This document shows, one piece after another, positions 1-64,000 of a DNA stretch of 64,000 nucleotides (the stretch's first letter is position 1; each line of letters opens with the position of its first letter). Below the pieces are notes generated by a model that was not told the origin of the DNA, ran no database searches, and was given only the letters and a program-made list of their open reading frames with translations. Source of the stretch: Dehalococcoides mccartyi. Lineage in GTDB: Bacteria > Chloroflexota > Dehalococcoidia > UBA2979. The stretch lies in the NCBI GenBank assembly GCA_945865925.1, contig CAMBFG010000004.1, positions 46,659 through 110,658 of the forward strand, read 5' to 3'. A program made the translations under genes and the position numbers.

Positions 1-1028
1 TACTCGTCGCGCAGTCGCGCCACGGTCTGCTGGTCGAAGATCTGGAAGGCGACGCTGTGTGGCTGCTTCAGGATCTCGCGGCCGTACTTCGCGTAGGTGT
101 AGTTCCGCAGGTCAGCGCCCTCGTCCACGAAGCGCTCGCCGTAGGCGTTCACGATCAGACCCAGCGGGTACGAGTGCTTCTGGTACAGGTCGCCGATGCG
201 GCGGTTGCCGGTCGGCGGTGCGTTGAGGTCCCATGCGACAGCGTGCGCAGACGACCAGTGGCCGTACGACTGCGCCCCGATGTCCAGCGCCGCCTTGATC
301 GCGTCACCCGTGTTGTGACGCGTCCCTCGCACCTTCGCCATCTCCCACCCGGCACCGAGGTAGCGCGTCCGCATCTCGACGTTCGCCTCGAACCCCCCGG
401 CCGCCAGGACCACCGCCCCCGCCTCGATCGTCTCGTGGCCTTCGACGGTCTTCACGCGGACGCCCGTGACGCGGCCGGTGTTGTCCGTCACCAACCCGTG
501 CGCCTTCGCCCCGTACCGCACCGCAATCCCGCGACGCTCCATCGAGGTGAACAGCGAGTCGGAGAGCCCTGCGCCACCGCCGACGGCTTCCGTGATCATG
601 CCGCCCCAGAAGCGGAGTTTGCCGTCCACTTCGTACGCCTGGCGGCTGTACATCAGCACCCAGCGCATCCCGCCGTACTCGCGCATCCACTGCGCCGTCG
701 GGTACGCGTTCTCGATCAGGTGGTCGACGAGCGTCGAATCGGCGTGGCCCTCGGTCACTCGGTAGAGGTCGTCCCGCATCGCTGAGGCCGGGTACGAGCC
801 GACCTCGATCCGGTCGACCTCAGCATCGCTCAGGTCGGGGATGAGGCCACGGATATCGTCCAGGCCGTTGTAGGGGAAACGAAAGCCGCCGCCGGTGAAA
901 AAGGTGTTGCCCCCGCGCTCGCCCTCGTCCGCCTTCTCCAGCACGAGTACATCCGCGCCCGCCTCGCGCGCCGACAGCGCCGCACAGATCGCCGCGTTCC
1001 CGGCACCCACCACGATTACGTCCGGCAC
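1..1028 (-). CDS. FAD-dependent oxidoreductase, fumarate reductase/succinate dehydrogenase flavoprotein-like (KstD/TcuA type); 3' end lies beyond the window edge
   Basis: Own minus-strand translation (not in the ORF track because it runs off the edge). GTG at 1028 is followed by VPDVIVVGAGNAAICAALSAREAGADVLVLEK, a GxGxxG Rossmann FAD motif. The frame stays open to position 1 (...AFQIFDQQTVARLRDEY). Confidence 0.8.
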   Translation of the reverse strand, partial: MPDVIVVGAGNAAICAALSAREAGADVLVLEKADEGERGGNTFFTGGGFRFPYNGLDDIRGLIPDLSDAEVDRIEVGSYPASAMRDDLYRVTEGHADSTLVDHLIENAYPTAQWMREYGGMRWVLMYSRQAYEVDGKLRFWGGMITEAVGGGAGLSDSLFTSMERRGIAVRYGAKAHGLVTDNTGRVTGVRVKTVEGHETIEAGAVVLAAGGFEANVEMRTRYLGAGWEMAKVRGTRHNTGDAIKAALDIGAQSYGHWSSAHAVAWDLNAPPTGNRRIGDLYQKHSYPLGLIVNAYGERFVDEGADLRNYTYAKYGREILKQPHSVAFQIFDQQTVARLRDE

Positions 1029-1119
1029 GTCGGCCTCCTGCTGCTGCTGACAACGATCTCCGGCATTGGAACCTGCGAGGCCTCCCACGGCAAGCGCGCA
1101 GACAAACCTCCGCAGCGCC

Positions 1120-1698
1120 TTACCGCATTCGCAACGCCGCCGCGATCGCCGTCGCCTCGGCGGCCAACGCATCGAGCCGTCCCGCGAGCACCTCGGTCTC
1201 GGTCGCCCCGGGCCCGCCGAACTCGACGGGATCGACCACGGCAGACCGCGGCAGGTACGAGGGCGCGCCACCATCCAGCCGAGGCGCCATCCCCCAGTGC
1301 AGGTGCGGCCCTGTCGACGTCCCCGTGCTCCCGACCACTCCAAGCATCGCGCCCGCCGCGACGACTTGGCCCTCGAGCACCAGCGGCGCGTCCCGCAGGT
1401 GCCCGTACAACGTCACATACCCCGCCTCCACGTGGTCAAGGATGACCGCGTTCCCGAAGATGTCCTTGAACGCGTCCCAGGGCGTGCCTCGACGGGCATC
1501 GATGAACACGTCACGCACAACGCCGGACGCCGGCGCGCAGACCGACACGCCTTCCGCTGCGCCGATATCGACCCCGGAGTGCCCCTCAACGTGCGCCTCC
1601 ATGTCGCGCGCACCAAACACCGAAGTAATAGGCCCGTCGCACGGCCAGCCCTGCACGACGCCGCCAGCGATGTGGGTGCGATGAAAGAGGACAGGCAT
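1120..1698 (-). CDS. M23 family metallopeptidase (LytM-type)
   Basis: ORF 1120..1722. Motifs HSGVDIG and GSTGTSTGPHLHW are typical of M23 peptidases. Internal ATG at 1698 (MPVLFH...) is preceded by AGGAGG at about 6 nt. Confidence 0.85.
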   Translation of the reverse strand: MPVLFHRTHIAGGVVQGWPCDGPITSVFGARDMEAHVEGHSGVDIGAAEGVSVCAPASGVVRDVFIDARRGTPWDAFKDIFGNAVILDHVEAGYVTLYGHLRDAPLVLEGQVVAAGAMLGVVGSTGTSTGPHLHWGMAPRLDGGAPSYLPRSAVVDPVEFGGPGATETEVLAGRLDALAAEATAIAAALRMR

Positions 1699-1766
1699 CA
1701 CGCACCTCCTGGACACTGGCATAGACGAGCAGGCAGCGAACCCGAATGCCGGACTGGCGCCCCCGG

Positions 1767-2585
1767 CTAGGTCCCCGTGAACTTCGGCGGGCGCTTCTCA
1801 AGGAAGGACGCGCGGGACTCGGCTGCGTCGTTCGTGGCTTTGCGGCCGTAGCCGAGGTGGACGATCTCGTTGCGGAGGGCATCGTCCAGGCGGAGGTTCA
1901 TGTTCTGCTGGACAACCCGCTTCGCCGCGCGGGTGGCGATCGGGGGCCACTGCATGATCGAACGCGCGAGGTCGCATGCTTCGTCGAGCAGGCGCGCGTG
2001 CGGGACGAGGCGGTCAAGCAGGCCGATGCGGTAGGCCTCGTCCGCACCAACCTCGCGGCTCGTCAGGATCAGGTCCATCGCACGGCTGTGGCCGATGATC
2101 CGAGGCAGGAACCACGACATCCCGGAGTCAGGCGAGAGGTTCCGCTCCAGGAACACCGTCTTGAACCGCGCGTGCTCCGAGCCGACGCGCAGGTCGCAGG
2201 CGAGGGCCAGGCTCATCCCTGCGCCCACACAGACACCGTTCATCGCCGCGATGATGGGCTTGTCGAGGCCGTGGAACGCGCGGGCTTGATCGCCGATCCA
2301 GTGGAACTCGTCCAGCAAGTCTTCCTGCGTCTGCGCTGCGGTGACGCGCGGGAGCGGCCGTCCGTCCGGGCCTTGAGGTGGCTGAAGGTCTGCGCCGGAG
2401 CAGAAGCCTCGACCAGCGCCCGTGATCACCACCGTCCGCACGTCGTCGTCGTGCCGGATCTCATCGAGCACGGCGAGGGTGTCGAGGTGGAGCCCTCGGC
2501 TCAACGCGTTGAGCCGCTCTGGCCGGTTGAGCGTGACGAGGCCGATATGGTCTTGCTTGTCGAACAACAGGTTCTCGTATGGCAC
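1767..2585 (-). CDS. enoyl-CoA hydratase/isomerase (crotonase) family protein
   Basis: ORF 1767..2648 contains LVTLNRPERLNAL and ITGAGRGFCSGADL. GTG at 2585 is preceded by GGAGGGG. Confidence 0.9.
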   Translation of the reverse strand: MPYENLLFDKQDHIGLVTLNRPERLNALSRGLHLDTLAVLDEIRHDDDVRTVVITGAGRGFCSGADLQPPQGPDGRPLPRVTAAQTQEDLLDEFHWIGDQARAFHGLDKPIIAAMNGVCVGAGMSLALACDLRVGSEHARFKTVFLERNLSPDSGMSWFLPRIIGHSRAMDLILTSREVGADEAYRIGLLDRLVPHARLLDEACDLARSIMQWPPIATRAAKRVVQQNMNLRLDDALRNEIVHLGYGRKATNDAAESRASFLEKRPPKFTGT

Positions 2586-2672
2586 GGCACCCCTCCGGTC
2601 GCCACGTCGCCGATCAGACGCGGAGCGTACAACCGCGGGCAAGCGCACGACGCCACAGCCCGGCCCACAGAC

Positions 2673-3212
2673 TCAGAGCGACGCCAACCATCGATTCACT
2701 GTGCCACGGCTCGCCAGGCGAAGTTGCGTACGACTCCCATCCGAGGCCGCGAAGAGGGCCGCGTAGCGGTGCTTCTGGCGCCCATAGGTCCGCCACGCGT
2801 ACGCGATCATCGAGTCGCCTGAGAAGACCCGGCGCCACGGCTCCACATTGCTGTGCCAGAGCCGTTCGCGCGTCAGGACGCGCCAGAGCGTGCGGCGCGT
2901 GACAGAGACCATGACCTGCCATCGAGGCAGGTCGAGCCACACGAGGGTGTCGCAACGCGACAGGACCAGCTGGTCCTCCGGTGACGGGCCAAGGTTGCCG
3001 TCAAACGTCCACCCACCGTCACGCGTGGCGGCGTCGAAGGCGAGGTACTGCTCGTCCCGTGGGACTTGCTCCCAGTCTGCCCGCCAGATCAGCGCGTCCG
3101 TCTCGATGTACCGCAGGCCGAGTCGGCCCGCGATCGCCCGCGCAACGTACGTCTTCCCGGCACCGCTCGTGCCGACGACGCAGATCCGCTGACCGAGGTC
3201 GGAGCGCGCCAT
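2673..3212 (-). CDS. P-loop NTPase / adenylate-kinase-like AAA family kinase
   Basis: Walker A motif VVGTSGAGKT lies near the N-terminus. The 179 aa size fits small nucleotide/shikimate-kinase-like proteins. Confidence 0.75.
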   Translation of the reverse strand: MARSDLGQRICVVGTSGAGKTYVARAIAGRLGLRYIETDALIWRADWEQVPRDEQYLAFDAATRDGGWTFDGNLGPSPEDQLVLSRCDTLVWLDLPRWQVMVSVTRRTLWRVLTRERLWHSNVEPWRRVFSGDSMIAYAWRTYGRQKHRYAALFAASDGSRTQLRLASRGTVNRWLASL

Positions 3213-3215
3213 CGT

Positions 3216-4451
3216 TTACGCCTCGATCGGGCGCGGACGGAGGATGAGGACGGCGACAAAGGCGGCGATCACGCTGCACGCGACACCGGTCGCAAGCGCG
3301 TGGGCGCCGACCGGGACGAGTGCTCCGTAGACGATGTTGTAGGTGGACGCGATCAGCATCTGCGAGAAGCCCAGCAGCGCGGACGCCAGCCCTGCGATCT
3401 GGGGGAACGGCACCAGCGCCCCCGCCATCGCTGCCGGACGCGTCAGCCCCAACCCAACCGCCGTCGCGAACATCGGTACGAGAACTGACCACACCCCACC
3501 GGCATCGAGCGCCAGCACCCACAACAGCATCACCACACTCGCCGCCGCCGAGAACCCCGTCCCCAGCAGCACCACCCGATGCGACGGCAGCCGGCTCACG
3601 AGCCGGCTCGAAATCGTCGCACCCAACATGATCCCGAGGGCTACGAGGCCGAATGATAGCCCGAACCACTGTGCACTCAGCCCGAACTCCTCCTGCAACA
3701 CGAAGGACGAGGACGAGATGAACACCAGCTGCCCGCCGAACATCAATCCCATGACGGCCGCGTACGCGAGGTATGTCCGGCTGGAGAAGATCGTCCGGTA
3801 GTCGCGGATCAACCCATCGAGCCCGCTCGTCCCCGGGGCGCGCCTCGGACGCGTCTCCGGTAGACCGAAACCGTACGCGAGCGCCAGCAGCACCCCGATA
3901 GTCGCGAGCGTGACGAACACCGAGTGCCACCCGAAGGCGTCGTGCAGGAATCCGCCGAAGATCGGCGCGATCGCTGGCGCCAGCGGCAACGCAATCGCCA
4001 TGTAGGACAGCACCCGTGCCGCTCGCTGCCGTCCATAAACGTCAAGGACGATCGCCTGCGCGATCGCCGGTCCCGCGCCGCCGCCCAGTCCCTGCACGAC
4101 GCGCCCGGCGAGCAACACCTCCACGGACTGCGCGGAGAGCGCCAGTAGCGACCCCGCGACGAAGAGCACGAGCCCGGCAAGTAGCGCTGGCCGCCGCCCG
4201 ATGCGATCCGAGGCAGGCCCGTACACGAGTTGCGACCCCGCGAACGAGATGATGAACAGCGTCACCGCGAGTTGCAGTGTGGACTCGCTCGCCCCGAACT
4301 CCTCGGCCATCGTTGGCAGCGAGGGGAGGAACATGTCCACCGTCATCGGCGCGATCGCACTCAGCGCGACCAGCAGCGCAGCCGCTGGCAGTGCTTCCGC
4401 TCGTCGGCGCTGGGCTGCAGAGAGGACATCCTGGATGGCCATGCGCCTCAT
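3216..4451 (-). CDS. MFS transporter, Bcr/CflA drug-resistance subfamily
   Basis: ORF 3216..4898. The hydrophobic 12-TM part starts at MRRMAIQDVLSAAQ... (ATG 4451) and contains LPSLPTMAEEFG and GPASDRIGRRP. The Arg-rich 149 aa upstream extension was rejected. Confidence 0.85.
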   Translation of the reverse strand: MRRMAIQDVLSAAQRRRAEALPAAALLVALSAIAPMTVDMFLPSLPTMAEEFGASESTLQLAVTLFIISFAGSQLVYGPASDRIGRRPALLAGLVLFVAGSLLALSAQSVEVLLAGRVVQGLGGGAGPAIAQAIVLDVYGRQRAARVLSYMAIALPLAPAIAPIFGGFLHDAFGWHSVFVTLATIGVLLALAYGFGLPETRPRRAPGTSGLDGLIRDYRTIFSSRTYLAYAAVMGLMFGGQLVFISSSSFVLQEEFGLSAQWFGLSFGLVALGIMLGATISSRLVSRLPSHRVVLLGTGFSAAASVVMLLWVLALDAGGVWSVLVPMFATAVGLGLTRPAAMAGALVPFPQIAGLASALLGFSQMLIASTYNIVYGALVPVGAHALATGVACSVIAAFVAVLILRPRPIEA

Positions 4452-4662
4452 GGTAGGTGGCAGGATTCGCAAGGTCAGCGCGGTGAATTCGATTCGGGCA
4501 ATCGATTCTGTGGGACTGAACATCCTTCTACTCATGTCCTCTTGAAAGTTGCGCGTGTTGCAGGAAGGTGCGATATCGTTGTTACGTTCCGCGAGGGATG
4601 GACGAGGGCGACCGACGCCAGCGCCACCCTCGACGGTGGAGAGTGAACGAGGATCCCGACCC

Positions 4663-5109
4663 ATGGCCGATAGCATCCGCACCGCCCGTACCGCGCTCAC
4701 CAGCGAGCGCACGGCCATCGAGCGGCGCATCACCGACCTCCGTGCCCGTGTCGCCGAGATCGATGAAGTCCTGCAGTCCCTGACCCACCTCGAATCCCGC
4801 CTGCCCACAGGCCCCGAGGCGGCACTGAAGAACTCCCGCGCCCAGACCGCCGGTGGCGAAGGCCGCCTCCCGCGCGGCGCCCTCCGCACGGCCATCATCG
4901 AGACCCTGCGCTCTCACACGACGGGCCTGCACATCAGCCGCATTCTTGAGGTGCTCGCCCGCTCCGGGCGCGCCCCCCGCTCGACCAACCCTCGAGGCAG
5001 TGTCCAGACCACGCTCTACGCCATGCGCCGCGAAGGCCTGGTGGAGAACAAGGGCAAGAACTCCTGGGTGCTCCTCACTCGAGCCCGCGCGACTCGCAAG
5101 AAGAAGTAG
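4663..5109 (+). CDS. hypothetical protein, N-terminal coiled coil plus C-terminal winged-helix-like DNA-binding domain
   Basis: ORF 4549..5109. ATG at 4663 (MADSIRTART...). The C-terminal part ...TGLHISRILEVLARSG...TTLYAMRREGLVENKGKNSWVLL looks like a wHTH. The gene is divergent from the MFS gene. Confidence 0.6.
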   Translation: MADSIRTARTALTSERTAIERRITDLRARVAEIDEVLQSLTHLESRLPTGPEAALKNSRAQTAGGEGRLPRGALRTAIIETLRSHTTGLHISRILEVLARSGRAPRSTNPRGSVQTTLYAMRREGLVENKGKNSWVLLTRARATRKKK

Positions 5110-5130
5110 CCCGCCCACCTGCCCGCTCGG

Positions 5131-5157
5131 AAGGCCGCCGCAAGGCGGCCTTTCTCA
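5131..5157 (+). terminator. intrinsic terminator-like hairpin
   Basis: AAGGCCGCC-GCAA-GGCGGCCTT followed by TCTC, 22 nt after the stop at 5109. Confidence 0.6.
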
Positions 5158-5300
5158 TCCCACTCCGGCTCTGGCTGCCCACGACCACCGCGTCAGGCCC
5201 AGGGGTGGCAATAGCTCGTGCGCGCCCGCACGAGCGCCGCAAGCCGCCCGTGTACGCTCCGGCCCCACGCGCGGGGACAGCGCGAGGAAGGTGGCGGCCC

Positions 5301-6584
5301 GTGCCTGACGGAGCGCTATCCGGGATCCGGGTGCTGGAGTTCTCGCAGATCGTCGCCGCCCCCGTGTGCGGTGTGAACCTCTCCGACTTCGGGGCGGACG
5401 TCGTCAAAGTCGAACCACTCGGCGGCGAGCAGACGAGGCGGACCGCCGCCATCGTGCCCAACGAGGGCAAGGGCTTCCAGGCCTTGAACCGAGGCAAGCG
5501 GTCGCTCGTCGTCGACCTCCACGACCCGCGAGGGCAGGACCTCATCCGCCGCCTCATCCCCCAGACCGATGTGGTCCTCATCAACTACCGCCTCGGCGTC
5601 GCCGAACGCCTCGGCCTCGGATATGACGCGCTCAAGGCACTCCGCCCTGACCTCATCTACTGGCAGAACACCGGCTTCGGCGAGCATGGTGTCGAGGCCA
5701 AGCGCGCCGGCTCCGACATCGTCGCCCAGGCGTACTCCGGCCTCATGGTCACGGACGCCAAAGTCGACGACGACGGTGCGCCCGACCTGATCTCCATCCC
5801 GATCGCGGACATCGTCTCGGGCTTCGCGGCGGCCATGGGTGTCGGCATGGCCCTCTTCCACCGGGCGAGGACGGGTGAGGGCCAGTACCTCAGCACCTCG
5901 CTGCTTCGCACCGCGCTCTTCATCCAGGCCGGCGCCGTCATGCGCGAACCCGTCAGCGACGCCATCCTCCGCAACCCACTCCTCGAGGCCGCTGAAGCCG
6001 CCCTCGCTGCGGGCGAGCCCTACGACGCCATGCTGGACGTCCGCAAGGCCCGCCAGACCGCGCGTGCCGCCTTCCGCCTCTACTACGGCGGCTACCGAGC
6101 CCGCGAGGGCGCTGTCGTCCTCGGCGCGCTCACAAAGCCAAACCGCGACGGCATGCGCAAGGTCCTCGGTTTCCCTGAGGAAGACAGCGACAGCCCGGAC
6201 TACGACGCCCTGCTCCCCGAAAACGTCGAGCGCGCCCTCGACTGGAAGCGCCGCTTCCGCAAGCGCTTCCTCGAGCGCACCGCCGACGACTGGGTGCGCG
6301 ACTTCGACGCGGCCGGGGTGCCGGTCTCTGCCGTGCGCATGCCCGAGGTGATGGCGGACGACGTCCAGGTCGTCGCCGAGGACATGATGTGGGAGGTGGA
6401 CCACACGGTGACCGGCCCGCAGCGTGTCGTCGGCCCCGCAGTCCTCATGTCGAAGACCCCCACCACCGTCCAGCGCGCCGCGCCCGCCCTCGGCGAGCAT
6501 TCTGCCGAGGTGCTCGTCGAAGCCGGTTTCTCCGCCGCTGAGATCGCCACCCTCTGCGAGGCGGGGACCATCCTCCAGCGCTAA
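5301..6584 (+). CDS. family III CoA-transferase (CaiB/BaiF)
   Basis: GIRVLEFSQIVAAPVCGVNLSDFGADVVKVEP is the typical N-terminus of the family. The GTG at 5301 is a chosen start; 5205 is also possible. Confidence 0.9.
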   Translation: MPDGALSGIRVLEFSQIVAAPVCGVNLSDFGADVVKVEPLGGEQTRRTAAIVPNEGKGFQALNRGKRSLVVDLHDPRGQDLIRRLIPQTDVVLINYRLGVAERLGLGYDALKALRPDLIYWQNTGFGEHGVEAKRAGSDIVAQAYSGLMVTDAKVDDDGAPDLISIPIADIVSGFAAAMGVGMALFHRARTGEGQYLSTSLLRTALFIQAGAVMREPVSDAILRNPLLEAAEAALAAGEPYDAMLDVRKARQTARAAFRLYYGGYRAREGAVVLGALTKPNRDGMRKVLGFPEEDSDSPDYDALLPENVERALDWKRRFRKRFLERTADDWVRDFDAAGVPVSAVRMPEVMADDVQVVAEDMMWEVDHTVTGPQRVVGPAVLMSKTPTTVQRAAPALGEHSAEVLVEAGFSAAEIATLCEAGTILQR

Positions 6585-6630
6585 TCCCTTCGCGCTAGGC
6601 TGTGATCGAGACCGAAAGCGAGGCCTCGCG

Positions 6631-7794
6631 ATGCGACTCGGACGGCGCGCGTTCATCGGACTCGCCGGCGCCTCCGTCGCCGGAGCAGCCGGTGTCGCTT
6701 TCGGCCGCGACCGCTTCTTCGGTGGCGACCAACTCCCACCCGCCACCGGCCCCCGCATCGTCTCCACCCCGTTCGCCGGCAACACCGCCGTCCGCCCGGA
6801 CTGGGATGCGCTCTTCACCGAGGCCAAGCGCGAGGGCACCCTGTTCATCCTCGTCCGCGGGCAGGCCGGCTACCGCCGCGCCACCAACGAGTTCCAGACC
6901 ACATTCCCCGGCATCGACGTGCAGGTCTTCACGGAGGCCAGCGCCACCACGTGGCTCGAACGCGTCCGCTCCGAGCGCAAGGGCGGCCGCTACACCCTCG
7001 ACCTCGCGTTCGTGCAGGCCGAACCCGCGATCACCCAGGGCCTGAAAGATGGCTTCTGGGCTCCCGTCCGCCCCCTCCTCTTCCGCTCCGACGTCACCGA
7101 CGACACCGCCTGGCGTGACGGCTTCGCGAGTCGCTTCATCGATGCCAAAGCACAGTTCTCCTTCGCGTGGGAGTACCAGGTGCAGCACGCGTACGCCGTC
7201 GACACCCGCATCGTGAAGGACGGCGAGATCAGCAGCGTGCGCGACCTCCTGGACCCGAAGTGGCGCGGCAAGGTCATCACCTCCGACCCGCGGATCGGCA
7301 GCGGACTCTTCTCCGTCGCCAGCGTCGCGAAGACCTACAGCAACGACGTCGTGAAGACGCTGCTCGTGGACCAGCAGCCGAAGGTCGTCGGCGGCGGCAA
7401 CCTGCTCATCGACGCCCTCGCGGACGGCACCTACCCGATCGCCCAGGGCATCCGTCCGAAGTCCCTCCAGCCCTACCGCGACCGAGGCGTGAACCACATC
7501 AAGTTCCTCGACCTCCCCGATGCCGACCACGTCCCGGGCACTGCCCTCTTCGCCTTCAACAACACTCCACACCCGGCCGCCGCCCGCCTCTTCCTGAACT
7601 GGGCGCTCACGAGGCAGGGCCAAACCCTCCTTGCCCAGAACCTCCTCACGAACAGCGCCCGCACGGACGTCGCCACCTACGAGAACGAGGGCGTCGGCAC
7701 CCCCAACAAGCCCTACTACGAGCCTGACCGCGAATCGAACTACGGCCACACCGCCGCCACCCTGCAGTACGTGCGGAGCCTCCTCGGGACGTAG
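6631..7794 (+). CDS. ABC-type extracellular solute-binding protein (family 1, Fe3+/polyamine-like) with twin-arginine signal
   Basis: ORF 6424..7794. ATG at 6631 gives MRLGRRAFIGLAGASVAGAAG, a Tat-like RRxFIG motif. The rest resembles periplasmic binding proteins. No permease or ATPase gene is adjacent. Confidence 0.8.
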   Translation: MRLGRRAFIGLAGASVAGAAGVAFGRDRFFGGDQLPPATGPRIVSTPFAGNTAVRPDWDALFTEAKREGTLFILVRGQAGYRRATNEFQTTFPGIDVQVFTEASATTWLERVRSERKGGRYTLDLAFVQAEPAITQGLKDGFWAPVRPLLFRSDVTDDTAWRDGFASRFIDAKAQFSFAWEYQVQHAYAVDTRIVKDGEISSVRDLLDPKWRGKVITSDPRIGSGLFSVASVAKTYSNDVVKTLLVDQQPKVVGGGNLLIDALADGTYPIAQGIRPKSLQPYRDRGVNHIKFLDLPDADHVPGTALFAFNNTPHPAAARLFLNWALTRQGQTLLAQNLLTNSARTDVATYENEGVGTPNKPYYEPDRESNYGHTAATLQYVRSLLGT

Positions 7795-7817
7795 ACCTCG
7801 ATGCCCGGCACAAACCA

Positions 7818-7845
7818 AGACGGCCGCCCTTTCGGGCGGCCGTCT
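7818..7845. terminator. bidirectional terminator hairpin between convergent genes
   Basis: Perfect 12-bp stem AGACGGCCGCCC-TTTC-GGGCGGCCGTCT. Confidence 0.7.
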
Positions 7846-7874
7846 GAGTGCTCGCGAATCGCGAGGGCGGAAGG

Positions 7875-8828
7875 CTATGCACCTTCCTTCGGCTGGAGCT
7901 TCGGTGCCGGGTTCGGAATGCCCGAGAGCAACTGCTCCGGGACAGCCTTCGCCAACTCCTCGACGGTCCAGTTCCGTGGCTGGTGGATGCTGCGGATGAC
8001 CTTGCGCTGGCTGTAGCGCGAGGCCTGCCAGCCGGACGTCCCGATCACGTGGCCGCTGATCGCCCCGCCCGCCTCAGTGCAGAGCCACGTCACCGTCGGA
8101 GCGTTGTTCTCCGGGTCACGAGGCGTCGCGCCCTCGGGTGCCGCCGCCGGGTTGTTCTGCGTGCCACCGGCCCGCAGGATGCCCGCCGCCGCACGGATCT
8201 GCTGCGCCGCCGCCGGCACAGACTGCGTCATGCGCGTGTTGCCGCCCGGGTAGATCGCGTTCACCGCGATGCCGTGCGGGCCGAGTTCGCGGGACAGCGC
8301 CCGAGCGAACCCAACCATGCCTTCCTTCGCCGCGGAGTAGTTCGCCTGGCCCGTAGAGCCGAGGCCTGACCCCGAGGAGAAGAGCAGGATGCGTCCGTAG
8401 TGCTGCTTGATCATCGGCTCGACCGAGGTGCGGACGCAGTTGAATGCGCCGCGCAGGTGGACCGCCAGGACGGCGTCCCACTCCTCCTCTGCCATGTTGA
8501 AGATCATGCGGTCGCGCAGGATGCCCGCCACGTGGCACATGATGTCCATGCGCCCGAATTCCTTCAGGGTGGCGTTCACCAGGTCCTGCGTGTCGGCGAA
8601 CTTCGAAATGTCGCCGTAGTGTGCGATGGCCTGACCGCCCATCGCACGGATTTCCTTCACCACACTGTCGGCCGGACCGGCGTCGTTGCCGGACCCGTCC
8701 AGGTTGCCGCCGAAGTCGGCGACCACCACCTTCGCGCCCTCTTCGGCCATCTGCAGCGCGACGCCGCGGCCAATACCGCGACCCGCACCCGTGATGACCG
8801 CGACGCGGCCTTCGAGTCGGTTACCCAT
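7875..8828 (-). CDS. SDR family oxidoreductase (long, ~317 aa)
   Basis: Contains VAVITGAGRGIGRGVAL (TGxxxGxG) and a YSAAK catalytic motif. Confidence 0.9.
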   Translation of the reverse strand: MGNRLEGRVAVITGAGRGIGRGVALQMAEEGAKVVVADFGGNLDGSGNDAGPADSVVKEIRAMGGQAIAHYGDISKFADTQDLVNATLKEFGRMDIMCHVAGILRDRMIFNMAEEEWDAVLAVHLRGAFNCVRTSVEPMIKQHYGRILLFSSGSGLGSTGQANYSAAKEGMVGFARALSRELGPHGIAVNAIYPGGNTRMTQSVPAAAQQIRAAAGILRAGGTQNNPAAAPEGATPRDPENNAPTVTWLCTEAGGAISGHVIGTSGWQASRYSQRKVIRSIHQPRNWTVEELAKAVPEQLLSGIPNPAPKLQPKEGA

Positions 8829-8850
8829 CTGAGTACTCCTCGTCCTCGCG

Positions 8851-9786
8851 CTATCGCAGCGGGCTGACGACGCCGTTGGCCAGCGTCCGCGGCATCTGCT
8901 CGTCGAGTTCGTCCATCGTGAAGCGGCGGTTGTACGTCAGGATCTGACGCTCGATGCTCGGGTAGGAGTAGAGGTACACCTCGCCGCCCCGCACACCGAA
9001 CAGGTGACCGTTCACGTCCGCCGACTGCTCGGAGAGCAGGTAGGACACCAGCGCTGCCGCGCTTTCCGGATCATCCGGGTGGCCGCTGCCTTCCCACTTC
9101 TGTAGCGGGATCGGCGCGGCGATGCCGGCCATCTCCTCCGCAGACACCACGCCCGCAGGCGGACGCAGTTCCTCAGACGACCCGCCAGACATCCGCGTGC
9201 GCGCCAGCGGCGAGATCGTGTTGCACGTGATGCCGTACCGGCCGAGGTCACGCGCGACCGTCCGCGCGAGCCCGATCTGCCCCTCGCTCGCCGCCGCGTA
9301 GTTCGAAGCCCCCACGGAGCCCAGGCCCGCGTCCGAGGCGAACATCACGATGCGACCGTAGCGGTTCTGCCGCATCGCGATCGAGGCGAGTTTGATCACG
9401 TTGAACGCGGCCTTGGCGTTGCCGATGACGACGGACTCGAAGTCCTCCTCCGTCATCCGCCAGATCGGCGTGTCACGTCGGATGCCCGCCGCGCACACCA
9501 GGCCGTCCAGTTTGCCGAAGCCGTCCAGCGCAGCCCGGATCGTCGTCTCCGCGCCGGCCATGGTGGCCACGTCCGCCGACACGGCGACGGCTTTGCCCCC
9601 ACGGGCGGTAATTTCTTTCGCTACGGCCTCGGCGATGCCAGGGTTGCCCCCACTACCGTCGAGTTCGACGCCGCTGTCCGCGGCGATCACCGTCGCGCCC
9701 TCCGCTGCCGCGGCCAACGCAGCCGCGCGGCCAATGCCACGCCCAGCCCCGGTGACGACGACGACGGCTCCATCAAGAGCGCCCAT
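8851..9786 (-). CDS. SDR family oxidoreductase (paralog of the preceding gene)
   Basis: Contains VVVVTGAGRGIGRAAAL and YAAASEG. Same architecture as 7875..8828, in tandem with a 22-nt gap. Confidence 0.9.
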   Translation of the reverse strand: MGALDGAVVVVTGAGRGIGRAAALAAAAEGATVIAADSGVELDGSGGNPGIAEAVAKEITARGGKAVAVSADVATMAGAETTIRAALDGFGKLDGLVCAAGIRRDTPIWRMTEEDFESVVIGNAKAAFNVIKLASIAMRQNRYGRIVMFASDAGLGSVGASNYAAASEGQIGLARTVARDLGRYGITCNTISPLARTRMSGGSSEELRPPAGVVSAEEMAGIAAPIPLQKWEGSGHPDDPESAAALVSYLLSEQSADVNGHLFGVRGGEVYLYSYPSIERQILTYNRRFTMDELDEQMPRTLANGVVSPLR

Positions 9787-9905
9787 CGCATACCCCCTTC
9801 ACGTCATTCGTGATTCCAACGGCGGATGCTACACCTGCCGTTCAAGCACGCATGAGGCGGGTATCCCGAGGCAAGGGCTTTAGGGCCTAGCAAGGGTGGC
9901 AATCG

Positions 9906-10457
9906 TCACGCTAGCGGCAGCGGCTCCCCGTCCGGTAACCCCACGTCGAAGACGTTGAGCGTCATCGAGACGAGCCCGTAGTACCCGACGATCCCGACCA
10001 AATCCACAACCCCACGCTCTCCGCCGAGCGTCGCGAGCGCCGCCTGGTACGTGCCGTCCGAGACCCGGTTCGTCGCGAAGTACTCCGTCACGAACGCGTA
10101 CACCGCCCGCTCCGCGTCATCCCGCAGCACCGGCACGGTGCCGGTGCGGACCGCCTCGACGGTCTCCCGAGGTAGCCCCGCCTCGATCGCCATCCGGGCG
10201 TGGGCGAAGAACTCGTACTGCGCTTTCCAGTGCTTCCCGGTCAGGATGATCGCGAACTCGGAGAGGTGCTTTGGTAGGCTGCTGCTGAACCGGCAGAACT
10301 CCCCCACCTTCTGTGCGCGGTCCGCGAGCACGGGCGACCGTAGCCAAGCGTCGAACGGCCCGCGCAGCCCTCCGCGCGGCCCGCTCACGATGGCATCCGC
10401 TACTTCCTTCTGCTCGGGCGTCAGGTTCGCGAGGTCGAGGGGGACGAGGCGTGCCAT
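9906..10457 (-). CDS. carboxymuconolactone decarboxylase (AhpD-like) family protein
   Basis: ORF 9906..10661, internal ATG at 10457 (MARLVPLDLANLTPEQKEV...). Contains ...HWKAQYEFFAHARMAIEAGL, typical of the CMD family. Confidence 0.8.
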   Translation of the reverse strand: MARLVPLDLANLTPEQKEVADAIVSGPRGGLRGPFDAWLRSPVLADRAQKVGEFCRFSSSLPKHLSEFAIILTGKHWKAQYEFFAHARMAIEAGLPRETVEAVRTGTVPVLRDDAERAVYAFVTEYFATNRVSDGTYQAALATLGGERGVVDLVGIVGYYGLVSMTLNVFDVGLPDGEPLPLA

Positions 10458-10643
10458 AGATGTGCTCTCCTTTGGTGACCACGGCTCATACCGAACCGTG
10501 GAAACGAACGACTGGAAGATACAACCGGGGCGGCTGGTAGCGTCACCAATTCCCGCCGGAAATGAGTGCCCCCGTTGCGTACCATGTGTATTGATGACGA
10601 AATGTGGTGGCCACCAGTGAAGGCAACCGCAGAGGTGGTTGCA

Positions 10644-11495
10644 ATGCCCATCGAGTCGCAAGGGAATCTAGTGAGTGGGTCGAGTCGTTGGACCTGGCAG
10701 AAGCCTCTTCGAGCGGCCCGCCGCGTTCTAGGAGCTGCGTCGACAGCCGCAGCGAGCCGTGTACTTGGAGCCGCGGTCGGGGGTGCCGTTGGTGGTATGC
10801 CTGGAGTGGCCCTAGGCGGCGCCGCAGGATCCTTGGCAGCGAGCACGCTGCAGCGTGTCGGCAAGGAGATCGATGCGAGACTCCTTAGTCCGCGTGAGCA
10901 GCAGCGAGTAGGAGAGGTCTTTCGCCTCGCGGTCGAGCAGATTCGGCAGAGACTGGAACGAGGCGACCAGTTGCGTTCCGACGGTTTCTTCAAGGCCGAT
11001 CCAGCCGGTCGACGTCCAGCCGCTGAGGAATTACTTGAGGGCATCCTGCTCGTTACCCAACGTGAATATCAAGAGCGCAAGCTGCCATATCTGGCGAACC
11101 TGTTCGCGAACCTCGCGTTCGACACAAACATTCCACCCACGTACGCGGTCATGCTGGTCAAGATTGCAGAGGACCTCACCTTCCGAGAGCTCATCTTACT
11201 AGAATTGTTCTCACGCCCGCATCGGATTGCACTACGGTCGGGAGACTACCGAGGATCTCCCAGCCTGCAGCATGGTCTAATCGAATTGATGTACGAGAGT
11301 CTTTACTTGCACCACCGCGGGTACGTTGCAATGCCCGGTGACACCATGCTCGGGCCATCCGACTTAAACCCAGAGAAGATGCAGACTCAGGGGGCCGGTC
11401 TGGTCCTTCGCGAGCTGATGGGATTGTCGGCACTCTGGGAACGCGACGCAGACGAGGTCAGCGAGGTGGGACGCTTACTGTCCCGAGACACGTAG
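10644..11495 (+). CDS. hypothetical protein with N-terminal Gly/Ala glycine-zipper segment (low-GC island)
   Basis: ORF 10566..11495. ATG at 10644 is preceded by AGAGGTGG. Codon third positions are not GC-biased (tta, cta, aaa, gaa), unlike all neighbours. I recognise no domain with confidence. Confidence 0.7.
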   Translation: MPIESQGNLVSGSSRWTWQKPLRAARRVLGAASTAAASRVLGAAVGGAVGGMPGVALGGAAGSLAASTLQRVGKEIDARLLSPREQQRVGEVFRLAVEQIRQRLERGDQLRSDGFFKADPAGRRPAAEELLEGILLVTQREYQERKLPYLANLFANLAFDTNIPPTYAVMLVKIAEDLTFRELILLELFSRPHRIALRSGDYRGSPSLQHGLIELMYESLYLHHRGYVAMPGDTMLGPSDLNPEKMQTQGAGLVLRELMGLSALWERDADEVSEVGRLLSRDT

Positions 11496-11537
11496 AGTGC
11501 GCTTTGATGTGCGAGTGTTTCCGTCGGGAGATGCACT

Positions 11538-12320
11538 ATGACGATGAACTACGCGGCCGACTTCCCGTCCGTGAAGGACCAGGTGAGCCCGGAGGAATGG
11601 GCAACGCGCGTCGAGCTCGCTGCCTGTTACCGGCTCGTGGACCGCTACGGCATGACGGACATGATCTACAACCACATCACCTCGAAGGTGCCGGGCACTG
11701 AGCACTTCCTCGTGAACCTCTACGGGCTCCTCTACAAGGAGATCACCGCCTCGAGCCTCGTCAAGATCGACCTGGACGGGGAGGTCATCTGGAAGCCGGA
11801 CACGGACTACACCTACAACCGCTCCGGCTATGTGATCCATGGCGCGATCCACGGTGCGAGGCCGGACGTCGGCGCGATCATCCACACCCACACCCGCGCG
11901 GGCATGGCGATCAGCGCCCAGAAGCGCGGCCTGCTCCCGCTCACGCAGACCTCGATGCGGTTCGCGGGCCACATGGGCTACCACGACTACGAAGGCCCCG
12001 CGATCAACAAGGCGGAGCAGGAACGGCTCGTCAACGACCTCGGCCACCACAATGCGATGATCCTGAAGAACCACGGGCTACTCACCTGCGGCCCCACGGT
12101 GCCCGAGGCGTTCAACCTCATGTACCAGTTAGAGATGTCCTGCCGCGCGCAGGTGGACGCGCTCTCCGCACAGGTCATCGAGCCGGATGACGATGTGGTC
12201 GCACACACCGCGAACCAGTACCAGCCCGGCGTCCGCCGCCCGTACGGTGTCCTCGAATGGCCCGCCATGCTCCGTCGCCTGAAGTACGAGACGGACGGCT
12301 TCCCGCCCTACGACTCGTAG
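11538..12320 (+). CDS. class II aldolase/adducin family protein
   Basis: Contains GAIHGARPDVGAIIHTHTRAG and NHGLLTCGPTVPEAF, typical of class II aldolase/adducin N-terminal domains. Confidence 0.9.
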   Translation: MTMNYAADFPSVKDQVSPEEWATRVELAACYRLVDRYGMTDMIYNHITSKVPGTEHFLVNLYGLLYKEITASSLVKIDLDGEVIWKPDTDYTYNRSGYVIHGAIHGARPDVGAIIHTHTRAGMAISAQKRGLLPLTQTSMRFAGHMGYHDYEGPAINKAEQERLVNDLGHHNAMILKNHGLLTCGPTVPEAFNLMYQLEMSCRAQVDALSAQVIEPDDDVVAHTANQYQPGVRRPYGVLEWPAMLRRLKYETDGFPPYDS

Positions 12321-12325
12321 CCGAG

Positions 12326-14680
12326 CTACACCGGCGGCCGGTCCACAATCACACCACGAGCAGCGAGGTCGTCAATCTCCGCCTCGCTGTACCCCGCAGA
12401 GCGGAGCGCCTCCGCGTTGTGGCCGCCGAGGGCGGGCGCGCCCGTCCACGCCTCGTAACCTCGTGAGCCATCGATGGTGAGGGGGAGGCCGTCGCTCCGG
12501 TACTGGCCTGCGTCCGGCGTCTTGAGCGTCGAGAAGTAGCCGCGCGCTTCGAGGTGAGGGTCGGACAGCCACTCGGGTGCGGAGTGGACCGGCGCTGCGG
12601 CCACTCCGACCGACTGCAGCCGCCGCGCGAGCGACTTCTTCTCCTCGCCCGCCGTCCATTCCTCGATCAGTTCGTCGAGCGCTGCCCGACGTGCGATGCG
12701 GCCGTCCGCCGTCGCGTAGCGACCATCGACTTCCCACCCACGCCCGGCCAGGCGCGCGAGGGCGGCCCACTGCGCGTCAGTGGTGCAGCCGATGGCGATC
12801 CAGTCGTCCTCGCCCAGGCAGCGATAGACGCCATACGGCGCGGCGTTCCACGCACCGTTCCCCAGCCGCTCCGGCTCACGGTTCGAGAGTTGTGCGGCGA
12901 CCATCTCCTCCGCGAGGAACGCCGCCATCGCCTCCGACTGTGACAGGTCGAGCAGCGCGCCCTTACCGGTGCGCTCGCGCTGCCACAGTGCCGTCAGCAC
13001 CGCCGACAGCCCGCACACCCCGGAAGCCGCGTCCGTAATCGCCATCGCCGTCACGCGCGGCTCGTCCTTGCCGTACCCCATCAGTGCCGTTAGCCCCGAG
13101 ATCGGCTCGATACTCGGCCCGAGCCCCACGTAGTCGCGGTATGGCCCGCGCGAACCGAACGAGGGCATCGTGAGGAAGATCAGGCGCGGGTTCCGCGCGC
13201 TCAACGCCTCGTAATCCAGTCCGAGCGAGGGCATTGCGCGGGCGCTGAAGTTCTCCACGACCACATCGGCGTTCGCGACGAGCCGCAGGATGGCGCGCTT
13301 ACCCTCGGGCGACTTGAGGTTGATCGCCAGGCTGCGCTTGTTGCGCATCAGCTTGTTGTTCAACCCCTGGCGGTTGTACGGCTTCTCTCCCGGGTCGCCA
13401 CCCGGGTAGTACCCACCCACACCCCGAGGCACGACCGCCGGCCCGCGCCCGTCCGGCGCCTCGATGCGCAGCACGTCGGCGCCGAGGTCCGCAAGGAACC
13501 GCGTCGCGAGCGGGCCCGACCAGATCCGCGTGAAGTCCAACACGCGGATGCCTTCGAGCGGGCGCTGCTTCGGCGCGGAGCCACCCAGCGCCTCCATATC
13601 GTGCCAGCCAACGCCCTCCGTCGATTCGAGGATCGGGCGCGGCGGCCGCTCTGGCGCACGCCGGTCGCCAGCGAACTGGAACGCCGAGCCGGGCAGCACC
13701 ACGTCCGCCGTGTCCGGCGCGTCGACGCCTGGCTCGGTATCGATCCCGCGCCAGAAGCGACGCGACTCGAGTTGAGGGTCAGCACGCATCTCTGCGAACG
13801 ACTGGACGTACCCGATCGGCACGCGCCACTTCTCCTGGCCCTCGCGAAAGACCTCACGCGCGGGTAACTTCTGGAAGAAGGCCTCGCTCAGTGCCTCCAC
13901 CTCATCGCGGTGCGCCATGCGGCCCGCGTTCAGCGCGAGCTCAGCGTTCCCTTCGAGTTCCACGCCACCTACCCAGAGGGCATAGGACGGCCAGAACTGC
14001 TGTAGGACGTTGACGGCGACCCAGCCATCGCGCGCGCGCAGCATGGTCGTCGGACAGAGGTTCTCCCAGCGGTTGCCGTGCCTCGACCGCACGAGGCCAT
14101 CGGCAAGCCACATGAGGTCCGTGAACTGGTGCAGCGTCGCGAGCGTCTCGTAAATCGACAGATCAATCGTCGCGCACTCGTTCGTCCGCAACGCCGCGGC
14201 CAGCGCGACGCTGTAGGCGAGCGTGCCCGCCTGCACGTAGGGGTACGGCCCCGGCATCGTCAGCGGCGCGCGTCCCGGGTCACCGGAGAGGTGCGTGTAC
14301 CCCCCGATCGCGAGCAGCGTCCCCGCAGTCGCCTCGTCATCGCGGTATGGCCCGGTGCGCCCGAACGGCGTGATCGCCGCGCGCGCTCGTGTCCGCTCAC
14401 CACCGAGGGTGTCGAACGCGATCACCTCGAGGTCGCGCGGCCGCAGGTCGCTCAGCACGACGTCCGCTTCGCGCGCGAGCCGGATGAGGGCATCCCGTCC
14501 CTCGGGCGTCGCCCAGTCAACCACCACGCGGGTCTTTCCCCCGTGCAGCGCGATCTCAGCCGCCCGAGTCCCCGCACCCCGCGACGAGGACACGCGGATC
14601 ACCTCCGCGCCCCACCGCGCGAACCATTTGCCTGCCCAGGCCGCAGCCTGGTCGGCGTCGCTGATCTCCAGTACGCGCAC
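12326..14680 (-). CDS. tandem-fused double family III CoA-transferase (784 aa)
   Basis: Two CaiB-like halves. The first starts MRVLEISDADQAAAWAGKWFARWGAEVIRV. The second has LEGIRVLDFTRIWSGPLATRFLADLGADVLRIEAPDGRG. GTG at 14680 is preceded by GGAGGAGG. Confidence 0.85.
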   Translation of the reverse strand: MRVLEISDADQAAAWAGKWFARWGAEVIRVSSSRGAGTRAAEIALHGGKTRVVVDWATPEGRDALIRLAREADVVLSDLRPRDLEVIAFDTLGGERTRARAAITPFGRTGPYRDDEATAGTLLAIGGYTHLSGDPGRAPLTMPGPYPYVQAGTLAYSVALAAALRTNECATIDLSIYETLATLHQFTDLMWLADGLVRSRHGNRWENLCPTTMLRARDGWVAVNVLQQFWPSYALWVGGVELEGNAELALNAGRMAHRDEVEALSEAFFQKLPAREVFREGQEKWRVPIGYVQSFAEMRADPQLESRRFWRGIDTEPGVDAPDTADVVLPGSAFQFAGDRRAPERPPRPILESTEGVGWHDMEALGGSAPKQRPLEGIRVLDFTRIWSGPLATRFLADLGADVLRIEAPDGRGPAVVPRGVGGYYPGGDPGEKPYNRQGLNNKLMRNKRSLAINLKSPEGKRAILRLVANADVVVENFSARAMPSLGLDYEALSARNPRLIFLTMPSFGSRGPYRDYVGLGPSIEPISGLTALMGYGKDEPRVTAMAITDAASGVCGLSAVLTALWQRERTGKGALLDLSQSEAMAAFLAEEMVAAQLSNREPERLGNGAWNAAPYGVYRCLGEDDWIAIGCTTDAQWAALARLAGRGWEVDGRYATADGRIARRAALDELIEEWTAGEEKKSLARRLQSVGVAAAPVHSAPEWLSDPHLEARGYFSTLKTPDAGQYRSDGLPLTIDGSRGYEAWTGAPALGGHNAEALRSAGYSEAEIDDLAARGVIVDRPPV

Positions 14681-14901
14681 GGGGACCCCTCCTCCAGCGC
14701 GCTCGGGCCTAACGGCGGGCCGCCGGCGCGACTATAGCCGTGCCGCAGAGGATCAGTGACCGTGCGACCTCACCCGCCGCGCGACGAGAGATTCCCACCC
14801 TCCTCCCCGGCCCTCACCCCACCTAGACCTTCGATTTCTCGTTGACAGATCCGGCCGGGTCTGCCACCGTCCCGCCCAGCGATCGAGCGGGACCGAACGA
14901 G

Positions 14902-15706
14902 GTGAGTCATACCCTGGGTAAACGTCAACGGCAGCGACACCCACTACGTCGAGGCGGGCTCGGGTCAACCGCTCGTCTTCCTGCATGGCAACTCGTCCTG
15001 TGGCCAGGCATGGTTCCAGCAGTTCGCCGCCTTCAGCGACCGCTTCCGCTGCATCGCCTACGACAGCGTGAACCACGGCCACTCCGCGAACTCCCCGCGC
15101 GACGCTGACGAGCCCGACCGTGCCGATGAACTCGAGGGCTTCCTCGCCGCCCTCGGCATCCAGCGCCCGATCCTGGCGGGGAACTCGATGGGCGGGAACA
15201 CCGCCCTGCGCTGGGCGGCGCGCCACCCCGGTGACGCCGTCGCGCTCATCATCTCGGGCGCCGGCGTCCGTGCTGCGGCAGAGTCGATGCCCGCCACGCC
15301 GAAACCGCTCGACCCGGAGCGCCTCTACATCCCGTTCGGCGACTCCTTCACCCCGCAGTTCGAGGCGCAGCAGCCGGATATGCACGCGCGCTACTACCGC
15401 ATCCGCTCGACTGCGACACGCATCGAGGCGCTCCGCCACCCCCGCAAGGCGAGCGCGAAGACGGTCGCAGAGCGGGCGGGCATGGTGGATGCCGTCAAGA
15501 AGATCACCTCGCCGCTGCAGATCATCACCGGCGACCTCGACACCGCACTCGAAGCGGCGAAGGGGCTGCACGCCGTGCGGCCGGACGTTGGCTACGTGCA
15601 GATGCCCGGCGCACCGCACAACGCGTACTGGGAAATGGCGAAGGAGTGGAACGCGGTAGCGGCCGCGTTCCTCGACTCCGTGATGGCGGCGGTCCCCGCG
15701 CGGTAA
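14902..15706 (+). pseudogene. alpha/beta hydrolase, reading frame disrupted at the extreme 5' end (or assembly indel)
   Basis: ORF 15068..15706 carries GNSMGG (GxSxG), an Asp (GDLD) and a His (APHNAYWE). Hydrolase-like sequence WVNVNGSDTHYVEAGSGQPLVFLHGNS continues upstream in frame to 14906, but with no start codon and a TGA at 14903-05. GTG at 14902 is in another frame. Removing one C from ACCC (14911-14914) gives MSHTWVNVNG... Confidence 0.65.
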
Positions 15707-15725
15707 TTTCGCGGTCACATTCGAC

Positions 15726-15761
15726 GAGGCCCGGCATACCGAGGGGGAAGTGCCGGGCCTC
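15726..15761 (+). terminator. terminator-like hairpin
   Basis: 11-bp stem GAGGCCCGGCA...TGCCGGGCCTC with a 14-nt loop, 20 nt after the stop at 15706. Confidence 0.5.
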
Positions 15762-15821
15762 TCCGTTCCCGGCCTCTCACCTCGCGCGGCTGCTATCGTC
15801 GAAAGCGGATGTGGAGGGCTG

Positions 15822-16292
15822 ATGCCCGGCTATCGCTTCGTCACTGACTGGGACTTCGAAGCCCCGATCGAGGAGGTCTTCGAGACCGTGGGTGATTCGC
15901 TCCGTTGGCCCGAATGGTGGCGCGGCATCCGAGCCGTCACCGAACTCACCGACCACGAGCCGCAGGGCATCGGCAACCGCCGCCGTTACGTGTTCCGCTC
16001 GTTCCTGCCGTACGACCTCGTCTTCGTCATGCAGGTCACGGGGGTGGATCAGCCCGTCGCGCTGACCGGGCACGCCACCGGCGAACTCGAGGGCGATGGA
16101 CGCTGGTTCTTTACTCCCACCGCGACCGGCACCCACGTCCGCTACGAATGGGACGTCCGCACCACGCAATGGTGGATGAACCTCCTCGCGCCGATCGCGC
16201 GGCCGGTGTTCACCTGGAACCACGGCATCGTGATGCGCTGGGGCGAAGAGGGCCTTCGACGTCGCCTCGGCCTCCCCGCTCGCCCGAAGTAG
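15822..16292 (+). CDS. SRPBCC (START/polyketide cyclase-like) family protein
   Basis: ORF 15750..16292. ATG at 15822 is preceded by GGAGGG. Contains ...FEAPIEEVFETVGDSLRWPEWW, typical of SRPBCC proteins. Confidence 0.75.
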   Translation: MPGYRFVTDWDFEAPIEEVFETVGDSLRWPEWWRGIRAVTELTDHEPQGIGNRRRYVFRSFLPYDLVFVMQVTGVDQPVALTGHATGELEGDGRWFFTPTATGTHVRYEWDVRTTQWWMNLLAPIARPVFTWNHGIVMRWGEEGLRRRLGLPARPK

Positions 16293-16386
16293 CGAACCTC
16301 ACCGGCGTCGAGCGACGGGCGACGCGGTACCAGTCGCCCTCGCGGTACAGTTCCTGCTCAGACGGACAACGGGACGAGGGCGAGCG

Positions 16387-17457
16387 ATGAGTGTGCTGTT
16401 CACGCCGGTGCGACTGCGCGACCTGGAGATGCGGAATCGCATCTGGGTCTCGCCCATGTGCGAATACTCCTGCGAAGACCAGGACGGCCTCGCCAACGAC
16501 TGGCACCTCGTCCACCTCGGCTCCCGCGCCGTCGGCGGCGCTGGCCTCGTGATGACCGAGGCCGCCGCCGTCACCGAAGACGGGCGCATCAGCCCTTATG
16601 ACCTCGGCATCTGGTCGGACGCACACGCGGACGCGCTGGTGCCGACCGTCCGGTTCATCGAGGCCAACGGCGCAGCGTCGGCGATCCAGTTGGCGCACGC
16701 CGGGCGTAAAGCCTCGACCAACCGCCCCTGCGCCGGTGGCAAGCCCGTCGACAGTTCCGAGGGCGGCTGGGAACCCTCTGGCCCCAGCCCGCTGCCGTAT
16801 GCGCCGGGCTATGCCGAGCCTCACGCGTACTCCACCGCCGAAGTGCGGGCCGTCATCGACGCGTTCGCGGCAGCAACCGTCCGCTCGGCGCGCGCCGGCT
16901 TCAAGGCCGTCGAGATCCACGCGGCGCACGGCTATCTCCTCCACCAATTCCTCTCCCCGTTCTCCAACCAGCGCACCGACGAGTTCGGCGGCGACTTCGA
17001 CGGCCGCACGCGCCTCGCCCTCGAGGTCGCCCGCGCCGTCCGCGAGTCGTTCCCGCGCGAACTCCCCGTGCTCGTCCGCATCTCCGCCAGCGAATACGTC
17101 GAGGGTGGCTGGGGCCTCGATGACTCAGTGGAACTCTCCTGCCGCCTGAAGGCCGCGGGCGTCGACCTGATCGACTGCTCGTCCGGTGGAAACCTGCCGC
17201 AGCAGCAGTTGCGGGTCTACCCCGGCTACCAGGTGCCCTTCGCCCGTAGCATTCGCGAGCGGGCCGGTGTCGCGACCGGTGCTGTCGGCCTCATCACCGC
17301 CCCCGAGCAGGCCGAGGCGATCGTCGCGAGCGGCGAGGCCGATGTTGTGCTGCTCGGTCGCGAACTGCTGCGCGACCCGTACTGGCCGCTGCACGCTGCC
17401 CGTGACCTCCGCGCCGACATCGAATGGCCCGCCCAGTACCGCCGCGCGAAGTTGTAG
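16387..17457 (+). CDS. NADH:flavin oxidoreductase, Old Yellow Enzyme family (YqjM/NamA-like)
   Basis: Contains RNRIWVSPMCEYS, HLVHLGSRAVGGAGLVMTEA and VEIHAAHGYLLHQFLSP. Confidence 0.92.
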   Translation: MSVLFTPVRLRDLEMRNRIWVSPMCEYSCEDQDGLANDWHLVHLGSRAVGGAGLVMTEAAAVTEDGRISPYDLGIWSDAHADALVPTVRFIEANGAASAIQLAHAGRKASTNRPCAGGKPVDSSEGGWEPSGPSPLPYAPGYAEPHAYSTAEVRAVIDAFAAATVRSARAGFKAVEIHAAHGYLLHQFLSPFSNQRTDEFGGDFDGRTRLALEVARAVRESFPRELPVLVRISASEYVEGGWGLDDSVELSCRLKAAGVDLIDCSSGGNLPQQQLRVYPGYQVPFARSIRERAGVATGAVGLITAPEQAEAIVASGEADVVLLGRELLRDPYWPLHAARDLRADIEWPAQYRRAKL

Positions 17458-17480
17458 CGGTCATCGGACCCGGACACGAA

Positions 17481-17504
17481 GAAGCCCCGCTCGCGCGGGG
17501 CTTC
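17481..17504. terminator. bidirectional terminator hairpin
   Basis: GAAGCCCCGC-TCGC-GCGGGGCTTC between convergent genes. Confidence 0.65.
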
Positions 17505-17527
17505 TCGTCGAGGTCGTGCGTCGAGGG

Positions 17528-18346
17528 CTAGGCCAGCAGTTCAGCCGCCTTCAGGTTGTTCTCACGCAGCACGTCGACCGCGTAGGTGATCTTCCCGGTC
17601 TTCGTCGCGGCGTCACCGTGGACGAGGTACAGGCACGCCTCCGCCATGTGCTCGATCGGCGTCTCGCGCTCCTTCGTCGCCTCGGACACCAACTTGTGAT
17701 GCACCGTCCCCGGCGTGGCCACGAGGCCCGGCGAGATCACGTTGACGGCCACGCCGTCGCGGTAGACCTCGGAGGCGAGGCCGGTCGTGTAGCGCTCGAG
17801 GGCGGCCTTGCACATGCCGTACACGGTGCCACCCGCACCCTCGCGACCTTCACTCGACTTCGGGTGGAGCGCCGCGTGCGATGAGATGTTCAGGATCCAG
17901 CCCGAGTGACGCTCGCGCATGCTCGGCAGCACCATCTGCGACAGGTGCAGCGGTGCGTAGACCTGCACTTCCTGCATCAACTTGAACCGACGCTCCGGGA
18001 AGTCCACGATCGGGATGAAGAACGTCACCGCTGCGTTGTTCACCAGAATGTCGACGGGGCCGAACGCCTTCGTGGTCTCCTCGATGAGACGGACGCGATC
18101 AGCATTCACGGCGAGGTCGCACTTGACCGCGAGGGCTTCGCCACCGGCGTCCTTGATGCGCTTGACGACACCGTTGATGCTGCCCTCCAGCATGTGGTCG
18201 CCCTCGTTCTCCGTGCGCGCGGAGACCACGACCTTCGCGCCCTCCTGGGCGTAGCGGTAGGCGATCGCAGCGCCGATGCCGCGGGATGCGCCGGTGATCA
18301 CGGCGACTTTGCCGGCCAGCAGGCCGTTCTTGTTCACGGTTGCCAT
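17528..18346 (-). CDS. SDR family oxidoreductase
   Basis: ORF 17528..18382, ATG at 18346 (MATVNKNGLLAGKVAVITGASRGIG...). Confidence 0.9.
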   Translation of the reverse strand: MATVNKNGLLAGKVAVITGASRGIGAAIAYRYAQEGAKVVVSARTENEGDHMLEGSINGVVKRIKDAGGEALAVKCDLAVNADRVRLIEETTKAFGPVDILVNNAAVTFFIPIVDFPERRFKLMQEVQVYAPLHLSQMVLPSMRERHSGWILNISSHAALHPKSSEGREGAGGTVYGMCKAALERYTTGLASEVYRDGVAVNVISPGLVATPGTVHHKLVSEATKERETPIEHMAEACLYLVHGDAATKTGKITYAVDVLRENNLKAAELLA

Positions 18347-18421
18347 GTCTGAACCCCCTCTGTCCGGGTGTCCACCCGGCACAGCGAGGGTTCTATCACT
18401 CTACCGAGGCGCGTGCGAGCC

Positions 18422-20560
18422 CTACCGGAACCGCAGGATCGAGAACAGATTGCTGCGGTCGTCCGTCCACAGGATCGGCTTCTTCTCGTTCCACTGCCCC
18501 GTCGCCGCCGCGATCTGCGTCCGGTCAAGGAATGCCCGGTCGCCCAGCAGCACCCAGTCCGTCTGGAAGTACCCCTCGAAGGAGTCCGGATACCCCTGCA
18601 CCCAGGCGACTTCGAGGCCCTTCTTTGCGCCGACGCCTCGCAGCACGGGGCGCAGGTCCACGTGCCGGTTGGAGATATTCGCGGCGATCACGCCACCCGG
18701 CGCCATGTGCCGCTGGTAGATGTCGAACGCCTGCTCGGTCAGCAGGTGCACGGGCACCGAGTCACTGGAGAACGCGTCGAGGAGCAGCACGTCGAACTGC
18801 TTCGACCCCGCCTCGAGTTGCTGCTCCAACACGAGCCGCCCGTCCCCGATGTAGACCTCCACGTTCGCACCACGCGCACGCGCGTCCGCGAGGTAGGTAA
18901 ACGGCGATTCGGCAAGATCGAGCACCATCGGATTGATCTCATAGATGTCGACCGTGTCGCCCTGCTGCCCGTACGCCGCGAGCATCCCCGCGCCCAGACC
19001 CAGGACGCCGATGCGCATCGGGCGGTCGAGCGTCGCGCGCCGCTCGTTGATCGCGAGGCCCGCGCCGCTCAGCCGGCCGTAGTAGCCGGTCCGCGCCGCG
19101 CGCCGCTCCGGCGAGACGAACTGGAAGCCGTGAAGGATGCGTCCGTGCTCCATGACTCGCTGCTGCAACTGCGGATCGCCGATGAACGCCTGGTAAATGC
19201 GCACCGAACCATAGAAATTGCGTCCCATCACCTCGATACCGCGGTAGCGCGACTCCACCTGCCGCCACAGCGCGAACGACAGCACCAACACGCCCACGAT
19301 CGACGCGACCCCGACCGCCGCGCGCAGCCCCGGGACCGACGGCACCAGATCGAGGGACGTACGCCGGCCCACCTTCCGCCGCCGCCATTCGTCCAGCCCG
19401 CGCGCAATCACCGCGAGCGCCCCCGCACCAATCAGGGCGACGTGGTATTCCCAGTAACCGTCGAACACCCTCGGCGCGATCAATGCGACGAAGACGCCAC
19501 CGAGGGCGCCACCCGTGGAGATCAACAGGTAATACGCGGTGAGGTGACGGGCGGCCGGACGGACTCGTGTGAGTTCGCCGTGCAACGCCATACAGCCGAA
19601 GAAAAGCAGGAACGAATAGATCGCGATCTGCACGGCGATCGCGATGATCACGTTGTCGAGCACCCACCATCCCATGCCGAGCGCGATCGCGAGGCCGATC
19701 CCGTAGGTCTGCGGCTCATACCAGCGGTCACCGCTGAAGCAGAGGATGAACGTGAACAGGTAGATCGACAGCGGCAACACCCAGAGCAGCGGCATCGCCG
19801 CGACGTCCTGTGTGATCTGCGTCGTCACCGCGAGCAGCAGCACGACAGCGCACGCGGGCAATGCGGCCCACAGCGCGACGTTCGCGATGCCCACCGGCTG
19901 CGCGCCGGCATCGGGCGTGTCGGTCGCCTCGATCGGTGCGGGGGCCGTCGTGCGCGAGCGCCACGCGAGGTACCCGCAGAGCGCGGCAAAGATGGCGTAG
20001 CCGACGGACCACGTCCACGCCTGGCCAGTCAGCCCCACGAACCGCTCGACGACCAGGGGGTACGCGAGCAGACCGATCAGCGAGCCGGCGTTCGAGAGTG
20101 CATAGAGGACGTACGGGTTCCGGCCGGGATGCTCCCGCGCGAACCACTGCTGCACCAGCGGGCCGGTCGTCGACAGCAGCAGGTACGGCGCGCCGACGGT
20201 CACCGCGAGCAGCGCCACAATGCGAAGCGTGGGGTCGACATCGGAGTCCGGTTGCCAGGTCTTGTCCGGGATGATCGGGAGCACGGCCAGCGCGGTGATC
20301 AGCAGGATGAGGTGGACCCCGCCCTGCCGCTTCGGCGAAAGCCGCGACGACACGAGGTGCGCGTAGGCATACCCACCCAGGAGGGCGATCTGAAAGAACA
20401 ACTGCGTCGCGGTCCACACGGCGGAGCCGCCGCCGAACCAGGGCAGGATGAACTTCGCGATGATCGGCTGGACCTGGAAGACGAGAAATGCACTCAGGAA
20501 GATCGTCACCGCGTACGGCGCGACCGCTGCCCGGCCGCTGCCCAACTTCAGACGCGCCAT
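18422..20560 (-). CDS. fused polytopic membrane domain / spermidine synthase-like methyltransferase-fold protein
   Basis: About 450 aa of TM helices, then IGVLGLGAGMLAAYG...VDIYEINP...DVLLLDAFSSDSVPVHLLT (SpeE-like fold). Confidence 0.85.
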   Translation of the reverse strand: MARLKLGSGRAAVAPYAVTIFLSAFLVFQVQPIIAKFILPWFGGGSAVWTATQLFFQIALLGGYAYAHLVSSRLSPKRQGGVHLILLITALAVLPIIPDKTWQPDSDVDPTLRIVALLAVTVGAPYLLLSTTGPLVQQWFAREHPGRNPYVLYALSNAGSLIGLLAYPLVVERFVGLTGQAWTWSVGYAIFAALCGYLAWRSRTTAPAPIEATDTPDAGAQPVGIANVALWAALPACAVVLLLAVTTQITQDVAAMPLLWVLPLSIYLFTFILCFSGDRWYEPQTYGIGLAIALGMGWWVLDNVIIAIAVQIAIYSFLLFFGCMALHGELTRVRPAARHLTAYYLLISTGGALGGVFVALIAPRVFDGYWEYHVALIGAGALAVIARGLDEWRRRKVGRRTSLDLVPSVPGLRAAVGVASIVGVLVLSFALWRQVESRYRGIEVMGRNFYGSVRIYQAFIGDPQLQQRVMEHGRILHGFQFVSPERRAARTGYYGRLSGAGLAINERRATLDRPMRIGVLGLGAGMLAAYGQQGDTVDIYEINPMVLDLAESPFTYLADARARGANVEVYIGDGRLVLEQQLEAGSKQFDVLLLDAFSSDSVPVHLLTEQAFDIYQRHMAPGGVIAANISNRHVDLRPVLRGVGAKKGLEVAWVQGYPDSFEGYFQTDWVLLGDRAFLDRTQIAAATGQWNEKKPILWTDDRSNLFSILRFR

Positions 20561-20635
20561 GGATATCCCTCGCTCCGATCCCCCGCCGAAGACTAGCAGG
20601 GTGCGAGGGCGCTGAGGGAGGCCGAGGACTCGGCC

Positions 20636-22447
<1,812 letters not shown>

Positions 22448-22574
22448 CGCACGCTCCGGCATCGAGGTCGTCGGCAGGGGGAAGGGGTTTCCACGCTACG
22501 GGCGCGAGGGCTGGGGGGCAATGCGAGGCCGATATGCGCTCGCGTACCCTCATTCAGCCACGAAGGAGCCTCGA

Positions 22575-23225
22575 ATGCCCGTCCCCACCCACGAACCCCT
22601 CGATGTCATCGAGGCCCTGCACTCCACTCCCTCCCGCCGTTACCTCAAGGCCGACCCGATTCCAGACGACATCCTCCGCGCGATCCTCGACGCCGCCATT
22701 CGAGGCCCTACTCCGGGGAACGCCCAGAACTGGGGCTGGGTCGTCGTCACGGACGCCGAGGTGAAGCGCCAGATCGCGGAGTGGTACCGCGAGGGCTGGC
22801 AGCGCGCCTACGGCTCCCGTCGCGACGCGATCATGGCCTCCGGCCCGGACGCGGGCGGCCTCGGCCGGCGGAACTTCCTCTCGGCGGAGCACCTCGCGAT
22901 GCACCTCGAAGAAGCGCCGGTGTGGGTGATCCCGGTGCTGCCCGGGGCGGCGAAGTCGCAGAACCCGCGTGCCGGCTCAGCGGTTTACGGGGCTGTGCAG
23001 CAGTTGATCCTCGCCGCCCGCGCCTTCGGCATCGGCGCGACGCTGACCTCGCTCTACGCCGGGCACGAGGACGATGTGAAGCGCCTCCTCGGCATCCCGG
23101 AAGACGCGCTCACCATGGCACTCATCCCCCTCGGCTACCCCGCACAGGGCCGCTGGGCCGAACCAAAGCGCCGAGGCATCGACGAGGTCGTCCACTGGGA
23201 ACGCTGGGGCACGCAGCGCCCGTAA
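22575..23225 (+). CDS. nitroreductase family protein
   Basis: ORF 22029..23225. ATG at 22575 is preceded by GAAGGAG. Contains [33 protein letters not shown]. The upstream part of the ORF is antisense to typA. Confidence 0.9.
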
Positions 23226-23237
23226 CCCAGTCGTAGG

Positions 23238-24176
23238 ATGAATGTGATGTTCACCTCGAACTGCGCCCCGATCCTGCTCGGCCTGGCTGCCGCTTTCGCC
23301 CTCGTAGCGTGCGACACCAACCAGGCACCCGCGCCCACGGTCTCGGCCTCCCCGTCCCAGTCTCCCGCCGCCTCCCCCACATCGACGGCGACGGAGGTGG
23401 CACGAGCCACCGCGAGCCCATCAGCAACTGCTAGCGCGAGCGCATCGCCCTCGGCGTCACCCGCAGCCACCTCGACTGCCCCGGGCGCTGTTGCTCCGCC
23501 GCCCCGCCCCACCTCGACAGCGCCGCTCGCGGTGCCGAGCGGCGCGGCAGAGATCGAGCGCGGCACGCGGGCCAGAAGCGAGGTGGCACTCACCATCGAC
23601 TGCGGCTGGCGGTCGGAAGCGACCGCGGAGATCCTCCGCATCCTCGAAGAAGAGGATGTGGTCACCACCTGGTTCATGATGGGCATCTGGGCCGAGGCCC
23701 ATCCCGAACTGACGAGGCGCGTCGCCGCGAAGCACGAACTCGCCACTCACTCCTGGGATCACCCCGACTATCGAGACCTGACGGACGCCCAGATCGCCGC
23801 CGACCTGAAGCGCACAGATGACTACCTCAGAACCTTCTCGGGACGCGGCAGCGCCCCCATCTGGCGAGCGCCCTCCGCCGCGCGTGACCAGCGCGTCCTG
23901 GACGCCGCCGCCCGCGCCGGATTCCCGCTCCACATCTTCTGGACCATCGGGCAGACCTCGGCGGGCACCGCCAGCGGTGACTCCCTCGACTGGACGGAGG
24001 CGCCCGCCGCCGCCGTCCGCGCGAACCTGCTGCGCGCCATCGGCCTTGGCGGCGGCGCCATCCTCGTCGCCCACTGCGACGCCGAGTCGACCCGGGACGT
24101 CCTCCGCGAGGTGATCCGGGAGTACCGGAGGGCCGGGCTGCAGTTCGTCACCGTCTCCCAGTTGCTCCGCCCCTAG
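23238..24176 (+). CDS. polysaccharide deacetylase (CE4/NodB) lipoprotein
   Basis: Lipobox LVAC, an Ala/Ser/Pro linker, then ALTIDCGW...ELATHSWDHPDY (NodB homology motifs). Confidence 0.88.
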   Translation: MNVMFTSNCAPILLGLAAAFALVACDTNQAPAPTVSASPSQSPAASPTSTATEVARATASPSATASASASPSASPAATSTAPGAVAPPPRPTSTAPLAVPSGAAEIERGTRARSEVALTIDCGWRSEATAEILRILEEEDVVTTWFMMGIWAEAHPELTRRVAAKHELATHSWDHPDYRDLTDAQIAADLKRTDDYLRTFSGRGSAPIWRAPSAARDQRVLDAAARAGFPLHIFWTIGQTSAGTASGDSLDWTEAPAAAVRANLLRAIGLGGGAILVAHCDAESTRDVLREVIREYRRAGLQFVTVSQLLRP

Positions 24177-24262
24177 GCATCTCTCCTCTGGCGCCGGCGC
24201 CGAAGATGCGGACGCTTCGGTGCTCCGCCCAGCGGCAGGCTGACCCCTCTACCCTCCACCGC

Positions 24263-25171
24263 ATGACCGACACCGTCCCCGCGCGCGCCATCGAGTGGGT
24301 GACCGCCGTCGTCCCCGGCACCCGAGACGTGCGCGTCCTCGAGCAGTTCGCCGGTGCGACGACGTCCTCCCTCCACGCCATCGAGGTCGACCGCGCGGAC
24401 GCGCCGCCGCTGTCGCTCGTGCTGCGGCGGTACACGGATCCGGCTGTGCGCGCCGAAGAGCCGCAGTACCCACGCACGGAGGCTGCCGCGCTGCAGGCCC
24501 TCGACGGGGCCACCGGGGTCGTGGCGCCTCGGCTCATCGCCTTCGACGAGACCGGCGAGACGTGCGATGTCCCGGCCGTACTGATGAGCCGCCTCGACGG
24601 CCGGCCCGATCTCGCACCGGTCGACGTGGGTCGGTGGGTGAGCGGGCTGGCGCAGACGCTGGCCGCGATCCACCGTCTCGACGGTGCGGACATCGAAGGT
24701 GTCTACGAGCGCTGGCATGACCCTCAGACGGTGCAGCCACCACCGTGGTCGCAGCGGCCGGGGACATGGGCACGACTGATCGAGGCGTCACGCGACCGTG
24801 AGCCCGCAGGTGAGATCGTGCTCCTGCACCGCGACTATCACCCAGGAAATGTGCTGTGGCGTGGCGGCGTGGTCACGGGCGTTGTCGACTGGCCAAACGT
24901 ATGCCGGGGTGTCGCAGGCCTCGATGTCGGCCACTGCCGCCGCGACATCGTGATGACCCACGGGATCGAGGTAGCCGAGACATTCCTCAGCGCCTTCGCG
25001 GAAGCCTCGGGACGCGCGCCGGACGCGCTCTGCGACGCACTCGCGTTGCTGGATATCAGCCAGGTGACCAACGTGACGCCGTACCACGCCTACGGCCGCA
25101 CGGACCTCACTGTCGAATTGACGCGCGCGCGCCTCGACAAGTACGCGGCATTGGTCGCAAGCCGGCTGTAG
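24263..25171 (+). CDS. aminoglycoside/choline-kinase-like phosphotransferase (APH family)
   Basis: Contains LLHRDYHPGNVLW...VVDWPNVCRG (Brenner and DxD motifs). Start ambiguous (24206 or 24263). Confidence 0.8.
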   Translation: MTDTVPARAIEWVTAVVPGTRDVRVLEQFAGATTSSLHAIEVDRADAPPLSLVLRRYTDPAVRAEEPQYPRTEAAALQALDGATGVVAPRLIAFDETGETCDVPAVLMSRLDGRPDLAPVDVGRWVSGLAQTLAAIHRLDGADIEGVYERWHDPQTVQPPPWSQRPGTWARLIEASRDREPAGEIVLLHRDYHPGNVLWRGGVVTGVVDWPNVCRGVAGLDVGHCRRDIVMTHGIEVAETFLSAFAEASGRAPDALCDALALLDISQVTNVTPYHAYGRTDLTVELTRARLDKYAALVASRL

Positions 25172-25182
25172 GCCCGCCGCTC

Positions 25183-25782
25183 CTAGCGGGAGCCGGCGGC
25201 GATCGCGTCGTCGATAAGCGCCTGCAGGCGAACCTCGCTCAACGGACCCTCGATGCGGCCCACGAACGAGCCGTCCTTCGCGAAGACGAGGGTCGTCGGG
25301 ATGACCGCGACGTTGTGGGCGCGAGAAAACGTCCCGTCGTCGATAGCGTGTGGGTAGTCCAGCCCCTCAGCCTCCGCGAACGCTCGCGCCAGCCTCGGCT
25401 CATCCAGGCTGACGACGCCGTAGTACGTGACCCCCGAGGCCGACTCCGCCATTCGACGCAGGACAGGCGCCTCTGCGCGGCACGGCCCGCACCACGACGC
25501 CCATACGTTCACCACCACCACGCGATCGGAGAACACCGCCTGCGTGATCCGGCTCCCATCCAGGGCGGGCAGGTCGAACGGCCGCGCCGCCTCCGCGACC
25601 GGCGCCTCAATGCGCCCCCGCATCACGAGCAGGGCACCCACGAGCAGCGGCGCCAGCAACAGCAGCGTGCCCCCGAGAGCGAACGCGAAGAGCCGGGACA
25701 TCGGCATACCGGAGGTGGGAGTGGCCTCCGGCAACGTGCCGTTATCGGATGCGTCGAGGGGTGCGTCCAGCGGTGCGTCCAT
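25183..25782 (-). CDS. TlpA/ResA-type thiol:disulfide oxidoreductase, membrane anchored
   Basis: VVVNVWASWCGPCRAEAP (CxxC thioredoxin fold). ATG at 25782 is preceded by GGAGG. Confidence 0.88.
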   Translation of the reverse strand: MDAPLDAPLDASDNGTLPEATPTSGMPMSRLFAFALGGTLLLLAPLLVGALLVMRGRIEAPVAEAARPFDLPALDGSRITQAVFSDRVVVVNVWASWCGPCRAEAPVLRRMAESASGVTYYGVVSLDEPRLARAFAEAEGLDYPHAIDDGTFSRAHNVAVIPTTLVFAKDGSFVGRIEGPLSEVRLQALIDDAIAAGSR

Positions 25783-25811
25783 GGTGCCTCCACTGGCATC
25801 AGAGGCGCAGG

Positions 25812-26630
25812 CTACTCGTTCCCAGCGGGGCCGGGGGGCGTGCCCGGTGGGAAGCTCGAGCCGGGTCCCGTGCCCGTGGAAGGCGTCGGGGTCGGGACGG
25901 GCGTCGTCGGCCCGGGGGTCGGCGACGGCCCGGGTGTCGAGGTGCCACCAGCCGCACAGACAAGGATCACGGGTGTCTCAGCGAGTACCCCGGACCCCAC
26001 CTGCGAGGTCCACTGATCGTTCACGAAGGAAGGCGCTCCCGCGATGTACGCGATGAGCGCGCCGCTCCGGCTCACCAACACCGACCGCACACCGCACCCA
26101 CGACCCTCCGCGACGCTCAGTAGCGTCTCGATGCGCCCGCCCGTCCACAGCACGAGGGAGAAGCCCCCGGACGCGGAGACGGTGCCGGTGATCGTGCCGC
26201 CCGAGGGGACAGGCGCCGGAGTCGGCACGACGGTGGGCACCGCCGTCGGTACCGCGGTTGGCGCCGCTGTCGGCACCGGAGTCGGCGCGGCGGTGCCGGG
26301 GACGAGGTAGATCCCGGCCGCCCAACCGGTCTGGCCGCTGGCGCTGATCCGCTCCCAGCGCAGGCCATCCACGTCCTGCGACTCACCGAGGGCGAAGACC
26401 TGCGAGCCCTCCGCAAGACAGGCGACCTGTACTCCGCTCAGGCCGGGCGTCGCCCGCATCCGCAGGCAGTCGCCGTCCGCACGGACGATGTGCGGCCCGC
26501 TGGCGGCATCCACGAAGGCCGGCCACACCGCGAGCAGCAGCACCGCCAGCGCAGCGAGTGTGAGCCACGTCCGAGCGCGCCACCGTCGGGCGTGCGGGAC
26601 GGCGAGGGCGGATGTGTGTTCACGGTCCAT
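25812..26630 (-). CDS. membrane-anchored SH3b-like domain protein with two Pro/Thr-rich linkers and an unknown C-terminal domain
   Basis: ORF 25812..26741, ATG at 26630 (MDREHTS...), one TM segment. GDCLRMRATPGLSG...GLRWERISASGQTGWAAGIYL resembles bacterial SH3. Followed by PTPVPTAAPTAVPTAVPTVVPTPAP. Confidence 0.7.
   Translation of the reverse strand: MDREHTSALAVPHARRWRARTWLTLAALAVLLLAVWPAFVDAASGPHIVRADGDCLRMRATPGLSGVQVACLAEGSQVFALGESQDVDGLRWERISASGQTGWAAGIYLVPGTAAPTPVPTAAPTAVPTAVPTVVPTPAPVPSGGTITGTVSASGGFSLVLWTGGRIETLLSVAEGRGCGVRSVLVSRSGALIAYIAGAPSFVNDQWTSQVGSGVLAETPVILVCAAGGTSTPGPSPTPGPTTPVPTPTPSTGTGPGSSFPPGTPPGPAGNE
26205..26300 (-). repeat. imperfect ~12-nt tandem repeats encoding (P-T-A-V)n linker
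   Basis: ggcaccgccgtcggtaccgcggttggcgccgctgtcggcaccggagtcggc. CCGGAGTCGGC recurs 60 nt apart. This is coding low complexity, not a CRISPR array. Confidence 0.6.
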
Positions 26631-26723
26631 CCATCGAGGATACGCGTCGCTCTCGGGCGGCACGAGCGCGGTACGCTCGCGGTGAAATCGCGATCCTGTG
26701 AGTCGCGCTGTCAGGAGGACACG

Positions 26724-28079
26724 ATGGCGGATGGGGCGCATGCCGATCTAACGCTGGCGATCGACGCGGCGTTCCCTGCGGCGCGTGCCGCCCTCGAGCG
26801 CCTCGTGCGCATCCCTTCGGTCGGTGCGGAGGGCGCGGACACGCCGGCGATGCGCGCGGCAGCCGAGGCCGCCGCCGGCATGCTCACAGACGTGGGCCTG
26901 GAGGGCGTCCGCCTGCTGGAGGTGCCGGATGCCGCGCCTGCCGTCTACGCGGAACGCTCGGGGCCACCGGGTGCGCCCGTGGTGCTCCTCTACGCCCACT
27001 ACGACGTCCAGCCCGTCGGCGACCTCACCCTCTGGACCGCGACCCCCTTCGACCCCGCCGAGCGTGAGGGCCGCCTCTACGGTCGCGGGGCATCCGATGA
27101 CAAGGCCGGCATCGCGATGCACCTCGCGGCGTTGCGTGCGCTCCTCGCCTGCGGGCCGTTGCCCGTGACCGTGCATGTGTTCCTGGAAGGCGAAGAGGAG
27201 CAGGGGTCACCGCACCTCGGGGCGTTCCTCGAACGGCACGGGGCGCTGCTGCAGGCGGACGTCATCGTGGTCGCGGACTCCGAGCACTGGCGGCTCGGGG
27301 AGCCCGCCCTCACCACCTCCCTGCGCGGCATCGTCGACTGCGAGGTCGAAGTGCGGACGGCGCGCGCGGCGGTCCACAGCGGCCAGTTCGGCGGCGCCAT
27401 CCCGGACGCCATCTCCGCGCTCGCACGCCTCCTCGCGACCCTCCACGATGACGCGGGCCGTGTCGCCATCGCCGGGCTCGTGCATGCGGGCACCGCGCCG
27501 GTGGACGAGGACGAGGCGCACCTGCGCGAGGCGGCCGGGATGCTGCCCGGCACCCGGTTCATCGGCGACGGGCCGCTGAGCGCGCGCCTGTGGCTCCAGC
27601 CGGCCGTCTCCGTCCTCGCCCTCGATGCCCCGCGCATCAGCGAGGCGGTCAACGCGCTGGTGCCCGTGGCGCGCGCGAAGGTCAGCGTGCGCCTCGCGCC
27701 GGGGCAGGATCCCGCTGTCGCGATGAACGCGCTGGTCGCGCACCTCGAGTCGCACGCGCCGTGGGGGGCGCAGGTGACCGTCACCCGAGGCTCGATGTCA
27801 TCACCGTTCCGCCTCGACACGTCGAATGTGGCGTTTGAGGCGTTCCGCACCGGCCTGCGCGAAGCGTGGGGCGTCGAGCCCGTCGAGATCGGCGTGGGTG
27901 GTTCGATCCCCCTCGTGGCCGCGCTCGCAGCCGCGCAGCCGGGTGCCGCGATCCTACTGACCGGCGTCGGCGAGCCGCTCAGTCGCATCCACGGCCCGGA
28001 CGAGAGCCAGGATCTCCAGGAGTTACGACGAGGTGCGCTCGCGGAAGCGATCGCGCTGCGGCTGCTCGGCGGAGGCTAG
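26724..28079 (+). CDS. M20 family metallopeptidase (dipeptidase/ArgE-like)
   Basis: ORF 26490..28079. ATG at 26724 is preceded by AGGAGGA. Contains LLYAHYDVQP and GRGASDDKAG. Confidence 0.9.
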   Translation: MADGAHADLTLAIDAAFPAARAALERLVRIPSVGAEGADTPAMRAAAEAAAGMLTDVGLEGVRLLEVPDAAPAVYAERSGPPGAPVVLLYAHYDVQPVGDLTLWTATPFDPAEREGRLYGRGASDDKAGIAMHLAALRALLACGPLPVTVHVFLEGEEEQGSPHLGAFLERHGALLQADVIVVADSEHWRLGEPALTTSLRGIVDCEVEVRTARAAVHSGQFGGAIPDAISALARLLATLHDDAGRVAIAGLVHAGTAPVDEDEAHLREAAGMLPGTRFIGDGPLSARLWLQPAVSVLALDAPRISEAVNALVPVARAKVSVRLAPGQDPAVAMNALVAHLESHAPWGAQVTVTRGSMSSPFRLDTSNVAFEAFRTGLREAWGVEPVEIGVGGSIPLVAALAAAQPGAAILLTGVGEPLSRIHGPDESQDLQELRRGALAEAIALRLLGGG

Positions 28080-28083
28080 CCCG

Positions 28084-29487
28084 CTAGACGACTGCGGCGA
28101 CCTCGGCAGGCTGCTCTTCGGCACGCGTCGGCTGCTTGGCGAGCGAGACGAGCACGATCGCGACAACCGCGAGGGCGGCGACGATGAAGAACGCGCCGTC
28201 GTAGTTGCCGACGCGGTCGAAGTAGAACGACGTGAGGAACGGCGAACTCGCCCCGATGATCAGCGCGAACGGCAGCCCCGCGCTCCGCACCGAGCCGAGG
28301 TGGCGCCGCCCGAAGTAGGACGCCCAGACGACCTCCTGCAGCGGGATCAGTCCGCCCCAGCCGAGGCCCAGCATGAAGAACCCGACCACCACTGCCAGGT
28401 CGGCGTGATTGCGCACCGCAAACACGATCACCACCAGCGAGATCGCATTGATCGTGAAACCGATCAGCGACAACCGTTGGGCGCTCGCGAAGTCGATCAG
28501 CCAACCCCACACCGGCTTCGAGAGCAACGAGGGTACCGAGGTCAACAGGATCATCCCGGCGCCGACCTTGCGGCTGTAGCCGGCGTCCTCCATGAACGGC
28601 ACGGTCTGCACCAGCATCACGCCGATGGACAGCGCGCCGAACCCGAAGCCGAAGACAATGAGGTAGAACGAGCGCGTCCGGAGCGCCTGCTGCCGCGTGA
28701 ACGACCGCGCGAAGTCCGCCGCTGCCGCACGCCCGCCGCCTGCGGCGATCTGCTCGCGACTCTTGCCATCCGGGTGCAGCCCGAAGTCCTCGGGCGCACG
28801 ACGCATCGCGAAGGAGAGCGGGAAGATCACCGCCAGTACGCCGACAGCAAGGACGTGCCACGCCATCCGCCAACCGACCGCGTCCACCAGCGTCGCTGAG
28901 AGCGGGGTGAGGGCCACACCGGCGTATGAGACGCCCATCGCGGCGAACGAGGCGACCCGGCCGCGCTTCTCCACGAACCACTTCGAGAGTGTGACGTTGA
29001 CGACCAGGTTGCCGATCATCGCCGCGCCAGCAGTGACCACCAGACCGTTCAACACCCACCACTGCCACAATTCGTTCACATAGCCACACATGAACGTCGA
29101 GCCCGCGAGGACGAATGCGCCGCCGCGCATCAGTCGAGCGCCGCCGTGACGGTCCACGTACCCGCCGATGAAGAACCCGGTGAACGCCATGATGAACTGG
29201 CCGATGCTCCGCGCCAGCACAAACTCGGAGCGCGACCAGTCCAGTTCCTCCGTCATCGGACGCGTGAACGAACCGATCATGTAGTTCTGGGAACCCACCG
29301 AGATGAACTGGGCGATGAACGCGACGGCAACGAGCCAGTAGCCGTAGTAGTTGTTGTTGGCCTTCTTCGCCCACCGTCTGCCGTCCGAGTCCGGACGGCT
29401 GAGCCAGACCAGCCCGCCCGCGAGGGCCGCGAGGGCAAAGCCATAGACGCCGACTCGATAGAGCCAATTGACGAACTCGGTCACCAA
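28084..29487 (-). CDS. MFS transporter (oxalate/formate antiporter-like)
   Basis: 12-TM profile with ...FISVGSQNYMIGSFTRPMTEELDWS. The start is TTG 29487, or more likely GTG 29484, which has GGAGG at 6 nt. Confidence 0.85.
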   Translation of the reverse strand: MVTEFVNWLYRVGVYGFALAALAGGLVWLSRPDSDGRRWAKKANNNYYGYWLVAVAFIAQFISVGSQNYMIGSFTRPMTEELDWSRSEFVLARSIGQFIMAFTGFFIGGYVDRHGGARLMRGGAFVLAGSTFMCGYVNELWQWWVLNGLVVTAGAAMIGNLVVNVTLSKWFVEKRGRVASFAAMGVSYAGVALTPLSATLVDAVGWRMAWHVLAVGVLAVIFPLSFAMRRAPEDFGLHPDGKSREQIAAGGGRAAAADFARSFTRQQALRTRSFYLIVFGFGFGALSIGVMLVQTVPFMEDAGYSRKVGAGMILLTSVPSLLSKPVWGWLIDFASAQRLSLIGFTINAISLVVIVFAVRNHADLAVVVGFFMLGLGWGGLIPLQEVVWASYFGRRHLGSVRSAGLPFALIIGASSPFLTSFYFDRVGNYDGAFFIVAALAVVAIVLVSLAKQPTRAEEQPAEVAAVV

Positions 29488-29678
29488 TGGCCTCCAGCCT
29501 GTTGAGGGGTCCGCGGCCAGCGCTCGCGGCCCCTAGGCGCGCGGGCAGCATACGCCCGGTATACACGAAGGCGCCCGCTGCCCGCGCTCCTCGACGGCGC
29601 CCAGACGCCTCGGTAGGATTGGGCTGCGCACGCCATCCCCCAGAGCGTGGCCGGGCGTGTGCCGGAGGAGGCGACCCA

Positions 29679-30227
29679 GTGACGTTCGTGATCACCGAGA
29701 CCTGCATCGGCACCCAGGATCAGGCCTGCGTCTCCGTCTGCCCCGTGGACTGCATCCACTTCGACGCCGGCACCGACGCCATGCTCTTCATCAACCCCGT
29801 CGACTGCATCGACTGCGGCGCCTGCCAGCCGGCCTGCCCCGTCGACGCCATTTTCCCGGAGGCGGACGTCCCCGCCGACCAGAGCAAGTTCATCGAGATC
29901 AACTCACTCTGGTACGCCGACAAGGCGGCCGCCCGCGGTCGCGTCGGCGACAAGCCAATCGCCGCCACGGTCGCCAAGAAAGAGCCCGCGGTCGCCACTG
30001 CCGAGGCCGAGCCGGTCGTCGCGGGGTACATCCCGCCCGAGTTGCGCCCCCACGGTGATGGCTTCAAGTGGGGCGAAAACGGCGTGGAAGGCAAGTGCGC
30101 CGTGTGCGGCACCTACGTCATCAAGGGCGGCGTGAAGTTCCGCGAGAAGTCGGTGCTCTGCCCGGAAGACGCCGCCCGCCAGGCTGCTATCTCCAACCCC
30201 TACGGAGCGAACGCCGGCCGCCGCTAG
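29679..30227 (+). CDS. ferredoxin (FdxA-like 7Fe type N-terminal domain) with ~110 aa C-terminal extension
   Basis: GTG at 29679 is preceded by GGAGGAG. N-terminus TFVITETCIGTQDQACVSVCPVDCIHF...CIDCGACQPACPVDAI. The extension carries CAVCG...CPED. Confidence 0.85.
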   Translation: MTFVITETCIGTQDQACVSVCPVDCIHFDAGTDAMLFINPVDCIDCGACQPACPVDAIFPEADVPADQSKFIEINSLWYADKAAARGRVGDKPIAATVAKKEPAVATAEAEPVVAGYIPPELRPHGDGFKWGENGVEGKCAVCGTYVIKGGVKFREKSVLCPEDAARQAAISNPYGANAGRR

Positions 30228-30258
30228 CCCCTGATCGAGACCGTCGCGATTCCCTTGC

Positions 30259-30280
30259 AGGCCCGCCACCCGGCGGGCCT
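30259..30280 (+). terminator. terminator-like hairpin
   Basis: AGGCCCGCC-ACCC-GGCGGGCCT, 31 nt after the stop. No clear U-tract. Confidence 0.45.
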
Positions 30281-30407
30281 CGCTGTGCCCCCAGCGAGCG
30301 TGAAACGGGCCAGATACAACCTTGACGTGAACGGCAGAGTGAGGCAGAGTAAGCGACTAGGCATCCGAGGACGGGCACCTCTCACGGCAGCACTGGGGCA
30401 GCATTAC

Positions 30408-31700
30408 ATGGCGATCGAAGCTCGAGCGGTAGATTCAGCGATCCCCGCCGCGCCTGTGGCGGAAGGCGGCATCGCGCCGGTCGGCGGGCGGTTCAACACC
30501 TTCCGCTCGCTCCGTCACCGGAACTACCGGCTGATCTGGATCGGCACCCTCTTCTCCTCCTCCGGGCAGTGGATCCAGCAAGCCGCCCTCGGCTGGCTCA
30601 CCTATGACCTCACCGGGTCGGCTGCGCTCCTCGGCGCGGTGAACGGCGCTCGTTCGCTCCCGCTGCTCTTCCTCGGGCCAGTGGGTGGCGTCGCGGCGGA
30701 CCGCTTCGACAAAAAGCGGCTGATGCTGACCACGCAGGCCTTCATGGTCGTGATCTCACTCGTCTTCGCGACGCTCATCGTCACTGGCCTCCTGGAGGTC
30801 TGGCACATCTTCGCGTTCACCCTGCTCTCCGGCGTCGGCTGGGCGTTCAACATGCCCGTCCGCCAGTCGATCGTGCCCAACCTCGTGCCGCGCGAGGACA
30901 TGATGAACGCGATGGCGCTGAACTCTGCCGCGTTCAATGTGACGCGCATCGGCGGCCCTGCTATCGCCGGCCTGATGATCGCGAAAATCGGCCCGGGTGA
31001 GAACTTCTTCATCCAGGCTGCGATGTATATCGGCGTCTCCATCACCGTGATGCAGTTGTCCCTGCCGCAGTTCAAGACCGTCACCAACCGCTCGATCCGC
31101 GGGGGCGTCACCGAGGGCGCGAAGTACGTCTGGCACCACCCGACGCTCCGTACCCAGATGACGCTCGCGCTGGTGCCCGTCGTCATCGCGTTGCCGTACG
31201 TCTCACTCCTTCCAGTGGTCGCACGCGACAACCTGGACAAGGGGCCGGGTGGCTTCGGGATGATGATGTCCGCGCCGGGGATTGGTGCGGTGGCGTCCAC
31301 GCTGCTGCTGGCGACGATGAAGGACATCGAGCGCAAGGGGCTGCTGCTGCTCGGCGCGGTGTTCGCCTTCGGGATCGCGCTGATCGCGTTTGCGGCTTCC
31401 GTCTCGATCTTTGAGAACTACGTGCTGGCCCTGGCGCTGCTGGTCGTGGTTGGCGCCTGCCAGATGGTGTTCATGACCACGAATCAGACCGTGCTGCAGT
31501 TGACGACCCCGGACGAGTATCGAGGTCGCGTGATGGGCCTGTTCATGCTGAACCAGGGCCTGCTCCCGCTCGGCAGCCTGTTCGGCGGCGTGATCGCGGA
31601 GTTCACGAACGCTCAGACGGCGCTCTTTGTGATGGGCGGTTCCGTGATGCTCCTCGCCGTGGCTTTTGCCCTCTTCGCGAAGTCGGTGCGCACCCTCTAA
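30408..31700 (+). CDS. MFS transporter (EntS/MFS_3-like)
   Basis: ORF 30255..31700, ATG at 30408. FRSLRHRNYRLIWIGTLFSSSGQWIQ is typical of this MFS subgroup. 12-TM profile. Confidence 0.8.
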   Translation: MAIEARAVDSAIPAAPVAEGGIAPVGGRFNTFRSLRHRNYRLIWIGTLFSSSGQWIQQAALGWLTYDLTGSAALLGAVNGARSLPLLFLGPVGGVAADRFDKKRLMLTTQAFMVVISLVFATLIVTGLLEVWHIFAFTLLSGVGWAFNMPVRQSIVPNLVPREDMMNAMALNSAAFNVTRIGGPAIAGLMIAKIGPGENFFIQAAMYIGVSITVMQLSLPQFKTVTNRSIRGGVTEGAKYVWHHPTLRTQMTLALVPVVIALPYVSLLPVVARDNLDKGPGGFGMMMSAPGIGAVASTLLLATMKDIERKGLLLLGAVFAFGIALIAFAASVSIFENYVLALALLVVVGACQMVFMTTNQTVLQLTTPDEYRGRVMGLFMLNQGLLPLGSLFGGVIAEFTNAQTALFVMGGSVMLLAVAFALFAKSVRTL

Positions 31701-31727
31701 CCCACCGCCCGCTGTCCGCCCCCCTCA

Positions 31728-31767
31728 GCCGCCCGCGCTCCCCTCAAGCGCGGGCGGCCTCGTTTTT
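31728..31767. terminator. strong intrinsic terminator
   Basis: 11-bp GC stem GCCGCCCGCGC...GCGCGGGCGGC followed by CTCGTTTTT. Lies between convergent genes. Confidence 0.8.
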
Positions 31768-31785
31768 GGCCGTCCTCGCCGAGGC

Positions 31786-32715
31786 CTAGCGTCCGAGGCC
31801 TGCGAGGCCCAGCAAGAACCCGCGAGCCGCCTCGTTCGCGTTGTCATCGAGCAGGCCGTGTTCGCCACCGGCCACGACGATCAGGCGCGACGAGACGCCC
31901 ACGCCTCGAAGCGCCGCATCGAGGAGGCGTGACTGCTCCGGTGGGATGACACGGTCGGCGCTGCCGTGGAGCAGCAGGAACGGTGGTGCGCCCGCCTTCG
32001 CGTACGTCAGCGGACTGGCGCCCCACGCACGGTCGCCGCACAGCAGGAACGAGCACCCGAGCGCCTGGAACTGCTCGGACACCTCGCAGCCCGTGCATTC
32101 ACCGGCGAGCCGTCCGATGTCGCTCGGCCCCGCGTACGCCACCACACCCGCGACCACGCTGGACTGCTCACGGTTGCCGCCCACGTCACCCTCAAGCGTT
32201 GCATCATCCGAGGTGAGCGCCACCAGCGAGGCCAGGTGCCCACCAGCCGAGAACCCGACGAGGTACACGCGTGCCGGATCAAACCCGTACTCGCTCGCAT
32301 GCGCCCGGAGCCAGCGGATCGAGCCCTTCACGTCGTGCAGTTGCGCGGGGTGCGTCGAGAGGCCGGTGAGCCGGTAGTTCACGGACGCGATGGCGAAGCC
32401 TCGGTCGCGCAGGTCGAGCACTACAGGCGGCACCGGCACCTTGTCCCCCGCGACCCATGAGCCGCCATGCAGCCACACGACGACCGGCGCAGGCGCCCCT
32501 CGGGACGGGAGATAGAGGTCGAGGGTGCGAACCCCGTCCGCGTACACGAGGTCGCGGTGCGAGGCGTTGAGCGCGACGCGCGGGATCACCGTGGCCTTCG
32601 CCGTCGCAGGCCCGCTCGCCGGCTCGGGCGACCCGGGCGGACTCGATCCACCGCAGGCACTCGCCAGTACCGTCAGCACGAGGGCGATTGGCCAGATGAG
32701 GTGACGAGGGGTCAT
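31786..32715 (-). CDS. alpha/beta hydrolase (esterase/lipase) lipoprotein
   Basis: Lipobox LASAC, VVVWLHGGSW (HGG oxyanion motif), GFSAGGHL (GxSxG). Confidence 0.88.
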   Translation of the reverse strand: MTPRHLIWPIALVLTVLASACGGSSPPGSPEPASGPATAKATVIPRVALNASHRDLVYADGVRTLDLYLPSRGAPAPVVVWLHGGSWVAGDKVPVPPVVLDLRDRGFAIASVNYRLTGLSTHPAQLHDVKGSIRWLRAHASEYGFDPARVYLVGFSAGGHLASLVALTSDDATLEGDVGGNREQSSVVAGVVAYAGPSDIGRLAGECTGCEVSEQFQALGCSFLLCGDRAWGASPLTYAKAGAPPFLLLHGSADRVIPPEQSRLLDAALRGVGVSSRLIVVAGGEHGLLDDNANEAARGFLLGLAGLGR

Positions 32716-32754
32716 CGGACCAGCGTATCGCGACGGGGTGTGTGGCCTGTGTGC

Positions 32755-33696
32755 CTAAGGCCCCAGCAACCAGTCGAGCGGGCCCATCTCGTAACCCTGC
32801 CTGCGGAGGCCATCGATCACCGCCGGGAGCGCGGGGCCGTCCTGCGCCGCCGCACCGACGTGGAAGATGTAGATGGCACCCGGAGAGGCGAGGCGCAGGC
32901 AGCGCTCTTCGATCCCGCCACGAGACAGTCCGTTCCAACCGAGCGAGTCCACCGTCCACATCGCGACGATGTCGTAGCCGCTGCCATACACGTCCGCGCT
33001 CACGGAGCCGTCCATATCGCCATACGGCGGCCGGAAGTACGGCTTCGTCGTCGCGTTCGCGATGCGCTGCACCGCGGCCTCCGTCAGGTCAAGTTCGCGG
33101 ACACGCGCCTCGGCGGACTTCGGCCCACGGCCGGTCGAGAAGCCAGTAAACGAGTCGTGCGTCTGGGTGTGATTGATGAAGTGGTGGCCCTCGGCCGCCA
33201 TCCGGCGCAGGAGGTCGGGGTTCGCCTCCGCCCACTGGCCGGTCATCCCGAACGACGCACGCACGTGGGCCGTCAGCAACGTGTCGAGGATCGACTCGGC
33301 ATACCCGCGGTCGGCCCCCGCATCGAAGGTGAGCGCCACCCGCATCTCCGTGGTCTGCACGCGGTCGACCACACGCGCTCGCGATCCCACGACCCGAGGC
33401 ACGATGGGGCTGGGCGCGCTTTGCGTGACGATGGGCGGGTCAGGCATCGAGGGGCTGGCCGCGCGCGCCTGCTCCCTCGCCTCCACTGCCTGAGGCGTCG
33501 AGTCGACGGCGACCGTCACTGACCCCGGCGACCCGGCAGCAGCCGCCGACGTGGTAATCGCACCGATGTACGCGGTCGGCGGCGGCGTCTCGCGCGGGGT
33601 CGGTGACGCCTCCGGCGGCACGTAACTACCACACCCCACCACGAGGGCGCCCGCCAGCACGAGGGTCAGCGCGGCGACGCGCCGCTGCGCGCTCAC
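32755..33696 (-). CDS. polysaccharide deacetylase (CE4/NodB) lipoprotein
   Basis: Lipobox VVGC, ALTFDAGAD...HFINHTQTHDSF. The start overlaps the stop of the upstream amidase gene by 4 nt. Confidence 0.88.
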   Translation of the reverse strand: MSAQRRVAALTLVLAGALVVGCGSYVPPEASPTPRETPPPTAYIGAITTSAAAAGSPGSVTVAVDSTPQAVEAREQARAASPSMPDPPIVTQSAPSPIVPRVVGSRARVVDRVQTTEMRVALTFDAGADRGYAESILDTLLTAHVRASFGMTGQWAEANPDLLRRMAAEGHHFINHTQTHDSFTGFSTGRGPKSAEARVRELDLTEAAVQRIANATTKPYFRPPYGDMDGSVSADVYGSGYDIVAMWTVDSLGWNGLSRGGIEERCLRLASPGAIYIFHVGAAAQDGPALPAVIDGLRRQGYEMGPLDWLLGP

Positions 33697-34736
33697 CTCG
33701 GGTTCTCCGTGAGGAATCGCGCGATGCCGAGGACGACGCCGCGCGCCATCGTCTCGCGCGCCGTGTCGTCCGCCAGCAACTGGGCGTCCTCCCAGTTGCT
33801 GATGAACAGCAACTCCACCAACGCGCCCGGCATCCCCGTCGCGCGGCTCGCGATCGCGTCCTGCCCCGGCGCGAAGCCGAGGGTGCTCGGGTCACCACCT
33901 CGGCGCAGCGTCTCGTCGCGGGAGGTCACCCGCGGTGGGCCAAGCAAGAAGAGCGGGAAGCACTGCCCCTGGAAGGCGCGCAGGCAGGCGTCGTCCAGCG
34001 CGCCTCGGTCACGGACGCTGTAGCCCGTGCGGCGCATCTCGGAGATCACCGTGGACTGGATCGTCTGCGCCAGCACGCTGCTCTCGGCGGAGAACGGCCG
34101 CTGCGAGTTGTAGTAGGTCTCAATCCCGTTCGCCGAGGGATCGTTCAGTCCATTCGAGTGCAGCGAGACGAATAGCGCTGCGCCGGCGGCGTTCGCGATG
34201 TCGATGCGCGCCTGCAGGTCACGTCGCTGCGCACTGAACCCCTGCGGTTGCCCGGGGCCATCGATGTCCCCGATGGCACGGCCGCTGTCCACTCGGGTCA
34301 TCAGCACGCGATAGCCAGACTGCGTCAGCAGGCGCTGCACGCGCTGTGCCATTTCGAGGTTGGAGTCTTTCTCCACGATCCCGTTCGCGGCCGCGCCGAT
34401 CTCGTCGCCGCCGTGGCCAGCGTCGACGAGGATCAGTGCGCCGTTCCCGGGCGGGATCGCGATCTGTGAAAGGTCGAGGGGCGCGGCTGCCGTCACCGCG
34501 TTCGTGTTGAGCGTAGACGGCACCGTCACCGCGAGGACGCTCGGCGCAGCAGTCGCTGCCGCTGAGGCGATGAGCGAGGCGGGTTCGGTCGGGTTTGTGG
34601 GCGAAGCCGTCGGCGCGGATGCAGCCGCGATTGTTGACACTTCTGCGGGCGTCGAGGTGCGCGGTGCCGGGTCGCCTGCACAGGCCACCATCAGCATCCC
34701 CGCGATCAGCAGGGGCCAAACACCACGGTGGGACAA
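33693..34736 (-). CDS. N-acetylmuramoyl-L-alanine amidase (Amidase_3) lipoprotein
   Basis: ORF 33693..35225. Contains ILVDAGHGGDEIGA and FVSLHSNG. Chosen start is TTG 34736 (MSHRGVWPLLIAGMLMVACAG, lipobox), preceded by GGAGG. The start is uncertain. Confidence 0.8.
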   Translation of the reverse strand: MSHRGVWPLLIAGMLMVACAGDPAPRTSTPAEVSTIAAASAPTASPTNPTEPASLIASAAATAAPSVLAVTVPSTLNTNAVTAAAPLDLSQIAIPPGNGALILVDAGHGGDEIGAAANGIVEKDSNLEMAQRVQRLLTQSGYRVLMTRVDSGRAIGDIDGPGQPQGFSAQRRDLQARIDIANAAGAALFVSLHSNGLNDPSANGIETYYNSQRPFSAESSVLAQTIQSTVISEMRRTGYSVRDRGALDDACLRAFQGQCFPLFLLGPPRVTSRDETLRRGGDPSTLGFAPGQDAIASRATGMPGALVELLFISNWEDAQLLADDTARETMARGVVLGIARFLTENPR

Positions 34737-34914
34737 TCCGCCTCCGCCTCGCCCGCTGGTTCCCCTCTGCGATCCGAAGCGCAAGCAGCATAGCCGAGCA
34801 TGCGCCCCCCATTCTGTGCATCGATTCTGTGTGCAGGCGGCCGCCGCGTTACTTATGCTGCCGCCAACCCCTCTTTGCTGGTCCCCGCGCCGGGTATCGA
34901 GGCGCATCAGGGCG

Positions 34915-35940
34915 ATGTCCAACCGCAGACCGACCCTCCGCCGGCCGGCCCTCGCCCTCGTGATCGCCCTCGCGGCGGTCACGATGTTGGCGTGCGGCAG
35001 CGACGGGCGTCCGACGATCAGCCTGCGGTCGACCGCCACTCCGGCGACCACATTGACCTCCCCGGCGATGAGCGTCCCCGCGGATGACCCCGTGATGAGC
35101 GCCGCCGCCTTCGTCTCTGTCGCCTCACCCGGCCGCCCACTGCCCTCGTTCTGGGCTGGCGGGCCGGCGATGCGCGAGGCCGCGACCTTCGCACCGGCGA
35201 ACGCTGCACTCGCTGCCCTCGTCATGGACGAGGCTTCGGGCCTGGTCCTCTACGAGAAGGATGCTCACCGACAGTTGTCGCCCGCCAGCCTGACGAAGAT
35301 CGCCACCGCGATCCTTGCCGCCGAACATGGCGACCTCGACCGCATGGTCACCGTCGATGTCGACAGCCGCACGATGCGCGGCAGCACGGTGATGGGACTC
35401 ATCCCCGGCGACCGCTTTACGATGCGCGACCTGTTGCACGGCCTGATGATGCCGTCCGGCAACGACGCCGCGCTCGCCATCGGCCGTGCCGTCTCCGGCT
35501 CCGATGAGGCCTTCGTGCGGGAGATGAACCAGCTCTCGCGCCGCCTCGGCCTGACGGACACGAACTGGGCGAACCCCCACGGCCTCAACGGCACAGACCA
35601 CCGCACGAGCGCCTACGACCTGGCGATCCTGTCGCGGTACTACATGTCGTTCCCCGACCTGCGGGATGTCGTCGCAAAGGGCGCCTACTCCGCACGAGGC
35701 GATCGAGCGGTACCGATGGGGACGCTGAACCCGCTCTTCGGCTACCCGGGAGTCGATGGCCTGAAGACGGGCTACACGCGGCTCGCGGGCAACACCATCG
35801 TCACCTCGCGCGTGAAGGACGGCCACCGCATCTTCGTGGTGATCCTGAACGACAGCGCCCGCAGCACGGACGCCTGGGCACTCTCCCAGTGGGCGTTCAC
35901 ATCCTTCCGCTGGCCGGACGTGGCTGCCGCCGAACGCTAG
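34915..35940 (+). CDS. D-alanyl-D-alanine carboxypeptidase (S11, PBP5/DacB-like) lipoprotein
   Basis: ORF 34360..35940, ATG at 34915. Lipobox LAC, SPASLTKI (SxxK), SGND (SxN) and KTGYT (KTG). Confidence 0.9.
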   Translation: MSNRRPTLRRPALALVIALAAVTMLACGSDGRPTISLRSTATPATTLTSPAMSVPADDPVMSAAAFVSVASPGRPLPSFWAGGPAMREAATFAPANAALAALVMDEASGLVLYEKDAHRQLSPASLTKIATAILAAEHGDLDRMVTVDVDSRTMRGSTVMGLIPGDRFTMRDLLHGLMMPSGNDAALAIGRAVSGSDEAFVREMNQLSRRLGLTDTNWANPHGLNGTDHRTSAYDLAILSRYYMSFPDLRDVVAKGAYSARGDRAVPMGTLNPLFGYPGVDGLKTGYTRLAGNTIVTSRVKDGHRIFVVILNDSARSTDAWALSQWAFTSFRWPDVAAAER

Positions 35941-36971
35941 CTCTCCACGGAGACGGGCGTGGGTTGCGCCCGACGGAACGAAGCGTAGACGGGCAGCGTG
36001 ACCAGGAACGGCACCAGGTAGTAGACGAGACGGAAGAGCAACGCCCCGAGTACGGCGTCCTCGATCGGTACCCCCTGCAAGGCCAGCACGGCCGCCAGCG
36101 ACCCGTCCTGTACTCCCATCCCCCCGGGCACCAGCGAGGCGAATCCCACCACCACGGCAATCGAGAAGCCACCCAGCAGGACGCCCAGCGCGACCGGAGC
36201 ACCGACCGCGTCCAGGCAGAGCCACAGAACACCCAGTGCGGCCACCCAATCCAGCGCTAGAAACAGACACGGCCACCACGCTGCGCGAGGGTCGTAACGC
36301 AGTGCATGCGCCATTCGCCCGAGTGTGCGGTCGAAATCCTCGAAGGAGTCGCTGAACGCGCTCCCCCAGCGATCGGGAAGCAGACGGACCACCACTCGGC
36401 CAACCACGTGGATCAACGCCACACGGAGCCGGGCGCTGAACATCGCTGTTGTCGAGAGTCCGAAAAAGATCACCACCAACACCCCACCAGCCATCAGGGT
36501 GCGCCGCCACGCCTCGTCCGTCGCGGGATCACGGACGAGATGAAGGAGGCCGAGAGCCAGCAGAACGAACATCGCCAAGTTGTTCAGGTACGAATGCACC
36601 AATGACATCGCCAGCGTGTCACCGGTCGCGATCCCGTATCGCTTCGAGAGTATGGCGCGGAGCGAGTAGCCCGCGACACCACCAAACGAGATCAAATGAC
36701 TCACCGCCACGGAGACGAAGGCGATCCACATCATCGGCCAGCGCGGCACCGCCACACCGACCACGCGCCCGAGGGACACGAGGCTCGCACTGATGCACGC
36801 GTAGGAGAACGCCGTGAGCAGCAGCGCCGGGATCACCAGTAACCAGTCCGTGTGTCCCAACAGCCCACCCAACCCTCGGATGGTGGAAGCCGCAGCGACG
36901 CAGCCCAGAAGAGCTACTGCGACCAGCAGCCCGATCAGCGTGTGCGAACGGCGACGACGAGTGGCCTGCAT
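35937..36971 (-). CDS. UPF0104 / lysyl-phosphatidylglycerol synthase TM-region (flippase-like) membrane protein
   Basis: ORF 35937..37421, ATG at 36971 (MQATRRRRSHTLIGLL...). Polytopic, with ...SLVPGGMGVQDGSL near the C-terminus. The start overlaps the upstream stop by 1 nt. Confidence 0.8.
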   Translation of the reverse strand: MQATRRRRSHTLIGLLVAVALLGCVAAASTIRGLGGLLGHTDWLLVIPALLLTAFSYACISASLVSLGRVVGVAVPRWPMMWIAFVSVAVSHLISFGGVAGYSLRAILSKRYGIATGDTLAMSLVHSYLNNLAMFVLLALGLLHLVRDPATDEAWRRTLMAGGVLVVIFFGLSTTAMFSARLRVALIHVVGRVVVRLLPDRWGSAFSDSFEDFDRTLGRMAHALRYDPRAAWWPCLFLALDWVAALGVLWLCLDAVGAPVALGVLLGGFSIAVVVGFASLVPGGMGVQDGSLAAVLALQGVPIEDAVLGALLFRLVYYLVPFLVTLPVYASFRRAQPTPVSVES

Positions 36972-37639
36972 CACCGATCCGCCGTCAATCGAGTCAGCGC
37001 GAACGAGACACGCGCGAGGGCAATCGAACCCCCGCTGTAGATCAGAAAGCGATCCTCCCACTCCGGCTCGAACTTCTCCTTGTAGGCACGGAGACCGCGG
37101 TAGGAAAACAGCCGGTTCAGCCGCTCGAACAACTCGTGTACAGCACGCTCTTCGATCGTGGAGTCGGGATCCTCGCCCACCCCCGCGAACGGGGCGAGGC
37201 CTTCGCTGAACCAGCGGAAACCGCGTCCATGCAGATCCAGCATCATCGCCGTGAACAGGAAGTCCATGGTGCCGTTGACCGCATCCGGCTGCTGACGCAT
37301 CAGGTCCACCGTCGCTTCGCCCGGACGGTAAGACGGCACCACGTTCGCGAAGGCCCTCGCGACGCCAGCACGATCGCGCACCACGTAGACGGGCGACAAC
37401 CGAATGTAGTCGCGCGACCACTGGCCCAGGGTGAACCCTCGCTCACGGCGACCGGGGATGGTCAGCCAGCCGTCTGAGATTGCCGCGAGTTCGTCGAGTA
37501 GATGCGAGCTAAGCGGCGCCTCCACGCGCTCCAGAACGCAGCCATCGCGCTCGAACCGGCGACGCAAGTAGCGGAACCACTTCTGCGTGGATGTCTCTGC
37601 TACAAACCGGTCGAGGTCGACCAAGGCTTCCTCACCCAC
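36971..37639 (-). CDS. C-terminal part of MprF-like aminoacyl-phosphatidylglycerol synthase domain (DUF2156)
   Basis: (V)GEEALVDLDRFV...GFTLGQWS...FSYRGLRAYKEKFEPEWEDRFLIY. It is in frame with 37655..38665 and separated from it only by TGA plus 5 codons. Confidence 0.8.
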   Translation of the reverse strand: MGEEALVDLDRFVAETSTQKWFRYLRRRFERDGCVLERVEAPLSSHLLDELAAISDGWLTIPGRRERGFTLGQWSRDYIRLSPVYVVRDRAGVARAFANVVPSYRPGEATVDLMRQQPDAVNGTMDFLFTAMMLDLHGRGFRWFSEGLAPFAGVGEDPDSTIEERAVHELFERLNRLFSYRGLRAYKEKFEPEWEDRFLIYSGGSIALARVSFALTRLTADR

Positions 37640-37654
37640 TTTCAGGACCTGCAG

Positions 37655-38665
37655 TCAGCGCGCGCGATAGGTCGGCAACATCGCCGGAGTGACCTGATGG
37701 AAGGCCGGCAACCACCCGTTGTCCTCACACAGTTCAAGGAACAAATCGAGGGCGGCCTCCATCCCATCGGGTTCTCCGATCGGATTGCCAAGGGCGACTG
37801 CACAACCGGCGGCGACGCTGTACGCGACCACGCCACGCCTAGAACGGTCGAAGACGTAGGCCTTATCCGGCCAGCACTTGAAGAAGTCGAGCGACGAACC
37901 ACCGTATTCCTCTAGCAGTGCACGCACCTCGGCGCGCTCGTGAGGCAGCGTGCGGTGTCGGTAGCGGATCGGTAGCGCGATGGTGAACGCGATCAGCGAG
38001 GCTCCCGCGAACGTGGCAGCGTCCAGCGAGTGCAGGAACCAACGTGCGTATCTCGTGCCGGCCTGAAGGTCCGGGTTCCCGACCAGCAGCATCTGGCGCA
38101 ACGTCCGCCGAGCCGCCTCGGTGAGCGTGAAGTCGAAGCCGAAGTCGCGCTGGTCGAGGTAGGCAAAACCCAGCATGCCGTAAGCAAACGCGAGCACTGC
38201 GACACCGACGGCGAGCGCTACGCCTTGCACCACGCTCCATAGCTCACTGCGCACGGTGAACTGAGAACGGCTCACGACGAGGAGTATGAGGAGCAGTGCG
38301 GGGCCGAGCGCCAGCGGGCCGGTACCCGCCTTCAGGAAATGGGCGACCAGCGCAACGATTGCCGCCGTGACGGCTAACCACCAGGCCACCCGACGCCTCC
38401 GAGCAAGGTGATAAGCGAGGTACACGAGCAACATCCCGAAGACCGCCGAGAGCGGCCGCCCCCAGTGGTGCAGGCCAAACGGCAACGCGTCGCCAAGCAC
38501 GCTCGGACGGCCGGGAAGGCGCATCACCGTCGGAACGCCCAGGGCCAGAAGTCCGTTCAGAAGGGAAAAGAACGCCGCGGAGCGAGCCGTCCAGGGTGCC
38601 AGCCGGAGCATCAGGCGGTTGACCGCGGCGGGTCGAGGCAGGTGGAGGGCAGTATTGCGGTTCAT
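37655..38665 (-). CDS. N-terminal part of MprF-like aminoacyl-phosphatidylglycerol synthase (TM helices plus start of DUF2156 domain), ends at in-frame TGA
   Basis: About 6 TM helices, then ...LLEEYGGSSLDFFKCWPDKAYVFD...GNPIGEP. The stop TGA at 37655-37657 interrupts a continuous domain. Confidence 0.8.
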   Translation of the reverse strand: MNRNTALHLPRPAAVNRLMLRLAPWTARSAAFFSLLNGLLALGVPTVMRLPGRPSVLGDALPFGLHHWGRPLSAVFGMLLVYLAYHLARRRRVAWWLAVTAAIVALVAHFLKAGTGPLALGPALLLILLVVSRSQFTVRSELWSVVQGVALAVGVAVLAFAYGMLGFAYLDQRDFGFDFTLTEAARRTLRQMLLVGNPDLQAGTRYARWFLHSLDAATFAGASLIAFTIALPIRYRHRTLPHERAEVRALLEEYGGSSLDFFKCWPDKAYVFDRSRRGVVAYSVAAGCAVALGNPIGEPDGMEAALDLFLELCEDNGWLPAFHQVTPAMLPTYRAR

Positions 38666-38812
38666 CAGACCTCGGGCGGAGGAGCGCCACGGCTGATCCT
38701 ACCCCCGCACCGCCTGGCGCTCGACCACGCACGTGGGGGAGTTGCCACCGGGAATAACATACGTTACGAGTCGGAAGCCCGACGGGGCGCCGAACAACAG
38801 ATGGAGGACTCG

Positions 38813-38974
38813 ATGGCTGACAAGACGTGCCTGGTGTGCGCCAAGGTGATCGCTGAAGGCAAAGAGATGAAGTGGAACCACGAGGGCAAGTGGCTCGTGT
38901 TCGACGACATGGGCTGCCGCAACCGCTTCATCGGGAACCCGAAGAAGTACCTCGAAACCCCCGTCACCACCTAG
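38813..38974 (+). CDS. YHS-domain small protein
   Basis: MADKTCLVCAKVI...WLVFDDMGCRNRFIGNPKKY fits the YHS pattern (C-x2-C ... C-x3-F-x2-P-x2-Y). ATG at 38813 is preceded by GGAGGA. Confidence 0.75.
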   Translation: MADKTCLVCAKVIAEGKEMKWNHEGKWLVFDDMGCRNRFIGNPKKYLETPVTT

Positions 38975-39064
38975 GCGATCTTCCCCTGCCACCGCCGCGT
39001 CTCCGCCCCGTTTGAGGTGCTGAGCGCGGCGTGGTAGGTTCGGGCCGATTCACCACACGGTGAG

Positions 39065-39145
39065 CCGCTGGGGGGGCCGCGAGGCTGAGATCCGCAAGGA
39101 CCACCCCTGGAACCTGACCTCGGTTATGCGAGCGTAGGGAAGCGG
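39065..39145 (+). promoter_or_regulatory. TPP (THI-box) riboswitch aptamer
   Basis: P1 helix CCGCT...AGCGG. Conserved cores CTGAGA (39085-90), ACCCCTGGAACCTGA (39102-16) and GCGAGCGTAGGGAA (39128-41). Lies upstream of thiamine-related genes. Confidence 0.9.
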
Positions 39146-39265
39146 AACGAACGATGACGGAGCCCACCGGGCTCGCGTGCCCCATCGGACGTCGCCACAC
39201 CTTCACCCCCTCGCGCACGAGGTCGGGCCGCTGCGGCCACCCACGTATGCGAGAGGGGAGAACCC

Positions 39266-39556
39266 GTGATCCTCGACATCGAGGTCTTGCCGCGCCCGGC
39301 TGGGACGCCTGAGAGCCAGTACGCCCACGTGGAGGCGGCCATCGCCGTCATCCAGGCGTCCGGGCTCGCATACGAAGTCCACGCACTCGGCACGACCGTC
39401 GAGGGTGACCCGGCGGCCGTCTGGGATCTCGCGCGCCGCATCCATGAGGCGACACTCGTCGCAGGCGCCGAGCATGTCGTCACCATCGCCAAACTCTACG
39501 AGAGCCGCGCTGCGAACCCTTCGACCGTCGCCTCGCTCACGTCGAAGTTCCGCTAG
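39266..39556 (+). CDS. MTH1187/YkoF-family (DUF77) thiamine-binding protein
   Basis: 96 aa, MILDIEVLPRPAG...QYAHVEAAIAVIQASGLAYEVHALGTTVEG, typical of the DUF77 fold. GTG start preceded by GAGGGGAG. Confidence 0.8.
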   Translation: MILDIEVLPRPAGTPESQYAHVEAAIAVIQASGLAYEVHALGTTVEGDPAAVWDLARRIHEATLVAGAEHVVTIAKLYESRAANPSTVASLTSKFR

Positions 39557-39562
39557 CCCCGC

Positions 39563-40363
39563 ATGTCACGCGCGCTGCTGCTCCTCCGTCGCGCCGCCCG
39601 CGACTACGCGCCCGCGGCGCTGCTGCTGGTCGCGCTTGTCGTGGTGTGGGAAGTCGTCGTGCGCGCCCTCGATGTGGCCCCGTACCTCGTCCCGGCGCCC
39701 AGCCGGATCGCGCGGGCGTTCATGGAGGTGCGCGGCACGCTCCCCGGCCACCTCCGCACGACCACGAGCGAGGCGGCTGTGGGCCTCGCGCTGTCGGCTA
39801 TCCTCGGCGCTGCGTGTGCGGCCCTGCTCGCGTGGTCCACGCCGTTGCGGCGGGCGGTATACCCACTGCTGGTGATCTCGCAGAACGTGCCGCTGGTCGT
39901 GATCGCACCGCTGGTCGTCGTGTGGTTCGGCTTCGGCATGCTGCCGAAGGTGCTCGTCGTCACGCTGATGGGCTTCTTCCCAATCGTCGTCGCGACCACG
40001 GACGGCCTCCTCCGTGCCGACCGCGAACTCATCGAGCTGGCGCGTTCCTACGGCGCCGGCCGGTGGCAGGTGCTCCGCGGCGTCCTCGTACCGTCCGCCG
40101 TGCCCTCGTTCTTCGCCGGGCTACAGATCAGCGCGGCCTACGCCGTGCTCGGCGCGGTGATCGCGGAGTGGGTGGGGGCCAGCAGTGGCCTCGGGTTGTT
40201 CATCACGCGGTCGCAGACGGCGTTCCGCGTCGACCGAGTGTTCGTAGCGGTGGCGGTCATCGCCGCACTCAGCATCGCCTCGTTCGCCGCCGTCCACCTG
40301 GCGGCGCGACTCGCGATGCCCTGGCAGCACTTCGTCCGAGGCGGCGTACAAGAGGAGGTCTGA
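39563..40363 (+). CDS. thiX: ABC transporter permease (NitT/TauT family), ThiX-like
   Basis: Six-TM permease profile. Placed in the riboswitch-controlled operon next to an NMT1/THI5-like binding protein. Confidence 0.8.
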   Translation: MSRALLLLRRAARDYAPAALLLVALVVVWEVVVRALDVAPYLVPAPSRIARAFMEVRGTLPGHLRTTTSEAAVGLALSAILGAACAALLAWSTPLRRAVYPLLVISQNVPLVVIAPLVVVWFGFGMLPKVLVVTLMGFFPIVVATTDGLLRADRELIELARSYGAGRWQVLRGVLVPSAVPSFFAGLQISAAYAVLGAVIAEWVGASSGLGLFITRSQTAFRVDRVFVAVAVIAALSIASFAAVHLAARLAMPWQHFVRGGVQEEV

Positions 40364-40364
40364 G

Positions 40365-41378
40365 ATGGGCCAAAAGCACCTGGTACGGCTGGGGACGGTG
40401 GCACTCGTGGCTGCGGTCGCGATGGGCCTGATGGCGTGCAGCGTGAGGCAGAAGGCGCCGCAAGGCGGTCTGACTCCGGTCACGCTCATGCTCAATTGGA
40501 CGCCGAACACCCACCACGCCGGCATCTACGCTGCGTTCCAGAACGGCTGGTACGCCGAAGAGGGCATCGACCTCAAGATCGTGGAACCGGCAGCAGCCGG
40601 CGCCGACCAGGTCGTGGCCTCCGGTGGGGCGGACTTCGGCATTTCGCAGGCCGAGTCCGTCCTCCCCGCTCGCGCCGCGGGCGCGCCCGTCGTCTCGATC
40701 GCCACGCTCCTGACGCACAACGACTCATCGTTCTTCGCGCTCACCTCCACCGGCATCAAGCGACCGAAGGACTTCGAGGGCAAGACGTACGGCGGCTACG
40801 GCGGTCCGTTGGAGCGTGAACTGCTCAGCACACTCATGAAGTGCGACGGCGGGGACCCGACCAAGGTGAAGTCGGTCGAGGTCGGCAACATCGACTACCT
40901 GCCCGGCATGGAGCAGAAGCGCTTCGACTTCGTCTGGGTGTTCGAGGGCTGGGACGTCCTCCGTGCGCGCGAGGTGGAGCGCAAGGACGTCACCTCCGTG
41001 AAGTTCGGCGACTACGGCCAGTGCGTCCCGGACTGGTACACGCCGGTAGTGATTGCGAGCGAGAAGACCCTGAAGGAGCGCCCCGACCTCGTGCGGAAGT
41101 TCCTCAGGGCCACCGCCCGAGGCTACGACCTCGCGATCGCCAACCCCGATCAGGCAGCGGCACTCCTGCTGAAGTCCGCGCCCGAACTCGACAAAACCCT
41201 CGTCGCTGCCAGTGCGAGGTACACCGCGTCGAAGTACGCAGACAGAGGCACGGCATGGGGCACCCAGCAAGGGAAGGTGTGGAGTGACTTCGCCGCGTTC
41301 CTGAGGAAGTCAGGTCTGCTGGAGAAGGATGTCCCCGCCAACACGGCCTTCACCAACGACTTCCTCCCGAAGCGATAG
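40365..41378 (+). CDS. thiY: NMT1/THI5-like substrate-binding lipoprotein (HMP/formylaminopyrimidine binding, ThiY-like)
   Basis: Lipobox LMAC. LMLNWTPNTHHAGIYAAFQNGWYAEEGIDLKIVEP is typical of the NMT1/THI5 family. Confidence 0.8.
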   Translation: MGQKHLVRLGTVALVAAVAMGLMACSVRQKAPQGGLTPVTLMLNWTPNTHHAGIYAAFQNGWYAEEGIDLKIVEPAAAGADQVVASGGADFGISQAESVLPARAAGAPVVSIATLLTHNDSSFFALTSTGIKRPKDFEGKTYGGYGGPLERELLSTLMKCDGGDPTKVKSVEVGNIDYLPGMEQKRFDFVWVFEGWDVLRAREVERKDVTSVKFGDYGQCVPDWYTPVVIASEKTLKERPDLVRKFLRATARGYDLAIANPDQAAALLLKSAPELDKTLVAASARYTASKYADRGTAWGTQQGKVWSDFAAFLRKSGLLEKDVPANTAFTNDFLPKR

Positions 41379-41400
41379 TCCGAGGCCGTCAGTGAGCAGC

Positions 41401-42147
41401 ATGCCGGACGGACGTGCCATCGAGGTGCGCGGGCTCTCGCTCACCTACGCAGGCCGTCCGCCAGTGGTCGCACTCGATGGTGTCGACCTCGTGGTCGCGC
41501 CGGGGGAGTTCGCGGTGCTGCTGGGGCCGTCCGGGTGTGGCAAGAGCACGCTGCTCCGCGCACTCGCTGGCCTCGTCCGCCCCACGGCGGGCGAGGCGCT
41601 GGCGAGTAGCGTGGCCTATATGCCCCAGCGGGACCTCTTGCTCCCGTGGCGGCGCGTCCTCGGCAATGCCACGTTCGCCGCCGAACTCGCGGGCGTCCCA
41701 CCGGCCGAGGCGCGTGGGCGGGCGCGGGCGCTGCTCGGGCGCTTCGGGCTCGAAGGGTTCGAACGGGCCTGGCCGGCGCAGTTGTCGGGGGGGATGCGGC
41801 AACGGCTGGCGCTTCTGCGCACCTTCCTCGCGCCGCGCGACACACTGCTGCTCGATGAACCGTTTGGCGCTCTAGACGCGATCACTCGCCGCGAAATGCA
41901 GGGCTGGCTGCAAGGTGTACTGGCCGAGGAATCGCGCACTGTGCTGCTCGTCACACATGACATCGAGGAGGCGCTGACGCTCGCCGACACGGTCTATGTG
42001 ATGTCCCCGCGCCCCGGCCGGATCGTGGACCGCGTCGAGGTGAGTCTGACACGACCGCGCGACGCCACCACGCTCACCTCGCCTGAGTTCACGGCGCTGA
42101 AAGCGCACCTGCTACGGGCACTCGAGGGACCAACCCGGAATAGGTGA
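41401..42147 (+). CDS. thiZ: ABC transporter ATP-binding protein, ThiZ-like
   Basis: ORF 41329..42147, ATG at 41401. Walker A GPSGCGKST, signature LSGGMRQR, Walker B LLLDEPFGALD. Confidence 0.88.
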   Translation: MPDGRAIEVRGLSLTYAGRPPVVALDGVDLVVAPGEFAVLLGPSGCGKSTLLRALAGLVRPTAGEALASSVAYMPQRDLLLPWRRVLGNATFAAELAGVPPAEARGRARALLGRFGLEGFERAWPAQLSGGMRQRLALLRTFLAPRDTLLLDEPFGALDAITRREMQGWLQGVLAEESRTVLLVTHDIEEALTLADTVYVMSPRPGRIVDRVEVSLTRPRDATTLTSPEFTALKAHLLRALEGPTRNR

Positions 42148-42178
42148 CGCGGCTCCGCTACCGGGCGATGATGCCCGC

Positions 42179-42751
42179 ATGCCGAAGGATCGCCCCTCGC
42201 TCCGAGGTCGCCTGCTCGTCGCGACACCGCTCCTCACCGACCCGAACTTCGCGGGCACGGTGGTGTTGCTCTGCCGCCACGACGCGGAGGGTGCCTTCGG
42301 CGTGATCCTCAACCGCCCCCTCGAAACCGCCGCCATCGAGATCGTCCCGGAGTGGTCGGAGCGCTGCGCCGCGCCGCCGGTATTATTCGACGGCGGGCCA
42401 GTCCGGCGCACCAGCGCCCTCGCGCTCGGCCTCGATCTCGAGGCTGCGGCCACGGGGGGCCGGCGGTCGGGTTGGACGCCGGTGCAGGGGCCGGTCGGGC
42501 TCATCGACATGCGCGCGGAGCCGCCAGCGCTCCCGCCGAGCATCGAGTGCGTGCGCATCTTTGCCGGCTCGTCCGGGTGGGACGCGCAGCAACTCGACCG
42601 CGAGATCCGCGAGGATGCATGGTTTGTGGTGCAGAGCCGTGCGGCAGACGTGTTCACCACGGAGCCGCACACCCTCTGGCGGGAGGTGCTGCGCCGCCAT
42701 CCTCGCTACTCGCTTTATGCCTTCTCCGGCACGGACACCACGCAGAACTAG
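42179..42751 (+). CDS. YqgE/AlgH family (UPF0301) protein
   Basis: Contains LLVATPLLTDPNFAGTVVLLCRHDAEGAFGVILNRP and IFAGSSGWDAQQLDREI. Confidence 0.88.
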   Translation: MPKDRPSLRGRLLVATPLLTDPNFAGTVVLLCRHDAEGAFGVILNRPLETAAIEIVPEWSERCAAPPVLFDGGPVRRTSALALGLDLEAAATGGRRSGWTPVQGPVGLIDMRAEPPALPPSIECVRIFAGSSGWDAQQLDREIREDAWFVVQSRAADVFTTEPHTLWREVLRRHPRYSLYAFSGTDTTQN

Positions 42752-42758
42752 CGCAGGG

Positions 42759-43580
42759 CTACGGCAACCCGAGGTCGTGCGCGAGCGCATTTCGATGCAC
42801 GTCCAGCGGCGCGTGCGCGACGCCTGCGGCCTGCGCGTCCACCCCACGCTCGACCGGCCCGTCCCCATCTGCCGAGCGCAGCCCGCCCGTGGCACTGCCT
42901 CCGGCGCACCAGAGGCGCTGCTCCGCCGCGACCACCACGAGGTGCGCCTGACGCGTTCGTCCCGCCGCCAGCAGTCCTGCCGCCACCTCGACCGCCGTGG
43001 CGACGTCGGCCGCCCGCGCCCGCGAGGCGCCCCCATCGTCGACGCGGCTCGCCGGCCGTGCGGCGCGAAGTCCCGCCAGCCGTTGCGCCGTAACCGGCGT
43101 GAGCCACGCCTCGCGGGCGCGCTCACCGATCAGCCAGCCGCGCCCCTCGTCGCCGAGGCGAGCCGAGCGTGGGAGTCGCACGTCCTCCAGGAAGATCTTG
43201 TCGAACGCGGGCCGGCCGAGGACATCGAGGATCGTCTGTGAGGTCACGCCCGCATCGCGCGGGAGCAGGAACGCCGTCAGCCCTCGATCGCCGGGGGCGT
43301 CGATGTCGGTCTTCGCCAGGACGAGCAGGTGGCCGGCATCCGCACCACCGACGATGTACTTCTTCTGGCCGTTGAGCACCCAGACGTCACCCTCGCGGAC
43401 CGCGTTCAACCTCGTTGCGGCGAGGTCGCTACCAGCGTCTGGTTCTGCGAATGCGATCGCGGCGCGCTCACCGCCCGCCCGCAGGCGCTCCGCTAGCCCG
43501 TCCGCGGCACCCGCGCCCTCGACGTCGTCGAGGAGCGCCGCGACGGTCAGCGAGGCGGGGCCGGGGGTGTCGCGCGCCAT
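42759..43580 (-). CDS. acyl-CoA dehydrogenase-like protein lacking the N-terminal alpha domain (possible remnant)
   Basis: ORF 42759..43682. Contains AFAEPDAGSDLAATRLNAVREGDVWVLNGQKKYI (ACAD middle domain) and a degenerate Ala/Arg-rich C-terminal domain. Only about 35 aa precede the middle domain. The upstream end of the ORF overlaps the cobalamin riboswitch on the other strand, so ATG 43580 or a later start was chosen. Confidence 0.5.
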   Translation of the reverse strand: MARDTPGPASLTVAALLDDVEGAGAADGLAERLRAGGERAAIAFAEPDAGSDLAATRLNAVREGDVWVLNGQKKYIVGGADAGHLLVLAKTDIDAPGDRGLTAFLLPRDAGVTSQTILDVLGRPAFDKIFLEDVRLPRSARLGDEGRGWLIGERAREAWLTPVTAQRLAGLRAARPASRVDDGGASRARAADVATAVEVAAGLLAAGRTRQAHLVVVAAEQRLWCAGGSATGGLRSADGDGPVERGVDAQAAGVAHAPLDVHRNALAHDLGLP

Positions 43581-43624
43581 CCATCGAGTGTAGGCACCGG
43601 TCGCCCGCGGCTTCCGGAAGCGCA

Positions 43625-43725
43625 TACACTCGGAGCACGTGGCCCCCGGGGAAGTCGGTGCAAGACCGACGCTGTCCCGCAACTGTGACCCTCATCAAGG
43701 GAAGTCAGAGCACCGCCCCACGCGT
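43625..43725 (+). promoter_or_regulatory. cobalamin (B12) riboswitch aptamer
   Basis: GGGGAAGTCGGTGCAAGACCGACGCTGTCCCGCAACTGTGA matches the conserved GGGAA..GGTG..CC..GC.G.CCCGCAACTGT core. It is followed by AAGGGAAGTCAGAGCACCGCC (B12-box-like). Lies upstream of a BtuF-like gene. Confidence 0.8.
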
Positions 43726-43821
43726 ACTTGTCGACCTGCGAGGACAGGCGACGGCAGGAGTGGGGCGCCCCTCGGTGTCTCGCTGCGGCCCTCGACACCT
43801 CGCGCCACCGGAGGTGCCACC

Positions 43822-44778
43822 ATGAAGCCACGCACGCTGGTCCCGATCCTCCTCGCGCTCGTCGCTGGCCTCGCCATTGCTTGCGGCGACTCCGTGCCAG
43901 CCGCCTCGACACCCGAGGCGACCGCCGCGGCGAGTGCCCCGACTCCACCCGCGACGTTCCCGATCACGGCGAGCGACCAGGAGGGGAAGCCCCTCACGCT
44001 GGCGAAGCAACCGCGCGCAATCATCTCGTTCTCACCCGGCGTCACAGAGATCCTCTTCGCCATCGGCGCGGGGCCACAGGTCATCGCCGCTGACCAGTTC
44101 TCCGACTACCCAGCGGAAGCGAAGGCGCTGAAGCAACGGGTGAAATACACCAGCCCGGACGTCGAGAGCGCCCTGTCGCTGAACCCCGACCTCGTCATCA
44201 TGTCTCGCGCCCAGCGCACCTCCGTCGAGCGGTTCCGCAGCGCTGGCCTGCCTGTCTTTTACACACCCGAGGCGGACTCCCTCGACGCGATCATGGAGGA
44301 CGTACGGATGTGGGGGCACCTGACCGGCCACGCGGCGGAGGCTGACCAGGTGGCGAATGGCATGCGTGCGCGTATCGAGGCCGTCAAGGTGAAGGTGGCA
44401 CCAGTCGCCGAGGGCCCGCGCGCGTTCTACGAACTGAGCGACTCGCTCTTCTCGGCGGGCGACAAGACCTTCATTGGCTCCATCCTCACACTCCTCAAGG
44501 CGAAGAACGTTGCGAGCGGCGCGGCGACCGACTTCCCGCAGTTGACGGCGGAGGCCGTGATCTCCCGCGACCCGCAGGTCATCTTCCTCGCGGACGCTTC
44601 GAGCGCGGGGCAGAGCCTGGAGACGCTGCGGAAGCGGCCCGGGTGGACCTCGATCAGCGCGGTCAAGGATGGGAAGGTCTACCCGGTTGACCCGAACACC
44701 GGCAATCGCCCGGGGCCGCGGATCGTGCTGGCGCTGGAGGAGATCGGTCGGCTGCTCTACCCCGAGCGCTTCCGGTAA
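43822..44778 (+). CDS. BtuF-like periplasmic binding protein (cobalamin/siderophore class) lipoprotein
   Basis: ORF 43639..44778. ATG at 43822 is preceded by GGAGGTG. Lipobox IAC. Contains IISFSPGVTEILFAIGAG...VIAADQFSDYP and PDLVIM. Confidence 0.85.
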   Translation: MKPRTLVPILLALVAGLAIACGDSVPAASTPEATAAASAPTPPATFPITASDQEGKPLTLAKQPRAIISFSPGVTEILFAIGAGPQVIAADQFSDYPAEAKALKQRVKYTSPDVESALSLNPDLVIMSRAQRTSVERFRSAGLPVFYTPEADSLDAIMEDVRMWGHLTGHAAEADQVANGMRARIEAVKVKVAPVAEGPRAFYELSDSLFSAGDKTFIGSILTLLKAKNVASGAATDFPQLTAEAVISRDPQVIFLADASSAGQSLETLRKRPGWTSISAVKDGKVYPVDPNTGNRPGPRIVLALEEIGRLLYPERFR

Positions 44779-44973
44779 ACGCTGACACCTCAGCCAGTCA
44801 CCTCGGTTGACGATCCCACCGAGCACTAACACCGAAGAAGCCCGATCGTGACGCGGGAATGGCGCATCCAGCGCAATCTCAGGCTGGTGATAACCGCGAC
44901 GGATGCGCGCAAGCGAAGAAACTGGCACCATCGCGGAGGCCCGCATTGCTGACTGGCAGAAGGAGTTCGACCT

Positions 44974-46251
44974 GTGCTCTCTGCGCGCGCTGCGATCGTC
45001 TTCGCCCTCGCAGGCACTATCCCTGGCGTCGCGCTGTTCCTGTCCGGCGCCCATTTCGGGACCGTGCCGGACACCGCGCTCTACGGACTCTCCATTGTCT
45101 CCTCCGCCTTCCTGCTCGCCTGGGCTGCCGAGGCGTCAGAGACGGAGATCGCGCAGGGGCTCGCCGTCGCGTTTATCGCGCTGATCGCGGTACTCCCGGA
45201 GTACGCCGTCAGCATGTCGTTCGCGTGGAAGGCAGGGCAGGACCTCGCTTACGCACCATTCGCCGTTGCGAATATGACCGGTGCGAATCGCTTGCTCATT
45301 GGCGCTGCGTGGCCGCTGATTTTCTTCCTCTTCTGGCTGAAAAATCGAGGACGGGCCATCCGGCTAGAGCGTTCCTACAGCGTGGACGTCATCGCGCTTG
45401 CGATGGCGACGCTCTGGTCGTTCACGCTCATGGCGCGCGGGTCAATCACACTGATAGACACCGTGATCTTCGCAGCGATCTTCATTGCCTACGTCGGCAT
45501 CATCATGCGCGCACCTTCCGAGGAGCCTGAACTACTCGGCCCCGCGAAGATCATCGGCGGCATGCGCCGCGGCCCCCGCCGAGGTGCGATCGCGGCGCTC
45601 TTCCTGGTGTCGGCGGTCGCGATCCTCGCGTGCGCGGAGCCCTTTGCGGAAGGGCTGATCCACAGTGGCACCTCGCTGGGGATCGATAAGTTCACCCTCG
45701 TGCAGTGGCTCGCACCGTTCGCCTCGGAGGCGCCAGAGTTCCTGGTCGCGGGCATCCTCGCGTGGCGCGGCCGCGCCGGCGTGGCGATGGGCGCGCTGCT
45801 CTCGTCCAAGGTGAACCAGTGGACGTTGCTCATCGGTGGACTACCGCTGGTGTACGCGATTTCCGCCGGTGGCCTCGACCCATTGCCCCTCGACACCCGC
45901 GAAGTCGAGGAGTTGTACCTGACCGCAGCGCAGTCGGCATTCGCCGTAGCCGTCCTCGTGAGCCTGAGTTTCGCCGGCCGCGAGGCGATCCTGCTGCTGG
46001 CGGTGTTCGCGGTGCAGTTCATCCTCTCAGCCGTCGAGCTGCCACTGCCATTCGAGATCAGGGGCGAGTCAACGCTCACGTCCTCTGATGTGCGCCGCAT
46101 CGCCGGCACGATCTACCTCGTGATGGCCGTCTACACCTTCGTGAAGGAACGCCATGAACTCGCTCGCCTCTGGCGCAGCGCCCGGAAGACCGCACGCGAT
46201 CCGGGCGCCGTCCACGAGGAAGACGCCGACCTGCACGCTCACGTGGCCTAG
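44974..46251 (+). CDS. sodium/calcium exchanger (CaCA) family membrane protein
   Basis: Polytopic with two alpha-repeat-like regions (...AVLPEYAVS... and ...SEAPEFLVAG...). GTG at 44974 is preceded by GAAGGAG. Confidence 0.8.
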   Translation: MLSARAAIVFALAGTIPGVALFLSGAHFGTVPDTALYGLSIVSSAFLLAWAAEASETEIAQGLAVAFIALIAVLPEYAVSMSFAWKAGQDLAYAPFAVANMTGANRLLIGAAWPLIFFLFWLKNRGRAIRLERSYSVDVIALAMATLWSFTLMARGSITLIDTVIFAAIFIAYVGIIMRAPSEEPELLGPAKIIGGMRRGPRRGAIAALFLVSAVAILACAEPFAEGLIHSGTSLGIDKFTLVQWLAPFASEAPEFLVAGILAWRGRAGVAMGALLSSKVNQWTLLIGGLPLVYAISAGGLDPLPLDTREVEELYLTAAQSAFAVAVLVSLSFAGREAILLLAVFAVQFILSAVELPLPFEIRGESTLTSSDVRRIAGTIYLVMAVYTFVKERHELARLWRSARKTARDPGAVHEEDADLHAHVA

Positions 46252-46262
46252 GGACTCGAAGG

Positions 46263-46673
46263 CTAGGCGCGCACCACCAGCACGGGGAGCGTCGCGTCCT
46301 GCAGCACCTGCTGGGTGACGGAGCCGAGGACACCGCGCCACCCACCCGCGCGCTTGCTCGCGATGATCACGAGGTCGGCCTGGCGCTGCTGGGCTTCCTT
46401 GAGCAGACGGTTCGGCACGTCCTCACCGCGGTCGAGGACGACCACCGCCTGCCCCATACCAGCGGTGGCAGCCTGCGCCATCGCGGCGTGCGAGCGTTCC
46501 GTCAGGATCGCCATCGCTTCACGCGTCGAGGGGGCCTGTATATCGGCGGCGTCAATTAGCGGGTTCAACACCTGGACGAGATCGACCTGCCCACCAGCGC
46601 CGGCCAGCACCTGCGCCTGCCGCAGCGCCGCTTGCGCGCCGTCCGAGCCGTCCCATGCCACAAGGATTCGCAT
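46263..46673 (-). CDS. universal stress protein (UspA family)
   Basis: ORF 46263..46760, ATG at 46673 (MRILVAWDGSDGA...). Ends ...DLVIIASKRAGGWRGVLGSVTQQVLQDATLPVLVV. Confidence 0.85.
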   Translation of the reverse strand: MRILVAWDGSDGAQAALRQAQVLAGAGGQVDLVQVLNPLIDAADIQAPSTREAMAILTERSHAAMAQAATAGMGQAVVVLDRGEDVPNRLLKEAQQRQADLVIIASKRAGGWRGVLGSVTQQVLQDATLPVLVVRA

Positions 46674-46713
46674 ACACCACCTCCAGCGCTCGGATCGTAG
46701 CGGAAGCCACTCG

Positions 46714-47636
46714 CTACGGCGTGCGGCGCGTGCGCGGGTCCAGCGACGCGCGCACGCCATCGCCTACTACCTGGAATGCGAGGAACAACACCGCCAGCAG
46801 CCCGACCGGGAACGCCAGCGCTGTCCACTGCACGCGCGCGAACTCGAAGTGTTCCGCGATCAGGAAGCCCACGCTCGGCGTCGGCGGCGCCGCCCCGATC
46901 CCGATGAACGACAACGCCGCCTCCGCGAACACGACGCGAGGCACGAGGAACGTTGCTTCGACGACCACAGGGCCGAGGGCGTTCGGCAGCCAGTGACGCC
47001 ACGCCACTCTCGCTGGCGACGCCCCGAGGGCCTCGCGGCCACGCTGTACTCAGTCACCCGGATCGCCAGCAACTGGCCGCGCACCAGACGCGCCATCGTC
47101 GGCCACGCCGTGATCGAAATCGCGAAGAACAGCAGCAGCAGCGGCGCCTCGGGCGGCACGTTGCGGCCTCGGAGCAGACCATCGAGCGCTGCGCGCAGCA
47201 GGATCACGAGCAACAGGTCAGGGAACGCGAACGCGAACGCGAGGTCCGTCAGCCGCATCAGCACCCCGTCCAGCCGTCGAGGCCCCGCGACCGCCAGCGT
47301 CCCGATCCCCACGCCGAGCGCCGTCACTACCACCACCGAGACCGCGGCAGCCGCGAGGGAGATGCGCAGTCCGATCACCATCCGGCTAAAGATGTCCCGC
47401 GCCAGTTGGTCGGTACCCAGGACATGTGCGCGGCTGGGCGCCTCGAACTTCCCCGTCTCACGCGGCGCGAGCGGGTTGAGCGTCGTCGTCGAGGCGGGCG
47501 CAGCCTCGAGGAACTGTCGTGCGGAGTCGTAGGGTGCGACCGCCTCGACGAACACCGCCACGAGGGCAAGCGCAGCGATCAGCGCAAGCGCCGCCATCGA
47601 GGCACGATCACGTCGGAGCCTCGCCCGCGCGCTCAC
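46714..47636 (-). pseudogene. OppC/DppC-type ABC permease, frameshifted
   Basis: The frame from GTG 47636 reads ...GTDQLARDIFSRMV...ITAWPTMARLVRGQLLAIRVTEYSVAAR and then goes out of frame. ORF 46714..47007 continues ...VAWRHWLPNALGPVVVEATF...DPR. One added G/C at 47028-47032 restores the conserved AARALGASPARVAWRH motif. Length is 923 nt (3n-1). Confidence 0.8.
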
Positions 47637-48037
47637 GCGAGCCGCACTCGAGGGTCGACCGGGTACACGAGGTCGACGGCAAGGTTCGCGGCGAGGACCA
47701 CGACGGCGTAGAACAGCGTGACGCCCATGATCACGCCGTAGTCGCGCTGCGCGATCGACGTCACGAAGAGCGACCCCACGCCCGGCAGACCAAAAATAGA
47801 CTCGACGATGATCGACCCGACGATCAGGTTCGCGAACACCGGCCCAGCCAGCGTCAGCACAGGCACGAGCGCGTTCCTCAGCCCGTGCCGCCACACCACC
47901 GCGCGCTCATCCAACCCCTTCGAGCGCACCATGCGCACGTAGTCGGCGCCCAGCACCTCGATCAACGCGGCGACGAATCTGCGCGTGCACCGATAGTACC
48001 CGCCGAGGATTCTCCCGGCGACGGTGGCATAACATCG
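47633..48037 (-). pseudogene. OppB/DppB-type ABC permease, 3' fragment only (last ~130 aa)
   Basis: ...LIEVLGADYVRMVRSKGLDERAVVWRHGLRNALVPVLT...VDPRVRLA is the C-terminal third of DppB-like permeases. An in-frame stop lies at 48038-40 and no N-terminal TM region lies upstream. The stop overlaps the oppC start (GTGA). Confidence 0.75.
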
Positions 48038-48058
48038 CTATGCTCGATTCGAGGTTTC

Positions 48059-49528
48059 GTGAACGCTCCAGCGCCCCAGCCGCTCGCCTTTGGCACGCTC
48101 CCCGGGCGCGCGCATATCGAAGCGCCCGCTGGCGGCGCGCGGGTGCTGCTCATCTCCACCTACGAACTCGGCCACCAGCCGCTTGGACTCGCCTCGGCTG
48201 CCGCCGCCCTGCGCGCCGCCGGCCACGACGTGCGTACCCTCGACGTTGCTGTGGAGCCGCTCGCGGCTGCCGCCATCCGCGACGTCGACCTCGTCGCGAT
48301 CTCGGTGCCGATGCACACGGCGGCCCGCATCGGCCTCCAGGTCGCCGAGGCAATCCGGCAGGCGAACATCGGCGCGCGTCTCGTCTGCTTCGGGCTATAC
48401 GCCTCACCGCTCGCCGAACACCTCGGCCACCACGCCATCGAAGTCATCGGTGGGGAGTACGAGACCGGTCTGGTCGAGGTGGCCGCGCAGGTCGCAGAGC
48501 ACCGGACCGGTGCCGTCACCGGCGCGGGCGGCGCGCCCTCGCTGCTCCGTCAGCAATACCCCGTCCCCGACCGTCGAGGGCTACCAGCTCTCGACGAGTA
48601 TGCCCGCGTACGCCGTGCCGACGGCGAGCACCTGGCGGGGTACGTGGAGGCAACGCGCGGCTGCGCACACACCTGCAAGCACTGCCCGATTACCCCGGTC
48701 TACGGTGGCGCGCTCCGCCTCGTGCAGCGGGACACTGTCTACGCTGACATCGCCCAGCAGGTCGAGGCGGGCGCGCAGCACATCACCTTCGGCGACCCGG
48801 ACTTCCTGAACGCCGTCCCGCATAGCCTCGCAATCCTGGAGGAGGCGCACCGCCGCTGGCCGGCGCTCACCTTCGACGTCACCGTGAAGGTGGAACACCT
48901 CGTGGAGCACGCCTACGTGCTCTCACGTCTGCGCTCCTTCGGCGTGATCTGGATCACGAGCGCCTTCGAGTCCTGCAACAACGCCATCCTCGAACGCCTC
49001 GACAAAGGCCACACTGTCGAGGAGATGCGACAGGCACTCCGCCTCACCAGCGCGGCGGGCCTCCCCGTGCGCCCGACGTGGGTCGCGTTCACCCCGTGGA
49101 CCACCCTCGATGACGTGATCGAGATGCTCGACTTCATCGCGGAACAACGCCTGCACCGTGCCACGCAGCCCGTCCAGTACGGCCTGCGATTGCTCCTGCC
49201 GCCTGGTTCCCCGCTGAACGACGTGCTGGCCGCTGAGGGCCGCCTGGGCCCCTTCGAAAACGCGTTGCTCACCTACACCTGGACCGCCCTCGATCCGCGT
49301 GTGGACGCCCTCCAGGCCGGGTTGGCCTCGATGGCTGAAGCCGCCGCTGAGGCCAACGAGGATGCCGCGGTGACCTTCGAGCGGGCGCGCACTGCTGCGT
49401 ACGCGGTCGCGGGTCGGCCAGGCCCTGCGGTCCGCGACGCGGGGCCAGACGTGCCCGGGCTCACTGAGTCGTGGTTCTGCTGCGCGGAGCCCACAGCGAG
49501 CCAACTGGCGGCGCTGAGCCTGGTCTAG
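48059..49528 (+). CDS. B12-binding-domain-type radical SAM protein with C-terminal FCCAEPT tail
   Basis: ORF 47519..49528. Chosen start is GTG 48059 (GAGG upstream); GTG 48143 is an alternative. N-terminal domain VLLISTYELGHQPLGLASAAAALRAAGHDV...DLVAISVPMHTA. Radical SAM cluster motif ATRGCAHTCKHCP (CX3CX2C). C-terminus ...LTESWFCCAEPTASQLAALSLV. Confidence 0.85.
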   Translation: MNAPAPQPLAFGTLPGRAHIEAPAGGARVLLISTYELGHQPLGLASAAAALRAAGHDVRTLDVAVEPLAAAAIRDVDLVAISVPMHTAARIGLQVAEAIRQANIGARLVCFGLYASPLAEHLGHHAIEVIGGEYETGLVEVAAQVAEHRTGAVTGAGGAPSLLRQQYPVPDRRGLPALDEYARVRRADGEHLAGYVEATRGCAHTCKHCPITPVYGGALRLVQRDTVYADIAQQVEAGAQHITFGDPDFLNAVPHSLAILEEAHRRWPALTFDVTVKVEHLVEHAYVLSRLRSFGVIWITSAFESCNNAILERLDKGHTVEEMRQALRLTSAAGLPVRPTWVAFTPWTTLDDVIEMLDFIAEQRLHRATQPVQYGLRLLLPPGSPLNDVLAAEGRLGPFENALLTYTWTALDPRVDALQAGLASMAEAAAEANEDAAVTFERARTAAYAVAGRPGPAVRDAGPDVPGLTESWFCCAEPTASQLAALSLV

Positions 49529-49678
49529 GCCTCGGCCAGCGGTGCCGAGCCTCCGCTTAGACCATCGCGCGACGGCGCTGTACCTCGACGGCAGCCGGCA
49601 CGGCAGCGGCCGCGAGGCGAGCGTCCGCGAACGCACCAGGGAGCCGCCCCAGCGAGACGCCACCCGTCCGCGCCCTCG

Positions 49679-49993
49679 ATGGATCGAGGGCGCGGGGATC
49701 TCCCCAATCTGAGCGACGGCGCGGCGCAGCCGCTCGAGGGCTTCTTGCCCGACGGGCTGGCCGTGGTGCTCGCGGCGAACGGTGTCACCTCGGCGGCATG
49801 GCGGGAGCCACTTCGGGAGGGCACGCCGCGACGCGGGACGTCGGGGCGCGTCAGGGTGATGGGTGCCGTCGGGGAGTTCCGTCACGCACGCGATGATAGG
49901 GAGCAGGCGCGGCCTCGGCGCGTGGGTGCGACCGAGCGATCCTCCGGTACGCTTGGAAGGCCTCTCACTCACCACGAACGGAATCTCCGGTGA
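49679..49993 (+). CDS. hypothetical protein (doubtful, Arg-rich)
   Basis: The only plus-strand ORF filling the 460-nt gap. It has high GC3 and G-rich first codon positions. Its stop overlaps the next start (GTGA). It is 17 % Arg and has no RBS. Confidence 0.3.
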   Translation: MDRGRGDLPNLSDGAAQPLEGFLPDGLAVVLAANGVTSAAWREPLREGTPRRGTSGRVRVMGAVGEFRHARDDREQARPRRVGATERSSGTLGRPLTHHERNLR

Positions 49994-50607
49994 ACGCCGA
50001 CGACGAACTCGCCTTCCTCCGCGCCTTCGAGCAGACCGCCGTGACGAAGCCGCAGATCGTTGCTGACAACGTCCTCACGGGCATCTTTCTGACGGACATC
50101 CGCTACCGCACCGCGCTCACCGCCCTGCTGCTCCAGGAGGCCGTCGAGGCGGGACGACGCCTCGCGCTGGTCTGCGCGGCGCTCGCGGGGCGCACCATCC
50201 CGCCAGCGCGTGCCCTCGCACGTCCCCTCCCCAACCTGGACGAGTGGCAGGCGTTCGCTGAGGCAGTCGGCGGATTCGAGGAGTCCGCGCAGATCCTCGA
50301 CTGGCTGCACGTGGACACGTCCGCGTTGCTGAGCGCGGAGGAGATGATCGCGTTCGGCGGGCTGTCGCGGCTCAACTCGGCGGTGCGGGTGCTACAGGAC
50401 GGTCCGCCCGAGGTCTCCACCGAGCGCGACGAAGCGGGCACCGCGATCCTGGTGCTGCGCGCCTACACACGGACGGGTGAGCGCGCCGAAGTGCGGCTGC
50501 CCCTGGTGGACGACCAGATCATCGCGCTGGGTGACATGGCCGGTGACTTCGTCGCGTGGACGCGCGACTTCCTGGGCGCGTACCTGGATGCGCGTTCGGG
50601 CCGCTAG
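49990..50607 (+). CDS. hypothetical protein (205 aa, no domain recognised)
   Basis: GTG at 49990 is the only start in the open frame. Composition is protein-like (Asp/Glu/Ala/Leu rich) and GC3 is high. No SD sequence, so it may depend on coupling to the upstream ORF. Confidence 0.7.
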   Translation: MNADDELAFLRAFEQTAVTKPQIVADNVLTGIFLTDIRYRTALTALLLQEAVEAGRRLALVCAALAGRTIPPARALARPLPNLDEWQAFAEAVGGFEESAQILDWLHVDTSALLSAEEMIAFGGLSRLNSAVRVLQDGPPEVSTERDEAGTAILVLRAYTRTGERAEVRLPLVDDQIIALGDMAGDFVAWTRDFLGAYLDARSGR

Positions 50608-51455
50608 CCTGCCAGACCCGCGAGCAGGATGCCCGCCGCCACCGACACGTTGAGCGAGGTCACCACGGTGCCCTTCGGCGGCACCGCGCACACCTCGTCG
50701 CAGGATTCGAGCACGAGGCGCCGCAGGCCGGCCTCCTCGTTCCCCAGCACGATGAGCCACGGGCGGTCGTGGGGCATATCCCCCAGCGACTTCGTCGCGT
50801 GCTCGGATGTGCCGAGCACCCAGACGCCGGCGGCCTTCGCGGCATCGAGGGCGCGGCGCAGGTTGGTCTCGATCGCGTGGGGAACGGCCTCGACACCACC
50901 GGAGGCGACGTCGTAGACCACGGCGGTCAGCGGAGCGGCGCGGTCGGTCGTCGTGATCACGCCGCGTACGCCGAAGAACGCTGCCGTGCGGAAGATGGCA
51001 CCGACGTTGTGTGGGTCCTGCACACCGTCCAGGGCGACCCAGCGGTCGCCCGCCTGCGCATTCTCGAACAGGCTCGCCAGTGGCGAAGGTTTGCGAGGGC
51101 GTACTTCCGCCTCGGCGCCGGCGCGGCCACCGGCGCGCTCGCGCTCGACGGCGCGGGCGGGAGTAGCTTCCAGGTCGTGGACACGGATCCCTCGCGCACG
51201 GGCGTGCTCGGAGACGTCACGCCACGCCTTCGAGCCGGCCTCACCGGGGAGACGGATATCGAGGACATCAGCGGGACGAGCCTCGAGCATGGCGAGGACG
51301 CTGTGCGGGTTCCGCAGCGTGAGGTTGCCTGCGGGTGCAGCAGCCTCGTCACCGCGGGCCGGTGGGCGTCCGGGCCGGTTCGGACGCGTCGAGCGGCCCG
51401 CGGGCGGCCGAGACGGGCGCGAGGGGCGGTCAGGACGATCGGAGCGGCGGTTCAC
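50604..51455 (-). CDS. TrmH/SpoU family RNA 2'-O-methyltransferase (RlmB-like) with Arg/Pro-rich N-terminal extension
   Basis: Contains DGVQDPHNVGAIFRTAAFFG, LVLGNEEAGL and SLNVSVAAGILL (SpoU motifs). Confidence 0.88.
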   Translation of the reverse strand: MNRRSDRPDRPSRPSRPPAGRSTRPNRPGRPPARGDEAAAPAGNLTLRNPHSVLAMLEARPADVLDIRLPGEAGSKAWRDVSEHARARGIRVHDLEATPARAVERERAGGRAGAEAEVRPRKPSPLASLFENAQAGDRWVALDGVQDPHNVGAIFRTAAFFGVRGVITTTDRAAPLTAVVYDVASGGVEAVPHAIETNLRRALDAAKAAGVWVLGTSEHATKSLGDMPHDRPWLIVLGNEEAGLRRLVLESCDEVCAVPPKGTVVTSLNVSVAAGILLAGLAG

Positions 51456-51563
51456 CCTCGCACGGTACGGCGCGCAGCGGACGGCGTCGCGCTGGACGAG
51501 GTCATGAGTGGTTCACACCTTCCTCAGCAGGAAATGCGACGATCACCCGGCCTGTGAGGCGTC

Positions 51564-51965
51564 ATGGAAATCTTCGGCCACCTGGAGCGCTTCCTCTCGA
51601 AGGATCTCTACCCGTACCGCGTACCGCTGACCGTTACTACCACCGCATTCCTCGTGAGCGCCACCGTCTTCACGTGGCGCCTCGGATGGGTCGCCCGCGT
51701 GGGCGCCCTCGCCAGCCGGCGACCCGCGCCCGCTGCCTTCGCCGTCCTCGCGACACTGGGTATCGTCGTGCCCGTCGCGAACTACCTCGTGGCGCCGCTG
51801 TGGACGCGGGTCGAGGTGATGGAGGCCAGCCCGCTCGATGTCGCGACGTACGCGAAAGAGCAGGAAGGGCGGCCTCGCCAGCCGGTCGAGGCGATCCCTC
51901 CACCGACTGAGGCGAAGCCCGGCGTGGCACCAACGCCCTCGACGGTCGTGGGCAGCACCTTCTAG
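51564..51965 (+). CDS. membrane-anchor plus Pro-rich linker segment, ends at in-frame TAG before a DM13 domain
   Basis: Two hydrophobic helices, then ...PPPTEAKPGVAPTPSTVVGSTF. Same frame as 51975..52298. Confidence 0.6.
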   Translation: MEIFGHLERFLSKDLYPYRVPLTVTTTAFLVSATVFTWRLGWVARVGALASRRPAPAAFAVLATLGIVVPVANYLVAPLWTRVEVMEASPLDVATYAKEQEGRPRQPVEAIPPPTEAKPGVAPTPSTVVGSTF

Positions 51966-51974
51966 CCGCGCGTC

Positions 51975-52298
51975 GTGAGCCGAGGCGAGTGGAAGGGCGC
52001 GGACTACTTCCACTTCGCGCGGGGGAGTGCCCTAGTGGTGGAGGTCGCATCCGGGCAGTTCGTGCTGCGCGTGGAGGGCATCTCCGTGCGGAACGGCCCG
52101 GACCTCTTCGTGATGCTGTCCCCCAGCGCGACGGGCTATCAGGACGGCGCACTCAAACTCGGACGGTTGAAGGCGACTGATGGCGCGTTCAACTACGACA
52201 TCCCGATGGGGACCGACATCGCGAAGTTCCAGAGTGTCGTCATCTGGTGCGAGCGGTTCACCACGCTCTTCGGCACCGCCGCGTTCACGAAGTCGTAG
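51975..52298 (+). CDS. DM13 domain protein (probably the C-terminal part of the preceding ORF)
   Basis: GEWKGADYFHFARGSALVV...FVLRVEGISVRNGPDLFVMLS...FQSVVIWCERFTTLFGTA matches the DM13 pattern. Confidence 0.75.
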   Translation: MSRGEWKGADYFHFARGSALVVEVASGQFVLRVEGISVRNGPDLFVMLSPSATGYQDGALKLGRLKATDGAFNYDIPMGTDIAKFQSVVIWCERFTTLFGTAAFTKS

Positions 52299-52359
52299 CA
52301 AGATTCACAGGAACGCCGGAGTAAACTAGGTAACTTACCTTCATCTGCAAGCAGGCCCC

Positions 52360-53633
52360 GTGCTCCGAGCCCTCCACCTCCGCACCGCGTTCCGCACGGC
52401 CCTCGTGGCCGTCGTTGCGCTTGCCCTGATCACCATCGCCACGCTGACGAACGATGTCGCCGATGCCGCGTCGGGTAGCGCTGGCGGTGCGCGTACCCAG
52501 ACCTCCGAAGCGGTAGCGACCACCTGCCTCGGCACGCCTGCCGCCGACGCGTTCATCGAGGGCTGCGGCCTCTACCTCGACGGCTCCCGTGGCTGACCTG
52601 GGATCGCCCGTCCATCGCCCTCGACGGCGCGCTGTCGCCCGCGCGCCTCGTATTCGTCGGACTGCCGAAGCAGAGCGAGGCCTCGCCTACGCAGGCCGTG
52701 TCGGTCTGGCAGCGCGACGACAGAGGCATTTGGCATGCGTGGGGGACTGGTATCGCGACCTCTACGCCACGCCTCGAACGGTTCGAGGCCGGCGGCACGT
52801 ACATGGTCGTGAGCAGCACGCCGGTCGCGTGGAGTCTGCCCCCGGTCATCGTGGTCGCACCCTCGATCTTCGCCACCGGACAGGTGCTGTCATACTACGG
52901 GTTCCCGGGCGTCCCGACGATGGGGATCCTGGGCGAGTTCGACGCCAAAAAGGTGATGCGACAGGCGACCGCCCAGGCCGCCGTGTACGACGCGCTCAAC
53001 GGCCAACAGACGGTGACGCCGGCACTGCACTTGATCACGACGGTGGCGCAGGCGGACTCCGGCTGGGATGGAACCTACCTCGGGCGGCTCGCCTTCGAGA
53101 CGGTGGAGACCTACGCGACCGTCGCGGCAGCGTGGGGCGGCCTACTGATCATCGACTTCCAGATCGGGTGGTCCGACCCGCTGACTGAGGTGCGTGCGTA
53201 CGAGCCGGTGCTGCGCGTGCCGAACGTCCACGTCGCCCTCGACCCCGAGTTCGCGACGCGGCGCAAGGGTGAGCCACCTGGCGACGCGATCGGTAGCGTA
53301 ACCGGCGACGAGGTGAACGCAGTGCAGCGCTATCTCAGCGACCTCGCCCGGACGCACGGGCTCCCGCCGAAGGCGCTCGTGATCCATCAGTTCCGTGACG
53401 ACATGATCCTGCAGCCCGAGCGGATCACACCGATGCTCGGCGTTGACCTCGTCATCGACATGAATGGGTGGGGCGGCCCCGAGGCGAAACTCGGCGGGTA
53501 CGAGCGCTACACGCTCGCCTCGTATGCACCGCTCTCGGCCATCAAGCTGTTCTACCGCTGGGACCAGCCGCTGATGACGCCTGGCACGCTGCAGCGGCTC
53601 GCGAAGCCACCGCGCCTGATCATCTACCAGTAG
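52360..53633 (+). pseudogene. secreted conserved hypothetical protein, apparent -1 frameshift at 52585-52595
   Basis: ORF 52360..52596 encodes a signal peptide (MLRALHLRTAFRTALVAVVALALITIATLTNDVADA) and stops after 78 aa. ORF 52698..53633 has no signal peptide, and its frame is open upstream to about 52580 (WLTWDRPSIALDGALSPARLVFVGL...). One extra C in TCCC (52585-88) joins them. Total length is 1274 nt (3n-1). Confidence 0.65.
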
Positions 53634-53639
53634 CCAGAC

Positions 53640-54788
53640 TCAGCCCGGTACCGCCTGCTCTTGTGCCGCCCCCGAAGCGATAAGCGCCTGGGCAACGTCC
53701 GAGGCATATCCGCACTCTTCGAGGATCGCGCGCGTGTGCTGACCCGCCAGGGGCGCAGCACCCGCGGCAGTGCTCTCCGCGTCCGAGAAGAACAGCGACG
53801 AATCGACCGCGCGCACGCGGCCATCGAGCGCGTCGTCGACCTCGGCGATCATCCCGCGCTCCGCGAAGTACGGGTGCGCAGCCGCCTCGTGCATCGTCAT
53901 CGCGAGGCCGTATGGAGCGCCGGCAGCGCCGAGACGGCTTGCGGCATCGGCGGCGTCGAGTGCGGCGACCCAGGTGCCGACGAGTTCGTTCGCGGCCGGT
54001 GGGCCTGCGGGCATCGGCGTGCCCACGTGCCCGAGCGCAGCGGCGAGGCGTGACCAGTTGTGCGCTTCACCGATGTTGATGGTGATGTGGCGTCCGTCGC
54101 GCGTGCGGTGGACAGGGTGCCGGAACGACTGCCACGCCTCGATGGGCGCGCCGTTGAGGGCAGGGCCGGCGACCTCGCTGAGCGTGTGCAGTTGCGCGTC
54201 CATCAGCGTGGTGTCGATCCATTGGCCTCGACCGGTGCGCTCGCGGTCGTAGAGAGCCGCGAGAATGCCGGAGAAGGCTGTCGAACCGGTGACGAGATCG
54301 GCGATGGTGATGCCCGGGGCGAACGGCTCCTGCGAGCGCTGTGCTTGCTGCTGCACCCAGAGCCATCCCGCCTCGGCATGCGCCGTCGCACCGTAGGCAC
54401 GTCGATGGCTGAACGAGCCGCTCTGTCCGAAGCCAGAGATCGAGGCGTAGACGACCCTCGGGTTGTCCGCTGAGACCTCGGGATAGCCGAGGCCCAGGCG
54501 GGCCATGACGCCGGGCGAGAAGTTCTCCACGACGACATCCGCCCCCGCGATCAACCGCCGTGCGACCTCGATGCCGTCCGGGTGCTTGAGATCGAGGGCG
54601 ATCGAGCGCTTGCCGAGGTTGTTCTGGACGCTGCCGTTCGCGCGCACGGGCTTCCCGCCCGCCTCGAACGGCGCGTCGACCTTCACGACGTCCGCGCCCA
54701 TGTCCGCGAGCATGCGCGTGCAGTACGGCCCCGCGACGACGCGCGTGAAGTCGACCACGCGCACACCTTCGAGGATCTTCCGTGCCAT
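53640..54788 (-). CDS. family III CoA-transferase (CaiB/BaiF)
   Basis: MARKILEGVRVVDFTRVVAGPYCTRMLADMGADVVKVDAP. Confidence 0.92.
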   Translation of the reverse strand: MARKILEGVRVVDFTRVVAGPYCTRMLADMGADVVKVDAPFEAGGKPVRANGSVQNNLGKRSIALDLKHPDGIEVARRLIAGADVVVENFSPGVMARLGLGYPEVSADNPRVVYASISGFGQSGSFSHRRAYGATAHAEAGWLWVQQQAQRSQEPFAPGITIADLVTGSTAFSGILAALYDRERTGRGQWIDTTLMDAQLHTLSEVAGPALNGAPIEAWQSFRHPVHRTRDGRHITINIGEAHNWSRLAAALGHVGTPMPAGPPAANELVGTWVAALDAADAASRLGAAGAPYGLAMTMHEAAAHPYFAERGMIAEVDDALDGRVRAVDSSLFFSDAESTAAGAAPLAGQHTRAILEECGYASDVAQALIASGAAQEQAVPG

Positions 54789-54867
54789 CACCCACCCCGA
54801 TCTGTCACACCCTCGGATACACAGACGCCGCCTCGCGGCGGCGTCTGGTCGCTGCTTGTGGCGAAGT

Positions 54868-55812
54868 CTAGCGGCGCGAGATCGCGTCCACGTCCGCCAT
54901 CTCTTCCGCGGAGAGTTTCCAGGAGGCGGCAGCGGCGTTGGCCGCGACCTGCTCCGGCTTCGTGGCGCCCGCGATCACGGAGCCGACGTACGGCTTCGAG
55001 GCGAGCCATGAGAAGGCAAGTTCGAGCAGCGTGTGCCCGTGCGCCTGCGCGTACTCCTCGAGCTTCTCCACTGCGTCGAAGTTCGAGTCGGTGAGGGAGC
55101 GCTGCGCCGCCGGGCCGGCGGAGAGACGCGTGCCCTCCGGCGGGGCCTCACCACGACGGTACTTGCCCGTGAGCAGGCCGCTGGCGAGCGGGAAGAACGG
55201 CAGGATGCCGAGGCCGAACGCCTCGGAAGCCGGGACCACCTCGCGCTCGATGGAGCGGTTGAGCAGGGAGTACTCGTTCTGCGCTGAGATGAACGCGGTC
55301 AGGTGCTCGCGCTGCGCGATGTGGTCAGCGTGGGCGATCTGCCAGCCGGCGAAGTTCGAGTTGCCCAGGTAGCGCACCTTGCCGACACGGACGAGGTCGT
55401 CCAGCGCGCGCATGGTCTCTTCCATCGGCGTCTTCGCGTCCGGCCGGTGGATCTGGTACAGGTCGAAGTAGTCGACGCCCATGCGCTTCAGCGAGGCGTC
55501 CACGGCCGACATGATGTACTTACGCGAACCACCCGAGGTGTGCGGGCCCTCGCCCATCGGGCTCGCGAACTTGGTGGCGACGATCGCCTGGTCGCGCTTA
55601 CTGCTCTTCTGCAGCGCCTTGCCCAGGAACTCCTCGGACTTGCCCTGCCCGCCGTACACGTCGGCGGTGTCGAACAGGTTGATGCCGTGGTCGAGGCAGG
55701 CGTCCACCACGTTCGCGGTCGCGCCAGCATCCATGCGCCCGCCGAAGTTGTTCGTCCCGAGTCCCACGACTGAGACCTGGAGGCCGGACCGGCCGAGGTT
55801 GCGATATTCCAT
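54868..55812 (-). CDS. aldo/keto reductase
   Basis: ORF 54868..56151, ATG at 55812 (MEYRNLGRSGLQVSVVGLGTNNFG...DTADVYG). Confidence 0.9.
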   Translation of the reverse strand: MEYRNLGRSGLQVSVVGLGTNNFGGRMDAGATANVVDACLDHGINLFDTADVYGGQGKSEEFLGKALQKSSKRDQAIVATKFASPMGEGPHTSGGSRKYIMSAVDASLKRMGVDYFDLYQIHRPDAKTPMEETMRALDDLVRVGKVRYLGNSNFAGWQIAHADHIAQREHLTAFISAQNEYSLLNRSIEREVVPASEAFGLGILPFFPLASGLLTGKYRRGEAPPEGTRLSAGPAAQRSLTDSNFDAVEKLEEYAQAHGHTLLELAFSWLASKPYVGSVIAGATKPEQVAANAAAASWKLSAEEMADVDAISRR

Positions 55813-55897
55813 CTTCATTCCCCTTTGTACGATGTGGGTTGAGCCGGGGCAGTATAAGCCTGCGCGTCGGAGCGTTTTCAGCCCGTATCCTGCGGCG

Positions 55898-56938
55898 ATG
55901 AGCACCCGCCCCCCGACACTCTTCCTCACCGATCCGACGTCCGAGGCGCACGCCGCCGAGCAGCACCCGGAACGCCCCGCCCGCCTGCGCGCCATCCTCG
56001 ACCACCTGGACGCGACCGGCCTGCGTGCCCGCATGACCGAGATCGCGCCTCGCGCGGCGACGGACGCGGAACTGCTGCGCGTCCACCCCGCGGGGCACCT
56101 CGCGCGGGTGGCGGAGACCTCAGCACGCGCGGGCTGGTTCGACGCCGACACCTACACCACGCCAGCCTCCGAGGGCGTCGCACGGCGCGCGGCCGGTGCC
56201 GTGGTGCAGGCGGTCGAGGCGGTCCTCGGTGGGACGGCGCACAACGCGTTCGTCGCGACGCGGCCGCCCGGACACCACGCCGAGGCGGAGATCGCGATGG
56301 GGTTCTGTCTCTACAACTCCGTGGCGGTGGGTGCGGCGGCGGCGCTGGCCTCCGGCGTGGAGCGGGTGGCGATCCTCGACTGGGACGTCCACCACGGCAA
56401 CGGCACGCAGGCGATCTTCGAGGCGGAGCCGCGCGTCCTTTACGCCTCGACGCACGAGTACCCGTACTACCCCGGCACCGGGCACTACTCCGAGACGGGC
56501 AGTGGCGAGGCGCGCGGCACGACGGTGAACGTCCCGCTGCCGCGTGGCGCAGGCGACGAGGCGATCACGCGCGCATTCCGCGAGGTGATCCTGCCCGCGA
56601 TGGAGGCGTTCGCGCCTGACCTCGTGCTGGTGTCTTGCGGCTGGGACGCCCACCGCCGCGACGCGCTCGCGGGCCTCGAGGTGTCGACGGACGGCTACAC
56701 CCAGGTAGCGCGCGAGGTGATCGAGGCGGCGGAGTGGCTCTGTGGCGGGCGCGTGGTCGTGGCCCTCGAGGGCGGCTACGACGAACACGCGCTGGCGTGG
56801 TGCGCGGGGTCGCTCGTGTCGCTGCTGCTGGGTGAGGAGCCCGAGGCCGATCCGGATCCGGGTTACGCCAGCACCGAGCCGGACGTGACGTTCGTCCTCG
56901 ATGCCGTGCGGAAGGCGATCGGGCTACCTGAGGAGTAG
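55898..56938 (+). CDS. histone deacetylase-family (acetoin utilisation / acetylpolyamine amidohydrolase-like) protein
   Basis: ORF 55481..56938, ATG at 55898. Contains RPPGHHAE, ILDWDVHHGNGTQ and GGY. Confidence 0.9.
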   Translation: MSTRPPTLFLTDPTSEAHAAEQHPERPARLRAILDHLDATGLRARMTEIAPRAATDAELLRVHPAGHLARVAETSARAGWFDADTYTTPASEGVARRAAGAVVQAVEAVLGGTAHNAFVATRPPGHHAEAEIAMGFCLYNSVAVGAAAALASGVERVAILDWDVHHGNGTQAIFEAEPRVLYASTHEYPYYPGTGHYSETGSGEARGTTVNVPLPRGAGDEAITRAFREVILPAMEAFAPDLVLVSCGWDAHRRDALAGLEVSTDGYTQVAREVIEAAEWLCGGRVVVALEGGYDEHALAWCAGSLVSLLLGEEPEADPDPGYASTEPDVTFVLDAVRKAIGLPEE

Positions 56939-56942
56939 CGGC

Positions 56943-57458
56943 CTAGCCGTCGCTCTTTTTGGCGCTGTTCTTCGCGCGCTTCACGCCCTCGGCGGCGCGC
57001 TTGCGAGCGGCCTGTTCCTTGGCCGTGCCGCTGGTGTGCTGGAGGCGCGCCTTGAAGAACGAATCCTGGGCGTCGACGGACTGGTTCATGATCTTGGTAC
57101 CGGTGTCGCGCTTGATCTCCGCCTGGATCGTCTGGCGGAACTCGTACTGCTCGATCTCCTCGACGGACGGCGCGTCGTAGCCGGGACGGCTGACGCGGAC
57201 CTCCGGGTGCTCCATGCCGTAGACGGCACCAGTGAGCGGCTGCGAGACCTTGTGGCCCAGGTGCCAGTAGCCACCGTCGTCCGGAAGACGGCGCGCGAAG
57301 CCCTCGCGGAAGATGAACGCGGACCACTGCTTGCTGACGGTGCGCTTGGCGTCCTCGTCGCATTGAGGGCACGGCTGAGGCTTCGACGCGTCCTTCGCAG
57401 GTCGCAGCAGTTCGAAGACCCCGTTACACGGTTCGCAGTAGTACTCGTAGAGCGGCAT
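56943..57458 (-). CDS. FmdB-family zinc-ribbon protein with long C-terminal extension
   Basis: MPLYEYYCEPCNGVFELL...CPQC (CxxC...CxxC). Confidence 0.8.
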   Translation of the reverse strand: MPLYEYYCEPCNGVFELLRPAKDASKPQPCPQCDEDAKRTVSKQWSAFIFREGFARRLPDDGGYWHLGHKVSQPLTGAVYGMEHPEVRVSRPGYDAPSVEEIEQYEFRQTIQAEIKRDTGTKIMNQSVDAQDSFFKARLQHTSGTAKEQAARKRAAEGVKRAKNSAKKSDG

Positions 57459-57590
57459 CGCGTTCCCCCTCGGTGCCCCAACGGTGCGAGAACCTCAGGG
57501 TAACACCGAGGGCCCGCCCAGATTTGCGCACCACACTCCCGTTTCGCGCTCAGACGGTCGATGATGATCAAAGTGGGTTGGAGGTGCTGA

Positions 57591-57821
57591 GTGTCGTATT
57601 ATGTCTCTGGCGGTCGCTACGCCGACACCTCCTTCCGCGTGCTGCTCGACCCCGCCCCCACTCTCGGCCCGTTCGCGACGTACGAGGAGGCGCTGGAGGC
57701 GTGGCGCGAACGAGCGCGGGCGACCATCGACTACGCCTCCGTGCGCTACCAGATCGTCTGGCGAGACGATGCCGGGGCCCCGCCGGCACCGGCCGCCCAC
57801 GCCTCAGACGCCGTCGCCTGA
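57591..57821 (+). CDS. small DUF4170-like protein
   Basis: The pattern YYVSGGRYADTSF...GPFATYEEALEAWRERARATIDYASVRYQIV matches my recollection of DUF4170. Confidence 0.6.
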   Translation: MSYYVSGGRYADTSFRVLLDPAPTLGPFATYEEALEAWRERARATIDYASVRYQIVWRDDAGAPPAPAAHASDAVA

Positions 57822-57897
57822 CCTCGACCGCCTCGTGCTCGCGAGGGGCGCGCGTAGGGCGCGGAATCGGTAGGATGCGGCGCGAAGGGGTGGACGA

Positions 57898-58137
57898 ATG
57901 CAGAAACCGCACGCCGGCAAAACCGACTACGAGAACGCCTTCCGCGGCTTCCACTTCCCGATGTCGCGCGCCGCGATCGTGAACGCCGGCCGCGATAAGG
58001 GTGGCCTCGACCGCGAGGTCGCGATCGTCTTCAACGCGCTGCCGAATCGGAAATACACAAGCCTGGATGACCTCAAGGAGGCGATCCGGACCGTCTACCG
58101 CGCCAGCGGCGTGGTGGACACGGACATGCCGATCTAG
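57898..58137 (+). CDS. DUF2795-like small protein
   Basis: ...FRGFHFPMSRAAIVNAGRDKG...VAIVFNALPNRKYTSLDDL matches the DUF2795 pattern as I recall it. Confidence 0.65.
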   Translation: MQKPHAGKTDYENAFRGFHFPMSRAAIVNAGRDKGGLDREVAIVFNALPNRKYTSLDDLKEAIRTVYRASGVVDTDMPI

Positions 58138-58164
58138 CCCTCGCGGAGTCCCTACGACGACGAT

Positions 58165-58183
58165 GGGCCCGCAGTGCGGGCCC
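58165..58183. terminator. bidirectional terminator hairpin
   Basis: GGGCCCGC-AGT-GCGGGCCC between convergent genes, followed by ATTCTGTG. Confidence 0.6.
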
Positions 58184-58207
58184 ATTCTGTGCCCGAGACC
58201 GCGCGAC

Positions 58208-58774
58208 CTACTTGATGCTGACGAGTTCGACCTCAAAGGTGAGCGCCTTGCCCGCGAGGGCGTGGTTAGCGTCGATGGTCACGCCAGCGGCATCCACCTT
58301 CGTCACGACGGCGGCCTGCCCGCTCACCTGGACGCGGTCGCCAACCTTCAGGCCGGCGGGCGCCTGGGCCGTCGGAACCGTAACGACGAGGTCTTCGCGG
58401 CGCTCCCCGTAGGCCTTCGCGGCTTCCATGCGCACCTTGTTCTTGGCGCCGACCTTCAGACCCATGACTGCGTCGTCGAATCCGGAAATGACCTGCCCGC
58501 TGCCGACGGTGAACGAGAGCGGCTCGCGCCCCTTCGAGGAGTCGAAGACGCTGCCATCGTCGAGCGTCCCGGTGTAGTGGACGGCGACCGTGTCGCCCTT
58601 CTTGACCACGCGGTCCCCCGTATTCGCCGCCGCAGCAGCCCCGGTGGCCGTCGCGGTCGCTGCGGGGGCTGGTGTGTCTTCCCCACAGCCAGCGGCCGCC
58701 AGTGCGAACACGAGGGCGACCGCGCCTGTCAGCAGGTGGGTCAGCAAGGGCCTTGGTCGATGGGGTAGTCGCAT
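58208..58774 (-). CDS. FKBP-type peptidyl-prolyl cis-trans isomerase lipoprotein (SlyD-like insert)
   Basis: ORF 58208..59566, ATG at 58774. Lipobox AAGC. Contains VAVHYTGTLDDGSVFDSS and GSGQVISGFDDAVMGLKVG. Confidence 0.88.
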   Translation of the reverse strand: MRLPHRPRPLLTHLLTGAVALVFALAAAGCGEDTPAPAATATATGAAAAANTGDRVVKKGDTVAVHYTGTLDDGSVFDSSKGREPLSFTVGSGQVISGFDDAVMGLKVGAKNKVRMEAAKAYGERREDLVVTVPTAQAPAGLKVGDRVQVSGQAAVVTKVDAAGVTIDANHALAGKALTFEVELVSIK

Positions 58775-58858
58775 CGAGAAACGGTAGCACCGAGTCTGGG
58801 TGAGGCGCCTTCGGGCAGGCGACGTCGCGTGTGGGCGGCCGCGGCGTAGGCTCTGTGG

Positions 58859-59476
58859 GTGAGCCCAACGCCCAAGCGCGACCCGATGAACCTCGTCTGG
58901 ATCGACCTCGAAATGACGGGGCTCGACCCGGAGCGCAACGTGATCATCGAGATCGCCTCGCTGGTGACCGATCGCGACCTCAACATCCTCGCGGAGGGGC
59001 CATGCCTCGCGATCGCGCGGACCGAGGACGAACTGGCGACGATGGACGCGTGGAACGTCCACACGCACACCGCCTCCGGCCTCATCGCGCGCATCCAGAA
59101 CGAGGGCGTCACCGTCGCCGAGGCGGAGCGTCAGACACTGCTGTTCCTCCGGCGCTGGCTGCCGAAGGGTGCCTCGCCACTCGCGGGGAACTCGATCGCC
59201 CAGGACCGCCGCTTCCTGCGCCGCGAGATGCCGAAGATCGAGGACTTCCTGCACTACCGAAATGTGGATGTCTCCACCGTGAAGGAACTCGTCAGGCGTT
59301 GGTATCCGGCGCTCGCTCCGGCGGAGAAGAAGCAAGCGCACCAGGCCCTCGAGGACATCCGCGAGAGCGTGAACGAAATGCTGTACTACCGCACCCAGAT
59401 CTTCCGCCCGGTGGACGAGGTCACCCCGCCTGCCCCCGCTGTCACCCCGACGGACGAGGCTGCCTCCGGCTCCTGA
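58859..59476 (+). CDS. orn: oligoribonuclease
   Basis: Contains NLVWIDLEMTGLDPERNVIIEIA, GNSIAQDRRFL and HYRNVDVSTVKEL. Confidence 0.92.
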   Translation: MSPTPKRDPMNLVWIDLEMTGLDPERNVIIEIASLVTDRDLNILAEGPCLAIARTEDELATMDAWNVHTHTASGLIARIQNEGVTVAEAERQTLLFLRRWLPKGASPLAGNSIAQDRRFLRREMPKIEDFLHYRNVDVSTVKELVRRWYPALAPAEKKQAHQALEDIRESVNEMLYYRTQIFRPVDEVTPPAPAVTPTDEAASGS

Positions 59477-59536
59477 GCCGCCCCTGTGCCCCTGTCGCCG
59501 CCAACCGATGATCTCCGTGCTCGACAGGAGCCATCG

Positions 59537-60025
59537 ATGGCCGACGCGAATCGTGCCCCGGTACACGCTTGGCGCACGAGCCGCCCGACGGGCGAGCCGT
59601 GGGCGACGCCATCCGTCGCGACCGTGATGTCACGCCCCCTCGTCACCATCGAGGCGAGTGCGACGGTCCGTCGTGCGCGCGAGGTGATGCGCGGACGTAG
59701 CGTCCACCACCTGCTGCTCGTCGACCGCGGCGTCATCGTCGCGATCGTCTCGGACCGAGACCTCGACCACGCGATCTCACCATGGGCGGACGGGCCCGCC
59801 TCGACACGCCGGGACGACGAGACGCTTGCTCGCCCGGTGTACTCGTGCGCGACGTATGGGATGCGGACGATCCAGCACAACGCCCCGATCGAGGAGGCGG
59901 CGGCCGTGCTTCTCGAAGAAGGCATCTCCGCGCTGCCGGTCGTGGGCGCGGACGGCGGGATCGCGGGCATCGTGACCGCGCGCGATCTGCTGCGGGAACT
60001 GCTCGCCTGCCACATCGACGTCTAG
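59537..60025 (+). CDS. CBS domain pair protein
   Basis: ORF 59486..60025. ATG at 59537 is preceded by CAGGAG. Contains VMSRPLVTIEASATV...HHLLLVD and ...ISALPVVGADGGIAGIVTARDLL. Confidence 0.85.
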   Translation: MADANRAPVHAWRTSRPTGEPWATPSVATVMSRPLVTIEASATVRRAREVMRGRSVHHLLLVDRGVIVAIVSDRDLDHAISPWADGPASTRRDDETLARPVYSCATYGMRTIQHNAPIEEAAAVLLEEGISALPVVGADGGIAGIVTARDLLRELLACHIDV

Positions 60026-60103
60026 GGCCCTCGGCGGCTGGTGGCAGGGCTTTCCCACCTCCGGTAGGCTCCGCACGCCCGAAAGCCGGGCGAGGAGCAA
60101 TCG

Positions 60104-61420
60104 ATGCCAGAGCCGACCAGCGAGGCACACGGGGCACTGCATGGGGTGCGTGTCCTCGAGTTCTCGCAGATCGTCGCGGGGCCGTTTGCGGGTGTGGTGC
60201 TGTCCGACCTCGGCGCGGACGTGGTGAAGGTGGAACCGCCCGAGGGCGAGGGGTACCGCTCGTCTGGTGCCGTGGTCCCGGGCGAGAGCAAGCGGTTCCA
60301 GTCACTGAACCGGGGCAAGCGCTCGCTCATCATCGACCTCCAGCAGGAGGAGGGGCGCGCCCTTGTGCGCCGCATCGTGCCCGCCTTCGATGTGGTGCTG
60401 GTGAATTATCGCCCGGGCATCCCGGAGCGCTGGGGGCTGGACTACGACACGCTGAAGGCGATCAACCCCGGCCTCATCTACGTCTCGATCACCGGCTTCG
60501 GTGACATGGGTCCGATGGCCGGCCTCGGCGCGACCGACCTTGTGGCAGGCGCCTACGGCGGGCTGGTCGCCGGCAATGAACGGATGTCAGAGGACGGCGG
60601 CCCGATGCAGCCGACGCCGGCGATCGCCGACTACACGACCGGCATGGCGTGCGCCCTCGGCGTCGCGGCGGCACTCCTGCACCGACGCGAAACAGGCGAG
60701 GGCCAGCGGGTCGACACGTCGCTGCTGCGATCCGCACTCACGATCCAGGACGTGTACGTGATGCGTCAGGACGTGACGGATGTGATCCAGCGGGAACCGA
60801 TGCTCGCCGAGATCAACCGCCTTCGTCGCGAGGGCGCGTCCTACAGCGATCTCCTCGAGGCCCGTCGTGCTTATCGCACCGCGGGTACCGGTGGCCCTCG
60901 GCTGTACTACGCCGGCTACTCAACGTCAGACGGCACGGTCGTCCTCGGCTGTCTCACGAAGCCGACGCGTTCGGGCGCCCGTCGAGTGCTGGAGATGACC
61001 GAAGTCGACCACACCGATGACGTCGCCTTCGACCCCCGTGACCCGGCGATGCCTGCCCAGGTCGCGGCGTGGAAGGAGATCATCGCGGAGCGCGTGAGGC
61101 GGCACCCAACCTCGTACTGGATGGAGCGGTTCATCGCGGCGGGCGTCCCCGCCGCACCCGTGCAGTTCCCGGAGGAACTGTCGGATGACCCGCAGATCAT
61201 CGCGCAGGGGATGATGGTGGAGTTCGATCATCCGGTGACCGGGCCACAGCGGGTGGTCGGCCCCGTGCTCACGATGAGCGTCACACCGACACGCGCGCAG
61301 CGCCCTTCGCCGGCCCTCGGCGTGGACTCCGAAGACGTCCTGCGTGAGTCCGGTGTCGATGACGCAGAAATCGAGCGCCTGCGCAGCCTCGGTGTGACCG
61401 GGACGCCCACGAGGGGTTAG
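60104..61420 (+). CDS. family III CoA-transferase (CaiB/BaiF)
   Basis: GVRVLEFSQIVAGPFAGVVLSDLGADVVKVEPPEG. Closest in-window paralog of 5301..6584. Confidence 0.92.
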   Translation: MPEPTSEAHGALHGVRVLEFSQIVAGPFAGVVLSDLGADVVKVEPPEGEGYRSSGAVVPGESKRFQSLNRGKRSLIIDLQQEEGRALVRRIVPAFDVVLVNYRPGIPERWGLDYDTLKAINPGLIYVSITGFGDMGPMAGLGATDLVAGAYGGLVAGNERMSEDGGPMQPTPAIADYTTGMACALGVAAALLHRRETGEGQRVDTSLLRSALTIQDVYVMRQDVTDVIQREPMLAEINRLRREGASYSDLLEARRAYRTAGTGGPRLYYAGYSTSDGTVVLGCLTKPTRSGARRVLEMTEVDHTDDVAFDPRDPAMPAQVAAWKEIIAERVRRHPTSYWMERFIAAGVPAAPVQFPEELSDDPQIIAQGMMVEFDHPVTGPQRVVGPVLTMSVTPTRAQRPSPALGVDSEDVLRESGVDDAEIERLRSLGVTGTPTRG

Positions 61421-61425
61421 CAGGC

Positions 61426-62193
61426 TTACGAGGCGGAGTAGCCGCCGTCCACCGGCAACACGATGCCGGTGACGAAGTCCGAGGCGTGCGAGGCGAGGAA
61501 GACCCCCGCGCCCGCGAGCTCCTCTGGCTCTCCGAAGCGACCGGCCGGCGTGCGCGCGACGATGCGGTCGTGCATCGCGCCGCTGGTAGCGACACCCGCG
61601 GTCATCTCGGTCGTGATCCAACCGGGGAGGATCGCGTTCACCTGGATACCGTCCGGCGCCCACGCCGCCGCGAGTGACTTCGTCAGCTGGACGACGCCGC
61701 CCTTGCTCGCGGCGTACGGGATGGCGCGGTTGCTCCCAAAGAGCGAGTACATGGAGCCGATATTGATCACCTTGCCCCGGCCGCTGGCCTTGAGGTGATG
61801 GTGGGCCGCGCGGCAACACTGGAACATCGCCCGCAGGTTGGTATCCACGATGCGGTCCCACACCTCGTCAGTGATCGTCTCCGGACGCCCACCGCCCGCG
61901 ACACCCGCGTTGTTCACCAGGATGTCGAGGCCGCCGAACGCCTGCACCGTCGCTGTCATAGCCGCCTCGATGCTCGCCAGGTCGAGGACATCGCACACGA
62001 CGCTCTCGGCGCGGATGCCGAGGGCGCGCAGTTCCGCGACGACTGCGGCGTTCTTCGCCTCATCGCGCGCCGCGACCATCACCTCGGCGCCCGCCCCCGC
62101 GAGGCCGAGGGCGATGCCGCGCCCGATTCCGCCGTTACCGCCGGTCACGAGCGCAGCCGTCCCGGTGAGGTCGAAGAGCGGGCTGGCGGGCAT
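61426..62193 (-). CDS. SDR family oxidoreductase
   Basis: ORF 61426..62235, ATG at 62193. Contains ALVTGGNGGIGRGIAL and YAASKGG. Confidence 0.9.
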   Translation of the reverse strand: MPASPLFDLTGTAALVTGGNGGIGRGIALGLAGAGAEVMVAARDEAKNAAVVAELRALGIRAESVVCDVLDLASIEAAMTATVQAFGGLDILVNNAGVAGGGRPETITDEVWDRIVDTNLRAMFQCCRAAHHHLKASGRGKVINIGSMYSLFGSNRAIPYAASKGGVVQLTKSLAAAWAPDGIQVNAILPGWITTEMTAGVATSGAMHDRIVARTPAGRFGEPEELAGAGVFLASHASDFVTGIVLPVDGGYSAS

Positions 62194-62278
62194 CGGGCAG
62201 CCTTTCGAGGGCAGGCGAGGCGCCGAGGCTAGCACGCGGCCTCCCGACCATCGGGCTTGCCTCGGGCGGTGGCGCCGG

Positions 62279-62299
62279 TGTATCCAGTCGCTGGATACA
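62279..62299. repeat. perfect inverted repeat TGTATCCAG-TCG-CTGGATACA (candidate operator)
   Basis: Read directly. 9-bp arms with a 3-nt spacer, in the divergent region between 62193 (-) and 62336 (+). Confidence 0.5.
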
Positions 62300-62335
62300 G
62301 GCTGTACGTGTCGCCTCGATGGTTGGGAGGGCGCG

Positions 62336-62680
62336 ATGACTCAGGAGCCGGCGGAGGGCGCATCGTCGCTGAAGGGCGGCGGCGGGAGCCGCGAGTACAT
62401 GTCCGAGTTCGCGCGGGGCCGCATCGATCTGAACTGCGAGTCGTGCGGCTTCAACATGCGCCGTAACGGCGACTTCGGCACTGAGGCTGACGGCGCGTAC
62501 ACCGAGCGCTACTGCGCGATCTGCTACGCCGGCGGCGCGTTCCGTCACACCGCCTCGACCGTGGATGAGTTCCTCGCACTCTCGATCGAGGAATTCGCGG
62601 TCGCGCGGAAGTCCGGCTCTGGAAAACTCCGCCTCACGATGAAGAAGGAACTGCCTCGGCTGGCGCGCTGGAAGAAGTAG
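62336..62680 (+). CDS. putative zinc-ribbon domain protein
   Basis: ORF 61838..62680. ATG at 62336 is preceded by GGGAGG. Contains CESCGFNM...GTEADGAYTERYCAICYAGGAF. Confidence 0.75.
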   Translation: MTQEPAEGASSLKGGGGSREYMSEFARGRIDLNCESCGFNMRRNGDFGTEADGAYTERYCAICYAGGAFRHTASTVDEFLALSIEEFAVARKSGSGKLRLTMKKELPRLARWKK

Positions 62681-62687
62681 CGCTCGC

Positions 62688-63569
62688 CTAGCGGTGGTGC
62701 TCGTCACGCTGCTGCTTGAAGGCGTCCCACCCCTGCTGCCGCAGCGTGTCGAGGCGTCCCGCGGCGACTGCGTCGCGCCCGGTCGCGCTTGAGAGTTCCT
62801 TCAGCACCGGGTCGTCCTGCCACCGCATGCCATCGATGAACCCTGAGAGTTCGTGGATGCGGTTCACCAGCAACTTGTTCAGCGCCATCGTGGTCTGGGG
62901 CAGGCTCGCGAGCCGCGTCGCGAAGGCCCGCGTCGCCTCGTCCAGCTGGTCGACGGGCACGACGCGGTTGACGAAGCCCATGCGCAGCGCCGCCTCCGTG
63001 TCGAACAGGTCGCCGGTCATCATCAGTTCCTTCGCGTGCTTCAGCCCGACGAGGAACGGTGTGACGAGCATCGGCGGCGGGAAGCCGTGGCGGATCTGGA
63101 TTTCGCCGAACTTCGCGTCATCAGCGGCGATCGTGAAGTCGCACATCCCGGCGATCTCGATGCCCTGGCCCACAGCGTGGCCGCGCACCGAGGCGATGAC
63201 CGGCTTCGGCATGCGCCAGATGCGCAGCACCGTGTCGAGTTGGTTGACCGGCTCGAGGTCCTCGGGGCGCTTCGAGCCCTGGAGATCACCGCCGGCACAG
63301 AAGGTGCGACCGGCTCCGCGAACGATGATGACACGCGCCGCCTCGTCGCCCTCGGCACGCTCGACGGCCTTCGCGAAGTGGTAGGTGAGTGACCAGTCGA
63401 CCGCGTTCAGGACGAGTGGGCGGTTGAAGGTGATGGTCGCGATGCCGTCGGCGACTTCGTACAGCACATCATTCGCGGACGGCGCGGGGACCTCGAAGCC
63501 CTCCGGGGTGTAGCGCTTCTGCGGGTCGCGCTGGTCAGCGGGCACGGCGATCAGGGTGGCGTCAGGCAT
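62688..63569 (-). CDS. enoyl-CoA hydratase/isomerase family protein
   Basis: ORF 62688..63773. ATG at 63569 is preceded by GGAGGA. Contains IATITFNRPLVLNAV and VRGAGRTFCAGGDL. Confidence 0.9.
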   Translation of the reverse strand: MPDATLIAVPADQRDPQKRYTPEGFEVPAPSANDVLYEVADGIATITFNRPLVLNAVDWSLTYHFAKAVERAEGDEAARVIIVRGAGRTFCAGGDLQGSKRPEDLEPVNQLDTVLRIWRMPKPVIASVRGHAVGQGIEIAGMCDFTIAADDAKFGEIQIRHGFPPPMLVTPFLVGLKHAKELMMTGDLFDTEAALRMGFVNRVVPVDQLDEATRAFATRLASLPQTTMALNKLLVNRIHELSGFIDGMRWQDDPVLKELSSATGRDAVAAGRLDTLRQQGWDAFKQQRDEHHR

Positions 63570-63658
63570 CGTTCCTCCGGGGTCGCAGCCAGCCGAGGTC
63601 TGCGCGAACCCGGATGATACCCCGCCCAATGGACGTGACGCCCGTGGTAGGCCTGCCG

Positions 63659-64000
63659 CTACTGGGCGCGGAGCTCGAAACTCTTGTCGTTGACGACGAC
63701 CTTGTAGGCGACGCCCGGCGTCAGGGCTCCGATCGAGACGCTGTGCGTCGTGGTGCCATAGATCGCGGTGCAAGGCGTCGGTGCGGTCGGCATCGAGTTG
63801 AACACGCTCACGATGACCTGGGTGTCCTTGATCTCGACAGTCGCCCCGGCGTACTTCGCACAGCCACCCGGCAGGCCCGAGATGACGACGAGCGAGTACT
63901 GCGCCGGGATCGACTTCGTCGCGATGACATCGACCTTCTCGATTGGGGCGAGTTGGAGAGTGCGACCGGGCTCGGTGACCGGGCTGCCACTGATCGGCGC
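63659..64000 (-). CDS. hypothetical secreted-type beta-rich protein, 5' end beyond window
   Basis: Own minus-strand translation, open from 64000 to TAG (63659-61): ...APIEKVDVIATKSIPAQYSLVVISGLPGGCAKYAGATVEIKDTQVIVSVFNSMPTAPTPCTAIYGTTTHSVSIGALTPGVAYKVVVNDKSFELRAQ. GC3 is high. Confidence 0.6.
   Translation of the reverse strand, partial: APISGSPVTEPGRTLQLAPIEKVDVIATKSIPAQYSLVVISGLPGGCAKYAGATVEIKDTQVIVSVFNSMPTAPTPCTAIYGTTTHSVSIGALTPGVAYKVVVNDKSFELRAQ

Follow-up and report, generated by a model that had tools for sequence, protein, structure and literature searches.

[quoted passage not shown]

ArsL, a radical SAM enzyme with an RCCLKC tail that acts in arsinothricin biosynthesis, cleaves SAM into methylthioadenosine (MTA) and a 3-amino-3-carboxypropyl (ACP) radical, for which cobalamin is unnecessary in vitro, and it shares this ACP-radical chemistry with Dph2; the cysteines of its C-terminal RCCLKC motif bind As(III), and the ACP group is joined to the arsenite held by this tail (10.1101/2024.02.01.577332; 10.64898/2026.04.29.721666). 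Another group of radical SAM proteins has been named after its tail, the CUAEP/CCAEP-tail radical SAM (seleno)proteins (NCBIfam model NF040546). The family is large, most of its members are selenoproteins, and it is widespread among uncultured lineages, the Dehalococcoidia and Poribacteria included. The preprint of Haft counts it among the few families with a CU motif, while a search of the literature on CUAEP/CCAEP returned one passing mention only, in which the family is named as uncharacterised. Here, we describe a gene found in the window, i.e. the whole stretch of 64,000 nucleotides that was analysed. It represents an intact Cys-type copy of this named but uncharacterised family, and it occurs by itself in a Dehalococcoidia genome of high GC content, flanked by decaying genes on either side (Table 1).

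The radical SAM gene, its domains and its tail

The open reading frame starts with a GTG codon and is translated into 489 amino acids, with a third-position GC content of 0.8-0.94 along its length; it is real, far beyond chance. The start codon is supported because the N-terminal 28 residues, which include a QPLxFGxLPGR motif, are conserved in clade homologs. The protein matched NF040546 with 561.3 bits (E = 1.5e-168; curated cutoff 500 bits), whereby residues 29-484 cover model positions 1-467 of 468, which makes it a member of the CUAEP/CCAEP-tail family. The Pfam models for the B12-binding domain (PF02310, 41.9 bits, cutoff 32.1) and the radical SAM core (PF04055, 44.2 bits, cutoff 29.5) were also matched above their cutoffs. 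The AF2 model reached a pLDDT of 89.8 and a pTM of 0.89, and its best Foldseek matches are radical SAM enzymes with a B12-type domain (OxsB, AprD4, TsrM, MgmA, TokK), while the sequence search against the PDB gave no match at E <= 0.001. C202, C206 and C209 of the cluster motif are invariant in 80 homologs; besides them only C474 is invariant, plus Cys or Sec at position 475.

The tail cysteines, residues 474 and 475, are encoded by TGC TGC at 49478-49483 and lie within WFCCAEPT (residues 472-479), close to the C-terminus ...SWFCCAEPTASQLAALSLV that precedes the stop. All homologs of full length carry the motif WFC[C/U]AEP. Among 77 genome loci the second tail codon is TGA in 57, TGC in 15 and TGT in 5 cases, and the AEPT..QL frame is conserved after it. 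Moreover, a 7-bp hairpin behind the TGA covaries, with 32 double-change cells compared with 11.5 in shuffles (none of 500 shuffles was as high). The in-frame TGA together with the covarying SECIS hairpin is the Sec form of the homologs, and the window harbours the Cys variant, with TGC TGC in place of TGA and SECIS. A remnant SECIS in the tail of the window gene was considered and rejected; members of the Cys clade have a degraded hairpin.

The sequence-only reading had proposed a 489-aa B12-binding-type radical SAM protein with a CAHTCKHC motif, which is now confirmed by Pfam, NCBIfam and the coding signal, and the family name that it gave proved to be exact. Its expectation that Radical_SAM, B12-binding and a tail-family model would all be matched was borne out, and likewise the conservation of the CCAEP/CUAEP tail in all full-length homologs. 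It was also right on the existence of the CCAEP motif and of Sec variants with a SECIS element, but it had assigned Sec to the first cysteine, whereas it occupies the second position (C-U-AEP), and the stated distance of 13 residues to the C-terminus was close, with 14 residues following the second Cys.

Table 1. Features of the radical SAM locus (positions refer to the window)
Feature	Position	Strand	Remarks
OppC-type permease pseudogene	46723..47546	-	frameshift at about 47031-47034
OppB-type permease remnant	47642..47992	-	only the match to residues 198-312 of the 314-aa protein of locus L003 survives (tblastn)
CCAEP-tail radical SAM gene	48059..49528	+	489 aa plus stop; intact Cys-type NF040546 member; HMM and AF2 model
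B12-binding-like Rossmann domain, N-terminal	48146..48481	+	residues 30-141; PF02310 and Foldseek
Radical SAM core	48647..49138	+	residues 197-360; PF04055
Cluster motif C202-x3-C206-x2-C209 (CAHTCKHC)	48662-48685	+	residues 202-209; direct reading of the translation
Tail motif C474-C475-A-E-P (TGC TGC GCG GAG CCC)	49478..49492	+	second Cys is the Sec position in most homologs
Pseudogene remnants	49658..49885	-	two joined pieces: 49777-49658, C-terminal part of a 345-aa gene; 49885-49769, first 39 codons of a BTAD/TPR regulator
104-aa ORF, spurious	49679..49993	+	antisense to the minus-strand remnants; weak, ambiguous frame signal
205-aa conserved hypothetical protein gene	49990..50607	+	third-position GC 0.86; 64 homologs
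SpoU/TrmH-type RNA methyltransferase	50604..51455	-	Pfam SpoU_methylase 121.5 bits; convergent, 4-bp overlap with the 205-aa gene

The second-best NCBIfam match of the protein is the ArsL model NF040542, with 292.3 bits over residues 29-421, which is below its cutoff of 450. In BLASTP, 33% identity over 413 residues was found with the Alicyclobacillus ArsL (E = 3e-76), and 79 of the 141 family columns conserved at >=95% are identical in three ArsL proteins. ArsL is the closest characterised relative, and NF040546 is its sister family.

Genomic surroundings

The family-wide partners of the radical SAM gene are an NfuA-type protein and an ATP-grasp ligase. A gene for an NfuA-type Fe-S carrier, in which a degenerate A-type domain is combined with an Nfu CxxC domain, occurs in 52 of 80 family loci; as a rule it shares the strand of the radical SAM gene and precedes it by 0-50 bp. 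An L-amino-acid-ligase (LAL)-type ATP-grasp gene is found in 39/80 loci. At the alphaproteobacterial locus L069 the genes for NfuA, the radical SAM protein and the ATP-grasp are co-directional with gaps of 8 and 5 bp, while 37 of 38 loci have a convergent and not a co-transcribed ATP-grasp gene, a count that is inflated by shared ancestry, most of the 38 loci being from Dehalococcoidia. The ArsL clusters on plasmids of Alicyclobacillus, Priestia and Bacillus cereus carry an ATP-grasp of the same type (~410 aa), which shares 26% identity over its full length with the CUAEP-linked one, a level generic for the fold; a literature search on arsinothricin plus ATP-grasp yielded nothing pertinent. 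Genes related to ars, mercury or selenium were not enriched among 79 downstream neighbours across the family. In the window's own clade (16 loci) both NfuA and ATP-grasp are absent within 10 kb, and tblastn of the 64-kb window revealed no homologs of NfuA, LAL ATP-grasp or CopA. Instead, the neighbours of the radical SAM gene in the window are Usp, a Na/Ca exchanger, opp remnants, SpoU, DM13 and a CoA-transferase.

On the upstream side, tblastn placed the OppC sequence in two segments of different frames (aa 30-198 at 47546-47034 and aa 200-302 at 47031-46723), and no match to OppA (608 aa in L003) was found in the window. An opp/dpp operon truncated at this locus had already been noticed in the sequence-only reading, which agrees with the truncated or frameshifted minus-strand opp genes found here. 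A cobalamin riboswitch and a BtuF-like gene are situated 4.3 kb upstream of the radical SAM gene. A link between the riboswitch and the radical SAM gene was set aside, because the riboswitch fronts the BtuF-like gene and two unrelated genes plus pseudogenes intervene. The Rfam scan of 46-52 kb at permissive E did not detect any element, and the promoter/terminator scan of 47600-50800 gave nothing with a method that is uninformative in a 70% GC Chloroflexi genome.

On the downstream side, the 461-bp gap between the radical SAM and the 205-aa gene consists of remnants of the opposite-strand genes of relatives, the rest of which was lost in a deletion of some 5 kb. The remnants were identified by tblastn with L003 proteins, whose intact genes were assigned by Pfam, and by DNA alignment with L002. 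A remnant of the cytochrome c gene that is present in relatives was not found in the window. The 104-aa ORF had been called doubtful from the sequence, and it is indeed an artefact antisense to these remnants, with no Pfam or NCBIfam match and no tblastn match in 80 related loci. It overlaps the 205-aa ORF via a GTGA stop/start, and the clean coding signal is restricted to the latter. The overlap described in the sequence-only reading is present, and the solid nature of the 205-aa ORF, also part of that reading, is verified by coding signal and homologs.

All 64 homologs of the 205-aa protein belong to Chloroflexota or Dehalococcoidia MAGs; a distant relative, P0208, lies on a 776-bp contig without context. 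The alignment profile retrieved 39 clusters only among 1.84 billion representative proteins, all similar in length and without any fusion to known domains. Its AF2 model is confident (pLDDT 89.6). With this model, Foldseek found nothing in the PDB at E <= 0.001 (best E 0.04, TM below 0.25), the PDB sequence search returned only noise (E about 0.5), and in Pfam/NCBIfam only a sub-threshold SDR fragment (16.8 bits) appeared. The protein thus matched no profile family or solved structure, in agreement with the sequence-only reading, which saw no recognisable domain in it. A homolog occurs in 11 of 80 radical SAM loci, all in the close Cys-type clade, where it is always located downstream on the same strand. 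The distance is 330-840 bp in L002, L007, L008, L015 and L074, while 5.7-7 kb of opposite-strand genes split the pair in L001, L003, L009 and L010, and a cytochrome c gene lies between them in L006, L007, L008 and L015. The SpoU methylase adjoins the 205-aa homolog in 11 of 11 loci having one. The three-gene block with co-occurrence of the 205-aa and radical SAM genes, as proposed earlier, did not hold up against this distribution, with 11/80 loci, distances of 0.3-7 kb and SpoU as the constant neighbour. The 205-aa ORF is a real lineage-specific syntenic neighbour, which is unrelated to the radical SAM system.

Possible chemistry and rival explanations

The reading that we tentatively prefer, although we give it somewhat less than an even chance, is an intact stand-alone CCAEP-type enzyme that might perform an ArsL-like transfer of ACP to a soft atom on its Cys-Cys/Sec tail. 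In such an enzyme the [4Fe-4S] cluster bound by CX3CX2C would reductively cleave SAM, probably at the C-gamma-S bond, thereby yielding MTA and the ACP radical. The Cys-Cys pair of the flexible C-terminus (Cys-Sec in most relatives) would hold a soft heteroatom, for instance the metalloids or chalcogens As, Sb, Se or S, to which the ACP group would be attached, and an unusual amino acid X-CH2-CH2-CH(NH2)-COOH would result. Elsewhere in the family, the NfuA-type carrier encoded upstream would presumably supply the Fe-S cluster, and the nearby LAL-type ATP-grasp may ligate the product. The regiochemistry of SAM cleavage, the substrate and the functions of both the tail and the partner proteins are inferred from ArsL as the nearest characterised relative; the tail as substrate holder is favoured first because of the homology to ArsL. 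Some observations count against an ArsL-like mechanism, namely two tail chalcogens versus three Cys, no enrichment of As, Hg or Se genes, and an own clade without partners. It would go further, and seems doubtful to us, to regard the family as a second ArsL-type noncanonical radical SAM system, in which the ACP radical would forge a C-Se, C-S or C-Sb bond on the atom held by Cys-Sec to give a new amino acid, the L-amino-acid ligase would convert it to a dipeptide and the dedicated NfuA would keep the cluster loaded.

A redox-active C-terminal arm, as suggested in the sequence-only reading, is a live rival, which we consider possible but rather unlikely. It assumes a canonical 5'-deoxyadenosyl-radical enzyme acting on a small molecule or a protein, the Cys-Sec/Cys-Cys tail of which would be a mobile redox or H-atom-donating arm that quenches a radical on the product or recycles electrons. 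Redox centres formed by adjacent Cys and Sec residues of a C-terminal tail are a classic theme, known from thioredoxin reductase. The canonical CX3CX2C motif, the partial TIM-barrel radical SAM fold and a tail with no more than two conserved chalcogen residues fit this assumption, and the pLDDT of the AF2 model drops to 69 and then to 53 in the tail, which is consistent with a mobile arm. However, ArsL makes an ACP radical with the same canonical motif, its tail binds the substrate, and 79/141 family-conserved positions are common to both. The structural neighbourhood could also point to a cobalamin-dependent (class B) enzyme, in which cobalamin would be bound by the N-terminal domain and methylation would take place on a carbon or metal(loid) that the CU/CC tail holds, echoing the CU motif found in some members of the corrinoid protein HgcA. 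This is unlikely in our view. Haft's preprint notes that CU motifs are common to HgcA and the SAO system and suggests an interaction with heavy metals. The Pfam B12-binding match above cutoff, the cobalamin radical SAM enzymes OxsB, TsrM, MgmA, TokK and CysS as best structural neighbours, and the upstream riboswitch with its BtuF-like gene are in line with it, but all class B equivalog models remained at <=54 bits compared with cutoffs of 251-650, ArsL works without cobalamin despite having the same domain, and the riboswitch controls a different gene. Moreover, AprD4, which is not known to use cobalamin, is also among the best structural matches.

Sulfur or selenium insertion appears quite improbable. 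Here, the Fe-S cluster or a tail-bound persulfide/perselenide would be consumed, with a carbon radical attacking S or Se to form, for example, a homocysteine- or selenohomocysteine-type product, and NfuA would rebuild the cluster, as it does with the sacrificed cluster of LipA and MiaB. The NfuA-type carrier directly upstream in 52/80 loci, the presence of MiaB among the structural neighbours and the Sec preference, which suggests chalcogen chemistry, support this possibility, yet there is no second conserved Cys triad for an auxiliary cluster, and NfuA may simply load the radical SAM cluster. Finally, one functional operon of the radical SAM, 104-aa and 205-aa ORFs, with the 205-aa protein as dedicated partner or substrate, would agree with the same orientation of the three ORFs and the constant downstream, same-strand position of the 205-aa homolog in all 11 clade loci. 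This model is very improbable and already largely refuted, given the absence of the homolog from 69/80 radical SAM loci, the intervening opposite-strand or cytochrome c genes in relatives, SpoU as its invariant neighbour, and a 104-aa ORF without any homolog.

Significance and comparison with known systems

[quoted passage not shown] With the CUAEP/CCAEP family, the range of this chemistry could grow to include new carbon-heteroatom bonds and new natural amino acids. The value of the window copy is practical rather than surprising. It is naturally Cys, intact and stand-alone, and such a natural variant can be expressed without the Sec machinery, which would make it the easiest entry point for heterologous expression. 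Furthermore, the family context offers concrete co-expression partners and testable predictions regarding the NfuA operon and the LAL-type ATP-grasp also present in ArsL clusters, and Thermomicrobium roseum DSM 5159, a named strain assumed to be culturable, has a family member. The 104-aa and 205-aa ORFs can be removed as a false lead outside the radical SAM system.

Compared with the NF040546 family, the window protein shows a full-model match with the B12-like domain, the CX3CX2C motif and the WFC-C/U-AEPT tail all in place. It differs by a clade-specific N-terminal extension of 28 residues, by being a Cys variant without TGA and SECIS, and by the lack of the NfuA and ATP-grasp neighbours present at most family loci. 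The radical SAM enzymes with a B12-type domain (OxsB, TsrM, AprD4, MgmA, TokK, CysS) have the same Rossmann-plus-radical-SAM architecture (Foldseek E 1e-17 to 1e-11, TM about 0.55-0.64), whereas the identity is only 14-19% and no class B family model passed; cobalamin binding is putative and the similarity is at the level of the fold. Neighbouring Cys and Sec residues, placed on a terminal or flexible segment, are also known from thioredoxin reductase (GCUG), HgcA, the SAO system and MerT CU motifs, but their folds are unrelated and the pair serves as redox shuttle or metal ligand. Dph2 of diphthamide synthesis, where reductive C-gamma-S cleavage of SAM gives an ACP radical, might be a mechanistic analogue; it is a non-homologous Fe-S enzyme without CX3CX2C and without the radical SAM TIM-barrel fold.

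Several differences separate the window protein from ArsL. The tails of the compared ArsL proteins end with KRCCLKC and contain three Cys, whereas the window protein has FCCAEPT with two; moreover, the CUAEP-family tail motif is preceded by an insertion of ~45 residues and followed by 11-35 further residues. H39, H86, H208 and H318 are invariant in the CUAEP/CCAEP family and replaced in ArsL, therefore the substrate or the chemistry could differ. The window lacks the arsM, arsR, ACR3 and ArsN context, and the NfuA partner is known only from the CUAEP/CCAEP family. Nevertheless, both proteins have the same domain order and a Cys-rich motif in the C-terminal tail, and both families recur beside LAL-type ATP-grasp genes.

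A radical SAM gene between two decaying flanks

The GTG start of the gene for the radical SAM protein (rSAM) is supported by the conservation of its N-terminal 28 residues (QPLxFGxLPGR) among the clade homologs, and the third-position GC of 0.8-0.94 throughout the ORF represents the usual coding signature in a genome of 68-70% GC. Translation places the cluster motif CAHTCKHC at residues 202-209 and gives a C-terminus reading SWFCCAEPTASQLAALSLV before the stop codon; Pfam detected a B12-binding domain (41.9 bits, cutoff 32.1) and a Radical_SAM domain (44.2 bits, cutoff 29.5). These results confirm the ORF and motifs described in the sequence-only reading, which had also named the family exactly: the NCBIfam model for the "CUAEP/CCAEP-tail radical SAM (seleno)protein", NF040546, aligns along its full length with 561.3 bits at a curated cutoff of 500, and the membership is almost certain. 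Among 5.8 billion proteins, over 7,700 were related at E <= 1e-20, the nearest ones from Dehalococcoidia and Chloroflexota MAGs, which reveals the lineage of the source. A literature search on the family found nothing beyond one sentence in a 2022 preprint, where it is mentioned as uncharacterised and counted with the small number of selenoproteins that have a CU motif. The window gene is a further member of this known, uncharacterised family and no new kind of system.

The gene stands intact amid two decaying flanks. In the related locus L003, three minus-strand genes for a 345-aa unknown protein, a HDOD protein and a 1088-aa BTAD/TPR regulator separate rSAM from the homolog of the 205-aa ORF (orf205). 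Fragments are all that survives of such genes in the window (see table), hence about 5 kb has been deleted, and the same deletion scar is carried by locus L002. The 104-aa ORF (orf104), doubted from the beginning, is rejected as an artefact antisense to these remnants; neither a homolog in the 80 related loci nor a domain in Pfam or NCBIfam was found for this ORF. The upstream decay mirrors the downstream one: as proposed, an opp/dpp operon is truncated here, with OppC frameshifted, the OppB-type gene reduced to its last ~115 codons, and no match in the window to the OppA protein of L003. Matches to OppB and OppC genes are kept in L003, L005, L009 and L010; none were found in L001, L002, L004 and L014.

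The downstream orf205 is a real gene with a third-position GC of 0.86, 64 homologs and a strongly conserved motif, KPQVVADNVLTGIFL. It had been regarded as solid and without recognisable domain, and indeed no profile of Pfam or NCBIfam recognised it, and just 39 clusters were recovered when its own profile was run against 1.84 billion representative proteins. AlphaFold confidently predicted a helical bundle, a sheet of three strands and a long helix at the C-terminus (pLDDT 89.6, pTM 0.88), for which Foldseek found no match in the PDB (best E 0.04, TM <0.25). The three genes had been proposed to form one block, an operon that we consider highly improbable. Homologs of orf205 do accompany rSAM in 11 of the 80 loci, each within the close Cys-type clade, at distances of 0.3 to 7 kb; the gap is filled by the minus-strand block (345-aa unknown, HDOD, BTAD/TPR), by a monoheme cytochrome c lipoprotein or, in L012, by a cupredoxin. 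The constant neighbour is a convergent SpoU/TrmH methylase, which abuts the orf205 homolog in 11/11 loci. The pairing of rSAM and orf205 is local synteny in one lineage and not a functional block; neither orf104 nor orf205 is a partner of rSAM.

Coordinates of features in the window and in related loci
Feature	Locus	Position	Strand	Remark
rSAM	window	48059-49528	+	GTG start, 489 aa
orf104	window	49679-49993	+	104 aa, GTGA overlap with orf205
orf205	window	49990-50607	+	205 aa
Remnant of 345-aa protein, residues 273-311	window	49777-49658	-	match to L003 protein
Remnant of BTAD/TPR regulator, residues 1-39	window	49885-49769	-	match to L003 protein
OppC-type gene	window	frameshift near 47031-47034	-	match to L003 protein
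Clade-synteny ORF	window	46263-46760	-	
Clade-synteny ORF	window	44974-46251	+	
Clade-synteny ORF	window	51975-52298	+	
Cobalamin riboswitch	window	43591-43734	+	RF00174, 36.3 bits (gathering score 31.5)
Putative periplasmic binding lipoprotein	window	43639-44778	+	BtuF/FecB-like
TPP riboswitch	window	39060-39157	+	RF00059, 66.7 bits
Membrane permease-like ORF	window	39563-40363		downstream of TPP riboswitch
Putative MprF-like pieces	window	35937-37421, 36971-37639, 37655-38665	-	overlapping/abutting
TRD_RS12835	L082 (T. roseum, NC_011961.1)	8965-10460		RefSeq CDS
3' end of rSAM and its copy	L030	9260-9332 and 12089-12161		73 bp, 97% identical
Extra A-type gene	L028	13124-13579	-	
Extra A-type gene	L031	11666-12010	-	
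Extra A-type gene	L032	13400-13732	-	
Monoheme cytochrome c (example)	L007	7005-7598	+	
Cupredoxin	L012	2877-3443		in cytochrome c position

Some further features of the region were recorded. Within the clade, rSAM is surrounded by conserved genes for a Na/Ca-exchanger-type membrane protein, a universal stress protein, a DM13 domain protein and a family III CoA-transferase, which have no evident link to it. Locus L001 (QZJT01000025.1), labelled Phycisphaerales bacterium SURF_32, carries an 84% identical rSAM in full synteny with the Dehalococcoidia loci; the label probably reflects a mis-binned contig. The Rfam cobalamin riboswitch 4.3 kb upstream of rSAM directly precedes an ORF whose product has a signal-peptide-like N-terminus, and is probably unrelated to rSAM. 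Farther away, a TPP riboswitch was found, and the translations of three ORFs resemble pieces of a lysyl-phosphatidylglycerol synthase in a stretch of reduced GC (0.64) and strong AT skew (0.28), which may represent a split or frameshifted gene.

Selenocysteine in the C-terminal tail

Many predicted rSAM homologs end abruptly at PGLTESWFC. At the DNA level the tail is visible in 77 of the 80 loci: the codon after the tail Cys is TGA in 57, TGC in 15 and TGT in 5 of them, and the frame runs on as AEPT..QLAPL.. in all 77, therefore selenocysteine is the second residue of the tail pair. The expectation of Sec-containing members thus holds, with the position corrected from the first to the second residue. 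The expected hairpin was also found; it has 7 bp and an AGUUG-type loop, and starts 13 nucleotides past the TGA. Among 26 diverse sequences, 84% of the hairpin cells pair, and both-side changes occur in 32 cells compared to 11.5 in shuffles, a value that none of 500 shuffles reached; slid controls gave just 3-9 such cells. This covariation identifies the hairpin as a bacterial SECIS element. The EEQLAPL codons encode it, which explains part of the conservation of this peptide. The window gene and its relatives L001-L015 and L074 are Cys-Cys variants with a degraded hairpin.

Two single loci deserve mention. In Thermomicrobium roseum, the annotated CDS TRD_RS12835 stops at an in-frame TGA, beyond which the frame reads AEPLEDPSGPVASQVRMVD; hence the annotated protein is truncated at selenocysteine. 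In L030, the rSAM 3' end with tail codons and SECIS occurs again 2.8 kb downstream of the gene; this copy may stem from a rearrangement or represent an orphan fragment bearing a SECIS.

Recurrent neighbours in the family

Clustering of every ORF from the 80 loci revealed two recurrent neighbours. An NfuA-type Fe-S carrier, whose A-type domain lacks Cys and whose Nfu domain contains GGGCxGCGM, occurs in 52/80 loci, typically on the same strand and 0-50 bp upstream of rSAM. An ATP-grasp protein of ~410 aa with L-amino-acid-ligase architecture (ATPgrasp_N, ATP-grasp_4, LAL_C2) is encoded in 39/80 loci, mainly convergent and downstream. Among 43 representative loci with mutual rSAM identity below 75%, the ATP-grasp gene is one of the two nearest downstream genes in 19, and no other Pfam family was enriched at these positions, nor were ars, mer or selenium genes found there. 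In the alphaproteobacterial MAG locus L069, the three genes point the same way in the order NfuA-rSAM-ATP-grasp, 8 and 5 bp apart. Poribacteria kept NfuA and have no ligase; single loci of Gemmatimonadota, Nitrospirota and Vicinamibacteria have neither. In one named strain, T. roseum DSM 5159, the megaplasmid NC_011961 has a family copy (43% identity) with genes for a PLP aminotransferase, an MFS transporter and a GNAT on its flanks. Neither partner was found within 10 kb of rSAM in the window's clade, nor was a homolog of either found in the 64-kb window; for this family the locus is unremarkable, and it is bare of context.

In L028, L031 and L032, the ATP-grasp gene has a further small gene of A-type (Fe-S_biosyn/IscA-like) immediately beyond it, hence two Fe-S carrier genes surround some rSAMs. 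A subclade of ~65% identity (L006, L007, L008, L010, L011, L013, L015) has a monoheme cytochrome c with lipoprotein-like signal on the same strand directly downstream of rSAM; no trace of this gene or of the cupredoxin gene was found in the window.

Possible chemistry and relation to ArsL

By homology, the best-supported, still tentative reading is that rSAM acts like ArsL, the arsenic-carbon bond-forming enzyme of arsinothricin biosynthesis. Despite a canonical CX3CX2C motif, ArsL splits SAM at the C-gamma-S bond into methylthioadenosine and a 3-amino-3-carboxypropyl (ACP) radical, does not require cobalamin in vitro, and binds As(III) by the three Cys in the RCCLKC tail at its C-terminus (10.1101/2024.02.01.577332; 10.64898/2026.04.29.721666). 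By analogy, we infer each step for rSAM: the Cys-Sec or Cys-Cys tail would offer a soft atom as acceptor of the ACP group, giving an unusual amino acid; a ligase may elongate this product, and NfuA would maintain the cluster.

Other chemistry has to be weighed. That rSAM makes the canonical 5'-deoxyadenosyl radical, with the tail as an arm for redox or H-atom donation like that of thioredoxin reductase, is possible yet doubtful; the Cys pair suits such an arm, and ArsL yields its ACP radical with the same canonical motif. A true cobalamin-dependent class B enzyme acting on a metal(loid) appears unlikely. The AF2 model (pLDDT 89.8, pTM 0.89; lower in the tail alone, 69, then 53) has OxsB, AprD4, TsrM, MgmA, TokK and CysS, radical SAM enzymes with a B12-type domain, as top PDB neighbours, followed by MiaB, and a PDB sequence search found no sequence-level relative among solved structures. 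Slightly less likely still is the insertion of S or Se at the expense of an Fe-S cluster or persulfide with NfuA repairing the loss, which would suit the frequent NfuA gene. As a target the family is attractive, and the natural Cys form and the partner genes found here open the question to direct tests.

The ArsL-like reading can be compared with its model in several respects. NF040542, the ArsL model, is second-best for rSAM (292 bits, under its cutoff of 450), and the protein is 33% identical to Alicyclobacillus ArsL over 413 residues. Three ArsL proteins have the identical residue in 79 of the 141 columns that are conserved at >=95% in the family; H39, H86, H208 and H318 are specific to the CUAEP/CCAEP family. 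ArsL clusters on Bacillota plasmids (L083, L084, L085) share a gene pair for a carboxymuconolactone-decarboxylase-family protein and an ATP-grasp, besides genes for a GTP-binding protein, an aquaporin and ArsN; a literature search for arsinothricin and ATP-grasp yielded one paper, which does not discuss an ATP-grasp in such clusters. This ~410-aa ATP-grasp in the clusters of Alicyclobacillus, Priestia and Bacillus cereus plasmids is of the same type as the CUAEP-linked ligases, with which it shares 26% identity.
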